Source: Neoconidiobolus thromboides FSU 785
Lineage: Eukaryota > Fungi > Entomophthoromycota
DNA: 64,000 nt
Direction: 5' to 3'
Assembly (NCBI GenBank): GCA_025603075.1
Contig: MU626337.1
Coordinates: forward strand, 27,689-91,688
Each line of letters begins with the position of its first letter. The first letter of the stretch is position 1. Below the pieces are notes generated by a model. That model had not been told where the DNA came from and did not search any database. It saw only the letters and a program-made list of their open reading frames with translations. Both the position numbers and the translations under genes were made by a program. Shown piece after piece: positions 1-64,000 of the stretch.

Positions 1-360
1 TATTGCTATATTGCTATTTTTATTAGATGCTATAGATGGACTATTGCTAAACATAGCGATGACAGCAAATCTCATGAAGAAGCTAGGATGGGCAAATCAG
101 TTGCATTACAAGCATTATTATTTTTGATTGTATACTACTTATGCTTTATTCCAAAGCTTCTAGTATATTTCTTTAAGCTTGCATTGGGTAAAGAGCATCC
201 AGTTGTTTTGGATATTTTAGCACCAGCTGGTATTGCATTTGCTTTTGTTTTAAACCCTGCTATGGTAATATTTTTAAATAGACATTTTAGAAAAGAGATT
301 GGTATCGTTAATAACACCTTGGTTGGACGAAAGAAATTAGAAAACTTTGATCTTCTATAA
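1..360 (+). CDS. 3' part of a rhodopsin-like (class A-type) 7TM receptor: TM5 end, TM6, TM7, helix 8
   Basis: The frame is open from base 1 (YCYIAIFIRCYRW...) to TAA at 358-360. It shows hydrophobic helices with CFIP (CWxP-like), LNPAMV (NPxxY-like) and NRHFRKEI (helix-8-like). The 5' end lies outside the window. Confidence 0.6.
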   Translation, partial: YCYIAIFIRCYRWTIAKHSDDSKSHEEARMGKSVALQALLFLIVYYLCFIPKLLVYFFKLALGKEHPVVLDILAPAGIAFAFVLNPAMVIFLNRHFRKEIGIVNNTLVGRKKLENFDLL

Positions 361-963
361 GGACTCTTTTGCTTTACGGAAAATTAGTAAATTCAAGTTA
401 TTCATAAGTTTAATATATGGTTTATTCTTTATTATTTCAGAAAAATTTATAATTTGTAACCCTTATTAATGAGTATTTCACAAATATTATTAGCTTGGTT
501 ATTTAATTATTTAATCAAATTTTAAAGTTTCTATAAATATATATTAATTATTATTATATAATGCCTCTTACACCATAAAACTTCTAATACATCAAATCCT
601 GTAAACATCAAATGATTCTTTTCTCAACAGCCTACTATAAAAATTATGGTAGTAGAGATTAATCGAATAAAAACAAAGAAATTACTTTAAGTTTCAATAC
701 CGATATCTGAGAACGTTTCAAAAAGATTCAATATAAGAATATACCGTAAACATTGCTCTTGACCATAAAATTCCATATAATTTATTTAGAAAAAATATTT
801 CATACAATACAAGTTATGTAAAGAATTAAAGTCCTGAAGCAAAATAGGCTATTAGGAACATTTGGCCATATTTTTTTGGAATAGGCATAAAAATGCTACC
901 TAAAATAGTAATGTTACATAAAACGATGGATGGTAGATAGTTTTTGCAAAATTATTACAATAT

Positions 964-1060
964 GGGAATGTATTTTTGTGTTTAAGAATTTTACTACAAT
1001 TTTCCCATTCAAATGGTGCTTGAAAGGTAAAAAAAGTGATGAAGCCAAAAGCATCCCCCT
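964..1060 (+). mobile_element. ~97-bp MITE copy 1
   Basis: GGGAATGTATTTTTG...GAAGCCAAAAGCATCCCC; left flank ATAT; matches the family consensus. Confidence 0.85.
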
Positions 1061-1816
1061 ATAATGAACATCAAAACAAACAGACTTATTAAGCCAACAT
1101 GATGTTTTTTTTGATTTGTTTAGAACTCATTGTTAAAATTATTGCTATAGATTATATTTTATTTTCAATTGTAATAATATAATCAATCATGTTTGTTATT
1201 TCCTAATTTTTAAAAGCAAAGTAAAAGAAATTTAAGCATTCATCAAATATCAGTAGATAAAAGTAGATTAAATGATCTGTATGGCAACACATTTAGTTTA
1301 AAAGATCCAAGAAAACCTCAAATGGGATATTTATTTTTGACCTTTTTTGTGGACTTTGATATGGCGGAACTGCAGTAGAGATATTTAAGTGTTTTTGTAA
1401 ACCTGTTTCAACCAGCTATAGATAAAAGTTTTTGAGGAGAAAAAAGCGTGGTAATTATATTAGTAACCAATTTAAATCTTAGAGGCACTGGAGAAAACCG
1501 AGTGTTTATGAGCTATCTTGTGAATCCCCTATAGTATCCTTGTACAGAAAATATCCTATTTCCTGGCAATATAATTGAATAACTTAATAAATGGCTTAAA
1601 TAGCACCCTTGATAGCTATCAACTAAATTGTAATAAAATTACCATTAAAGATAAGTTTATAAACAAGTGGAAGTGAGAATTTGAACAAAAAAGAATAATA
1701 AATAACAATGATATAAAAAATATCTTTTTTTATACTTCCATTCTTTTTCTGTTGATTTTTTATTTTAAAATGCTTATTTCACTTATTTTCTATAGTTTTA
1801 TTGAGGGCCATTGAAT

Positions 1817-1915
1817 GGGGATGTATTTTTGTGTTTAAGGATTTTACTAACAAATTTTCCGCTTAAATAGCGCTTAAAAAATGGAAGAAATAATGAAGTA
1901 AAAAAAAACACACCA
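1817..1915 (+). mobile_element. MITE copy 2
   Basis: GGGGATGTATTTTTG...AAATAGCGCTTAAAAAATGG...AAAACACACC; flanks GAAT/AAAT. Confidence 0.85.
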
Positions 1916-2227
1916 AAATAGTATTGTTTGAACTATTTATTATTTATTCAGTTACATCATTAATAACTGAAATACTTTTTACATAAAAACAAAGCAGTAG
2001 TAAACAAAGTCGAAATTGATATAAGTTTAAAACTATTAAGTAAAGACTTTAAATATCTTTTAAAATATCACTTACCTTACATTATACTAGGCCTTACAAA
2101 ATTATGATATTTTAACATCACTTAATTAAGTTTTTTAAAAATACGGATAATGTCAAACTTTATAAAATATCAATTTTATTTAATAAGAGTTAAGATTGTC
2201 TGATTGTACATATCGCTATTAATATTT

Positions 2228-2800
2228 TTATTGAATAGGAATTTTGGTTTCTTTATCTTCTTCTTTAATATGTTTAGGAATCAATAAGCTTAATATACCA
2301 TCATTTAACTCAGCTTCAATTTCTTCAATAACGATTTGTTGCTTAACTTTAAAGCTTCTTCTAAAATTCTTTTTTGAGTTGCGTTCAGTAATCAACTGTT
2401 TACCATACTCAGCATTACTTGAAGTATTTATTGACTCAGGATTATCATTCTCCTTCTCTGGGTTGTTTTCATTTTCATTTTCATTTTCATTTTCAACTAA
2501 TACAGCAGTTTCATGTTTATTTGGTTTTTCCACATACTCTCCTTTTAGGGTGATTGTATTTTCCACGTTATCAAATGAGATATCTAAATTTTCTTTTTTG
2601 AATCCGGGTACTTCAGCTTCAATGATATAGTAATTAGGGTATTCGACAATATCAACGTTTGGCCATTTATCTTGTTTTAAAGCTGGTTTGCACTCACTAT
2701 TTTGGAAATAATATCTTATATAAGATTGATTATCAAAAGCAGAAGTACAGGCAGGTTTGGTAGTATATACTTTAAACATTTTTATTTTATAAAAAAACAT
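2228..2800 (-). CDS. Small heat-shock protein (Hsp20/alpha-crystallin domain)
   Basis: Intronless ORF with VDIVE...IEAEVPGFKKENLDI and FRRSFK...IEAELNDGILSLLIPK motifs; acidic EN-repeat insert inside the domain. Confidence 0.92.
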   Translation of the reverse strand: MFFYKIKMFKVYTTKPACTSAFDNQSYIRYYFQNSECKPALKQDKWPNVDIVEYPNYYIIEAEVPGFKKENLDISFDNVENTITLKGEYVEKPNKHETAVLVENENENENENNPEKENDNPESINTSSNAEYGKQLITERNSKKNFRRSFKVKQQIVIEEIEAELNDGILSLLIPKHIKEEDKETKIPIQ

Positions 2801-4613
2801 ACTAATCTGTAACTCTTTATATACCTTTTAATTCCATTTTACTTCTTTTATCCTACCTTTTATCGACCTTTTTGAAACTACCTAGAAGCTTCTCTTTTTT
2901 AGTTTACGTTTGCTTGGTGCTTGTATTATTAATATAACTTTTAAGTTATTCTCAGTTATTGTATTTTATTAGTAAACGCAATCGCCCTTGCAAAATAACA
3001 ATAAAATTTAAGCTAATTTAATTGGTTAAAAGTCAAAAAAATTAAATACATGGAATTTAATAAAGTATAGAAGCGTTTAACTAGTTAACTGATTGAAACG
3101 TATATATACACCCTGGAAGAAAACCAGCTATAATTGCTGGATACTAAATGCTTAGTCATTTTTGTTTAGGGTATTTATTACAAAGCATAAAATAAAATAT
3201 TCTATTATTGATATACAATATTCTAATATGTCAATATATTTAATAAAATAGAATATTGATCTATATTTAGTTGTAGTTAAGGTGATAATTTTTATATTTA
3301 TTTGACTTTTCTAAAAGTAAGTTTTTGCAAATTTTTACCAATATTTCTTATATACTATTCATGGCATATAAAACTTCCCAAGTTACTGCTCAAAGCGTAT
3401 ATAGATGTTTCAAAAAAACGACAATTTGAAGTACATTTTTGGATTGAGGTTGATGGTTAACGAGTTAAAGATAGAAGCAAACAGACATATAAAAATAGTC
3501 AAAAAAATAGAAAATGAGATAGAGCATGAAAGCTAAAAAAATCTTACTTCTATAGCTTATATTTTATTGCACACTATATTAATTTAAAGCTGTGAATCAT
3601 ATACCTAGTTTCATTTATGGGCTATTTCCAACATTAGATATTATCTCAATTATTCAGTTTTAAAGTTAGCGCAAAAAAACTATATCTTAGATAAAAAATA
3701 AAAGTAAAATGATATTAAAGATAATAAGAATGTATCAAACAGAACATCTACTAATAAAATACGTCTTTAAATTTCAATGTAGCATTTTCATAGGGATTTA
3801 AGAAGTGGATTGTATTTTTAAAAATAATGATTATTTTTGAAATGATTGTAGAATCTTTATGAAAATAAAACTGTTCAACTTTTATTCGATCAAATTAATT
3901 TTATATTTGAGAAAAACAATTATGGTATAGTAGTATAAAATACAAAGGTTACACGTTAAAAAAAATTGTTATACAAAATAAAATCATAAAAACTACCCCT
4001 AAAAAAGTTGCAAAGCTACAACAGTTGTGCTATGAATCTTATCAGTAGCATTTTATAGTATTACTAATATGAAAAATTAAGTGTAAATTCTAACAAATAG
4101 TAAAAATAGATGAATTTTAACATATCCCAAAACAAAAAGTTTATAATCAGAATCAATATTATTAATTAATCTTAAACTAATGAAAGCATTATTAATAATT
4201 TACAATGGTTATATAGTTTTTATTGACAAATGAGCATTGAGTTTGTTTGTTTGTTTAATTTTGGCACATAGCTTAAATTGTATCTTGATTTAAGTATCAT
4301 CAACATTCATCAATATTTCATTATTTACTAAATGAATTATTATTGCCTCAGATTCACTTGACTAAATGTAAAGTACCATACTTATCCTGATCATCTAATA
4401 ATTCAATATGATGTAAAAGTTTTAAAGCTATTAAATTACAAAAGGTTTAAATTGAGCTAAATATAGAAAATAGTGTATTTAAAACCAGTTATCATTAGCG
4501 GAGCAATCAACTAAAAATAATAATTTTTAAGTATATATATTTCTAATATTTAAATAGATAATTATAAAGCTTTAATTAAAAGACTAAACAAACGGGGTAC
4601 TTTGAAAGCAGAT

Positions 4614-4710
4614 GGAGATGTGTTTTTTTGTTTAAGAATTTTGCTATAATCTTTCCACTCAAATAGCGCTTAAAAAATGGAAAAATAATGAAACTAAAAA
4701 AAACAGTCCC
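4614..4710 (+). mobile_element. MITE copy 3
   Basis: Full-length; perfect 4-bp target duplication AGAT (4610-4613 and 4711-4714). Confidence 0.9.
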
Positions 4711-6563
4711 AGATGCTTTAATAAAGATTTCAATGCTTTCCTTTTACAGTTTTTGCGGCTCTATTGCAATCTCATAAACTATTGACTTAAGAATAAAATT
4801 TATCTAAAATCACTGAAGTCTAAGTAGATTAAAAAAACCAACCAAGCAAACAGCTGCCTCCAAAGGTTACTGTAAATAAACTTAAGAAACTACAGATGAA
4901 CTCCTTTTTAAATTTTATCTAATTTTAAAATTATATTATATTATCAAATCATTATTAAAAGCAGAAATTGATGATACTGATATTATATCTATTTTCTTGT
5001 AGTGATTTAAATAAAACTAATAGTTTAAGACTTTTTAAAGTAGAAACCACCGCACAATAAACATTATTATTACAAAAAAATACACCTCCATATCCTTTAC
5101 TATAAATTAAATCATAAAAACTTTATAAAGAGAAAAGATAAACCATGTACTTAGAGCCCCTATACCTTGTTCATGGGTATTCTAGCTGGTGTCTATATAA
5201 ATTTATTTTCCCAAGCTATTCTCGATTCTATGAAGACATATTTACCACTTCAGAACATTTCTAAAGCATAGATTGAAAACATTACTTTTTATTTAATATA
5301 TATAATAAATACATAGTTTTTTATTTTAAAAATGTATTAATAAATGAGTATTATCAGAATTTTTGCTATAGTATATAAATTTATTTGTAATAATGTTGGA
5401 TATTAGATTTCAGTAACTTTTTAAACAATCCTCTTATTTTTCTAAAACTTTAAACAAGTTCAAAGTTTTTTTATTAGAATTAAACTATTGACAAACGTTT
5501 ATTTTGTAATATGCAATAATCTATTTATGCAATAAAAAATATTTTTGAATAGAATTTGTAAACTATAAATGTCACTAAAAAGATGCTTCATTGTAGTAGC
5601 GAATAGTTTTATTTTTTTAATTAGTAATGTTAAAAATAAATTTTTAAATTGATCAAACCCTTTCATTCTTAATTTTAAATGTTTTTGAAAGAATAACAAT
5701 TTTAAACTGGATATATTAATTTGAAACAGTTAGAATATTATTTATTTTTAAAAAGAACCTAATAAAATATGAACAAACAGCATGTAAATAATCCCAATAA
5801 TCTATAAGCTTATAAAAAAATTATGTATAATTTATGATATCAATAAAATTTACTTGAACATAAAGCAGGAAAATTAAATAGTAATAAAATATTGTTTATG
5901 AAAAAGATTATTATAGACAAAACAGAAAGCAATGTACAAAAAAAGAAAGTGATATACAAAAAAATCATAATAAAAAAATAAAAGCTTGAATCAATTCTGA
6001 AATAGAAATTAGGTCATTAAAACTATGATATTATCAGTTGTATCTTTAAATCACATTACTTTTAAATCTATACAATTTAACCAAATAAATGGGTGTATAT
6101 ATTTATTAGATAACAGTAGGTTGATTTGACAATTACATGAAACGTTATACAAAACGGAATATCAAATATAAAGAGAGAGAAAGAGGGGGTTTATTTAATA
6201 AATCTATTAGTTTTAGGAGAATAAAAAATAGACCAACTGAGATTAAATGTCTAGAGAAAAAAAATCAAAAAAATATGGTGAAATAGCAATCAAAATCTAA
6301 TTTTTAATAAAATTGCCATAATACTTGGCCTTAACATGAAATAAGAAACTATGCAAAACTTGAAATTTGGATTGCATAATAGTAAATTTAAGCGGATTGA
6401 AATCAAAATATTTAAGAAATAAAAAAAGAGGTAAAGCACCAAATCATGCCCCGCTTAAACGGTCTTTAAGTAGAAATTCTATTTATAGTAATCGTACTTG
6501 AGCATTATATAAACAATTTGATGTGAAATTTCAAATCCATTTTTTTTAAACAATTTGATCATA

Positions 6564-7124
6564 ATGAACAAAAGCCAACATCGCTACGTTAGTATATTAA
6601 ATGGTACAGGATTGAATAGGCCCTATTCTTTATCCATTATAAGCGAAGAATCTTCAGATTCATCCAGCCCTTCTTCCCCAGAGTTTGATTTAGAGTTCTT
6701 AGAGCCAATAACTCCACATCTAGATCTAGATGATGCTCCAATACGTAAAAACAGACATTGTATAAGGTTCGATAGGCCGCCCTCAATGCCAATTATTTTG
6801 GATCATGTCGATGCCCCAACCAAAAATAGTTTGAAAAAGGGAATTAAAGCTAATTTGATCAAAAACATTAAAAATAAATCGAATACAATAACAACACCAA
6901 TAGTTGAGGATGAGAATAAAACTAAAAAAGTAGATATGGGTCAATTGAATGTTATAAGGCCGCACACAGTAGATGAAACGACCAAAAGAAATATCTTTGG
7001 ATTTCATATAAGGAAATCAAGCTCTGCTTTAAACTCAAATGCTTTTGATTCCATGCTATTTGATAATGAAGATAGCACACTACATCTATCACTTACCCCC
7101 AATTGGCTTCATTCCAGATCTTGA
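6564..7124 (+). CDS. Hypothetical Ser/Pro-rich protein, 186 aa
   Basis: Intronless ORF from ATG 6564; higher GC than its flanks; no recognisable domain. Confidence 0.75.
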   Translation: MNKSQHRYVSILNGTGLNRPYSLSIISEESSDSSSPSSPEFDLEFLEPITPHLDLDDAPIRKNRHCIRFDRPPSMPIILDHVDAPTKNSLKKGIKANLIKNIKNKSNTITTPIVEDENKTKKVDMGQLNVIRPHTVDETTKRNIFGFHIRKSSSALNSNAFDSMLFDNEDSTLHLSLTPNWLHSRS

Positions 7125-9317
7125 GTTGACCTTAGTCTGGCTTTCATCATTTTTTAAAAAGTATTTAATTATTTACATACCCTAATTTCTGCTCCCTCTC
7201 TAAGTCCTATTTGAATTTTGTAAAAATTGAAAAATAAATTCATTCCTTGATTATATTAAATATTCGATATTCTTTATTTTGTGTAATATGCGAATACTCT
7301 TCATTTTTATTGTTTTATTACGTTAAGTATTAATCTGTTTTATCTTTAGTATTTCCGATATATGAACATTAACATTATTTACTTCATTTATTTACTTCAT
7401 TATTTCATTTCAAACATCGGCTTCAAAAAATTAAAACTATAAGTGCATATTACAACTATTCATTCTCTAAAAATGAAATAGTTTCATCCCTTATTTATTT
7501 TTAGAAAATAATAAGGATCTACAACTATTAATAATAATTCATAAATTTGATAATAACAACGATCAAAGTAATGGTTAATTATTTAATGTTATGTTAGGCT
7601 AACCCACTAATATGATATCTTTAGAATTGTCTTAACCTAAACCTCTCCTTTTTGTCTTCCTTTTTTCGATTTTGCTCTTACTATAAATTTATTAATTTTA
7701 GCCAAAACTATTTTTAAATTCAAATATTCGTTAGAATTTTTGAAAAACAGAATTCAAGCTTTTATTAAAACTAAAAACTGTGAAATAATTGGTTTAACCA
7801 AAATAGTGATTAATACGACATAATAAATTCAATTTCCCACTACTTGTCTTTCGCTATAGTGATCTTGGAGTGTATACTAACTATATTTATAACTAATAAT
7901 AAGCATATACCTGTTATTAAATTAACAGGTTTTATTCTTTCTGAATAAATGGTTAATTTAAGCAATCTCATTTCGCTGAAACCACAGTTATAATAACTGT
8001 TTTTTTCAAAGTTATAGTGATGATACTTGTTAGAAGATAAAAGTAGTATCTAAGCAGCGTAGTTAAGTTGAAGTATCCGAATTGAAACATACAATATACT
8101 ATTAATTTCGGTAGATTTTAAAATGAGAATAAAAAATCCACAGTTTATAAAAATCTAATTTGCAATATCATAAATGATTGGTGACAGCTTCCATATTAAA
8201 TAAATGTGGATATTAAATTTTCTAATTTAATTTTGGGAACAATCGCATTGATTCGAATTTTCAATGGGTTTTGCAATCTATTGTGTTATTTATAAATAAT
8301 ACATTAAGTTATTAATTAGTTGAAATTGAATTTTCAAAAAGTTATATTAGCTTTTAACTATAGTTTTTAAATTAGCAACAGATATAAAAACATAATTAGT
8401 AGTTACTATACTTTGTCAAATAAGCCACTTTTACTTATTTTGAATGCTAATAATATATTGAAATGTATTAACAAAGACTGACTATTGCTGCTATTAATTT
8501 AACCTTTTACAATAAAAATTAATTGACTAGTTTCAGTTATTATTAAAAATTAATAGAACACTGAAATGTTAATATACTATTTAATCTATATTACGTTACT
8601 TTAACTATAAATTAATTTCTATTAGATTAATTATAATACTAAAAAGATTGAATAAATTTGTAAATTAAATAATACAACATTCTTAGTCCTCAGATTAACC
8701 CTTACGTACAGATGCGTTTTCTATACTATAAATCTAACAACTAAAGTAAAGTGCTAGTAATATTGTCGTTTTACAATTTTTAATTTAAAAAATTGTTTTA
8801 TTTAACATTTTAGTTTAGCAGAAACCTACTTAAATACAATTAATAGAAAATTGCTCAATAAAACATTTGTCTTTTTTATAACATTTTTATCAAAGTAATA
8901 ATTTTATCTGAAGAACTCCCACTTGTTAAAAATAAATGTATAATCATAGACTTTTATAACTAAATTGCACAAATATTAATACGCCTCTTTATGTTAAAAT
9001 AGTATAAAATTTACTGGGCTTTTAATAGATTGCATTACCTTAATCAATTTAATCAGTTAACTATAAAATACATACTATTTTAAATAGTGATTAATTCACT
9101 ATTTACTATTCTTCTAAATAAATATAAGATAGAGTAAGTTTTTTTATTAAAATAATAACATTTTAAAATAGCTCAAACTAAAAAATTAGAACAATTGATT
9201 TATTTGTTGGATACATAAAGGTTAAATTTCGGGTATATAGGCAAACTCGTATATTAAAATGTGGTAGACCATAATCAACAATGAGTGGGCTTTAAAAAAA
9301 CAACTATTAAAAACAAT

Positions 9318-9509
9318 GAGGGCGTTTTTTTGGTTTCTTCGCTTTTTCTATTCGGGGATGTATTTTTGTTTAATAATTTTGCTGATAATTTTTTCACTCA
9401 AATAGCGCTTAAAAGATGGAAAAAGTAATGAAGCCAAAAAAACACCCCCATTTTCTAATTGCTATTTGAACAAAAAATTAGTAAAATTCTTAAACAGGAA
9501 TACATTCAC
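9318..9509 (-). mobile_element. MITE copy 4a (host, minus orientation) split by nested copy 4b
   Basis: 9318-9353 is the right end and 9450-9509 the remainder (GCTATTTGAA...AGTAAAATTCTTAAAC...ATACATTCAC), followed by ATAT. Confidence 0.8.
9354..9449 (+). mobile_element. MITE copy 4b, nested in copy 4a
   Basis: Full-length GGGGATG...AACACCCCC with flanks ATTC/ATTT. Confidence 0.88.
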
Positions 9510-9780
9510 ATATTACATTTGGGTTAAATTAAATCCATAATTTATCTATTTTTTAATTTTGTTATATTGTAAAAAAGGAATAAATTAACCATAAATACTA
9601 GGAAAATAGTAATAATAAGAAAACAAAAAGTACATCTAACAATAGCATTTATTTGTTAATATTTCACAGCTTTATAAAATTTGATGTAAATAGATTAAAC
9701 GCTGAAAATTTATTGAGATTTGTCGATTTTTTAGAAGTTTGGGTTTAAATTTATAATAAAGATTTAAAATGTGTAAAACT

Positions 9781-9851
9781 GCGTACATAGTATAGAGGTA
9801 GAATACTTCTCTTCCAAAGAAGTGGCCTGGGTTCGATTCCCAGTGTACGCA
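9781..9851 (+). tRNA. tRNA-Gly (anticodon TCC), intronless
   Basis: Acceptor stem GCGTACA/TGTACGC; anticodon stem CTTCT/AGAAG with loop CTTCCAA; T-arm CTGGG-TTCGATT-CCCAG; downstream T-run as Pol III terminator. Confidence 0.96.
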
Positions 9852-11036
9852 AGTACATTTTGTTTTTTACAAAAGCCACATAGTTATATATTGCCTTAAA
9901 CTCAAAGCCAGATAAATAAAAACCAAGTTTTCAATTCAACTGAATGCATTTAATAACTCTCTATTATTCTATACCCTACTCTCCTTCTTATCGAAAGCCT
10001 GTATATTAATGTTTGACTATTTTGTGAATATGAAAGCTTTAAATAAAATCCTGTATAACGTTAACTTCTCTTTAAAGTGTTTGAAGTATTTATATTAATA
10101 TTCATGAAAGTAGATTTTTTCATTACAGTAATTAATTTTTTGAAATAGCATAAATTTTAAAGCTTATCCTCTAAAAACTATAATTTTAATAAGTTACAAG
10201 GTAGAGCCTACTTTTTAGATCGACTTAAAAATAAAAATATTTAGATTTTAAATAAATAAATATAAATAAAAACAATATGTAGACAGAAGATCTACAACAA
10301 GAATTATTAGCATTCAAATAAAGTTATTCTTAAAGTATTGCCCTTTAATTTTAGTTCCAATTTCATATTTTAGCAAAATCATATATGGTTCTAAAAAAGC
10401 AAGTTATCATCATTTATTGTCAGTTTTAATAAAATCCGAAATATAGGATAAGCTATATAAAGAAAATACGAAAATATTTTATAAAGTGATAATTACATAT
10501 GGTATATTAATGTTGAAACTTACCAGTAACATTTTAAATGATCTTATGTCATATGCTCAATTAAAACATCATTTGAATATTGAATAATGAAAATGTCCTT
10601 AATCAAATACTGTAAAATTTGGCTAACTTTTAAAGATTGAAGAAATAGGCAAGCAAATTAGAAACATATAGTGTTTAAAATGATCATGTATACAAAATAA
10701 TAATAACTAGTATAATATATTTATTATAATTTTTTCATGATTGTCTTTACATTTATTACTTTTCAAAGTTTATAAAATATTTACTCAATCTTTATTATTT
10801 GCTAAATTTTATTCAATTCTAGGGAGGTCATATAGTTAAGATCACAATTTTTCCTAACACCAATCAAAATATATTGATACTTGTGACCTAGATTCTAATT
10901 GATCGTAAAATTTACGAATAAGACTTAGAGCAAAATATAACTGACTTGAATGAACCAAAACGTAACAAATTTTCTTCAAAAACTTAATTCAAACTAGTAA
11001 TTATATTAGCATCAAAAGTTATCAGTAGTAGTGACT

Positions 11037-13120
11037 ATGAGTGAAAAGAAAACAAGTAAACTGAAGACTTGGTTTGGAGGTGGGAAAGACAGTTCAAAAA
11101 AGAAAGAAGTAAGCTCTCTTCCGGTTAGAGCTAGTATCGATATGAGTAGAGAAAACTCTAGCAATAGCTCTGTTTCTTCGCCAAAATCAGGTCCCCACTC
11201 AGTTAAAAGCCCAGCATTATCGATAAGATCTACTGGAAGCTTCACTCAAGAGCCTAAGGCAGTTGAAGTTCAAAAATTAAAAAAAGGTACATAAATAAAT
11301 AAATTGATTTTAATTTTTGGAGTTAAGAAAATAATTTTCTAGATACACCAAGATCTCCCTTATCTAGCTCTTTCTCTGGAAATACCAATGGTTTTAAAAG
11401 TATATCTACAAAAACTAGTAGTAGTATAAAAAGCCCAGGACTAGCTAAAGTTTCTTCAATGGTAAATGATTTAAGCTAAGTGGGTCAATTAATTTATTCA
11501 AATTTAGGAAAAATTAAAAGGGTTGATGAATATTGGAGTAGGAAATAAGGAGGCGGCCAGGGAAAGAAGAGGAAGTTTAAGGAGTTTGAATGAATCCACA
11601 CCTTTGCAAAAATCGGTCACCCAACCATATATAAGTAAATCAGAGCAGGATTCTGGATTCCCAAAAAGTCCAAGTGTGGCTTCTTACAGGTCTAGTGTAC
11701 TAGTCGGAGACAACCAGGAGGTTAAAATGAAAGTCAATGAGCTTGAAAAAGGATATCAACAACTTAAAATGCATGTGAGTGCGATGGTATCTTTTGAAAA
11801 AGAGAATCTAGATGAGGCAGCCAAAATCCTTCAAAATGCTTTCAAAGCTTACAGAGTAATTAATTTAATGTCATATAATAGTCATTTATTTAGACCTTAT
11901 AAAACAGATTCGAAAATATTATTTATTAAGAAAAAATCACTTGCTCTATAATACTACTTTAGATCCACCTAACTTCTCTCATTTTGAAGAATATGCAAAT
12001 TCCGTACAGTTGTATAAGGGTAATTTACATTATAATTATACAATAGTGTTAAAGATGATTTATATATTTCAAATTACTAGGTGATAAAGATAGTGATCAA
12101 TATGAAGACAAAATAAAATTAATTCAACATACTGTTAGAGGATTTCTAATACGTAAACGCTTCAAACTGGTAATGACTTTTGACTTTTATGCCACAAAGA
12201 TTCAAGCCGCTTGGAGAGGATATCAAGTTCGAAATGTGAAGGCTGGGATTAGAATACCATTTTCAAAAATAATTAAAAGTATGGGGGCACAATCCTTGGC
12301 TACTAGAAAGCTTCAAGATGAAGTTACAGAGTTAAGAGAAGCAGTGAAAATATTAATAAACTCTGTTAATAGACAAAACGACTTGGCCAGTACTAATACT
12401 TTAAAATCCCCTTTAAAATCTAAAACTCTGTCTGTACCTCGTAAATCTTCCTTTTCCAATGAAAATAGCGTAAATTTACCAACTAAATCACCTTTATCAA
12501 CAAAACTTGTGGTTAAAGCTGGCGCTACTAATAAACCTCTTCGTAAGCCATCACTTCCATCCATTAATAATAATAATAGCAATGCCTCCAAACCTCCATC
12601 AACAACTAACAATGCATCCAAAAAAGAAAGTGGGAATATAAGTAAAGCTAAAGCTCCGCGTAAAGCCTCGATGTCATCTAACGATAGTTCAGGTAATAAG
12701 TTAGCTAATTCAGTTTTATCAAAGCCAAAAACAAAAACGCCTGACGAGCTTCCTAACATTGTAGAAAATAACAGGAAAGGAAGCGGGTTAGGTAATGAAA
12801 TCAAACCTGCTAAAACACTAGAAGGTATTCCTAAAGTAACAACACCAATTCCATTAGAAGATGAAGAAGGAGAAAGCACAGGTACTGTAGGTAAAAAAGA
12901 AGCAAGATCCTTTAAAAGAGGACATCAACCGCGTAGCTATAGTATGTCAAATAGTGAATTTAGATCTAGGTTGCCCCAGCCTGGTACTTTCGGAGCCAGA
13001 TTAGCAGAAAAGCTTGGAACTACTGTTGCTCCGGCATCCGAGAAGGAATATACTAGCTTGCTAGCAGAAGTAGATGCAGTGCGTTTAATGGTACAGGACC
13101 AATTGAAACTTAAACCATAA
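11037..13120 (+). CDS. IQ calmodulin-binding motif protein, about 5 exons, with long disordered Ser/Lys-rich regions
   Basis: GT-AG introns at 11287-11342 and 11462-11507 plus two more before about 12081 join the ORF fragments. Three IQ-like motifs: ILQNAFKAYR, LIQHTVRGFLIRK, KIQAAWRGYQVR. Confidence 0.75.
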
Positions 13121-13662
13121 CTGAGATTATTGATATCAAGTTAGCTGAAGTTTTAAAATTTTAAATGTTACCGTTACTTTAGCTACCATAGCTTATGCTT
13201 TATATAGTTTACATTTTGCTTATCTGTCTATAATTTAACTTTGACTATTTTTTACCTCGCATTCTTTGATTAAACTGCTATTCATGAGTTTATAATTAAA
13301 TTGTTTTTTACATAGTTTCTTGAGTTCTGCTATGTATAGTAGCTAAATTGAAGCTTCTGACATGATGTACTTGTAAGCAACAATCTATTTGCTTAATATA
13401 GACTAAATAAAAATCACTTTTAAATTAATAAACATATTAAATTCATTTTAATCTATTTGAATTAATTGGAATAGTTTGTGACAATAAAGTTTTAATCATT
13501 TTTAAAAATTTAGATGTTCAAAAAATCGAACAAGTCATTACTCGTTTTAGTGTAAGTACGTTTTTTTAAAACTGAGCCATTTGATTGGTTGTCATCTAAT
13601 TTACAATTTTTAAACAAGTATTGCTAGAAGTTAAATTTCTTTTTGATTAGTTTTAAAATAGA

Positions 13663-14177
13663 ATGTCAACTAAAAAACAAGAAAACGAAACAAAGTTAGA
13701 GGCAAAAGAAAGCAATATAAATATAGAAGGCATTGCACCAGAGCTAGGGTAGGAAATAAAATGAACTAATAAATGCTTTAATTATATTATATTTTATTTT
13801 GTTTTAGAATTAACTATCCATTTCCACCAGCTTTAAAATATAGCTATCCAGAACCAAATGAAAAAATAATAAGGAACATAGCGCACGCTTTACTTCATGA
13901 TAAGAAATTCTATACAAACACATTAAATCTGATGAATAAAATGAATTTACCCCCACCGTTTGAAATGGATAAAGAAATAGTACATAAAAATAATAAGTAA
14001 TATTTTTATACTGATTGGGTTTAGGAAAAGAGATTGGAGGAAGATCCAGGATTAAGTTTAATTATTAAAAAGAAGGATCCTCTTTTGGCAAGCGATGAAT
14101 CGGAAATGGAGCTAAGTGAGGATGAGAATTTGGCTAAAGTTAAACTTCTTTCCTCATTAAAGAAAAGAAAAAAGTAA
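13663..14177 (+). CDS. RNPC3: RNPC3 (U11/U12-65K)-like mini-protein, about 137 aa, central conserved segment only, no RRMs
   Basis: Exons 13663-13748, 13808-13979 and 14025-14177 splice in frame to EGIAPELGINYPFPPALKYSYPEPNEKIIRNIAHALLHDKKFYTNTLNLMNKMNLPPPF...LASDESEMELSEDE...KKRKK. This matches my recollection of the RNPC3 inter-RRM motif GIAP...LKYxYP...NI..AL...KFY...LHLMNKMNLPxPF. It is not in the ORF track. Confidence 0.8.
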
Positions 14178-14350
14178 TACTCTCGCATTTGATTATATTA
14201 TTACTATAACTTAACTACTACCTATTTTATAAAATAGCTTCTTGCTTTTATAAAATACTAAAATATTAGATATATGAAATAAATTCTGCTATGTATTAAA
14301 CAGTTATATTGCTTTAGTTTCAAAATAACTATTTCAATTGATAAATATAT

Positions 14351-14444
14351 GGAGGTGTTTTTTTGGTTTCATTATTTTTCCATTTTTTAAGCGCTATTTG
14401 AGTGGAAAGATTGTAGTAAAATTTTTAAACAAAAATATATCACC
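14351..14444 (-). mobile_element. MITE copy 5
   Basis: Full-length, reverse orientation; target duplication ATAT/ATAT. Confidence 0.9.
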
Positions 14445-14632
14445 ATATGTTAATATTTCTGAGTAGTTGTAGACCACATAATAGATTAGTGTTTATAATT
14501 TAAATAATAAATTAAAATGTCTAAAACAATAGTTTATATAAATATGCTTTATTAATGAAGTAAAATGGAAATTAAAATGAACTTTAAATGCTTTTTTCAA
14601 TACATGTAATTAGCTATAATCCACTGGTTAAG

Positions 14633-16258
14633 TTAATAATATGTACTGGTGGTAGCGTAGGTTGGAGTGGAGTAATAGGTAGAAGTTGGTGAGTAGTATG
14701 CTGAAGTTTGGGTACCATAATTATTCCAATTGTTTTGGGTGTTACTGTTGTAATTAGCTGGATAACGGTTCCAAACAGCTTGATTATTATTCATATTTCC
14801 ATTGAAAGCAGCATAACGATTTAAATGTTGACCAATGGCTCCGTGAGCGTTATAGGGAAGATTTTGACTGTAACCCATTTGATTTAAAGATGGTAAATTA
14901 TTTGGGGCTTGTTCAACCATATCATCATCACAATCGCTAATCATTACAACTTCATAACGGATACGACATTTCTTACTACGTGGCATACTGGCTGTTTCAC
15001 ATTTAGCTGGTGCAGTGTAGGCCGGAGCACTATAAGAGGAGGTGTAAGCTGGAGCACTATATGATGAAGTATAAGCTGGAGCACTATAAGAGGAAGTGTA
15101 AGCTGGAGCACTATAAGAGGAGGTGTAAGCTGGAGCACTATATGATGANNNNNNNNNNNNNNNNNNNNNNNNNNNNNNNNNNNNNNNNNNNNNNNNNNNN
15201 NNNNNNNNNNNNNNNNNNNNNNNNNNNNNNNNNNNNNNNNNNNNNNNNNNNNNNNNNNNNNNNNNNNNNNNNNNNNNNNNNNNNNNNNNNNNNNNNNNNN
15301 NNNNNNNNNNNNNNNNNNNNNNNNNNNNNNNNNNNNNNNNNNNNNNNNNNNNNNNNNNNNNNNNNNNNNNNNNNNNNNNNNNNNNNNNNNNNNNNNNNNN
15401 NNNNNNNNNNNNNNNNNNNNNNNNNNNNNNNNNNNNNNNNNNNNNNNNNNNNNNNNNNNNNNNNNNNNNNNNNNNNNNNNNNNNNNNNNNNNNNNNNNNN
15501 NNNNNNNNNNNNNNNNNNNNNNNNNNNNNNNNNNNNNNNNNNNNNNNNNNNNNNNNNNNNNNNNNNNNNNNNNNNNNNNNNNNNNNNNNNGCTGGAGCAG
15601 TGTATGATGAAGTGTAAGCTGGAGCACTGTATGATGAAGTGTAAGCTGGAGCAGTGTAAGAGGAAGTGTAAGCTGGAGCAGTGTATGATGAAGTATAGAC
15701 TGGGGTACTATAAGAAGAAGCATAAGTAGAGGTTGAGCAAGAAGTTGAGGAAGAGTAAGAGCAGGTTGAGCATGCCTTTGAGGTATAAGCTGGAGTAGTA
15801 TAATAGCTGGAGCTAGAATACTTTGAAGTGTAAACTGGAGTAGTATAATAGCTAGAGGTATAAGCTGGAGTAGTGTAATGAGAGGAAGAAGAGGTATGAT
15901 AGCTAGATGAATAATGGGAACCAGTACCATATGTCGAGGTAGTACAGCTAGTTGATGACTTAGTGTATGCAGGAGTAGTGTAGTATTGAGAAGTATAACT
16001 TGGAGTTACATAATGTTGAGAAGTATAGTAACTAGAAGAATGATAATGACCAGTTGAAGTAGTACATGAAGATGAAGAGGAGTAACCTTTAGCATTATAG
16101 TTATTCCAGTTATTTGAAGAGTCATGTCCATAGTCTTCTACATCATAATCATTTGAGCTTCCATAATTATTTGAGCTTCCATAGTTATTATTATACTTTG
16201 GGTTAGCAGCGATGGTAGAAACCAACAAAGTAAAGATTGAAAAGATTAATTGAACCAT
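14633..16258 (-). CDS. Secreted Tyr/Ser/Thr-rich tandem-repeat protein (cell-wall, extensin- or adhesin-like); spans an assembly gap
   Basis: Signal peptide MVQLIFSIFTLLVSTIAA; Y(T/S)APAYTSS nonapeptide repeats on both sides of the N-gap; a 3-Cys block and an Asn-rich tail; no GPI-type hydrophobic C-terminus. True length is unknown. Confidence 0.8.
   Translation of the reverse strand: MVQLIFSIFTLLVSTIAANPKYNNNYGSSNNYGSSNDYDVEDYGHDSSNNWNNYNAKGYSSSSSCTTSTGHYHSSSYYTSQHYVTPSYTSQYYTTPAYTKSSTSCTTSTYGTGSHYSSSYHTSSSSHYTTPAYTSSYYTTPVYTSKYSSSSYYTTPAYTSKACSTCSYSSSTSCSTSTYASSYSTPVYTSSYTAPAYTSSYTAPAYTSSYSAPAYTSSYTAPXXXXXXXXXXXXXXXXXXXXXXXXXXXXXXXXXXXXXXXXXXXXXXXXXXXXXXXXXXXXXXXXXXXXXXXXXXXXXXXXXXXXXXXXXXXXXXXXXXXXXXXXXXXXXXXXXXXXXXXXXXXXXXXXXXXXXXXXXXXXXXXXXXXXSSYSAPAYTSSYSAPAYTSSYSAPAYTSSYSAPAYTSSYSAPAYTAPAKCETASMPRSKKCRIRYEVVMISDCDDDMVEQAPNNLPSLNQMGYSQNLPYNAHGAIGQHLNRYAAFNGNMNNNQAVWNRYPANYNSNTQNNWNNYGTQTSAYYSPTSTYYSTPTYATTSTYY
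15010..15700. repeat. 27-bp tandem repeat array encoding the 9-aa unit; collapsed in the assembly
   Basis: GTAAGCTGGAGCACTATA(A/T)GA(G/T)GA(A/G)GT units flank the gap on both sides. Confidence 0.9.
15149..15590. other. Assembly gap (442 N)
   Basis: Run of N in the sequence. Confidence 1.
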
Positions 16259-18070
16259 TGAATTAATGAAATAAAGATTAAAATATAATTGCTTTTATAA
16301 ATGTAATTTTGATGTTGTAGCTTAATTATCGGTTATAATATGCTAAAAGGTTAATACTATAATAGATAAGGAGAATTTGTAAATGATCTAAATCTAATTA
16401 CAATACAATTGTAATTAATAACTGAATAAAACAGATATTTAAATTGATTAATGATATTTTATAATTTTAGACATAGATATTTACAGTTATTTATACTGTT
16501 TGTTAAAAAGAATGTTGATGTATTTTGATAATAATTCCAACTCCACACAGGACCATAAAAATTTCAATTATCACGATTGAGCTTTTTATTTAAATTAAAA
16601 AATAGCTCTATAAAATGGGGGTGCACTATTGAATTACTAGCAATTTAGCTTACTACAGAAATTCATCACAATCTCCCCAGTTTTTACTTGATTTGAAAAT
16701 TGGATTTGAATTTCTTTGCCAATATTATTAAAGTTTAATTTTCTCCAAATATATATTTCATTGTAATGTGAATAAAATGTTAGAATGGATATTAGAATTG
16801 GAGACATTACAATTACTCGGATTTTTACCCTTATTGTTTTTACTACTTTACTATATTTAGAAGAATCTTCTTTATTAAATGATTATTTATACAAAACATT
16901 ATTTTTGAAAAATTAGAAGTTCAAATATAGTCAAATATCGCAGTATAGTAATAAGCCATTAAAATAATTTTATATAAACATTTAACTTTATTAATAATTA
17001 AAGTAAATAATAGAAAATGAATGATAAATATAGATTAGCTTTAAATAGATGTTATTTCTATTTTTAGATTCTAATCTTTATTTGTTTTAGTAACTAATTA
17101 AATATATATTAAGACTAAATTTTCTATAAAACTAATATAAAACCTTTTGATGACAGTTACCTTAGTTATTAGAATAAAAATTAAGGAGTATAAATGTTAA
17201 AATTAATCAATGATAACTACACTAACTGAAATGTTAAACAAGATTATCTATTATATTTTAGAAAACCTTTGAAAAGAACTACGCATCCGAATGTTCTAAT
17301 TATAATGACAAGAATATCATTTCAAAAATAGACTATTTTTCTTTTAAGTGCAGTAGTATATTGCATTTAAGTATCAACTTGTTGATGTATTACTGTTATA
17401 ACTATAATAAAAGTAAAAAATAAATACAGATATGACGATAATGATTCTAGTTTGATTAATGAATATCAACGGCTTTTGATTTTCAAAAATATTAAAAAAT
17501 GATTAAGCAACTAATACCAAAATAACATACGTCAATACAACAGTTATATCTTGATATAAAAATGTTTTCTAAAGACAACTTAAAGATGCCTATAAGCTTC
17601 TTTTATACTATTTTTTTATTTAAAATTATAAGGTTATTTCAAAAGTAATCATAGTTTTTTGGCCATTAAATAAGCTGTTATTACTTGCAACAGAAGCTAT
17701 ATTTTTTGTCTAAGAAGGAAAATGATATTCAAGTAAAGGCATTTTGATATTGCTATTCGATACCTTTACACATGAGTTTATCCAAAATCTTTGATTACTT
17801 TAAAAACTACTTTTATAATCAAAGTCAAAAATTAAAGATCAAAAAATTGTTGACTAAAATTTCGATAAAAATTATAACACTATAAGGTCAATCAGTTCAA
17901 TCTAACTTATCCAAGTAATGAACGTTTATTTCTATAACAATTGTAATTGCGATTTTTGCTTTCTTAAAGCCTTTTAAAACAATTACTACTTAGATAATCT
18001 TATATTTTTATCATTTTCTATTAGATTTTACAAAAAGTACATTCCAGCTTTTAAAGCATTATATCAGTAT

Positions 18071-18165
18071 CAGTATGCTTTTTTGGTTTCATTTTTTCTA
18101 CTTTTTAAGCGCTATTTGAACAGAAAGATTGTTAATAAAATTCCTAAACAAAAAAATGCATCCCT
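18071..18165 (-). mobile_element. MITE copy 6 (one end degenerate)
   Basis: TTTTTTGGTTTCATT...TTTTTAAGCGCTATTTGA...AAAATGCATCCCT followed by ATAT. Confidence 0.8.
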
Positions 18166-18978
18166 ATATTGTTTTTTAAATTAACTCTTTACTGAAAATG
18201 TGTTCTTATTCTCAGCTATCATAATAATATAACTTACTGTTATAATCATTACTATTTTTTTAATGATATATGACTTGCTGAATTATAATAGTAATATAAT
18301 TATTATTATAATAAGCAATTTAACTTGTATAAATATATTAAAGGAATGTTGGCAAGTAAATGATTTTGTTGTGGATAAACTTTTTATTCTAACTTTTATA
18401 TACAATTATGTATAAAATGTTTTACAATCAAGTCTTTTATTAAGAAAATACAATAAAAAAATAAGTAATAGCATTATAATAACCTGAATTAGACTGAACT
18501 CACATTGTATCCACAACTACATTAAACTATATTTTATGATAATTTTAACTTATTATAAACGCAGCTAACTCCTTTTATTTATAAGATTGTCAACTTTTGA
18601 AATAATACAATTATATCCATTTTTTGATACTTTGAAAGGTAAAAACCTAAGTGTTTTATTTAAAAATAAACAGTCTATATCAATCAATCATAAGTATAGT
18701 TTTTTTATCTAAAAATCAACTTCTAAAATAGCTATTTCATTTTCAAACAAGTGTTCCTAGTTTTCAACTAGTAAAAAATCATCTCCTACTTTTTGCCATT
18801 TTAATTCTCAAAAATTTGCAATTGAAAACCAGTCAAACTTTGAAACTAGTAACCAAAAAATCCCAAGATTCAATTCCAATTCCAACTCTAACTTGATGGT
18901 CGAAAAAAAAATAATTAAGAAGCTAATTTCCTTTAACTCAAAAGAAAATTGAAAAAAATAGAATAAAGAACGACGATC

Positions 18979-21900
18979 ATGGCTAATAATAAAAGAAGGT
19001 TAAGTCCAGTTAAAAGTAAAGATTTTCCACGTGGAAAAATCGAGAAGAAGACAAATGATAAAGTTGATGAAAGAGAAAGAGAGGTAATTTAGATTTTTAT
19101 TTCTATTTTATTAAAATAAAGACTAATTCTTTTTTCAACAGGATGTTTTATTTTCCACCCCAAAAGAAAAAAAATCTCGTACAGTAAAAAAGAGTAAGAA
19201 TACAAAATCTCAAGCGAGTGATGAACCAAAACTTGAATCTGAGGAAGTTAAATTAGATACTACTCTTATTAAGGTAAGCCCTTATTAATTTCATAATTTT
19301 TCTACAAAAATTAAAACCATTAATCTTCTATAGGATTTATCTACTTCCACCTTAATGTTAGGTACAGTGAGCCGTATCCTACCATTGGGCCTAATCATTT
19401 CTTTACCAAATATGATCACAGCTAGTTGTGATATAACTGAAATATCTTCTGAATATACCAAACAATTAGAGCTTATAGAATCTGAAGACTCATCCTCAGT
19501 GCCAGATCTTAATTCAATGTATCAATTAGGAGAATATGTATTATGTAGTGTTAAAAAAATTGACTTAGAAAGTAAAAAAGATCGAGTTAAAATTAGTTTG
19601 TTACCTAAAGTGATCAATTCAGGTGTCGTAGCTAAGGACATTACTGAAGGCTTAATGCTTGCTGGTAGTATCAAAAGTATAGAAGATCATGGTATTCAAT
19701 TGGATTTAGGTATTAAAGACAAAATTGGATTTTTACCAAAGAGTGAATATGAAGATAGTACCAATGTTTTGATGGTAGGAAAAACGATTATGTGTTGTAT
19801 TGAAACTATTAACGGTAGAGTGATTAATTTAAGTTATAACAATAATAATAAAAAGAAAGTAAGTAAACCAATAAGTCATATTAATTCTATCATCCCTGGT
19901 ATTCAAGTAGATTGTAAAATTAAACAAGTATTATCGAATGGATTAAAAGTATTATTTATGGGATTTTATGAAGCTACGATTAGTTTTTTTAATTTAAAAG
20001 AAAATCCAATGCATATTCAAGATTTAAATCAATATTATCAAATTGGTAAAAGTTTAAGAGCAAGAGTTATATTAACTAGTATTACTTCGATGGAGAAAAA
20101 GATCCAACTTTCTTTAAGACCGCATATCTTAGCTTTTGTCAATATTCATCAAGCATTGAGTAATTTTAAGCCTGGTAAGCAATTGAGTAAAGTTAATATT
20201 GTTAGAAACGATCCTCGTTCAGGGTTATTATGTATGGCTTATAAGCAATCAGAAGTTAAAGAAGTGGAGGAAAGTAGCGATGAGGAGGAGGTTGAAAATG
20301 ATATTATGGAATCTGAAGAAGGATCTGAAGAAGGATCTGAAGAAGAGGATGACGATAGTGCTATGGGATCCGATATAGAAGAAGGCAGTGAAGAAGAAAG
20401 TAAAGAGGACCTCAAAGAATCAAATGAAGAAGAAGAAGAATTTGAAAAGATTCCAATGTTTGTACCATTTTCTAAAGTATCTGATAAAGTATTAGAAAGT
20501 TTAAATGTGAAAGGAGGGCTTTATAATGTTGGTACGGAACATTCTGCAAGAGTCATTGGATCTTATGGATTTGAAGGGTTTATTAGATTAACTTTAGAAG
20601 AGTCCGTTGTTCAAGATGAATTTTATAGTATTAATGATTTAAATCCAGGTATGTTGGTGACTGCTACAGTTAAAGAAATTAAAAAGGGAAAAGGTGTCGA
20701 AGTTAGTTTAAGTAAAAATTTACAACATGCATTTATCCCATTATCTCAAGTTGCTGATAGTGAAGTTTATGCATTAGATAAACGATTTAAAATTGGACAA
20801 ACAGTTCCATGTAGAGTATTAAAAGTTTATTTAGATACTAAAAGCATTATATTAACTTGTAAGAAATCATTATTGAATAGTAAATTACCAATTATATCAA
20901 AAGAGGAAGATGTTATCCCAGGTGTCCAATCTCATGGTGTTATTTCAAAGATATTAGATACTGGTTGTGTAGTTCATTTTTATAATGGTATATCAGGGTT
21001 TGCTCCATTAAATCAATTAAGTGAAAAAATAATTGATGAACCTAAGAAAAGTTTTAGAGTGGGTCAAGTAATCAAATGTACTATTAAAAGCAAAACCGAA
21101 AATAGGATTTCTATTAGTTTTAAAAATATTGAACAAAAAGAAAAGGTGGATCTTAATAAATTAAAAGAAGAAGTAGATAAATTAAAAGTGGGTACCTTAG
21201 TCAATGGTATTATTTCTTCAATTGAAGATAATCGATTTTTAGTTCAATTAGAAAATAGTAATGTTATGGCAATTTTGTATTATGCTCATTTAAGTGATCA
21301 TTCGGAAAAGCATTGTTTTGATATCGCTAAAAATGGATTTAAAATTGGACAATCAATTAAAAATTTATTAATTTTAAGTAAAGACAATCGTATGAAAGTA
21401 ATTGTTACAATGAAGTCATTGATTAAAAAAGCCATTCAATTGAATTCACTATTAGTCCCAGAGAAGATTGAAGGAGTTAAACAAGGAGATGTGTTAATTG
21501 GATTTGTTAAAGGATTAACTAATTATGGTGTATTTGTTAATTTTTTAAATGATGTTAAAGGATTAGCTCCATTAAGTAATTTATCTAATAAGTTTGTCAA
21601 TAATACAGCTGATTTGTTTTTTATTGGACAAACTGTTATTGCTTTAGTAGAAAATGTTAATCAAAATCAACAAGTTTCATTAAATTTAAAATCGGATATT
21701 ATTAATCAAAAAATTGAACAAAACGAACAAATCAAACAATTAAATATTGAACAATTATTTATTCAATCTTATTTTGAAGAGAATGAACAAGTTAAAATTA
21801 AGGATAATAAACAAAAACAAGTGAATTATCATTTAGGTCAATTAATTGAAGTTGAATTGAAACAAAAATTAAATTATGGTTGGTTATTTAAAGTTAACAA

Positions 21901-22336
21901 TAATATTGAGGGATTAGCTACTTTAGATCATTTACCTCAACAAAATTATTCAATCGGCGATAAAATTCAAGGTAGAATATTAGACATTGATAATCAAAAT
22001 AATATGATAGATTTATCTTTTAATACGAAATTTAATAAAGATAAATATCAACCTAAATTTGATTCAAGTAGTAAATCAAATAAAATGGATAAAGAAGTTA
22101 AGGATTTATTAATAGAACAATTAAATAATAATAATAATATATCAGCAATTATTGAATTAGTTAAAGAAGATTATTTAATTGTATCTTTACCACAATATAA
22201 AGATATAATTAGTTATGTTAATATTAAATCATATAATGAGCGTACATCACCTTTTTTAAAATATAAATATTTACAACAAATTAGCTGTAATTTAATTCAA
22301 TTAAATGAAAATAGAAATCAAATATTATTAAAATTA

Positions 22337-22382
<46 letters not shown>

Positions 22383-25003
22383 TCAACAATAACAAAGTCA
22401 ATAATAATATTAAAGGATTAGAAATTGGTAAAGAAGTTACAGGTATTGTTATGAAAGTATTGAAGAATTCACATAGAATAAGAGTTAGTTTACCAGAATT
22501 TAAAACTAATGGATTAATGGATTTCAATCAAATATTTAGTAATTATAATCAAATTGAAGATCCATTAAAGCCCTTTAAAGATTTCCCAATTAATAAACAA
22601 ATTCAATGTAAAATTATTGATCTTTATGAACTAAAAGTAAAAACATCAATTAAAAATAAAAAAAATAAGATCATTGAATTATCTATGTTAAATGAAGATA
22701 ACAATAATAAAAAGAATGAATACTCAATTGGTGATAAAGTATTAGGATTTATTAAAGCAGTTGATAAGAAGGGTATTTTAGTTAAATTAAGAAATAATCG
22801 ATTAGGATTAATTAATTATTTTGATATTTCTAAAGAATATAATATAATCAATAACTATCAACAATTGTTTAAAATAGGTATGCCATTAGAAGTAAAACTA
22901 TTAGAAACAATTAAAGAAGATAAAAAAATTGTTAATTTAACTTTAATTAATTGTAAATTATCAACTATCAAGTATGATATTTATCCAATAGCTTATCAAT
23001 CTTTATCTGAAATTAAAGTGGATAGTTTATTAACTGGGAAAATGAATTTGACAGATGTAAAGAAGAATTTAATGAATGGATTTGCTTTAAAATTTCATAT
23101 TAAAAATAATGAATATTCAGAATTAAAAGATATTAATGTTAAAGTACAAATAGATCAATTACAAGATAATTATAAAGATATTATTAATTTTATTAATGAG
23201 AATTATAATTCCTTTTTAAAGTTAAAAGTATTACAAGTTAATGAAGATACAATATTTGCTTCATTAAGAGAGTCCATTGTTAATAGTAATAATTTTACTG
23301 GAAGTGTTAAAAACCAGTTATTTGAAGCTATTGAAGATGAATTAATTGAAGGCAATGAAGTTACTGGGTTTGTTAAAAAGATTACAGATCGTGGAATTAA
23401 ATTATATTTAAACAACGATACTTTTGCTTTAATTGATAATGAAGATTTGATTAATTCAATTGGTAAAGATTGGAATAAAAAAATTCAACAATGTGATGTT
23501 TTAAATGGAAAAGTTAAATCGTAAGTTTAATTTATTATTATTATTATAATCAAATAACAATATTAATCTCATTACTTATTTAGTATTATTGATGGCAAAA
23601 TCAAACTTAATACTATTACTCCAATCAGTAGTATTATCCCCAAACTTAAAGTCAAAAAACCAATTATTATAGAGAATGGAAGTTTTGTAATTGTCAAAGC
23701 CAAAATATTAAGAGCCCATAAAGGAGCAATTACTATGTTAATATTAAGAAATCGAAAATTGGCTGTTTGTGCTAAAAATGATCATCGATGTGAATTTCCA
23801 AAGAATATTAATAATTTAAAGAAAAATCAAGTTGTAGATGTTGCTTTAATGGATTTTGATGAAAACAAAAATGCTTATTTAGCTTCATTTAATCAATTAA
23901 GTAAAGATGATGAAGACAGTGAGAACGAAAGTGAAGAGGAAGAGGAAGAAGAGATGGAAGACATCAAAGAAAGTAAAGAGAATGAAGATGAAATTGATAT
24001 GGAAGAAGAAGTTATGGAATCATCTGAAGAAATGGAACCATTGGATATTGATGAAGATGTAGAATCTTCAGAAGAAGAAGGGGATATTATGGATATTGAA
24101 GATGAAATGGAGGATAGCGAATCCGAATCTCAACCAAAAAAGAAGAAAGAAAAGAGTCGATATTTATTACCAGAAGATACTACAGCTGATCAAAAAGCAC
24201 CTCAAGTAGCTGATGATTATGAAAAATTAATTTTAGCTTCACCCAATGCCTCTTATCTTTGGATTAATTATATGGCGTATCATCTACAATTAACTAATTT
24301 AGAAAAAGCAAGACAAGTTGGACAAAGAGCATTACAAACAATTAGCTTAAAAGAAGAAAATGAACGATTTAATGTTCATGTTGCTTTAATTAAACTAGAA
24401 TATAAATTTGGAACCAAGGAAACATTAGAAAAGCAATTTCAAATATCTAAAGTATCAGTTAATCAACCTAAACATTTGTATTTACAATTAGCTAATACTT
24501 ATAAAGAAGATAAAAACGACCGAGAAGTAGAAAAAGTATATTTACAAATGCAAAAACGATTTGCACAAAGTCAAAAGATTTGGTTGACTCAAGTGGAATA
24601 TTATCTAACTAAAAAACAAAACGAGCAAGCACAAAAAATATTATCTCAATCATTAAAATCATTACCAAAAAGAAAACATATTAAAATCATTTTCAAAGCT
24701 GCTCAATTGCATTATAAATATACGAATTTTGAAACAGCAAGAACTTTATTTGAGGGGATTTTAGCCAATTATCAAAATAAATTGGATATTTGGGCCGTTT
24801 ATATCGATATGGAAGTTAAGTATAGTAAAGATTTAGATTATGTTCGAGGTATTTTTAATAGAGTATTAAAGCTCAATTGGTCATCTAAGAAAGTTAAGTT
24901 TTTGTTTAAAAAGTATTTGGCTATTGAAAATCAAAATGGAGATGTTCAAAAGATTCAACATGTTAAACAATTAGCGGCGGATTATGTCAATTCATTGAAT
25001 TAA
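18979..25003 (+). CDS. RRP5: rRNA biogenesis protein Rrp5 (multiple S1 domains plus C-terminal HAT/TPR repeats), 4 exons
   Basis: N-terminal DFPRG motif; introns 19084-19141, 19273-19332 and 23521-23583 join the frames; repeated S1 motifs; C-terminal DDYEKLILASPNASYLWINYMAYHLQL...ARQVGQRAL...RLDIW-type HAT region. Confidence 0.95.
22337..22378. repeat. (AAT)14 microsatellite encoding poly-Asn inside RRP5
   Basis: Read directly from the sequence. Confidence 0.9.
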
Positions 25004-25173
25004 AGAGAAGGAGAGAAGAGTTTATAGATTTATTATTTTTATTCTATTTTTAAAATATTAAGAAATAAAATTGGTTAATTTTGAAATTATCTATTACTAT
25101 CTTTTTTTTTAAATAGTTTCAAAATTTCAAAGGTCTATTGTGTATTTATTAAATTATTATTATCAATTATAAA

Positions 25174-25270
25174 AAATATGTATTTTTTTAAGAATTTTGG
25201 TAACAGTTTTTCCACATAAATAATAGCACTTAAAAAATAGAAAAAATGACGAAACCAAAAAAACACCCTC
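25174..25270 (+). mobile_element. MITE copy 7 (left terminus degenerate)
   Basis: ATGTATTTTTTTAAGAATTTT...AATAGCACTTAAAAAATAG...AAACACCCTC followed by ATAT. Confidence 0.8.
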
Positions 25271-26007
25271 ATATGTTTAAATAAATAAAAAGTGAAATAT
25301 AATCTATAAGTTTTATTTCTTCATAATAGAAGTTTACTTTAGCTTCAATTTATCTATTGATATAAACACTTTCTAACTCATAATTCACATACTGAACCCT
25401 TTTCATCTTCTTTTGTATTTCCTTCACTACTAGTTTTCCGATATTTTTCACAGCCACTGATTTCACTTGTATACAAAAATTAGCTTAGTCCATAAGACTT
25501 CAATAAAATAACCCCCTTTTAATTTCAATTTTAATAGTCAAACTATTTTTTTCATTTCTTTAAATATTTAATTGTCTCAAGAAAGCTTCAAATTCATCCC
25601 TGAATTTCTATTGACAATACTCTATTTTTGATAGTTTATTAATTGAAAAGGAGTCTATCTTTTTTAGTTATTTAAAACTATTCCTAATTGAATCTCAATC
25701 TTTTATTACAAGTAAAAAATCAAGTAAAGTGAAGTGATTTGATTTTCTCTGAAATTCAAAACTCAATACAATCAAGTTTTTTAAAACCTAAGTACTAATT
25801 TGATATTTCACTTTTTGCTAGCTAAGTGATATTTAATAGTTGAATTTGATTTAAATAATATGAAGTAGCAAAAATGGTGTAGTTCTAGGGTTTACTGAAA
25901 ACTAAGCCAACCATCTTAATCAGTGTATTGAGCTTGAATTGACAGTTTTTTTTATAATAAATTGAATAATTATTATAACTTCGATTGAAACAATAGGACT
26001 ATTTCAT

Positions 26008-26056
26008 ATTTTATATTTTATATTTTATATATTTTATATTTTGTATTTTATATTTT
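26008..26056. repeat. (TATTTTA)n 7-mer low-complexity tandem repeat
   Basis: Read directly from the sequence. Confidence 0.6.
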
Positions 26057-26282
26057 CTCAGTTGAATCATGACTATTAAGATTCTTGCATTCAACAAATT
26101 CAAAATTCGAAATGTTCATGTTGAAATAAAGCAGCAGTAAATAAGAATAAAATTCAATTAGAGCATCTTTTATTTTTTAAAATCAATAAAAACTAAAAAT
26201 AGATTCCATAAATTTTATTTCATGATAATAAAAATCACTTTAGTTTCAATTCTTCCATAGATTTAAAATCACCTTAAAAATT

Positions 26283-28031
26283 CTAATTCTTCCCTACCTT
26301 AACCCTTTTCTTATCCTTTTTCACCTCCTCCAAAATCAACCGTGCTATGTTTTTTGCTGCTACTGTTTCTACTTCCATACAAGAAATCGCTGGCTCCATT
26401 GCATTTAAATAGTATAGCCCACTCTCTACTTTAATTTTTGGAAACAACAAATCTTCCCCATTCCCTTTTTTTAATATTTTCATTTTAGGATAAGCTAGCC
26501 AAGGTTGATGAGTGATCTTTTCTTTACTGATTTTGTTTTTCAATAATGTATTCAAATAATCTTCTGGTAATTTTTGGTTAGCAGAAATAGTAACTATTTG
26601 ATCTTGAGTATTTTGAGAGATAACGGTGTAGGGCAGAGTCTTATTATAACCAAAAATAAGTGAAGGTACAGCTTCCGTTTCTTTTAAATTAAAAAATATC
26701 GGATTTAAGGTATTTTCTTCAATAATATATTCATGTACTGGTTGATATTGTACCTCTTCAGATGGCCAATTTAGCTTATTAAATTTGATTTGACTTTGAT
26801 GATAAGGTGTAGCTATTATTACATAATCATATACTTTATCTGAAGCTAAGCCATTAATATCAAGAGTATATCGAGCCTTGGATTTATCTTTTTTGTTACG
26901 AATTTTATGTATTTGAGTGATGGCTGAATTAAGATGTAAATTAGCAAAGCTATGGGCCACATATTGCTGGAAAATTTCTTGATTACCCTTGATGGTGGTG
27001 TACGCTCCATCCACTACATATAAGTAAGAAAAAAAATTATTTCATTACTATTGCATTCAATTGAACTTACCTCCAATAAGTGCAATAGCGCCCGCCAAAG
27101 CATGTAACTCATTATCAATCGTATAAATATTTCTTGAAATAGCTTGTAGCATTTCATCAGTAAACATTTCTCCAGCTCTCCACTCATTGATTAACACTTC
27201 CCTAGTCGTCTTCTTTGCATACTCCAAAATTTCTAATCTCTGAAATAATTCTTCTACAGTATTGAAAGTTGGAAAATCCGATTGATATAATTTTAAAAAT
27301 TTAGCCTTTATAGTGTTAGCAAACTTACTGGCTTGGTAGAATCCCCAACCGTATCGGTAATAAAATTGTGCTTTGTTGTAATAACTGGAGTCTAATTTGG
27401 ACACAAATTGTTGTCCATTGTATAAACCAAAGTCACCTTCACCACGAGCAGTGTCTGAATAAGCAATGTCGAAATCTTGGGTTGCGTTCTAAATAATGGG
27501 TTAAGGTGATTACTAAATAAATATTTAAAATCATTATGAAAACAGATATTTACCATAATATTATAATTCACACTAATAAATAAATAGTCTATTAATATTT
27601 TATCCAGAAAATTACAAAAAAACTTACTTAACAAATACACCACCTCCTAATTCAAATTTGTTCTCTTTTTCTAAAGTTAAAGACTTAATTCGTCCACCTA
27701 CACGGGGACTTTTTTCAAACAAATCAATCTCAAATGGTAATCGATGGAGTTCATCAATGGCTAATTTACCAAGATAATAGCTTAAACTACTTCCACCTGC
27801 ACCAGCTCCAATACTATATAAATGAAGCAAAAAGTTAGTAACATGTAGTTCTAATGGGAAAGAAAGGGAAAGGATAAATGGTTTAATGGAATTTTAAAAA
27901 AACACTTACATAGCTACTTTAATTAAATTATTGTTGTTATCTTTTTCCTTAGTAAAAGACTTTTGTCGTTTGCAAGTAACAAAAGTTATAAGAGTAAAAA
28001 TAATTGATAAATAAAAATTATCGAGCTTCAT
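26283..28031 (-). CDS. PCYOX1: Prenylcysteine oxidase/lyase (FAD-dependent), multi-exon, N-terminal signal peptide
   Basis: ATG at 28031; spliced VAI|IGAGAGG Rossmann motif, FEKSPRVGGR, ELGG; C-terminal WLAYPK...LYYLNAMEPAISCMEVETVAAKNIARLI typical of the family. Confidence 0.88.
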
Positions 28032-29347
28032 TATACTAGATTGAAAAACTTTTAAATAAAAAAGATAAAGATTAATTTCTTTGTTTTGGGTTGAAATAGT
28101 TGAGCATTTTTTTTACAAAATTGATTAATTTAGTTCATTAGTGACATCACCCCATTTATGCTATAGGTTTAAGAATAATATGAAAGAGATTTGTATTAAC
28201 ATTTATTTTATTGAGAGTTTTTTTGATAAACGAAATAGACGAAAGTAGAAATGTGGTAGTAATATATATAGATTTGAAATAGGTCATACAAGTTGTTGTT
28301 TCTACATAATAGTTTGTAGTTATTATTCTATAGAAACTAAAAATTCATGAGCTTATCTAAAAGCTTTTATTTCCACCCTTAATCAGTCTTTAACTTAGTA
28401 ATTAGAACTTCAATTTAGCCAAAATAGAAAAGTGGAATTTAAAAGCAGAATTCTCAAAACCCAAAACATAAAATTTAAAAAAAAATACTATACAAAAGAT
28501 ACCATATCAATATTACTCTAATAGCTTGAAAAAAATTCTAAAAAATATAATAACATTTTTTTAATCTCTTAAATCCTTTTTAATCAAACTTGCGAATCTG
28601 CTCAAATTTATTACCTTTTTTGAAAAACTAGAGAAATGGGTATTTGGATTGAAATGTGAGCGATTAACCACATACAGATTTTATAACTCTCTTTTAATTT
28701 ATTTGATGATAATTTTTACAATCAATATGCTTATATGTTCAATTTTCTATAGCTCAATTCCTACATCTTTGCTAGATTTTAGTCTAATTTTTTTCTTAAA
28801 AGAACAATTAATAAAGTTGTAAAAGAATTACAATAGTTCTAATAACCAGACTATAGAATTGGGCAACACTATGATGTCCTAATAGGCTAATTTTTATTAT
28901 GTTGTTTATATTGGGGCTATAATAAGTACTTATATAAAGAATATTATTCAGAGTTGAAAAGTTGGATGTTTTTGAGGTTGAGTATACAGTAGTAAAAAAA
29001 GATAGCCAATGTTATATTCGAATGTTTTTATGAGTATCAAATAAAAAGAAGTATCTTTAAAAAAGTAATTGAGTTTTAAATAGTTAATAACTCTAGCAAT
29101 CTACTTTCAACTAACATTCTATAAGTGTTTTGCTTTATTACTGCTTTTTATATAAATGCAAGGAATATTAAATTCAAATATTAGTTTGATATTAAATAAA
29201 TTTCATACTTCAAACAGCATTTTATAAAATGTTAAAGTTACATTAAATAAATATTCCTAAAACCGTCAATATTCAAAAATGAATAGGATATATATTATTT
29301 TATATTACTTTTGAAGTTTATAAAATATTGAAACCTTTTCTAGATAT

Positions 29348-29445
29348 GGGGATGTACTTTTATATTTAAAAATTTTACAACAATTTTTCCGCATAAATAG
29401 TACTTAAGAAATGGAAAAAGTGACGAAACCAAAAAAAATACCATT
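29348..29445 (+). mobile_element. MITE copy 8
   Basis: Full-length; flanks ATAT/ATAT. Confidence 0.85.
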
Positions 29446-31219
29446 ATATATTAAAATAAATAGATTAATAGGCATTTTACTATGAAAATAATAATAAACT
29501 CTTTTTTTTATAAAAAGTATCCTAAATACACCCCTTTGAAAATGTATAAAATCCTGAGTTGGCAATTTTACAAGCAAAATTTCTAAAATATTAACAATTT
29601 TTAACATTTTGTTAAAAATTTTGCTTGCAAATGTTCAATCTCAGTGTTTGAAACGTTTTTGAAGAGATGTATTATGTTAATGAGTATTTTACTCGAATTC
29701 AAATAACATAATTAATAGATGATATGCTTTTTGAACCAACTTGGATATCCAAAAAAAAAATTTGAACAAATAGTTGAAAAATTTTCTTGATAACAACTTG
29801 ATTCAAAATTAAACAAACAAACTGTTATGATAAAAATTATCAAAGTCTTTTCTTCACCCTAACTAATTGATTTTCCCTATAATGTTTTTTTTAAATCAAA
29901 TTGAAAAAATATTCTTACAGCTTAAGCTTGGTCAAATTTATTTGGAGCTTTAAATTTTTTCGAATCAAGCTATAAAAGTCAAATATTTTTACTGTGGTAA
30001 CGTCAATTATAAAGCAGGAAGGGTAAAGGAATGAAGTTATTAAAGTATAGATAACAAATAAATTCAAAAGTCCCAGCTTCAGATAGAATAATATTTTGTT
30101 TTCCGTTTTACATTTTGTGAAATATCGCTTTCTCAGTCTCATGGTTAATTATAGCATAACAATCGCCTAAGCTGTTGTGTTCTCGAGCTCAGAGAAAATC
30201 AATCCCATGTTCTTAGTTTGATTTGATATGAGGATTTCTATCTTCGTCTCAAAGAATATTCTCCCCTCGTTTTGACATTTATACTTATCGGAGTATAAAA
30301 GAGATTCTAAAACATAATAACTCGAGACTTTTTAACTGAATTATTCCCTAATATCTCAAACATTTAATAAAGCCACTAAGTTTTCTTAATAGTGTTTTAC
30401 GTAGATTTTACATTAGTATTGTCTATTCTATTTGTCTTATATAGCTTGTAACCTATCACGTGCTATTCCCCATAATCCAAGGCTATCTTAGTCACATAAA
30501 CTAAGACCTTTCGACTTATAGTGTAGTCAACCCAGTAATAGCTGTTCTTGACTCCAAACCCTGAGTACCAGATTTCACAATTTTCATTATATTGAATTAA
30601 CTAAGCTTAGAACAAAGCGGTCTCAGTAAAAGCAAAAGGAGAGATATCATTAATTGATACTTTAATAGAATTAGATGTAAATAGCTCAAAAGCTGGTCAA
30701 AAAGGGAAAGAGCTGGAGAAAAATCAAATAGAAAAATAAAACTTAAGAGAATTAGAAAGTGTTATAAAATAAGCTGTATGGTTCTATTACATTATTATAT
30801 ACTTCAGTACAATCAAGTCAGTTAAAAAAAATATTAATAGAATTTTTAACTATATTTTATAATAAAACAGCTGTTGATGTATAGCATTTTGTTTTTTAAT
30901 TTAGATTGATTTTTACTTTGGTCTTTTTTAATTTTTTTAATATTTAGTTTTATAATTGAAAAATAAATTTACAAAATTTATTTAAATTTGCAGAGTCCAA
31001 ATTAAAATAGATAGTTCGTATCATATATTAACTTTAAATATTTTTATTAATATTTGTCTATATAATTTTGACAATTCAATTAATAATTGACTCGAAATAC
31101 ACCATACTCATAATAAAATAGTTGTACTTATATTATTGTGAGCTTCATAAAAAATTAAAATTGTCATGATTAAATATTTTGACTTAGAGTTAAATGTTCA
31201 AATTTTTGATAAAAAATAT

Positions 31220-31316
31220 GGGCATGTATTTTTGTATTCAAGATTTTTAATAACAATTTTTCCACTTGAATAGCGCTTAAAAGATGGAAAAGTAATGAAG
31301 CCAAAAAAGATACCCC
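31220..31316 (+). mobile_element. MITE copy 9
   Basis: Full-length; target duplication ATAT/ATAT. Confidence 0.9.
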
Positions 31317-31490
31317 ATATAGTATTGAACCAAATACATTGCATTAAGGTTATATTTAACTATGTATTCTAAGTGCTACAATCGGATTTAAACAAAAAGC
31401 GTACAAAACATTATAATAAGTACTTCATAGATAGAATAATCAGCATAACACCACATCAATGAATTTATTTTTGGCTTCGATTTAATATAT

Positions 31491-31583
31491 GGGAGTGTTT
31501 TTTTTGACTTCATTATTTTTTCCATTTTTAAGCGCTATAAGCAGAAAAGTTAGTAAAATTCTTAAATACAAAAATACATCCCC
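31491..31583 (-). mobile_element. MITE copy 10
   Basis: Full-length, reverse orientation; target duplication ATAT/ATAT. Confidence 0.9.
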
Positions 31584-32749
31584 ATATATAGTTAATAAGT
31601 TCCAGGAATTTCCTTTTAAAATTTTATCAAAAGTTTGAAGTTTGAATATGATCATATTTCTAGACTTTTACTCCGCTCGTTTAAATTATAAGAAAACGTT
31701 TAGATAACTGTTTATAAATTGCCTTAATTTATCTAGCTACCGCTAGTTCATCACCGACATTATATTTAATCTGTAATAGAGAATGCTTAACATTATTTAA
31801 ACTTTTGCTTAACTTTAAATCATAGATGTTTTTCATTTCTAACAATTTTTGCCCTTGCTACTAGTTTTGTATATTAAAATTAAGTGAATCAAAACAATTC
31901 ATTTAAATTAGTCTCATTACTAGTATAGTAGCATATATCTCGTGTCATTGTTATTGACACCTTTACATTCGACGGCTAATATGGTTAATAGATCATGAAT
32001 TATATTGTAACAACTTATAAAACTTATTATTATTTAATCCCAGAAATCAAAAATTAATTAATTAATATTGACATCAAAGTTCATATAATCGAAGCTTATG
32101 AATTATAACAATTAATTGACCGCAAGAAGGGAACCCTATAAGGTATTGATATATGGCAACTAAATTCATTTTTATTACTTAAAAGAAAGTAATTTATTAA
32201 TTATTAAGTTTTGTTACAACTATTGATAAATTTTAATAGAAGGAAATTTTTGTTAATATAGGTGTTATAAAGAAAATTTTTTAGAACTCAGATTTTTAAA
32301 ATTTAGGTATAAAAGGAAAACTGTCTAACTGAGTAATAAATTGGCTTAAAGAACGTGATTTCTAGGTTATCGCTTCATAGCTTGGAACCATATTTTTATT
32401 CAACTTACCTTTGATTTGATGCTAATTATAACTCCTAAATTTAACCAACCATCAAGATCTTTAAATTCCGTTTTGCCCAATCATGCATTGTTTTTAGGGT
32501 ATTAGAATTACCCCAAACTGAGTAAATGAAGAGGAACTCAAAGTTTGACTTTGTGTAGAATTAGGCTTTTAAATTATAAAATTTCTTCATTTCATAATAA
32601 ACAATTCATCTTTTTTATTTATATTAGAGATCTATCTATCATCTACCAATATAATAAAATCAATATATAAATTTAGGTCTCCACAATTTAAAATTGACTA
32701 TTAATCTCAACTCAAGCTTGCTCTTTATAATAAGAGTTATCGAGTTAAC

Positions 32750-34114
32750 ATGTCTTTACTTAATAAATTTGTAAGCCTTTTTCTATTACCAAAATGTTAA
32801 TATTAACAACAATTAGAATTCTTTATCTAAATGGGTAAAATTATCAATAATATCCTCTTTTTTGCAAATATTAGTTATTTGCAGTTTGGAAGGAGTAATA
32901 TTTGAGTTCGTTTATCGTTATACAAGTACAATTCCAGCTTCCCCTTCAAATAGTGAAGGAGATAGTGAAAGAAAACAGGCAGAGAGAAACTTTAAGGCTT
33001 TACCTACTTACTTTAGTTTATTTTTATTCGCACAATTCTTTCAATTCATACTATGTGTTGATGCTGTAAGTTCTTATTAATTTTGTGATATTTTCTAATC
33101 ATTCTTTTAGGCACTATATCAAAATACAATCCAAATTTCAATGTTAGCACTGTTTAATTTCTTACTTTTATTTTATGCATGTACCCAATTATACCAAACA
33201 ACTAGTTTAAAAGAGAATATTAAGATGATACTACAACAAAAATTAGATGAGCTACCGAGTACAGCCACAATCATCAATTTGGAAATAAGTATAATAGTCA
33301 TTTTAGTATTATTTGCAACCTCATTTGCTTTTGTTGCTTATAAACTTTATCAAGAATATGGATGGAATTTATACAAACGTATTGGGGCTGATTTACAATT
33401 GAAAAGTAAATATACATCAATAATAATATGATAAATGATAACATTTGGTTAGGAATGTTTATGGTCTACCACGTTTTTGTAATGATATTAAAATTTGATA
33501 TTTTATTTTTTATATCATTTTCAACACAGTATCTCGTACTCGTTATTTACCCTGATAAGAACCTTTCATCTGATTTTATAGTACATCTCACTGTTTCATT
33601 AGCTATTTGTATTGTATTGTCCTCTCTTGCATTTTGGTCGGTAAGTATAAGTAAACTATTTTTTAAATTAGTACTAAAAGTGATACTTAGGTACGTACCG
33701 AAAGTAAATATGGAATAGCTGCATTTGCAGTTGGATGTATAGGGGTTTTGGGATACTTTATTAGTAAGTTATATGATATTTATCTAAAAGAAAACGAATC
33801 AGAGCGTGCGAGGAGGTTTGGATCATCCAAGATAACTCTAACTGTATTTATAACTTTTTGTATATTATTTTCAATAGTAATTTTATTTAATTACAATTTC
33901 ATCAAATAGTAACAATTTTTTAGCTGACGGTAATTGGTTCTATATTTTGCTATCGTAATTTCGGCCGTGGACTCAAAGATATAAGTAATAAATTTTTAAT
34001 ATTTATTTTTATACATATTTATTTTTGAGTTTAGTTAATAACAATCATCATGGCAAACTACTTCCAGATGAAAGAGCAAATACACGTAGTAATTCTAGAT
34101 GGTCTTTAGATTAG
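32750..34114 (+). CDS. UPF0658-like multi-pass membrane protein, multi-exon
   Basis: Exon 1 MSLLNKF (32750-32770) splices to 32817 (NSLSKWVKL...). Motifs DA-LY-QNTIQ, YQEYGWNLYKRIGADLQLK and ILKFDILFFISFSTQYL. Stop at 34112-34114. Confidence 0.75.
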
Positions 34115-34877
34115 AAAGCTCCAAAATTTCAATTGAGTATTAGAATGCATAAATATTCAGATGGGACTTATTTTTAATATACACAACTAATTTATATAAG
34201 TGAGGTTATGGAACAGTAATACTCGAATTTAGTTTGCTATTTATTGTTGATATTATTTTTTAAATTCTTAAATAGTGGGAAACATTAATCAAATACATTT
34301 TTTTATAATAAAGTAGTTTAAATAATAGTAATTACAGTATTTTAGTTTTAGTTTTAAATTCAATATAATGTTGTTAAGTAAAATGTACTTTTTATAGATA
34401 TTAGTTGTATTTGAAATAATTAAATAATATTATCATAAAATCATAATAAATTATTAATAAGAATGAAAAAAGATAACCAATAACTAATAACGTCCTTTTT
34501 GACCTATCATCCCCTCCTGATCTTGATAATTTCATCTCTATTAACTGGATTAAACATGAAGCCTCAATGATCTTTAAACTCAAGGAATAGTTAAATATAA
34601 CATAAAATTAAACCTGATTTTACCATGAATCAATGTTAAATATAGTCTAAATTTAAAATTTTATTGCTTATTAAATTGTTCAATAATTAAAAATGATGAA
34701 TCATCCTATTTTATTCAAGTTTCAGTTATTTCAGGCATGATAAAAATATAATACAATTTTAATATACTTTATTTCTATATTGTTTCTATATTGTTTTAGC
34801 TTTATTATAAAAAACTCTAATGAGTTTCTCATTTTATGTTATACTTTTTTACTGACTATCGTTTGAAAATAAAAAAC

Positions 34878-35882
34878 TTAATCATCTGATTCATTTTCGT
34901 CTAACTCATTCTCTTCTGATTCATCTTCATCAGAGCCACTTTCTTCCGATTTACTTTCATTTGACTCGTTATCTTCCGATTCATTATCTTCTGATTCATC
35001 ATCTTCTTGGTCAGTTTCTTCATCTTTACCAAAGAAACTATCATTATTAATATTACCTTTGGGTTCTTCAGTTTCTAATAATCTCGTTTAAATTTTATCT
35101 TATAACAATTCAATGATTTTACCTTTAATAGAATCAGTAGTAATATCATCTTTTTTAGAAAATGTGGTGCTATTAGCTGCTTTTTTGGGAAGTTTTCCTT
35201 CCAAAACTTGTAATTTAATTTGCTCTCGAATCTCTGTTTTTCTAATATCTGACTTTGTCCCAGATTGATCTTCAGCTGCATTATTTGGATATAAAGAAAT
35301 GTATTTTTCAGTCATAGGGAAGTGCTAAGATGATAAGACTTTGATTCTAAAAAGATAACTAAAAACTTACTAAAATATAGTTCAAGTCAACATTAGCTTC
35401 AAGTAATTCTAACTCTAATGATCCTTTTTTATCATCATCATCTATTTCCATTAATTCTTTTTCTATCTTTTTGATTTTCCTTTCTACTTTCTTCTTTTCA
35501 AAGAACATTACCATCTTATATTTATCTCTGTTTTCTTTGAGCTTCTTTTCTAACTCGCTTTCTTCTATTTGAATTTGTAATGCTTTGAGTTTACGTTCCA
35601 TTTCCACTTTGACTTGGGTACTCAAGTTAGGCTGAATATTGATATTAATTCAAAATGAAAAGAAAAATTAAGTACCTTTTTTAAAAGTCGAATGGTATCT
35701 CTTAAACTCTTTTTGAGGTTTTTAGCCTTAGTAACAGCTTCGGTATTTTCACCATTTAGTTTTTTGAATGATTGATGCTTTGGTTTTGAATCTGCTTCAT
35801 CCTTTTGTTCAACTTGTGGCTTTTTTCTCTTAGCTATTGGGGTCCTGTTAGCATTGCTATTATCTATTCTTTTATTTACCAT
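34878..35882 (-). CDS. EFG1: rRNA-processing protein Efg1, 3 exons, acidic tail
   Basis: KYKMVMFFEKKKVERKIKKI, DLNY...FP-TEKYISLYP and a C-terminal D/E-rich tail ending at TAA 34878-34880. Confidence 0.9.
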
Positions 35883-36286
35883 TTTAAAACTGAATCGAAT
35901 TTAGTTAAAAAATAATTGTAATAGAAGTTTCGAAAATTAGAGTTTACAATTTTATATAAAAATTAACACAATGCTTTTGCATGAAACATTAGCTTTTCCA
36001 GGATGTATATGTTTTACAAGTTAACTCATTTTTAAAAGACAATAAATTATTTATAAGTTTTAACAAGATACTCGTAATATTCATATATAAGCTCTATTGG
36101 TTCATATATCTAATATAAACTCTAAATGTCTTTATCTCAAATCAAATAACTATTAGCACTTATCCAGTATATTTTTCAGAATAACTTGAAGTTATAAAGG
36201 GTATGAACTTCAAGAACGTTATTTCAAATTGATATATAATATACACTACCAAAGCTTTATTATTTTTTAATTACTTTTTAAAGTAT

Positions 36287-36383
36287 GGATGAGTAGTTTT
36301 TTTGTCTCATCACTTTTTCCTTTTAAACACTGTTTGAGTAGAAAAACTACTAGTAAAATTCTTGAACAAAAAAATACATCTCT
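36287..36383 (-). mobile_element. MITE copy 11
   Basis: Diverged full-length copy; flanks GTAT/ATAT. Confidence 0.78.
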
Positions 36384-36680
36384 ATATTTAATTGTTTATT
36401 GTTATAATATTCAAATTTTAATTCCACCCAAAAATTTTACAAAAGAAATGGTTCAAAACCTTAAAAAAATCATGAAGATCTGAAAGAGAAAAAAAAGCCA
36501 AAATTAGAAGTGTATGTGAAAATCAAAGCAATAGACTAACTAAAAATAATAAAGAGTGATCAACTAAAGAATGACTTAAAGGTAGATCAATATTCTAAAA
36601 TATGAACATTTTTCTGAGCTAACCCTTATCTTATTTTTTTCTATTTAGGTTGACCCTATTCCTTATATTACTTTAAAATT

Positions 36681-37391
36681 ATGAAGTTAAATAATTTCTT
36701 CTTATTTTTATTTACCACTGTAGCATTAGCTGGCGTTATTAATCAAGACACTGTTGATAATGAGAATGGGATTGATTTTGCTGATGATGCGTTAATAGAG
36801 CTTAATTCGAATGTGGATTATGGTAAATCGACTGTTGATGTAAAAGACGAAGCAGACGATAAAGCAGTCGCAATATTAGATATATTGAAGCCTGGTATAC
36901 TAGGACCCTTATTATTAGAAGGCAAAAACTTTGATTATGAAAAAATTGGTCTTAGCAAGAAAAACTATTTTATAATGAAAAATGTATTATTGCCTAGATT
37001 AAAGAGTAAAGTAATTAAAGAGGTTAAGAATGAATTGAAGAAAATACGTAAAGGAAAGTCCAGTGCAGAGATCAAGAAGAATTATCGAGATAATATTGAT
37101 CTTATTGCTGGCTCAAACTTGAAGGAGCTTGAGGACAAGACTTTGAAGGATCTAGTTAAGAGGTTCGGGAACAACAAAGAGTACCTTAGTGATATTCCTA
37201 TCCTTATTATTTACCTCAAGGATTTATTTGAAGGTGAAGTGCTTAAGGTAGTCGATGAATTTTTCACTGAATGTAACCAATACAGACCTGATGTAGCTAT
37301 AGTATTGAAAAAGACCATCGATAAAATCCAGAGTAACTTTAGAATTTTCCCTAAGGATTACTACAAATCATTAAAAAATGCTTATCATTGA
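36681..37391 (+). CDS. Secreted hypothetical protein, 236 aa
   Basis: Intronless ORF; signal peptide MKLNNFFLFLFTTVALA; acidic N-part followed by a probably helical domain with one Cys. Confidence 0.85.
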   Translation: MKLNNFFLFLFTTVALAGVINQDTVDNENGIDFADDALIELNSNVDYGKSTVDVKDEADDKAVAILDILKPGILGPLLLEGKNFDYEKIGLSKKNYFIMKNVLLPRLKSKVIKEVKNELKKIRKGKSSAEIKKNYRDNIDLIAGSNLKELEDKTLKDLVKRFGNNKEYLSDIPILIIYLKDLFEGEVLKVVDEFFTECNQYRPDVAIVLKKTIDKIQSNFRIFPKDYYKSLKNAYH

Positions 37392-37553
37392 TTAGATAAG
37401 TAAAATAAATTTTATTGATGATATTTCACAAATTTTGCTAGTTTTGCTTTTGCTTTTTGAACATATTTTACATTTAATAGTATTTAAGACTCCAATCTAT
37501 TTTAAAATAGCCATCATAAGTTAATTTTAAAAATTTGATACAAACTGGGGCAT

Positions 37554-37646
37554 AGGAATGTATTTTTTTAAGAATTTTGTTAACAATTTTTTCATTCAAG
37601 TAGCACTTAAAAAATGGAAAAAGTGATGAAACTAAAAAACACTCCA
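37554..37646 (+). mobile_element. MITE copy 12
   Basis: AGGAATGTATTTTTTT...AAAAAACACTCCA; flanks GCAT/ATAT. Confidence 0.8.
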
Positions 37647-37889
37647 ATATGACACTTTATTCTCACACTTTAAGTATACTATTTTACTTAATATTAACAG
37701 TTGACACCAAATTTATTTAATTTTATATAAAAAACGCTGATAAGAAATAGCAAAAGGAATAAATTTTAATTAGGTATAAATAAGCATTTAGAATCTTAAC
37801 ATTATTGTAAACTAGTTCGCAAGAACAAAATATTTTTAAATTAATAGTTTTTTTAACTAAAAATTGCACTTTTAAATCAAAAAACACTA

Positions 37890-39184
37890 TTAACTAGCTA
37901 TTTTTTCGTTGATAGCTGTAATCCATTTATCTCTTTCAGATTCATCTTTACTAGCTAGCTTATATGTTCTTTTTGATGTCTTGAATTTAAAACAATGTGC
38001 TCTCGATTTAGAGGTTGTTGTAGCTAAAGTTACTTCCGAGATGTCTTTTAATGGGATCATAGCTAATAGCTCATATTCCTAAAAGGTATCTTAGTTTAAT
38101 TTCAAACCTATTTAATTTATCAAATACCCTTTCATCTTTATAGTAGCACAAATTATCTGCTCTTAACACAAACCACCTTTTACGCCAGGCCTAACAAATT
38201 AAGTTAATTTTATAAAACTGGTAGCTATAAGATAAGTTACTCTATATCCTTCACAATGTTTGTATAAAATGCCTTGCATGTAAATTGAATTATCCGTGCT
38301 AGAAGGCATTGCTGATAAATCCAAACCCAAACTATTCATAGGAGGTGAAGAGGATACTCCGACTGGAGTAGTCGGAGAATAATAGCTTTGATCTAAATTA
38401 TTATCGCCTTCTAAATCGGAATAATCGCTAGTTAAATCTAAAGCTTCATGAGGGAAAGGTGTTGAATGGGAAGGATTAGAAGAAAACGATCCAGCTGATA
38501 AATGCTTTGAAGCCCAAGAGCCATCTGAATCTGAGCCACTTTTTTTATGTTCTTTCTTTTCGTTTAATATAGCTATTATATTTGGTTCAGAGAGTGGCAT
38601 TGATTCTCTTGCTTGTAATAATGTTTTAATCCAATCTTTTCTGTCTTCAGAATCATAACATTGGAAATAATATTTCTTTTTTGGTGTTCCGATTATAAAC
38701 ACGTTTTCTCGCTTCTTTTTATTATACTCTTCGATTTTTGATGTACGAAATAAATCAATGCTATTTTGGAGTTCATATTCCTGAATAATTTAGATTAAAA
38801 ACATACTAAAACTTAGATTTAAATTACTTTGTCATCTTTATATATTGACAGTACATGATTTCTTAATACCAACCATCGAGTTTTCCATTGCTATTTTCTT
38901 AGTTAGTTAGTTTAAAATTTAGTTTTATTTATTTACGTTTCTAGCTCGAAATCTTTTTTCAACATAACCAGACTTAAGTGTCCTATTTTCTTCTATTGCT
39001 TGTTGTGAAATAACATGTGTATATGGTTCCATCTCCCGTCCAATATCAGATTCTTCAGTAATATCAAAATTTTGTTCCGTTGGAGTAGTTACTGCTGGTA
39101 ATGGCTTACAGAAACTCTAATTGAAACTTTAACTATAATCTAATAAAACATAAGTAAAATTACCGGCTGAAATTCGGAGTTCAT
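37890..39184 (-). CDS. Tandem PH-domain protein (Opy1-like), multi-exon
   Basis: ATG at 39184 (MNSEFQP|SFCKP...). PH1: KSGYVEK...WKTRWLVLR...YYFQC...DWIKTL. PH2: GILYK...WRKRWFVLR...KWITAINEKIAS*. Confidence 0.85.
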
Positions 39185-40082
39185 AGCGTATAAATTAAAA
39201 TAAATAAAAGTGAATAAAATTAATAATAGAGTTCTATCTAAATTCTTTTGAACTTGACTACATAACCTAATTCATTAAGTTTTATTATTGTTGAATTTTT
39301 CCCCATTTTATAACCCCAATCAGATCGTGGTTTTGACTAGTCATTGACCCAGTTATTTGTGCATTTTTTCAAGTCATTTGCTTTTATGGTTCGAAAACAT
39401 ATGGACTGCAAAATTAGCAATCAGTAGAAAGCTCATTGGTCTGCTATTTTGGTGACCTAAGCAAAATGGTCTATTTAAGTGGATAAGGCTTTTAGAATTA
39501 ATTAAATTAATCATACTTCTATACTTGGAAATATTATTTAACACTCTAGTTTTATTAAGGATTTTTAAGCCTAGAAGGTAGTTTTGATTATGTTTGCTGA
39601 TGTTTTATAATTTAGAAGTTGTTAAATAACTAAAAATTTCTATTATTTTAATATAAGATAATGTCTTTGAGTAAAATAATGCTATCAAAATCCTATTTCT
39701 AACTATAAATAGCCCTTTAATGTCATAAGTGTGATTTATTGAGATATTGATTTATTTATTGAAATCGTTTGGTAACTTTGTATTAATAAAATATGGGCAA
39801 AAATAGGGTAAAAGTTAGTTGTTTTATAAATATTCTAGGATCTTAGTAATATCCGAACCACGAAATATTATATTTAAACATTAATGCTTAGCAAAAAGTT
39901 ATAAAACTTTGTTTTATGATATATGGGAATCCAAGTGAGATACTGCCGATTATTTTTCAAAATTCAATCAATGTTTTTAAATATAATCTAATATCTCAAC
40001 AATGGTAATCAATTGTAAAAAAAAGATAGCTATTCTACAAAAACCGATTATTTTTAGCCAAAAATTACACTATAATTAAAAT

Positions 40083-40144
40083 GAGTTTTTTTTTGAAAAG
40101 TTCCTTAAGAAATAGAAAGTGATGAAACTAAAAAAAATACCCCT
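40083..40144 (+). mobile_element. Internally deleted or partial MITE copy
   Basis: TTAAGAAATAGAAAGTGATGAAACTAAAAAAAATACCCC matches the right half of the consensus. Confidence 0.6.
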
Positions 40145-40224
40145 GCATTTACTTTTCAACTATTTGCCTATTTTTATTTAAAACTATAAAGAAACATAAT
40201 GAACTAGTGGTTGGATAAAAATAT

Positions 40225-40322
40225 GGTAGTGTTTTTTAGTTTCATCACTTTTTCCATTTTTAGGCGCTATTTGAGCGGAAAAATTGTTAGTAAAATTTTT
40301 AAATACAGAAACATATCCTTCT
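40225..40322 (-). mobile_element. MITE copy 13
   Basis: Full-length, reverse orientation; flanks ATAT/ATAT. Confidence 0.85.
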
Positions 40323-40591
40323 ATATGATGTATGGCGATCTTTTTTGGTTTTACTACTTTCTCTATTTTTTAAATACTATCGAACATAAATAAGAGTAAA
40401 TTTCTTAAATAAAGAAAACATTTCCATATATAAAATAAAAAGACATATTTTTAACAAAAGTTAAATAACAAAATAGAAAAATTTATAACCAGTATATAAA
40501 AAATTCATCATCGTTTAAAATAAATAATCAACTCAATAGTTGAACTAAATAAAACCTTCTTTATATATTGAAAGTGCAAGTTGATAACTCT

Positions 40592-43490
40592 TTAATTCTG
40601 CTGTTTAGCAACTCTCGAGAATATTGCAAAGAGGTCATTAATTGTAAATTCCAAAGTTATATTAGATCCGGGGTAGCAGGACTTAATAAGTTCACTCATT
40701 TTTTTATGCTGGTTAATAAATTCTTCTTGAATCTCTCTCCATATCACCTGCAATAATCCTTCTTCTTCACTAAAATGTTTTTTAACTCTGGTGTACAAGA
40801 CTAAAATAGATTTTCTAATCTATAATAAAATATGAAAAAAGAGGCAAATAAATAAAAATAAAAATACCTCGTCCGCTGGAAACATACTAATAACTTTCTT
40901 AAGCGCTGTTTTATTATAAGAGTTGTTAAATCCAACTTCTTCAGGAGATCTACTACGGAGAAGTGCTTCGATGCCTTCAAAAAATTCCTAAACAAATGTG
41001 TAAATACAAAGAAGAAATTGTTTGTTATTATGCTTACTAATAATTTCCCTAATGGGCGTTTAATAACGTCTTTAACATAAGCCTGTAAATGTGTGTTATA
41101 TGAGCTACGTGCTTGTTCATTAAAACCTCCAATAGTTGAATTCTTTTTGTATCTCCCAGTTTCCATATAAAAGTAATGCATATTTTCTTAAGAGTCACAT
41201 TATTAACTATATTATCTACTATGAATTGTTTTACCTAAAATGATAATATGAAGATTCAATTGTTCCTTTTCTAAATGCTCGGATTGCTTTGCAGAAACTT
41301 CTAAATTATCAAACATAACATTGACAATTTTTTGATAACATTTATCCATTTGTTGTCGTATAGGGGTTTCTGCACTACCAATAAAGGCCTCCATTCGATT
41401 TAAAAATTCCTAGGTGAGACGTTAGAATAAAATTTATTAATATGTTTATAGTTACTGGGAATGTCTTGAAAAAAGATAGAATACCACTTCTTTTTTTACC
41501 AGAAACTTGTAATTCTTTTATTGCTTTCACTTGTTCATCCTTTCAATAATTTTAAAATAAAATAAACAAAATAATTATAATTCTTACAACATTCTTATCA
41601 AGATGCATACGGAAAAGACTATGCACATTATTTAAGTTTTTTAAAAGAAACTCCTGATTACTGTTTTCACATCTTTCAATAAATGTTTCCGCTTTGACTA
41701 AAAGTACAACCAACAATCTAGAGCCGTTATTTTTAATCCCAATATAGCTAATTAAACTTACGTCCAATCAAATTTAATCAATGTTTCACCAAGGGCGCTT
41801 AACTCTGATGATAAATTCGAGAACATGGTTTCCATATTTTCACTAAAAAAATTAGTATGAACATAAATTAAAATAAAAACAAGTACGAGATTCTTTTACG
41901 GATTTTCACATCATTCTGAGCTTTACGAAGCCCAAGAAGATCAGAATCTTTGATAGGTGCTTGGTATTTTTCCCATTCTCTTACCCATTGTTGAAAATCT
42001 AATGATTTCACCCCAATATGGAACATTAAAGTAAAAAAATTCTGCTCTTTAATAATGTCTGGGAAAATAACGTTTAGTATTTGATTTAAAACCTATTAGA
42101 ATTTTAGTCATGGTTTTAACTTTAGCATATTAAACTTACAACATCAGGTGGTTGTTTTGGGTCTGTAACAATATCTGAGCCAGTTCGACGATGTAAGGTG
42201 GGACCAAGTTTATTTGAGCTTGGATTTGTGAATACTTGAATAGTAGTTTTATTAAATCTATTGAAAAAACAAATCAAAGCTTACAATATTTTACGTCATC
42301 CGTATTAGCTTTCTTCAAAAAGGTTAAACTTCTAAATGTCTCAGAAAGGCCTTTATACTCTGAGCTATAAATATTTCCAACCGCAGCTGAGTAAGCCTAA
42401 TTACAATAAACAAAAAGTAAAGTAATAATATATAGTAATTACATGTTGGAGCTCATTATGCCTACTAGGATCCATTTCACTTAGCCATAACGTTAAACCT
42501 CTAAATTTTGAAAGTTCTTCTTTTATATTTTTCATGTCAATTCTTAATTTTGTGCCTTTTCCTTGACCAGTAAGGGCAGTATTTACCTATCAAAAAATCA
42601 GAGAACTAATCAAAAATAGTTTGGGTAGTTTACTTGATAATTAAACATAACTTTTAAATATTCAAAGGCACGTGATGAGAAATTATTTGCTTGAAGAATG
42701 TTGGCTTCCATTTGCTCGTTTATAACCGACATATCTTTAACACCTTCCTCATAGTTTGTTTTAATGGTTCTCTGTATAGAAGCTGCAGCATCCAAAATTG
42801 TTTTCATACCACCTTCAGTTTCAAATTTAGTTTTTCTAAGTACATCTGCTAAACTATCTGGAACAGAAACTTGTCCCTAAATCAAATTATAATAATGGCT
42901 ATTGTATTAAAGAAACTATACCTACAAGAACTTTTTCAACTTCTTCGAGTAAATTTTGCTGATTACGACTTTGTATTTGTAATGCCTCATTTAAAGATTG
43001 AATTTGAAATATATCATCACCCAATGACTAAGCAAAAGTTAAATATAGATTGAAATATAAAGAAATAATATACATCTAGCTCGGTTTTATATAGCGTCAA
43101 CCAACTGTCCACTCCATCTAATTCATAAATAGCTCTATCTATTCTATCAATAATTGCTTCAACTTGACCATCAGTTTCTAGCACTGCACCTATATTAGCC
43201 TAAAAATCAATGCATTCATATAAGCTTAAGATATATATTATTACTGTTTCTAATAAAGATAATTCATTTAGTAAACCAGACTCAAGTGCTGCTGCATCTT
43301 TTCCAGCTTTCCAATGAAATTCTGTTAAAAGCTCTTCTACATTGATAATCTCGTCATCTTCTCTACCTGCTCCTGGAGTGTTTATATCTACAGTAGTAGA
43401 GTTTGTACTAATATTGGACCTATTCTTTTCCATCTTTTGTGGAATAGTTAAAAATCCTGCCCCACTACCTATATTTCCATTTTTTGTCAT
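40592..43490 (-). CDS. SEC3: Exocyst subunit Sec3 (coiled coil plus Sec3_C), many short introns; N-terminal PH domain apparently absent
   Basis: EELLTEFHW...LESGLLNELSLLE|ANI...WLTLY, Q..N.QNLLEEL, REKEFFYFNVP, HYFYME...YVKDVIKRPLGKLL, KRVKKHFSEEEGLLQVIW. Confidence 0.92.
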
Positions 43491-43591
43491 ATTAATTTTT
43501 ATAAAAACGAATAGATTAAAATTTAAGCCACAATTTTATATGCTCTTTTTAAATTATTAAAACAGATTGAATTCTTTCATTTCGAGTTAAA

Positions 43592-45273
43592 ATGAGTGAT
43601 TATAAAGCGAGGAAAGAAGAATTTGTTAGTGGACTTAAAGGTTCCTCCATAATTTGTGTAGTCTCTCTCGTTTCAACTACTTTGGTAAACTATAAATGAA
43701 TGTTATAAACATAGAAATTAAGCGTTTAAGATTACAGTAGCATTATGGAAAATCGTAGGTGACTTTTTAATTTCGAAAAAAGTTTTAGAAAAGGTGAAAA
43801 CATCAAGTAGCTATTTACATATTTCAAAATGGGCGATTTTCGATTTTATATCATTGGTTCTTCCTCTTCTATTTTTTATGAACGGTTTAAATCATTTAAC
43901 AACCAATTTTAATTTTTTTGGTCTAATAATCATACTGCTGCATATCACTGTTTTTCAAAAAAAATCAAGGAAGGCAACTCATAATGTCTCAAACACCAAC
44001 CAGCCTCAAAATAAAATTCTCAATTTTATTACAGTTTATCGTTCATTGTTGATGATGTTAACTTGTATCGGAATCTTAGCAGTTGATTTCCATACTTTTC
44101 CAAGATTTTTCGCCAAAGCAGAAACCTATGGTTCTTCACTAGTAATTTTTATTAGCTTTATTAAAGTCAAGTTATTTATTTGATAAGATGGATATGGGAG
44201 TCGGAAGTTTTGTATTTAGTTCTGGTATAATCTCTGCAAGGGCAAAAGTGGATTCAAACTCAGGCAAAATTTCAACGTTATGTAAATCGCTTTTTCATTC
44301 AATTCCTTTATGGATTTTAGGAATTATAAGGTTAATTTCAGTAAAAGGCATTGAGTACCAGGTATTGTTAATTAAGCTTGTTCATCGTATCAACTAATGG
44401 ATTGTATTTAATTATTTAGGAACACGTTACTGAATATGGAGTTCATTGGAACTTTTTTTTTACTCTTGGTTGTTTATCAATACCTGTAGTATTAATTGAA
44501 TACCTTTCCATGGGATCTTCATATATTGGTTGGGGAGTATTAACTATCTATCAATTATTGTTAAGTTTTAGCTCATTGGAAAGCTACATTATATCCGATG
44601 TTAGAATACGAGGAGACATAGTATCCATGAACCGAGAAGGTCTATTTTCACTTTGGGGTTAGTTACATATTTTATTTTAAAATTAGTTTTATATAAATTA
44701 GGTTATATTTCAATATTCTTGATTGCTAAGGATGTAGGAAAAGTATTATTTTCAGCTAACAAGGGAAAATCATATACACATCTATGTTCTTATTCCCTAT
44801 TATCTTTAATAATGTTTTGTACTAGCTATTATGTTTTCAACGTTGAAATTTCACGTAGATTGGTGAGATACTTATTTAAAGTTTTATGTTTTGTTAATAT
44901 TTTTAGTGTAACTTTTCTTATGTAGCTTGGGTTTCCGCTATAAATATTATATTAGTTATGGTATTTAGACTACTAGAAGACATTTTGAATATCAAAAAGG
45001 CACCTATCATATTTCAAGCTATTAATTATAATAGCTTGTTTATATTTTTAATTGTAAGTATAATTTTAAATGAATCTTTGTTAATCATAAATCTATTATT
45101 AATTCTAATCTATTTGATAGGCTAATCTTCTTACTGGGCTAGTAAATATAACCGTACCTACTCTCGATGTAAGTGATTTTGTTGCATATGTTATATTAAT
45201 AGGATATATTGGTGCTGTTAATTGTATTTCAATGGTCTTATATTTAAAGCAAATCAAAGTAATTCGCTTTTAA
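43592..45273 (+). CDS. GWT1: GPI inositol acyltransferase Gwt1/PIG-W, multi-exon
   Basis: [47 protein letters not shown]|[20 protein letters not shown]|[29 protein letters not shown]. Confidence 0.95.
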
Positions 45274-45962
45274 TAAAAAGTAAGACTTTATAATAAGAAT
45301 TAAAAGTTGCTAAAATTTACACTGTTGTTTTCTGCTGAGACTATTTATTATAAAGCTAATTATAGTATATTTATTTTGATTGTTAAAATTATTTCAAAAA
45401 TGTATATCTGTTGATATTAAAGCTTTGATTTAGTAATATTGATAAAACTAATTTACACAAAATGAGTTTAATTAATCTCCAAATAACATACATATTGTCT
45501 TTTTCTTTATACTGTTTCTATTTTTTAAGTCCAAAATTATAATAAATTATTAGCTATATTAACAATCCAAAAAATATATACACAAATTATAAACACAATT
45601 TAATATTGTTAATAGCTTAAACTACCCTATTAATATTTATAACGAATATTACATGTCTTTTAGTTTTCTTATTTGACATATTATTAATAGTATATTTTTA
45701 TGATTTTTAATTTACAAATATTATTCTTATAGTATAATAGTTAATAAAAAATCTAAAAAGCAAACGAATAAGTTAAATAATTTAAAAGCGTTACTGTTTA
45801 TTCTTAATTCCAGTTAAATATTTTTATCTGACAATATAGAATAATAGGGGTAAGATAATGAAAAATACTTAAAAGTAAAAATATAAATTCGTTTAAGGCT
45901 GTGATTAAAAGTGTTGTGATCAATAGTACGATATTTTAAATTGTAGTATTACAATCGATGGT

Positions 45963-47174
45963 CTAAGGGTAGGGTTTAAAATTAGTGATCGGGAATGTAT
46001 GTTCCATAACCTTATCGTTCTCAAATGCTCTACCATTATTTATTGGATCATTTTGATATATATAAGGGCTCTCGCTTGGTGGAATATTAATAGGAATGTT
46101 GATATTATATTGTTTTTCAAGCTTTATCCTTTCAAGTATCAACTCAGTGCGTTTGTACTCTAACTCAAGTTTTCTAATTGCTGCCCATTCTTTATGTTCC
46201 TCATGAGTTAAACGACGTGCCTCGGCTTCAGATTCTAATTGACTTTTGGCAAGTGCCATATAATCTTCATGGATTTTTTTACGATGAGCTAACTTACTTT
46301 CATAATAACCAGAACTGACATCGCTCTTGATAGCTTTTTCCACCCTTTCTGAAGCAGAAGTGTCTGTAGGTTTATCAGTAACATAATGTTGAGGCTCAGT
46401 GTTTATAAAATGAGTGTTAAGCTGGTGGTTAGCTTTACGACCGCGCCTACGACCAGGACCTTCTCTGAAAGTTGAATGTTCAGTTCCCTCGTTTTTAATT
46501 GTTACAATTTGTTCTCCATTTACTATTCTAGTTGTTGGAGAAGATCCTACACCTTCTTCATAACTACGAGCAAATGGCTCAGACTTGGCTTCTTGCTCAT
46601 AAGTTTCTGTACCATGAGTAGAGTAGGCATTTTTACTGGAAGATGGATTTAACTCTTGATCTAAAGGCTCAATATTCTCATTTTGGAAATTAAGTTCTGC
46701 TGGAGAACCAGAATAACTATTTTCATCTAAAGGAACAGGAAACGTACGAACTGCATCTTTGTCTGGATTTTGTAATGAAACGATTTTATCCATTTCATAA
46801 TAATAGCGGAAGATAGATTTGACTTTAGTTTGAGCTGTATCTATTCCAAGCGACAAATCACGTTCGGTGATAGGAATTCCTTGCTTAAGACGTAATTTAG
46901 TTGCTTGGTACTGACTTTCAAGGGAGTTCATTTTGTTATAGATCTGTCTGGAACTTTTTGAAGGGAGGAGCTCAGCTAAAGCTCTAATAGCTTTAGCTTT
47001 AATGCCAAAGTTATATAATTGAACATTACTTGGGTCTTTGAACCAATTAAAGAGGGTATCGATATCTTCATCTGACCACTTAGCACGTTCAGCAAACTGA
47101 CCGTTTAGGTTATCATTGGAAAGATACATATTAGTTGGTTTAGAATAAACTTGGGTGGTAGTTTCGTCGTCCAT
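45963..47174 (-). CDS. Myb/SANT-like (trihelix-type) N-terminal domain protein with a C-terminal coiled coil
   Basis: Intronless 403 aa; WSDEDIDTLFNW...QIYNKMNSLESQY...YYEMDKI resembles Myb/SANT-like domains; LELEYKRTELILERIKLE coiled coil. Confidence 0.7.
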   Translation of the reverse strand: MDDETTTQVYSKPTNMYLSNDNLNGQFAERAKWSDEDIDTLFNWFKDPSNVQLYNFGIKAKAIRALAELLPSKSSRQIYNKMNSLESQYQATKLRLKQGIPITERDLSLGIDTAQTKVKSIFRYYYEMDKIVSLQNPDKDAVRTFPVPLDENSYSGSPAELNFQNENIEPLDQELNPSSSKNAYSTHGTETYEQEAKSEPFARSYEEGVGSSPTTRIVNGEQIVTIKNEGTEHSTFREGPGRRRGRKANHQLNTHFINTEPQHYVTDKPTDTSASERVEKAIKSDVSSGYYESKLAHRKKIHEDYMALAKSQLESEAEARRLTHEEHKEWAAIRKLELEYKRTELILERIKLEKQYNINIPINIPPSESPYIYQNDPINNGRAFENDKVMEHTFPITNFKPYP

Positions 47175-47690
47175 CTTAGTTTTGATAAAAAAATTAAAAA
47201 TAAAATAAAATAAAATTACTTTTTCAGTTATTAAATTTAAAAAGAATAATTAATTAATAATTATAATACAGCTATTTATTGGTAATAAATTCATAGCATT
47301 AAAATTTATATTTCTTATTTGTTAAATAAAATATAACATTTAAGCTAATAAAATTAGGTTAAATTTAAATTTATGCAATTTTGTTACAATCCGAAATACA
47401 AAATCTTAAGGCTAACCAATCATTGTCCTTTCGTTTGCAATTTTTCATATATTATAATTATAAAATAATCAAACAACAAATAAAAATTTATTAAATTAGA
47501 TTCAAGGATTGTATTATTAAGTGGTGGGGAAAAAATGTATAATTTGTACCATTTTTAAATTTAATTATAATTATTCTAAAAGCGTTAATATTTTGCAAGA
47601 TATTATTTGTTATCATGATTAAATATGGGAATGTAATATATTATTAATCTAAATTTGTATTTAGTAAAAAAAAGTCATATTATCAAGTAA

Positions 47691-47865
47691 ATTATTTGAT
47701 ATAAATTATTTAATATTGATATAAATTATTTAATATTGATATAAATTGATATTTTAAGAGTTTATTGCATTGAATTTAGATAAGTGTTAAAATTTTATGA
47801 TTTATAATTTTATAATTTTATAACTTTATAACTTTATAATTTTATAACTTTATAATTTTATAAAC
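47691..47865. repeat. AT-only tandem repeats: ~20-bp unit x about 3 and TTTATAA(T/C)-type units x about 7
   Basis: ATAAATTATTTAATATTGAT repeated at about 47691-47752; TTTATAAT/TTTATAAC array at about 47800-47865. Confidence 0.75.
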
Positions 47866-50502
47866 GTTAATGGCTATAGTTTGCTCATGCTTCTAATTAG
47901 TTGAAAACAAATAGAATATTATTAGTTAATTTTAAAATTATAATCACATTTATAAACAGAACAGAACTATTAAAATTTTATAATTAAACTTAGCTAATGA
48001 TTTATATAACTTTGGAGTAATTTAAATGATATCAATGTTAGAATAATTATTTTGCGTCTTTAAATTAATAAATGAAGATTAATGAAGCTATAATACTCAA
48101 TATTAGATTTAATATTACAATAAATATAAATTGATATATAATGTAAAAATTTGAATAAAAGCTTGATAAACTCTAATAAATAAAAAATAACTTTTTTGTT
48201 ATAGTATATAAAACATTTATAATCAAACCACAGTCTTGAATTTATGATCAATAGCATTTTATTTTATATTGTGTATATTCTTAAACAAAATTTTTATAAA
48301 TACTAAAAAATTATAAAGAACACTTTCATATTAAAATTATTCAAAACTGAAATTAAATAAAGTAAAGAACAGAAAACAAAAAACTAGTATAAAGCTATAC
48401 TAATATATCATAGTAACTAAATAACAGTAGCTTATAAATATCATTAAGCCTATTAATATATTGTTCATATTAATATTGAATTATTTATTTATAGGCAATT
48501 ATCTAATCAGCCACTATTACAGCTACTGTAATTTTATTGTGACCTAATTTGCGGTAGTTTTTAAACCCAATTATTTTTTGCTCACTTTCTAAAATTTAAC
48601 ATTAATTTATACATGGGTTTAATAATTTTTTTCTTAAATGAGAAGTTAGCTGAGCTGAAATAGAGTTGCAACATCTGTTTCTTTAATTCAAAGTCAGATA
48701 GATTTAAATTTAGTTTTTAATTTGAATATAATCTAGTTAATTATTTCTCCATTATTCCTTGATTTACCGTATTATTTCTAAAACCTGCTTAAATTGAATA
48801 AAACACTTAGTAATTTTGGTCACGATTCAGAAGCAATGTATAACTTGTTGGTAAGCAAATACTCAGTGTAGTGGAAAATAATCGTAAAATAAACTTTATT
48901 TTATAATCAAGAATTAAAATAGTATCTAATGATGTACTTAGTTTAATAAATCGTAAAAGAATAATGTATTAATTAAAAGAATATATAGCTATTATTTTCA
49001 ATTTCCTTTTATTAATATAACTGGAATCTCATACTAAGATACTATTATGTTTATATTAAATAAGTTGATTATACAGTTTTTGTATAAGGCTTGAATTCTA
49101 GTATTTATTGAGACTTTATAATAGGTAATGTTTTTTAAAGAACAGTTTAAACAAGATGGAATTTGATAATGTCAATGATTCAACCCTAGCCAGATGTATA
49201 AATGCAATACTTCAAAAATAGCAGGTCCTCATAATTTTCTGATGAAAATTATTTTAACTTCAATGATTTGTCTCACTATATTGGGCTTTGAATTCGAACA
49301 CCACGGTTTTTTATAAAATAATAGCATTTATAGTGATTAATTAAAATGGTGTTTAAAAATATGAGTGAGTCTAGTAACGAAACTGGAAAAGTAAACGTTC
49401 AAATGGTTGGAAATTATCAAAAATCATGGAGTGCATTTGTATCACCATTATTGACACTTAAGAGAATGTACTGAGCATCAATAGACCTCTTCCTAATAAT
49501 CAATACAGATGCAGATTGAAAAAAGACTCAAATATAAGGCAGCGACCAAATCGTATAGACATTAAATAAACAACTATAAAAGTAATATTTAAGTTTTTAC
49601 CAACTTACCCGTTTTATACCTAACCTATTCAACCTACACTACCATATATAATTTTATGAGCTGTCTTAAAATTGTTTAACACTTTTGAGTTTTTATTTAA
49701 AAGTAAAACTATGATTGGGGATAAAAGTAAAATGCAAACATTGCAAAGCGAAATAAGTAAATGTTTAATACTTTATTGCTACCACCTCACTAAAAAAACA
49801 AACTGAGAACAGAAAGAGAAAGCAAATATCAACGTCTTTATGGGACTTGATGCTTAATAACTAAAATAGTTGTATATTCGAAATATTTTTATATCTTAAA
49901 AGAAGACTTATAATACATTTTCTATTGGTGATTTTAAAATATAATTGCTGTGATATTTAGTTAAGGCATTAATGTTGTTATAAGCGTCTTTTCTCTCTTC
50001 TCATTTTACATTATAAATGCTAAAAGTGCCAAGATTTTATATGACTATAGATGCTAAACTCCTAGATATTCTTACCGCTACAGTAATGTAAATCCTTTCA
50101 CCTAAAATTGCTATCAGTGATATATCCCAGATAAAAAGCCAAGCTTTTTTTGTCTTTTTTCTAATATGGATAATAATCATTTTTATAATTTACTTAGGGA
50201 ATTCATTTATTCTATTTTATTATAGAATTGTAAACATGGATGTGTTTTTGAGTGTTTTGGTAATAAATAACTTAACTCCTTCATTGGACAGAAAATAGAT
50301 AAATAAACGAAAATAAAAATAATATATCCAAACACTTGATAAAAAAGTGCTTATATTGATGCTGCTATTATATATCATCATCGTTTATTTTATTAATTTA
50401 TCGATTTAATGAATTAAACTATTGGTATATTTTCACACTCTATCAGTATGGTAGTTCTATAAAACCGAAACCACTGTTTATTTATCAACTTTGCTAATTT
50501 TT

Positions 50503-50547
50503 TTATCAATAAAGATAAATTAATACTAGTAATATACTCATATAAAA
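50503..50547 (+). promoter_or_regulatory. TTATC-N6-GATAA inverted GATA pair plus TATA box of paralog A
   Basis: TTATC AATAAA GATAA at 50503-50518; TATAAAA at 50541-50547. Confidence 0.65.
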
Positions 50548-50581
50548 GCAATGTAGCAAATTTAAAAAACAACATCAAAAA

Positions 50582-50974
50582 ATGAACAAATTTTTATTAA
50601 ATACCGTTGTTTTAGCTTTTATCGTTACCGTTTCTTCGCTTCCAGCATCAAGTGGTAATTACTTAGCCAAACGTGGCTTTAATTCTTTCTCTCCTTGCTA
50701 TGGATATGGCAGCGGTTTCAATAATTTCTATCCTGGCTATGGACTTGGTGGTTTTAATGGATATGGAGGATATGGAGGATTTAATAATTTTGGCTCGTTT
50801 GGCTTCCCAGGTGTAATTAATAATAATGCTTTCAATGCTAATGCTAATAACTTTAATGCACACGAGTTTGATCGTAATAAGGAGGCAGCTGTATTTGTTG
50901 ATAATGTACACAAAAACGATGTAAATGCCAACCATTTCAATGTTAATAAGCAAAATAATGCTGCTATCATCTGA
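50582..50974 (+). CDS. Secreted Gly/Asn/aromatic-rich small protein, paralog A
   Basis: Signal peptide, LAKR dibasic site, GYG/GGFN repeats, conserved C-terminal ...FDRNKEAAVFVDNVHK...AAII. Confidence 0.92.
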   Translation: MNKFLLNTVVLAFIVTVSSLPASSGNYLAKRGFNSFSPCYGYGSGFNNFYPGYGLGGFNGYGGYGGFNNFGSFGFPGVINNNAFNANANNFNAHEFDRNKEAAVFVDNVHKNDVNANHFNVNKQNNAAII

Positions 50975-51143
50975 GTTTGTTGTAAAACTTAAAAAATAAA
51001 CATTTAAACTTTAAAATCATTTCTATTACGTTTTTTGAATATTAGTGATTTTTAATATGAAATTCGTAAGTTCAAACATTATTATATACACTCTTAGTTT
51101 ACATAAAAAACAGAGTTCTTTAGGTTCAAAAAAGAAATATATA

Positions 51144-51229
51144 TATGTTTTTTTTGGCTTTACTTTTTCTATCTTTTAAGTGCTATTTGAGTAGAAAGAT
51201 GGAAAAAACAGAGCCAAAAGAACACCCTC
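51144..51229. mobile_element. Chimeric MITE copy 14 carrying two right ends
   Basis: About 55 bp of minus-orientation element switches at GAAAGAT into a plus-orientation right end GGAAAAAACAGAGCCAAAAGAACACCCTC, followed by ATAT. Confidence 0.7.
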
Positions 51230-51556
51230 ATATCTAATTCTATTCAGTAGATCAAAACCCTCCTACTATTTTACCATCGCCTCATCTGATCAGTATTATA
51301 AACAATTTCCAGGTTGACTCCAACTTGAAGTAGTCTTATTGTTTCTTCACTATCTCATCTACTTGATCTATCGAATCTTTATCAATTAAGGGATGTTTTG
51401 AATTTTTTACGTCAATAAAAGTATAATATAATAAAGCATCATTCTTTAATATCTTATGCTTTGAAGCTTTATTAGTATCAGCATTCGGTAGACACTTGTT
51501 ATATTTAACTATTTAATGATAGAAATTCAGTAATTTTACGACTTTGTTTAGTATTT

Positions 51557-51653
51557 AAGGATGTTTTCCTTGATTTTATCACTTTTTCCATTTTTCGAGT
51601 GTTGTTTGAATGGAAAGATTTAGTAAAATTTTTAAACAAAAAAATATATCCTC
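51557..51653 (-). mobile_element. MITE copy 15
   Basis: Diverged full-length copy; target duplication ATTT/ATTT. Confidence 0.82.
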
Positions 51654-51868
51654 ATTTTAACTCTTTATCAAATAACTAATACAACCATATAACACAAATT
51701 ACGATAAATTAAATTAGATACTGAATTTCATGATAGCTTGGCATTTAATGTCAAGTATTTGATATATTTAACACAATGAAAGTGAATAAAACAATACCAT
51801 TAAAAGTATCTAAATTGAAAGTTTAGTCGTTTTAATTAATGAGTTATTAATCAAGTTTGAAATTTCTT

Positions 51869-51912
51869 CTATCAATGTAGATAAATTAAGTTGATAATAT
51901 ACTCATATAAAA
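51869..51912 (+). promoter_or_regulatory. CTATC-N6-GATAA plus TATA box of paralog B
   Basis: CTATC AATGTA GATAA at 51869-51884; TATAAAA at 51906-51912. Confidence 0.62.
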
Positions 51913-51946
51913 AGAATGGGACAAATATTCAAAATAGCATCGAAAA

Positions 51947-52294
51947 ATGAACCAAATTTTATTAAATACCATTATTTTAGCTTTTGTTGCTACCATCTCT
52001 TCCGTTCCAGCATCAAGTGATAGTCGCTTATCCAGAAGAAGCTTCAACTCTTTTTATCCAGGTTATGGACTTGGTGGGTTTAATGGAGGGTATGGTGGAT
52101 TCAATAACTTTGGTTCTTTTGGATTTCCGGCTGTTATTAATAACAATGCTTTCAATGCTAATGCCAATCATTTCAATGCTAACGAATTTGACCGTAATAA
52201 AAAGGCAGCTGTATTTGTTGATAATGTACACAAAAATGATGTAAATGCCAACCATTTCAATGTTAATAAGCAAAACAATGCTGCTATCATCTGA
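51947..52294 (+). CDS. Secreted Gly/Asn/aromatic-rich small protein, paralog B
   Basis: Signal peptide, LSRR site, same conserved C-terminal domain as A. Confidence 0.92.
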   Translation: MNQILLNTIILAFVATISSVPASSDSRLSRRSFNSFYPGYGLGGFNGGYGGFNNFGSFGFPAVINNNAFNANANHFNANEFDRNKKAAVFVDNVHKNDVNANHFNVNKQNNAAII

Positions 52295-53952
52295 GTTTGT
52301 TGTAAAACTTAAAAAATAAACATTTAGACTTTAAGATCATTCTTATTATATCTCTCTTAAATATTGATAAGCTTCAAACTAAAATTTATAAATTTGAATG
52401 TTGACGCATTGAACAATTTTGGTGGGTTTATCAAGATCATATTTTCACTATCCCATACAAAAACTCAAATTAGTTAGTTAAGTAACCAGTTTGTTATTCA
52501 ACTTACAACTAAAGTTAATGGACATTTTAAAATTGTCTCAGAAAAGTAAATCAACAATTGTAGGAAAATAATGTTATCAAATTTGACTAGATTTACATTA
52601 AGCTTTATAAGTAAAAGGTACTTTTTAATTGATGAATTCTAGTAAAGAATTAGCACTAAAAATTTTATGCGTGTTTTTATGTTAGAATGAATACCTAATA
52701 ATAGTATAAAAAACTTTAAATTTTTATAACTTATAAAACATTAGCAAATATACAATGCAAAAATTATTACAAGAATCCTCTAATTAAGATAGAAAAGATC
52801 TTTTGATACAATAAAATAATCTAATGTCTATTTTTTATAGATTAAAAAGATAAAAAAAATTTTTTACGATTTAATTTATAAAATAAAAATTAGCCAATTG
52901 AAACTTTTATAATCTATTTGTATGAAAAATAAATTCTATACAACTAGACTCTATAAACTAGTTTTGTTTAAATATGATAAAAAGAAAGTAAATATTTTTC
53001 AAGCATCAATTTAGTGCAAAAATTTTCGCTGATTAATGTTGATAAATTTTAAGCATCTGTTTTCAAATCTTTGTAGCTGCAAATTAAACAATTAAATACA
53101 GTTATTTAATTGGCTAATTTACTTTACAGTGAACTTAGTAAAAAGATACTATGATTTTAGTAATTTCTATTTTTAATTTATCTATAAAAAGCAAATTAGT
53201 TTAAACTAAAAACTGAAGCAATACTTTAAAAAAGTATCAAAAAATCGCACGTCTATCAGATTTTAATATAACCTTATCTAAGAGTCTTTCTATACAGCCT
53301 TGGATTTAACTGCTAACTAATATAATCTAGTTATTTTGTCACTATTGTAACTACTCTATATAGCGATTCCATTTCTGTCAATAGACCTTTCGCATTTTAA
53401 AGTCAATAAAGTATCAATATGTAAAGATTCTCATAAATAATCTTATTTTTTAATGAAGAATCAGTTTTGAGAGTATACAATTGCAATGCTTGCATATTTT
53501 ACAAAATAATCTTTTTCTTACTTATAGAAACATTAGTTCTTGTAATCAATAATGTTTTATTTTTATTAATAAAAAAAACTAGGTTTTTTCATGAAAAGCC
53601 CTTGCAGTAAGGCCAATTTGTTATTAACTTATACTTTAGAGCTATGGTAGTACAAAGTGTTTGATATCCACTTACTATGCTTATTTATTTAATGACAAGA
53701 GTTTGGAAATTTTAGTAGTTATGTTTAACATTTTGACTCTTTATCACTTCACTAATATTATAGATTAATGGTTTGAGATAAATTAGATTATTTGATTTTA
53801 TGATGAGACTTGGCATTTACTCATAAATACGCTTAGCACATATACTATGATGGAAATAAACAAAGAATTTTATAATAGGCGTATAAATTGGTACTTTACC
53901 TATTTTAAATAAAAAACAATCTCTATTTACTCATCAAATTTATAACTTTAGT

Positions 53953-53997
53953 TTATCAATATAGATAAATCAATATCGGTATTTTAGGCATATAAAA
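53953..53997 (+). promoter_or_regulatory. TTATC-N6-GATAA plus TATA box of paralog C
   Basis: TTATC AATATA GATAA at 53953-53968; TATAAAA at 53991-53997. Confidence 0.65.
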
Positions 53998-54031
53998 AGA
54001 GGAAAATAAATCTTTAAAACATTATCAAAAA

Positions 54032-54445
54032 ATGAATAACTTCTTATTAAACACCATCCTTTTAGCCTTTACTGCTACTATTGCTTCACTTCCACCATCA
54101 GATGATGTTCATTTATCCAGAAGAGGTTTCGGCTCCTATCCAGGCTATGGGTTAAATGGTGGTTATAGTGGTTTAAACGCTGGCTCTAGTAATTTCTATC
54201 CTGGCTATGGACTTGGCGGGTTTGGTGGTGGATATGGCGGATATGGTGGGTTCAATAATTTTGGTTCTTTTGGTTTTCCAACTGTGATTACCAATGATGC
54301 TTTTAATGCTAATGCTAATAATTTCAATTTAAATGAGTTTGATAGTAACAAACAAGCAGCTGTGTTTACCGACAATGTTCATAGTAACAATGTAAATAGC
54401 AATAATGCTAATGTTAGTAAGCAGAATAGTGCTGCTATTATTTAA
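54032..54445 (+). CDS. Secreted Gly/Asn/aromatic-rich small protein, paralog C
   Basis: Signal peptide, LSRR site, duplicated YPGYGL unit, conserved C-terminus ending SAAII. Confidence 0.92.
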   Translation: MNNFLLNTILLAFTATIASLPPSDDVHLSRRGFGSYPGYGLNGGYSGLNAGSSNFYPGYGLGGFGGGYGGYGGFNNFGSFGFPTVITNDAFNANANNFNLNEFDSNKQAAVFTDNVHSNNVNSNNANVSKQNSAAII

Positions 54446-55131
54446 AAATGGTACAAATTGTTCTAGAATAAATACTCTACAGTTTGAACTTGCTTTCATT
54501 TGTTTTACTTCTATAAAAATTTAAATATTTTTGTATCTATATATGATTTTTTTCTAAATTAATAAAGCTATTTGATTTCTAAAATTTAGCTAAAGAAACT
54601 GTATTTTGTTATTTGCCATTTCAAATCCAATGACATTACAATTCTCTATAAAGTTATTAATATGTTCTATCTTCTGTTTTTTTTGGTATTTGATGCCCTA
54701 TATCAGCTATTTTAAAAATTCGAATTACAAACTGATACCAGTTACTGCTTCAATCATGATCTTTATCACTTGATTCCTGTATATTTGACAACAGGGAAGA
54801 TTAAACTTGAAGTTCTATTTAGATTTGGTATAGCTTCAACGCTATTGTTTACCCTTACAAAAGATTTATTGGAATAGTTCTAATACTAACATTACATATC
54901 GATATCAATATAATCTAAGTTTGTCATTTGGTTTCTTATTAATTTATCAAATTAAAACACTATTTTATTAGCTATCTTTTTTTACATTCATCTTTACTAA
55001 TAGATTAAATATCAATAACCATTTATCAACTTTGAATCATCATATAAAATCGTAAAAGATTAATTAATAAGTAGTAAAAAACTACTCATATAAAGCCAAC
55101 TAAATACTTTCTTAATGAAATATTCCCCTAA

Positions 55132-55560
55132 ATGTATAAATACATATCAACCATTCTTATTTTAACTTCCTCCACTATTATTTTATCTCATTCAACATTA
55201 CCTAAAACTTGCTTATTTAAACAAGTATTTACCACTTTTCCATCTGTTTTTGATATCGATGAATTTTCAAACATCCAATACAACAATCGACCTCATTCTA
55301 CTCCACCTATTTTCAATTTAAATAATAATTTTGGATGGGCTGGAACTAACACGGTTAAGACTTCTCCATCGAATTTCAATTCATGTAGCCTTCCATCTAT
55401 ATTTGATGACAGCTGTTTAAATGCTAATATAACTACTTTTCGCAAATATGAAAGTAACAAAAACAAAAAAGCAACTATATAAACTGATAATATTCATAAG
55501 AAAAATGCAGATAAGGAGAGTGATAATAATATTAAATTTGATGTTGCTATTATTATTTAA
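55132..55560 (+). pseudogene. Divergent paralog D interrupted by an in-frame TAA
   Basis: ORF stops at TAA 55480-55482 (KKATI*). The same frame continues TDNIHKKNADKESDNNIKFDVAIII* to 55560, matching the family tail (AAVF-TDNVH...AAII). Confidence 0.8.
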
Positions 55561-55875
55561 GTTTAATAGTTGAATTATATTTTAAAATAAAATAGGTTTT
55601 TAGAGACTTAATATTTGAGAGCTATTATACTTAACTTTTTATAAAATTAAATAATTTATACAAATTCATATAATCAACTTGTTGCTCTTTCTATTATAAC
55701 AAAAGTTATTATTTAAACTAAGATAAAATAAAAAATAGTCGTGAATTATTGAAACAAAACACAATTAAAAATTTAAAACTATCATTATTATTTCATTATA
55801 TAAAAGTATAAAAACCTTCGGAAAGCACTCTTAATAGTTTTCAAAATAAATAACGAAAAACCTATAAATTAATTT

Positions 55876-56617
55876 CTATTGATTGTTAGTAGAGTCCATA
55901 CCAGGTGGAGAAGGTGGGGCTTTTTGTATATGATTTAATAGCTGAAAACCTTTTTTAAACACCGGTTTAATTAAATTAACTTCAAACCTAGTCAAATTAT
56001 CCATTTGTAAATGAGAATCATTAATGGCTTCAATACCCTTTCTAATTTTACTTTGTCTTTGTTCTTGTATTTCTTTTAATAAATTTCGAATAATATTACT
56101 TTCTTTGATATCATCAGAAGCTCTGAAAATAAAATGATAAACCCAAACTAAAAAAATTATTAATGTTTGACTTACTTATCCAATAACATCTTTGATATTT
56201 CCATAAAATTCTCATTCATTTTGCTAAATGTAGGCTCTTCTCTTTCTTCAGCTAGCCTCTTTTTTAAACTTTCTAAATGTAAAGTTTATTTTTAATCCTC
56301 TTTTAATAATAAAATATTAGCTCTTACCAATCGATAACCATTCTGGGGGTACAATTGAGCACTTATTCTTACTCTTTAAAACTAAAGCTAATCCTAATGG
56401 TACTTTACTCCTAAACGGTGGTTTAAATGGGCCTATAGCACCCTTATTAAATTTAACTTAAAGCTCGATTTAATCCTATTATAAATCACCGACTTACCGA
56501 AGATAATTGTAATCGATCCATTTTGAATTTTGGTCTTATTTCTATCATCTTTATCTCACTTAGGTATTCCAATTCATCGAATTCTAATTCTCCTCGTTGT
56601 CGTTTTTGTAATGCCAT
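55876..56617 (-). CDS. PSF2: GINS complex subunit Psf2, multi-exon
   Basis: [11 protein letters not shown]...ELEYLSE, GPFKPP...[49 protein letters not shown]. Not in the ORF track. Confidence 0.92.
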
Positions 56618-56952
56618 TTCAAAAATTGAATTTTGTTTATTTTTTTTCAAATTGAGTCGTTTTTAATATCAGTCGCATTCACCAATAAACAGTTAGTAAG
56701 TAAATTAGCAAATAATAGTTATAGATTTTTGATTTAACTGGAAAGAATTCCATTCTAACATCTAATCCAATAAAACTACCCCATTATTAAATTTAGGTTC
56801 TTTGCTTAATAATATGATTTTAAAATATCAAAATATATAATAAACAAAAACGAGCGAGATATGAAATATGATGAAAAAGCAATAAAATTGAAAGCTGAAT
56901 AAACAAAAAACAATGATTCAATTAGCTTCATTTATTAGTGTAAAATTTCTTA

Positions 56953-57486
56953 TTAAACAAAAATAAACAGTTCATCCCCTTCAACAACATTTCCAAATAT
57001 TTTCAACTTATGGGGGGTTCTATCGCATTGTCCGTTATCCAGACTGAAGCACCTAATTAATTATTAATATTTAAACATTTAATTAATAGATTTAAAATAC
57101 CAAAAATGAGCAGGACATTTAATCTAGAAATTATAAAACATTAAAAACAGAGGTTTTTAGTTATCATAGAAATCTTACTGCAGTACCAAACTTAACCCCA
57201 AATTCTTCAATATCAATAAGTTTGCTTTTATATAACGGATATCCTTGGTGGGGACAAAACTAAATATTGCACTTTAATCTTCATTGATTTGTTTATTTGA
57301 GAAGTAAAATAATAATTCTCTATTACTTACCGCTTCCATTACTTTATAATCGTCATCTTGTTTAACTATCAATAACTTTAATATTCTATTATCTAGTCGT
57401 AATTCTGCTTTTTTATAAATTAATTTATTGCTATTTTGTTGAAAATTTTCAATTGTTGTTAAATAATATTTGGTCAATTCACTCAT
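56953..57486 (-). CDS. Small stand-alone Rieske [2Fe-2S] ferredoxin-domain protein, 4 exons
   Basis: Exons 57486-57331, 57259-57179, 57123-57101 and 57052-56953 splice to ...VMEA|FCPHQGYPL...GTA|IKCPAHFW|CFSLDNGQC...VEGDELFIFV*, giving CxH and CxxH ligand motifs. Confidence 0.88.
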
Positions 57487-57843
57487 TATTCTTTTTAATA
57501 AAAAATAGATTTTTAATTTGCATTGTCATTCTTTTAATTTTTAATTTCTAAATCCTATTTCCTTTTTAAAACTTAAATTTAATTATGACAAAAAAATTAG
57601 CAAAAAATGATCAAGTTTCTATAAAAGAAATCCCAACTTTAATTAAATAAAAAACAGGTGCTAATAAGAGGATAGAAGTTATAAAAGAAGAAATAGAGAG
57701 TCAAAAATAAATATTGGGGATAGGATAAATAAATACACATATTAAAGAATTAAAAAGAACACTTAAATAAGGTTTAAAAAAGGTTGGTACTTTTTCAACA
57801 TACTACACATCATCTATAAGAGTTGGAATCACTTAAATCAAGC

Positions 57844-59130
57844 CTATGGTTTGGTTTCAGATACATTATTACTTAAATTATTATTTGACATTAGATTCCA
57901 AATGGGTGGCAAAGAAAACTTTTGAGAGCGTCGATGATGAGATCTTAAAGTAACGTTGGATAAGATGGATTTTGATAATTGAGTTTCATTTCCAGTATTA
58001 TTGTTTGTTTCGTTAGCACCATTGTTTTCAGTATTGTTGTTACTTTCTCTCCTCCTCCTAGAGTTTAATAAACTTGAATGTAAATCTAACCAAGCATGAC
58101 TAATAGTATCGCCACCTTTACCAAATACAGAGGAGACTTTATTTAGTAATTGACGTTGTACTTTACTCTCCGTTTTAATTTGATTGGGGGTACCTTGTGC
58201 TGTTGAAGAGCTAAACTCGGAATCTGGACTACTATCTTTTAAAGTAGAACTAGGTGATGGACATTTAGTACTATTTTTACTATTTTTATCCTCTTTTAAA
58301 CTAGCCATGGAATGACGTAAAGATAAACTTGGATTAACTACTGTTTTTGAAGAACCCATTGAACTATTTGATAAACTGGATCTTAAAGATGGGGTTGATC
58401 TTCTACTTGATACTACAGATTTAGGGATCTGTTTGACTGATTTTTGTAAACCAACCTCTTGTTGAGGAAGATTATTACTAAAATTATAAAGTAATTTAAT
58501 ACCATTTTCTGGGAATACTTCCACCCACAAAACTTTACGTAAATGATTTCGATTTGGGGTTTGAGATAAAGAGCGGGTTAATTTACCATCCATAAATTCA
58601 ACAAATTCGCTCCAATGTTGTTTAGATACATATAATTGAAACCCTAAGAAAAATAATAATTCAACTTCCATCTTATTGATTTCTTCTACTTTAAAGAGTC
58701 CTTGACTAACTTGTGCCCAACTACGATTATGATAACAGTTATCATAAAGATATTTATAAGCTATAATTAAGGCGGCTAATAATAATCTATGAGGTGAGCT
58801 ATTGGTGCCTTTACAAGCTGGATGTTTTTGTTTTAATCTAATCAAATAGATCAAAGCTAAAAACAAAGTAGTGATAGAAGAATTGGTTCTTCTAATAACT
58901 CTATAAATGAATTCGTTTAAAGGCGGTAAACCACTCTTTTCAATCTGTTCAGGCTCACAGCCAAATAAATGATTGACAAATCTTTCTGCTAATGCAATAG
59001 CTACTAGTCGTAATTGTTTACGATCTTCATCACTTGTTATTATCTTTTCATCTAAATGGGCTGGGATGATTAATTCTAAAGCATTTGTGCTTGGCCTTGG
59101 GTTATTGTTACTATTTGATATTGATAGCAT
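57844..59130 (-). CDS. Pho85-type (Pcl/Pho80-like) cyclin with a long Ser-rich C-terminal tail
   Basis: Cyclin box LPPLNEFI..VIRRT...TLFLALIYLIRL...HRLLLAALIIAYKYLYDNCYHNRSWA...EINKMEVELLFFL. Confidence 0.92.
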   Translation of the reverse strand: MLSISNSNNNPRPSTNALELIIPAHLDEKIITSDEDRKQLRLVAIALAERFVNHLFGCEPEQIEKSGLPPLNEFIYRVIRRTNSSITTLFLALIYLIRLKQKHPACKGTNSSPHRLLLAALIIAYKYLYDNCYHNRSWAQVSQGLFKVEEINKMEVELLFFLGFQLYVSKQHWSEFVEFMDGKLTRSLSQTPNRNHLRKVLWVEVFPENGIKLLYNFSNNLPQQEVGLQKSVKQIPKSVVSSRRSTPSLRSSLSNSSMGSSKTVVNPSLSLRHSMASLKEDKNSKNSTKCPSPSSTLKDSSPDSEFSSSTAQGTPNQIKTESKVQRQLLNKVSSVFGKGGDTISHAWLDLHSSLLNSRRRRESNNNTENNGANETNNNTGNETQLSKSILSNVTLRSHHRRSQKFSLPPIWNLMSNNNLSNNVSETKP

Positions 59131-61922
59131 TCTTTCTTATATTGTATTATATTATTAAAAACACAAATTGTTGTAAATAATAAAAAGAGAAATGATAGAT
59201 TTGAAAATCAATTCGATGATTGTATTATATATAAAGCTTATATTCGATTTAAGGGGTCAAAATACTAATTTTAAATCAGAGTCATAAAACTAAAACTGGG
59301 GAAATAAGAATATACTGATAAAATAATAAGTAAGATTTAATTGAATATACTCTACTATCTAATCAAGTTTATATAACTAAAAAAATACGATCAAAGTTTA
59401 AAAAGAATAAAAAAATTTATTTTTCTATATTCACTTTTTTTATACTTAAATAAACATCTAACTTTTAGGTTAAAAATTACTAATTTCTGGTCGATTTCAA
59501 ACTCTCATTCTTGAAATTGAAACTTGAAATTTATATCCAAATCATCTAATTTGTATACTTTTATGCCTTTTGAAACTGACTTTTGATACTCAAATGCCTT
59601 AATCAGCTCTTGAAACTATGTAGCCATTTATCTATTTTTAGTAAATCTTATCAATCATAGCCAATCAAACCTCCAAAAGATACTTTTAGTTGATCTAAAA
59701 GTATCTGACTTCATTGGCTTAAAAGTATTTTTATTAACTAGAATTTATGCACTTTAAACTCAAAGTTACTTCAAATTTTCAATAACAAATAAAAGAGATC
59801 AATTAAGGTTAACTCTTTGATCTAATTGATAAAAATCAACTCATTGAAAGATCTACCACTTATCAGGCTGCCTCAGTTTAAATTTGAGTTCAAATTCTCT
59901 TGCAATTTAATTACTATTTAATCTATCTTAATCGCTTTTCTTTAAAAATCTACTTTCTTTTTTTAGTTATTTGTAACCACTAGCTTATCCATTTTTTGCC
60001 CGCTTTTTAATGGCTTATTCAAATTCAAATTGGATTTTAAAGATTTTCTTTTGACAACAACTATTACGACATGACTTGAAAAAAGGCTTATTAATTAAAA
60101 TTAAAATTGGAACACTGGATCATCTTTTCTCCATAGTTTTTTGGCCGAATCCCTGAATTAGTACTAATTTTTACAACACTCTATTGTTTGTCTTAACTAG
60201 TTTTAATTCATTAGCATAGTAAATTGGACTTTGTTTCATTATCATATCGCTATTCTTGACTAATCAAAAATTACATCATCCTTACTCTAAATTGAAATCT
60301 GGGTAAATATAACGTTAACTAAAACTTCATAATGACTGTACTCTTTTTGATAGCTCATCATTTGTTCATTTTATTCAATTTATGGCTATTATGAGTTAAC
60401 TAACTGTTTATTTGAGAGTAAGTATTTGACTAAAATTAATATCAATTTAATAATTAGGCTTTAAAAAAAGATTTCAACCAATTGTTTAATTATAAAAATT
60501 GCCACTAAATAAGTCAGTTTATTTGAATTAATTTAATATTAGTTATTGTTATTATTTATTTTAAATGCAAATTGGGCATTTTGGTTCTGTTTTAGTGAAT
60601 CCTGATTATTGCAAAATATCAGTTTTTATAGCTAGAAAATATAAAATTAAAAATGCCCAATCTACACTTAAAACATAAATGATGTTACGTAGAATTCATT
60701 TTGTTTTATTATTTTGTATTACTTTTAACTCAGTTTTAAAATTCATTTAGTAGTTTTATCTACTGCCATTTTGTTTAAATCCATTTTTAATATTTGAATT
60801 AACTAACATATTAAATGCCTAAACAAAGCTTTATCTTTAAGGACTTATATACTATTACTATTGAACATTTCGAAAATTCGATACACAATATTCCTTCTAT
60901 TACAAATACTTACAACACTATTATAACTTAAAAAAAGAATTTGGATCAAATATAGTTCAATGTGATTTATTAAAAAGATAAATGAAACTAAAAACTTATT
61001 TTTTAACTTCACTTACTAAAATGAAAATCTTAACCCCTTATAATATTCTAGTTCAAGTTTTAGGCTTAAGATTGAACCCTGTTTTGAAGAGCAAAAGATT
61101 CAGTAGTTAAAAAAAGTAATTTTCTGACCATGGTATTCAAATGTTGCACTTTAATTCAAGTTATGGATGTAAAAATAGGAGCTTAAGATTAAACAGGAGA
61201 CTGAATTTTCGGTTGATACATATTCGAGCCTTTTTTTAAATTGTTTTGGGATAGTGTCAGTGCTAGATTATTTCATGATAACTTAGAAGATAAATAATCT
61301 GATTAATTACATTTAATATGAAAGTTGTGACTGCTTTTCACTTGAATTTTAAAGATTAATTAAAATAATATTAGAAATTTCTCATTTTATTTTAATTTAA
61401 TATAAGAATATTAAGTAAAAAAATTATTTATAAATAACTGAGTTTATAAGCAGGATATTTTTTAACATGGATAATAATAAATTTAATTAAATTTTATATT
61501 ACAAGTAGTTGAAAAGTTTATCATGATTTTAAACTTGATTTCTCAGTTAGAATTCAATTATGTTTACAAAATTTCTATGACAATGTCCAAATCATGAAAA
61601 GCAGTGATGGAGTTATTTGCAATTAGATCTTTTATTGCTTTTGATTTCTAGTTATTTTTTTCTAGTATGAATTCAAGAATTCCAACTTTTCAATATTTTA
61701 AATTCACATAAAGAAATATTAATTACAAATTAAAAGCAAGCGATGATATGCAAAGCTATAAGTGGTTTTAATTGAATTTATTAATCAATTTCAAATTTTG
61801 CATTCAAATAAAATCGGAAAATAAAGGAGTTTCAAATTAAACAAACATATATTTTATTCAAAAAAAAAGAAAAATCTATTAAATTGTGAATGTGTTTATT
61901 CTTATACTAAACCTCAGTAAGG

Positions 61923-62387
61923 CTAAATAATAGCAACACTGTTATGTTTATTAACATTATTATTACTCTTATTGATATCTTTCTTATGAATATTATCAAC
62001 GAATACAGCTGCTTTTTTATTGCGATCAAACTGATGAGCATTGAAACTGTTAGCATTAACATTGAAACGATCATTATTGATAACATTTGGGAAACCAAAG
62101 GAGTTAAAGTTATTGAATCCTCCATATCCATTATTATAGCCCAAACCGGGAGAGTAATAATTGAAACTACGTCTAAACAAATTTGTATTTGTAGATAATG
62201 AACTATCTAATATATTTGGAAAACTTAAGGTGTTTAAAGTATTTAAACCATTATTACTATCATATTTATATTCAGTAGAATAGAAATTAAAATAGCGTTT
62301 AGATAATTGTTGTTGGTTAGAGGTTGGGATGGAAGTGATAGTAGAAACTAAAGATAAAAAGATAATACTTGGTTTGAATTTAGTCAT
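61923..62387 (-). CDS. Secreted Gly/Asn/aromatic-rich small protein, paralog E, with two dibasic sites
   Basis: Signal peptide, LSKR and LFRR sites, conserved C-terminus ending SVAII. Confidence 0.92.
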   Translation of the reverse strand: MTKFKPSIIFLSLVSTITSIPTSNQQQLSKRYFNFYSTEYKYDSNNGLNTLNTLSFPNILDSSLSTNTNLFRRSFNYYSPGLGYNNGYGGFNNFNSFGFPNVINNDRFNVNANSFNAHQFDRNKKAAVFVDNIHKKDINKSNNNVNKHNSVAII

Positions 62388-62422
62388 TTTTTAATAACTA
62401 TTCCAAGTCATTGATTCAGGGT

Positions 62423-62466
62423 TTTTATATTTACTAGTTACTAATATTATTTATCTTTTTTGATAA
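62423..62466 (-). promoter_or_regulatory. TTATC-N6-GATAA plus TATA box of paralog E
   Basis: TTATC TTTTTT GATAA at 62451-62466; minus-strand TATAAAA at 62429-62423. Confidence 0.62.
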
Positions 62467-62607
62467 AATAAAAGTTAAATTGATAAATAGAGTTAATTAT
62501 TAATTATAATAAAGATAATTAATGTAGTCTTAAAGTATTATTATTTGCTATTATATTTATCAAATTAAAGGTAATTTTATTTAATTATTATTTAATAAAT
62601 ACTAAAT

Positions 62608-62705
62608 GGGAATGTATTTTTGTATTTAAGAATTTTACTAACAAATTTTCTGCTCAAATAGCGCTTAAAAGATGGAAAAAGTAATGAAGCCAAAAAATCA
62701 TCCCC
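62608..62705 (+). mobile_element. MITE copy 16
   Basis: Near-consensus full-length copy; perfect target duplication AAAT/AAAT. Confidence 0.92.
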
Positions 62706-63302
62706 AAATGTTGTTATAAGATTTAGTAAAGAATCTACTTTATCACCAAGTACTTTGAGTTATGACATACTAAATTAATTCTATCTATTGTCAGAAGATT
62801 GAGAAAGTTTTAAACGTTTAGTAAAAAACAAAATTAATAATATAGCGTTAGTTATATTTAAATACTTTTTTTATAGTAATAAACAGATTCTTTATAATTT
62901 TAAATAATGTGAGTTTGATTTTAAATAGCCTTGTAAAGTTGCATAAATAAACTCATTAATCACCATTTTCTGAGTGTTTTATACTCAATATAATAAAATT
63001 TGAAAACTTTTGGATTTTTATTAATTTTTATTGAAATAAATTTAATTTATAAATACTTTTCTAATATATAGTAGCTTTTAAATTTACTAGGTAAGATGAT
63101 AAAACTATTAGTTTTTTTTAGATAAAGCTAACTAGCAAGTCTTTATAAGATACTAGTCTTTCCCTTATTTCCCTATTAAAAAGAACTTGTTTTAAAATCA
63201 AAAAATTGATGCCTTTTATAGTAAAGTTAAAAAGTTTCAATCTAAATACATGACGTGAAGCATCAAAAGCATGAAAGATTTAATATTCTAAATTTATAAA
63301 CT

Positions 63303-63383
63303 TAAAATAAAAATAAAATAAAAATAAAAATAAAAATAAAGATAAAAATAAAAATAAAAATAAAGATAAAAATAAAAATAAAA
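63303..63383. repeat. (AAAAAT)n microsatellite
   Basis: Read directly from the sequence, just downstream of paralog F. Confidence 0.85.
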
Positions 63384-63429
63384 AGGGTATTAGTTTCTAA
63401 ATCTTTTGTTCTAATAAATATGAGCTATA

Positions 63430-63768
63430 TTAAATAATGGCAACATTATCATGCTTATTAACATTAATATGCTTCTTATTGATATCCTTCTTGTGAACAT
63501 TATCAACGAATACAGCTGCTTTTTTATTACGATCAAATTCGTTCAAATTAAAGTTATGATTATTAGCGTGGAATCTGTTATTATTAATTACAGCTGGGAA
63601 ACCAAAAGAGCCAAAGTTATTGAATCCGCCATTAAACCCACCAACCCCATAGCCAGGATAGAAATTGTTAAAAGTACGTCTGGTTAAGTAACTATCACTA
63701 GAAGTTGGAAGAGAACAGATAGTAGAGGTGAAAGCTAAGATAATGGCGTTTAATAAGAATTGATTCAT
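63430..63768 (-). CDS. Secreted Gly/Asn/aromatic-rich small protein, paralog F
   Basis: Signal peptide, LTRR site, conserved C-terminus ending NVAII. Confidence 0.92.
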   Translation of the reverse strand: MNQFLLNAIILAFTSTICSLPTSSDSYLTRRTFNNFYPGYGVGGFNGGFNNFGSFGFPAVINNNRFHANNHNFNLNEFDRNKKAAVFVDNVHKKDINKKHINVNKHDNVAII

Positions 63769-64000
63769 TTTTTGATAATTATTTTGAAGGTTTATCTTAT
63801 TGCTTATATACTTTTGTATCTTTCTTTTATTATGTATAGTATTATTTTTACTTAACGTTAATTTATCATTATTTATTTATACTAAATAAAACTATAATTA
63901 GTTCAAAATAATACTACATTTATCTGACTAATGATTGTTAGTTGATAATATTGTATAATCTATGCTTTATTAATTGAATTTATAAGATACATTAATAGTA

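Follow-up and report, generated by a model that had tools for sequence, protein, structure and literature searches.

A Neoconidiobolus thromboides gene cluster for putative Kex2-processed secretory proteins of an unnamed zygomycete family

The surface and matrix proteins of zygomycete fungi are poorly characterized. Hydrophobins coat the aerial structures of Dikarya. In Zoopagomycota they appear to be rare, with strict candidates in one of six genomes (preprint 10.1101/2022.08.19.504535). A 64,000-nucleotide stretch of the genome of Neoconidiobolus thromboides FSU 785 (contig MU626337.1; the whole stretch is referred to here as the window) contains a group of genes for small proteins rich in glycine, asparagine, and aromatic residues, which were originally predicted to be a candidate functional-amyloid or surface-coat system. 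The locus raises the question of whether the proteins are structural material of the fungal surface or secreted peptides of another kind.

Gene copies in the window and their transcription

The original prediction described a cluster of six genes, with five intact intronless paralogs and one broken copy within 13 kb. Open reading frames and alignments agree with this count: five intact single-exon ORFs of 112–154 aa and one broken copy span 13 kb (Table 1), and no additional family copy was found in the rest of the window. The description as a single cluster had to be corrected, because unrelated genes, including that of a Pho85-type cyclin (57844–59130, Pfam PF08613), interrupt it at 55.6–61.9 kb. 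The intact paralogs A, B, C, E, and F have pairwise identities of 41–77% (tblastn, E 1e-17 to 1e-37). They share a hydrophobic N-terminus, the motif L-x-[KR]-R at residues 28–31, a Gly/aromatic/Asn stretch of varying length, and a tail of 57 aa in which many positions are invariant; this layout matches the predicted variable region and conserved tail of about 55 residues. The ORFs of at least 110 aa near the cluster encode only GWT1, a protein with a weak sub-threshold match to Sec3, the cyclin, and an unknown protein of 403 aa. As had been noted, none is a RiPP tailoring enzyme, and a RiPP reading was rejected, with the reservation that spliced genes may escape such an inspection.

Table 1 Features of the family cluster in the window
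Feature	Position	Strand	Description
Putative promoter module of A	50503..50546	+	inverted GATA pair TTATC-N6-GATAA, then TATAAA at -41
Paralog A	50582..50974	+	130 aa pre-pro-protein; predicted signal peptide; from ORF and alignment
Gene-conversion-like tract	A 50883..51022 / B 52203-52342	+	last ~30 codons and ~50 nt of 3' UTR
Paralog B	51947..52294	+	115 aa; pro-segment ends with LSRR
Paralog C	54032..54445	+	137 aa; longest Gly/Tyr arm
Paralog D	55132..55560	+	broken, divergent copy; ~29% identity
Paralog E	61923..62387	-	154 aa; two dibasic sites, KR at 30-31 and RR at 72-73
Paralog F	63430..63768	-	112 aa; pro-segment ends with LTRR

The pro-segment of paralog A ends with LAKR at residues 28–31 and is followed by a Gly/Tyr/Phe/Asn arm and the 57-aa Asn-rich tail. 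The Gly arm of paralog B is the shortest among the plus-strand copies. The two dibasic sites of paralog E bound a degenerate first module of 41 aa, which retains 'SFPNILD...', and a complete module follows. Paralog D has lost both the dibasic site (K-Q) and the Gly-rich arm; its frame contains an in-frame TAA at 55480–55482 and is then open to the usual family stop at 55558–55560. The gene-conversion-like tract of paralogs A and B has two differences in approximately 140 nt, and its flanks are divergent.

The putative promoter module of paralog A is well defined. The same module recurs upstream of paralogs C (53953–53968) and E (62451–62466, minus strand), and a near-match is located upstream of paralog B. 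Most family genes of N. thromboides and Conidiobolus coronatus have 4–6 GATA cores per 300 bp of upstream sequence, compared with a background of 1.2–1.5.

The cluster genes are transcribed. RNA contigs span the family ORFs, whereas intergenic DNA is without coverage except for short repeat elements. Contigs of paralog A have 0–1 mismatch across approximately 310–330 nt (runs X9 and X5), and those of paralog B are present in runs X5 and X10 and absent from the culture run X9. Paralog C is the copy best represented in RNA, with seven runs containing 55–97% of its sampled words. Its contig from run X5 is colinear with the genome for 449 nt with no mismatches, indicating that the transcript has no intron. 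Contigs of paralog D have low depth (3.5 in X9 and 7.1 in X5), as do those of paralog E (X5, X6, and X10), and paralog F is represented by a partial, possibly chimeric contig in X5 only. The apparent transcript level of the family genes varies from sample to sample: contig depth, which is a poor measure of expression, is 90–450 for the family and 8–19 for the adjacent cyclin in run X10, and 15–22 and 62, respectively, in the culture run X9.

An unnamed family of Zoopagomycota

Profile searches indicate that the cluster belongs to an unnamed family limited to zygomycete fungi of the phylum Zoopagomycota. An exhaustive search through 1.84 billion representatives yielded 7 matches, and iterated searches gave 27 and then 88, with the profile searches covering 1.84 and 5.8 billion proteins. 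Credible relatives come from Neoconidiobolus, Conidiobolus, Coemansia, Linderina, Syncephalis (Syncephalis fuscata), and a few metagenome contigs; apart from the latter, these searches found none outside Zoopagomycota. At least 11 family loci are present in N. thromboides. Coemansia and Linderina carry many paralogs, and the family is largest there, with 8 named genes in Coemansia sp. RSA 2424. The genes form tandem clusters in N. thromboides, C. coronatus, and Coemansia.

Homology between the N. thromboides and Coemansia proteins rests on profile results and a shuffle control, and not on pairwise BLASTP, in which window copy B matched one Coemansia member with a non-significant E of 7.4. An hhalign comparison of an N. 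thromboides-only with a Coemansia-only profile gave a probability of 97% and an E of 1.2e-10 over 89 columns; its score of 61 compares with at most 20 for 40 column-shuffled profiles.

The suggestion that the family is unnamed is borne out. All of the approximately 90 relatives are labelled "hypothetical protein", none belongs to a Pfam family, and a sequence profile search of the PDB found nothing at or below an E of 1. In a Pfam search with the window copies and 79 members, nothing matched the tail, and the Gly arms gave weak compositional matches, among them to the nematode 'Fungus-induced' peptide family and to GRP (PF07172). The latter matched 7 of the 79 members weakly and through the Gly arms only, with a best E of 1e-4, whereas no window copy reached its gathering score. 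A literature search on glycine-rich proteins in the Conidiobolus secretome found no paper.

The tail has dN/dS values of 0.05–0.29 at dS of 0.6–2.4, which points to strong purifying selection. This bears on whether the ORFs are non-functional low-complexity products of an AT-rich genome, whose GC content of 26% favors codons for Asn, Phe, Ile, and Lys and whose products have no predicted fold as monomers. However, colinear homologs exist in genomes with 47% GC, and the Asn-richness is retained in these Coemansia loci, so that it is not only the result of AT bias. The genes also have a putative promoter module in common. Together, conservation and transcription refute an origin by chance, to which we assign a negligible probability.

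The range of the family also bears on a role as host-directed effectors or toxins. Both N. thromboides and C. coronatus are insect pathogens, the C. coronatus cluster includes a trypsin-like protease gene, and near-identical transcripts occur in RNA runs deposited under another, heavily sequenced species label. Protein-language-model neighbors in the ESM Atlas are Gly-rich cuticle and chorion proteins of arthropods, with scores of at most 0.76, below the level that is informative for the tool. However, Coemansia and Linderina live as saprobes and Syncephalis as a mycoparasite, so none of them is known to infect insects, and the core module is kept across these lifestyles. The many copies in the saprobic genera make a function confined to insect infection unlikely, and effectors or toxins are a very improbable explanation.

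Predicted processing and properties of the mature peptides

The proposed signal peptide and the propeptide ending with KR or RR both agree with the family alignment. Met is the first residue of all 79 aligned members, and the most hydrophobic 10-residue segment within the N-terminal 25 residues has a mean Kyte–Doolittle value of at least 1.6 in 78 of them and above 2.0 in 61. AlphaFold2 models residues 3–17 of copy B as a helix. In 75 of the 79 members, [KR]R precedes the core in the same alignment column. Among 93 sites, 58 have Leu at P4 and 89 a hydrophobic residue or Pro there, P3 is never Asp, P2 is K in 76 and R in 17, and P1 is R. The dibasic site is kept across three fungal subphyla, and none of 85 sequences has a dibasic within its last 60 residues. 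Five relatives (Linderina P0080, P0083, and P0087, and metagenomic P0009 and P0011) have two modules parted by RKR or KR, and a Cys-containing subfamily has 3–4 pro-repeats, each with RR at its end. Kex2-type processing is thus well supported by sequence; cleavage itself, extracellular location, and any assembly are what we infer.

The family site fits the extended Kex2 motif L-x-K/R-R described for secreted proteins with a Kex2-processed pro-domain (K2PP), which are defined by KR or RR (or LxxR) behind a short pro-segment within the first half of the chain (PMC8528282). Kex2-processed repeat proteins (KEPs) carry several near-identical core peptides in one precursor, each with dibasic sites at its flanks. 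Likenesses to fungal K2PP and KEP proteins (PMC8528282, PMC6339444, PMC7329392) are the signal peptide, the short, predicted-disordered pro-segment, and the motif itself; the two modules or repeated pro-peptides bounded by dibasic sites are KEP-like in relatives only. Paralogs A, B, C, and F, with one dibasic site and one module, are not strict repeat proteins, and paralog E has a single functional module, its first being degenerate. Unlike K2PP and KEP proteins, the family has its conserved tail behind a Gly/aromatic arm, without sequence relation to the described families. The accessible supplementary tables of the KEP survey, whose genomes included C. coronatus, Linderina pennispora, and Coemansia reversa, did not contain the family motif.

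The predicted mature peptides have a mean length of 77 aa (range 63–106 aa, approximately 8 kDa). Their description as essentially Cys-free applies to the window copies, which have 0–1 Cys (one in the mature part of paralog A), but not to the wider family, in which many relatives are Cys-rich with CGGC-type spacing and no paired CC pattern. The proteins are not hydrophobins, as had been concluded from the low Cys content: the eight-Cys pattern C..CC..C..C..CC..C is absent, and none of the 79 members has a hydrophobin match in Pfam.

The Asn-rich C-terminal module reads G-F-P-x-V ... N-E-F-D-R-N ... A-A-V-F and has a hydrophobic end. AlphaFold2 runs with family alignments, including one of 79 sequences, gave pLDDT values of 50 and 48, the second for a two-module chain, and no beta structure. 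The ESM model has a pLDDT of 0.33, and its structural neighbors in the ESM Atlas have TM scores below 0.5. The tail is therefore conserved yet apparently unstructured as a monomer in these models. A two-rung Asn-ladder was considered and not adopted: local alignment of the tail halves against shuffles gave p of 0.009–0.03 for paralogs A, B, and C and 0.24–0.83 for paralogs E and F, Coemansia, and C. coronatus, and the tail self-offsets of 26 and 28 have z of approximately 2.1–2.6, uncorrected for multiple tests. An amphipathic beta-strand was rejected because the 180-degree hydrophobic moment does not exceed that of shuffles (GRAVY approximately -0.3). N-x-N spacing is mildly enriched, with a mean z of 1.7 over non-independent sequences.

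Nematodes and arthropods produce Gly/Tyr-rich antimicrobial peptides whose precursors are cleaved at dibasic sites, and the family may similarly provide diffusible Kex2-released peptides against other microbes, an alternative that the original prediction had named. Small secreted pro-peptides, multi-copy tandem clusters, a fast-changing N-terminal arm, and the weak compositional matches to GRP and the 'Fungus-induced' family are consistent with it. The alternative is weakened by the mostly acidic character of the predicted mature peptides (n = 75, median pI 4.7, median net charge -2; among the window copies only B, E, and F are basic), unlike that of typical cationic membrane-active peptides. 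Conservation is highest in the Asn-rich tail, where purifying selection is strong, unlike in a diversifying warhead, and an amphipathic helix or strand signal is absent. We consider an antimicrobial function unlikely.

The conserved tail, predicted to be unfolded, fits a ligand or receptor-binding peptide equally well, since such a peptide may fold on its partner. The proteins could thus be Kex2-processed autocrine or developmental signals, with the tail as the receptor-binding part. The two-module precursors and RR-bounded pro-peptide repeats of the relatives resemble the KEP class (PMC6339444, PMC7329392), and the apparent expression varies between samples. However, the size of the product is far above that of known fungal peptide signals, and the Gly/aromatic arm would have no obvious role. 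Bulk material fits better with the numbers of loci in N. thromboides and of genes in Coemansia sp. RSA 2424 and with the apparently high transcript levels. Signaling is, in our assessment, quite improbable.

A possible role at the fungal surface

The sequence analysis supports membership in the family, a secretory N-terminus, a conserved cleavage motif, constraint on the tail, and transcription; a coat, amyloid, or adhesive role is plausible. The signal peptide would direct the pre-pro-protein into the secretory pathway, where a Kex2-type convertase would cut after L-x-[KR]-R, removing a pro-segment of approximately 10–30 aa and, in two-module relatives, also parting the modules. The released peptide of approximately 8–11 kDa, predicted to be unfolded as a monomer, would consist of a length-variable Gly/aromatic arm, with Cys in relatives, and the conserved Asn-rich module. 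The arm may act as a variable 'sticker-spacer' region and the tail as an assembly or anchoring module. Our preferred, though tentative, reading is that the released peptide would be an extracellular self-associating or wall-associated structural material that forms a hypha or spore coat, a matrix, or an adhesive. The lack of beta structure in the AlphaFold2 models, even for the two-module chain, speaks against this reading, as does the marginal internal repeat of the tail. So do the GRAVY value and the absence of an excess in hydrophobic moment, which are unlike those of a hydrophobin-like amphiphile.

In silkmoth chorion proteins, Gly/Tyr/Cys arms flank a conserved central domain, which assembles into beta-sheet material. 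The family is similar to plant GRPs (PF07172), arthropod cuticle and chorion proteins, and shematrins in its signal peptide, its small size, and its arms of the GYGG type, which contain Cys in Coemansia. However, the likeness is compositional only, and the Asn-rich tail has no counterpart there. Bacterial curli CsgA and other Asn/Gln-rich functional amyloids, and HET-s-type two-rung solenoids, resemble the family in being secreted, Gly/Asn/aromatic-rich, and unfolded as monomers until assembly. Curli and HET-s have clear repeated rungs, whereas the repeat seen here is marginal and does not extend across the family, and the models show no solenoid.

The secreted Rep1 precursor of Ustilago maydis gives rise to 11 Cys-free peptides that form amphipathic amyloid fibrils on aerial hyphae (PMC3133707). 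The family likewise has a precursor that is predicted to be secreted and to be cut in the secretory pathway, and it occurs in fungi with aerial spore-bearing structures. However, homology to Rep1 is not detectable, the profile searches gave no basidiomycete protein, the precursors contain one or two modules, and amphipathicity was not detected. That the Asn-rich module is the assembly unit of an unrecognized, Zoopagomycota-wide functional-amyloid or hydrogel coat, which replaces hydrophobins or repellents and is switched on by the Kex2 cut that frees the peptide, is a doubtful proposition. If the coat reading were true, the proteins would serve in aerial growth, at the spore surface, and in spore adhesion.

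The family is common to insect pathogens, saprobes, and a mycoparasite, and it is multi-copy, transcribed, and strongly constrained. It is therefore a candidate for the missing surface biology of these fungi or else a new class of secreted peptides, and it merits a Pfam or InterPro entry. The tail is a clear case of a strongly conserved yet predicted-disordered domain, which may be useful for studies of sequence-encoded assembly, and the putative promoter and processing site are defined well enough for experimental use.

Paralog cluster and further copies in N. thromboides

The family of secreted Gly/Asn-rich pro-proteins is represented by five intact single-exon genes (A, B, C, E, and F) among the open reading frames listed over 49.5-64 kb of the window, and their products can be aligned over the full length. 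The broken copy D contains an in-frame TAA codon at 55480-55482, after which the frame runs to the usual stop of the family, and it has kept neither the dibasic site nor the Gly-rich stretch. No family locus beyond these six was detected in the whole window by tblastn with each paralog. The listing of open reading frames, the alignment, and the tblastn searches confirm the original prediction of a six-copy cluster with five intact intronless paralogs and one broken copy. The GC content is ~26% across the entire window.

The cluster is split into two halves by unrelated genes, including that of a Pho85-type cyclin (Pfam PF08613). The open reading frames near the cluster encode GWT1, an unknown protein, and a protein with a weak, sub-threshold Sec3-like match. 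None of them encodes a peptide-tailoring enzyme, as had been claimed for RiPP tailoring enzymes. A 403-aa open reading frame ~3.4 kb upstream of A has no Pfam match. Short MITE-like repeat elements, positioned between the paralogs, draw a great number of RNA contigs that originate at other places in the genome, with a summed depth of up to ~7000 and loose ends on both sides. These repeats are dispersed and transcribed, and are not part of the family transcripts.

Positions of family genes and of neighboring features in the window and in related loci
Feature	Sequence	Position	Strand	Description
A	window	50582-50974	+	130 aa, intact single-exon ORF
B	window	51947-52294	+	115 aa, intact single-exon ORF
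C	window	54032-54445	+	137 aa, intact single-exon ORF
D	window	55132-55560		sixth, divergent copy; tblastn of paralogs against the whole window
E	window	61923-62387	-	154 aa, intact single-exon ORF
F	window	63430-63768	-	112 aa, intact single-exon ORF
Near-identical 3' ends of A and B	window	50883-51022, 52203-52342
Upstream ORF	window	45963-47174	-	403 aa
MITE-like repeats	window	51145-51200, 51620-51655, 62606-62697
Tandem pair	L001, N. thromboides	10001-10339, 11293-11850		gene-conversion-like 3' ends
Cys/Trp subfamily genes	L004 and L005, N. thromboides	L004:8391-8861, L004:10001-10441, L005:17-337
Protease gene	L003, C. coronatus	16956-17755		secreted, trypsin-like
Enzyme genes	L006, Coemansia sp. 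S146	7854-9017, 10794-11582		CAP59-type mannosyltransferase, GH16 glucanase

The genome of N. thromboides contains at least 11 family loci. A homolog search identified the member K502DRAFT_346087 of strain FSU 785 on a different scaffold. The tandem pair at this locus (L001) encodes proteins of 112 and 185 aa, the longer of which has an additional KR...RR-bounded segment, as E does. Two further loci (L004 and L005) carry a subfamily containing Cys and also Trp, with a pro-region formed of three to four tandem repeats of ~17-19 aa, each ending QSGIHRR. These repeats may also be freed as small peptides in their own right.

The 3' ends of A and B differ at two of ~140 positions, and both flanks are diverged. 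This near-identical tract, which comprises the final ~30 codons together with ~50 nt of the 3' UTR, looks like a gene-conversion tract. The L001 pair is similar, with a dS of 0.03 in the tail vs 0.76 in the signal and pro region.

Distribution of the family

All 1.84 billion representative proteins were scored with a profile built from seven N. thromboides proteins. The first search returned only seven matches, which were the family itself, the Cys-variant, KXN67819.1 of Conidiobolus coronatus, and a handful of metagenome proteins. Two more iterations yielded 27 and then 88 matches. Coemansia contributes dozens of these, spread over many species, and Coemansia sp. RSA 2424 alone accounts for eight named genes; Linderina macrospora, L. 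pennispora, and Syncephalis fuscata are also represented. Outside these fungi, the search produced just borderline compositional matches to Caenorhabditis Gly-rich and Daphnia shematrin-like proteins (E ~2e-3). All family matches are annotated as "hypothetical protein", and neither a Pfam family nor a PDB relative was found for the tail, so the family is unnamed, as originally proposed. No description of it was found in the papers searched.

Because low-complexity sequence can mimic homology, an N. thromboides-only profile was compared with a Coemansia-only profile. The hhalign alignment spans 89 colinear columns from the pro-site to the C-terminus, with a probability of 97% and an E-value of 1.2e-10. 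Its score of 61 compares with a maximum of 20 in forty column-shuffled controls. Pairwise BLASTP by itself gave no significant match between N. thromboides and Coemansia. The tail remains Asn-rich in Coemansia loci with 47% GC, and therefore the composition of the family is not just a consequence of AT bias.

Clusters of copies also occur in other species. In C. coronatus, a 15-kb stretch holds one decayed copy and at least three others, and a gene of a secreted trypsin-like protease lies between the family copies. Coemansia sp. S146 has three tandem copies inside 4 kb, with a CAP59-type mannosyltransferase gene interspersed among them and a GH16 glucanase gene alongside. Both enzymes are cell-wall- or capsule-related, which is a possible hint, from this one locus, of a wall context. 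The two identical copies of Syncephalis fuscata (JAHLTZ010000016.1) are inverted, ~14 kb apart, and look like a recent inverted duplication.

Predicted precursor processing and properties of the mature peptides

The N-terminus is hydrophobic in all 79 aligned members, and a [KR]R site occupies one shared alignment column just ahead of the Gly/aromatic region in 75 of them, which bears out the claim of a propeptide ending in KR or RR as a predicted cut. Of 93 sites, 58 have Leu at P4 and 89 have a hydrophobic residue or Pro there; P2 is occupied by Lys (76 sites) or Arg (17 sites), and Asp does not occur at P3. This profile agrees with the extended Kex2 motif, in which P1 is Arg, P2 is Lys or Arg, P4 is Leu or aliphatic, and Asp is disfavored at P3 (PMC8528282). 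None of 85 sequences has a dibasic pair in the last 60 residues. The strongest argument for Kex2-type processing is that relatives have modules joined at such sites: Linderina proteins contain two complete modules with RKR between them, and the two modules of the metagenomic proteins P0009 and P0011 are connected via KR sites. In E and the L001-b protein, the first module persists in decayed form, flanked by a dibasic site on either side. The secretory N-terminus and the conserved convertase site are well supported, as, at the level of sequence, is the predicted Kex2-type processing of the family.

The predicted mature peptides are 63-106 aa long (mean 77 aa, ~8 kDa), with an average content of 18% Asn, 19% Gly, and 17% aromatic residues, and a GRAVY of about -0.3. 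The mature parts had been described as Cys-free. This holds for the window copies, which have no or almost no Cys, but not for the Coemansia members and the N. thromboides Cys-variant, which have 2-9 Cys with CGGC-type spacing. This spacing does not match the Cys pattern of hydrophobins. The Gly/aromatic arm is highly variable in length, with just ~10 residues in Linderina. Arm sequences such as G-F-N-N-F-G-S-F-G resemble the aromatic-Gly segments through which FG-nucleoporins and hnRNPA1 form reversible gels, a similarity that we regard as a lead.

The tail is the conserved unit of the family. Its near-invariant positions are Pro in G-F-P, F-D in N-E-F-D-R-N, one Ala, two Asn, and the hydrophobic C-terminal end. 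The tails of Kickxellales (Coemansia and Linderina) are ~11 residues shorter than the Conidiobolus-type tails. The dN/dS of the 57-codon tail, calculated by the Nei-Gojobori method, is 0.05-0.29, with dS of 0.6-2.4 in most pairs, whereas evolution is faster in the signal and pro region (dN/dS mostly 0.2-0.6). AlphaFold2 prediction with the 79-sequence alignment reached a mean pLDDT of 50 and contained only the signal-peptide helix, the two-module Linderina protein had a pLDDT of 48 and no secondary structure, and the ESM Atlas model had a pLDDT of 0.33. The tail is under constraint, yet has no predicted fold.

The tails of A, B, and C contain a visible two-unit repeat (A-V-x-x-x-N ... N-A-N-H-F-N; p 0.009-0.03 vs shuffles), which does not reach significance in E and F or in the Coemansia and C. 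coronatus members. The hydrophobic moment at the beta-strand repeat has no excess over shuffles, and N-x-N spacing is only mildly enriched. Neither a solenoid nor an amphipathic sheet emerges from these computations. Intermolecular assembly, to which single-chain prediction is blind, would be compatible with the results.

Expression and possible function

RNA contigs that run colinear with the genome and have 0-1 mismatches to it over 300-450 nt span the ORFs of A, B, C, D, and E, and intergenic DNA is covered only at the short repeat elements. In the sequencing run under the organism label of the genome (X9), A and C have depths of 15-22 vs 62 for the neighboring cyclin, and B, E, and F were not seen among the contigs. 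In X10, which comes from a strain ~2% divergent and carries, like X11-X14, a third species label, A-C reach ~90-450 vs 8-19 for the cyclin. Runs X5, X6, and X8 come from three studies under a different, very heavily sequenced species label, and contain near-identical family transcripts with 85-97% of the sampled words of C. In X5 and X6, only family genes were assembled across the ~11 kb compared, with no contig on the neighboring cyclin. It seems that N. thromboides or a close strain was present in the samples of X5, X6, and X8, and that the family is among their most visible fungal transcripts. The depths, although contig depth is a crude measure, suggest condition-dependent and sometimes high expression. 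The genes share an upstream module with an inverted GATA pair ~20 bp ahead of a TATA box at -41, and have 4-6 GATA cores per 300 bp vs a background of 1.2-1.5, likewise in C. coronatus. This GATA-rich module points to putative control by a GATA factor.

That the family is real, transcribed, selectively constrained, and restricted to Zoopagomycota is well supported. Kex2-processed secreted precursors are already known from fungi (PMC6339444, PMC7329392, PMC8528282), including the Ustilago repellents, Kex2-type peptides able to form surface amyloid (PMC3133707). None of these is detectably related to the family, whose architecture is its own. It is improbable that the released products are signaling peptides. 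Their median pI is 4.7 and their median net charge is -2; a role as diffusible antimicrobial peptides is unlikely. The fungi that carry the family differ in lifestyle and all produce aerial spore structures, and insect-directed effectors are a very improbable reading. This range of carriers, together with the composition, the tandem-array dosage, the conserved but unfolded tail, and the non-cationic character, argues tentatively that the acidic and unfolded peptides of ~8 kDa, once released, may constitute extracellular self-associating or wall-bound material.
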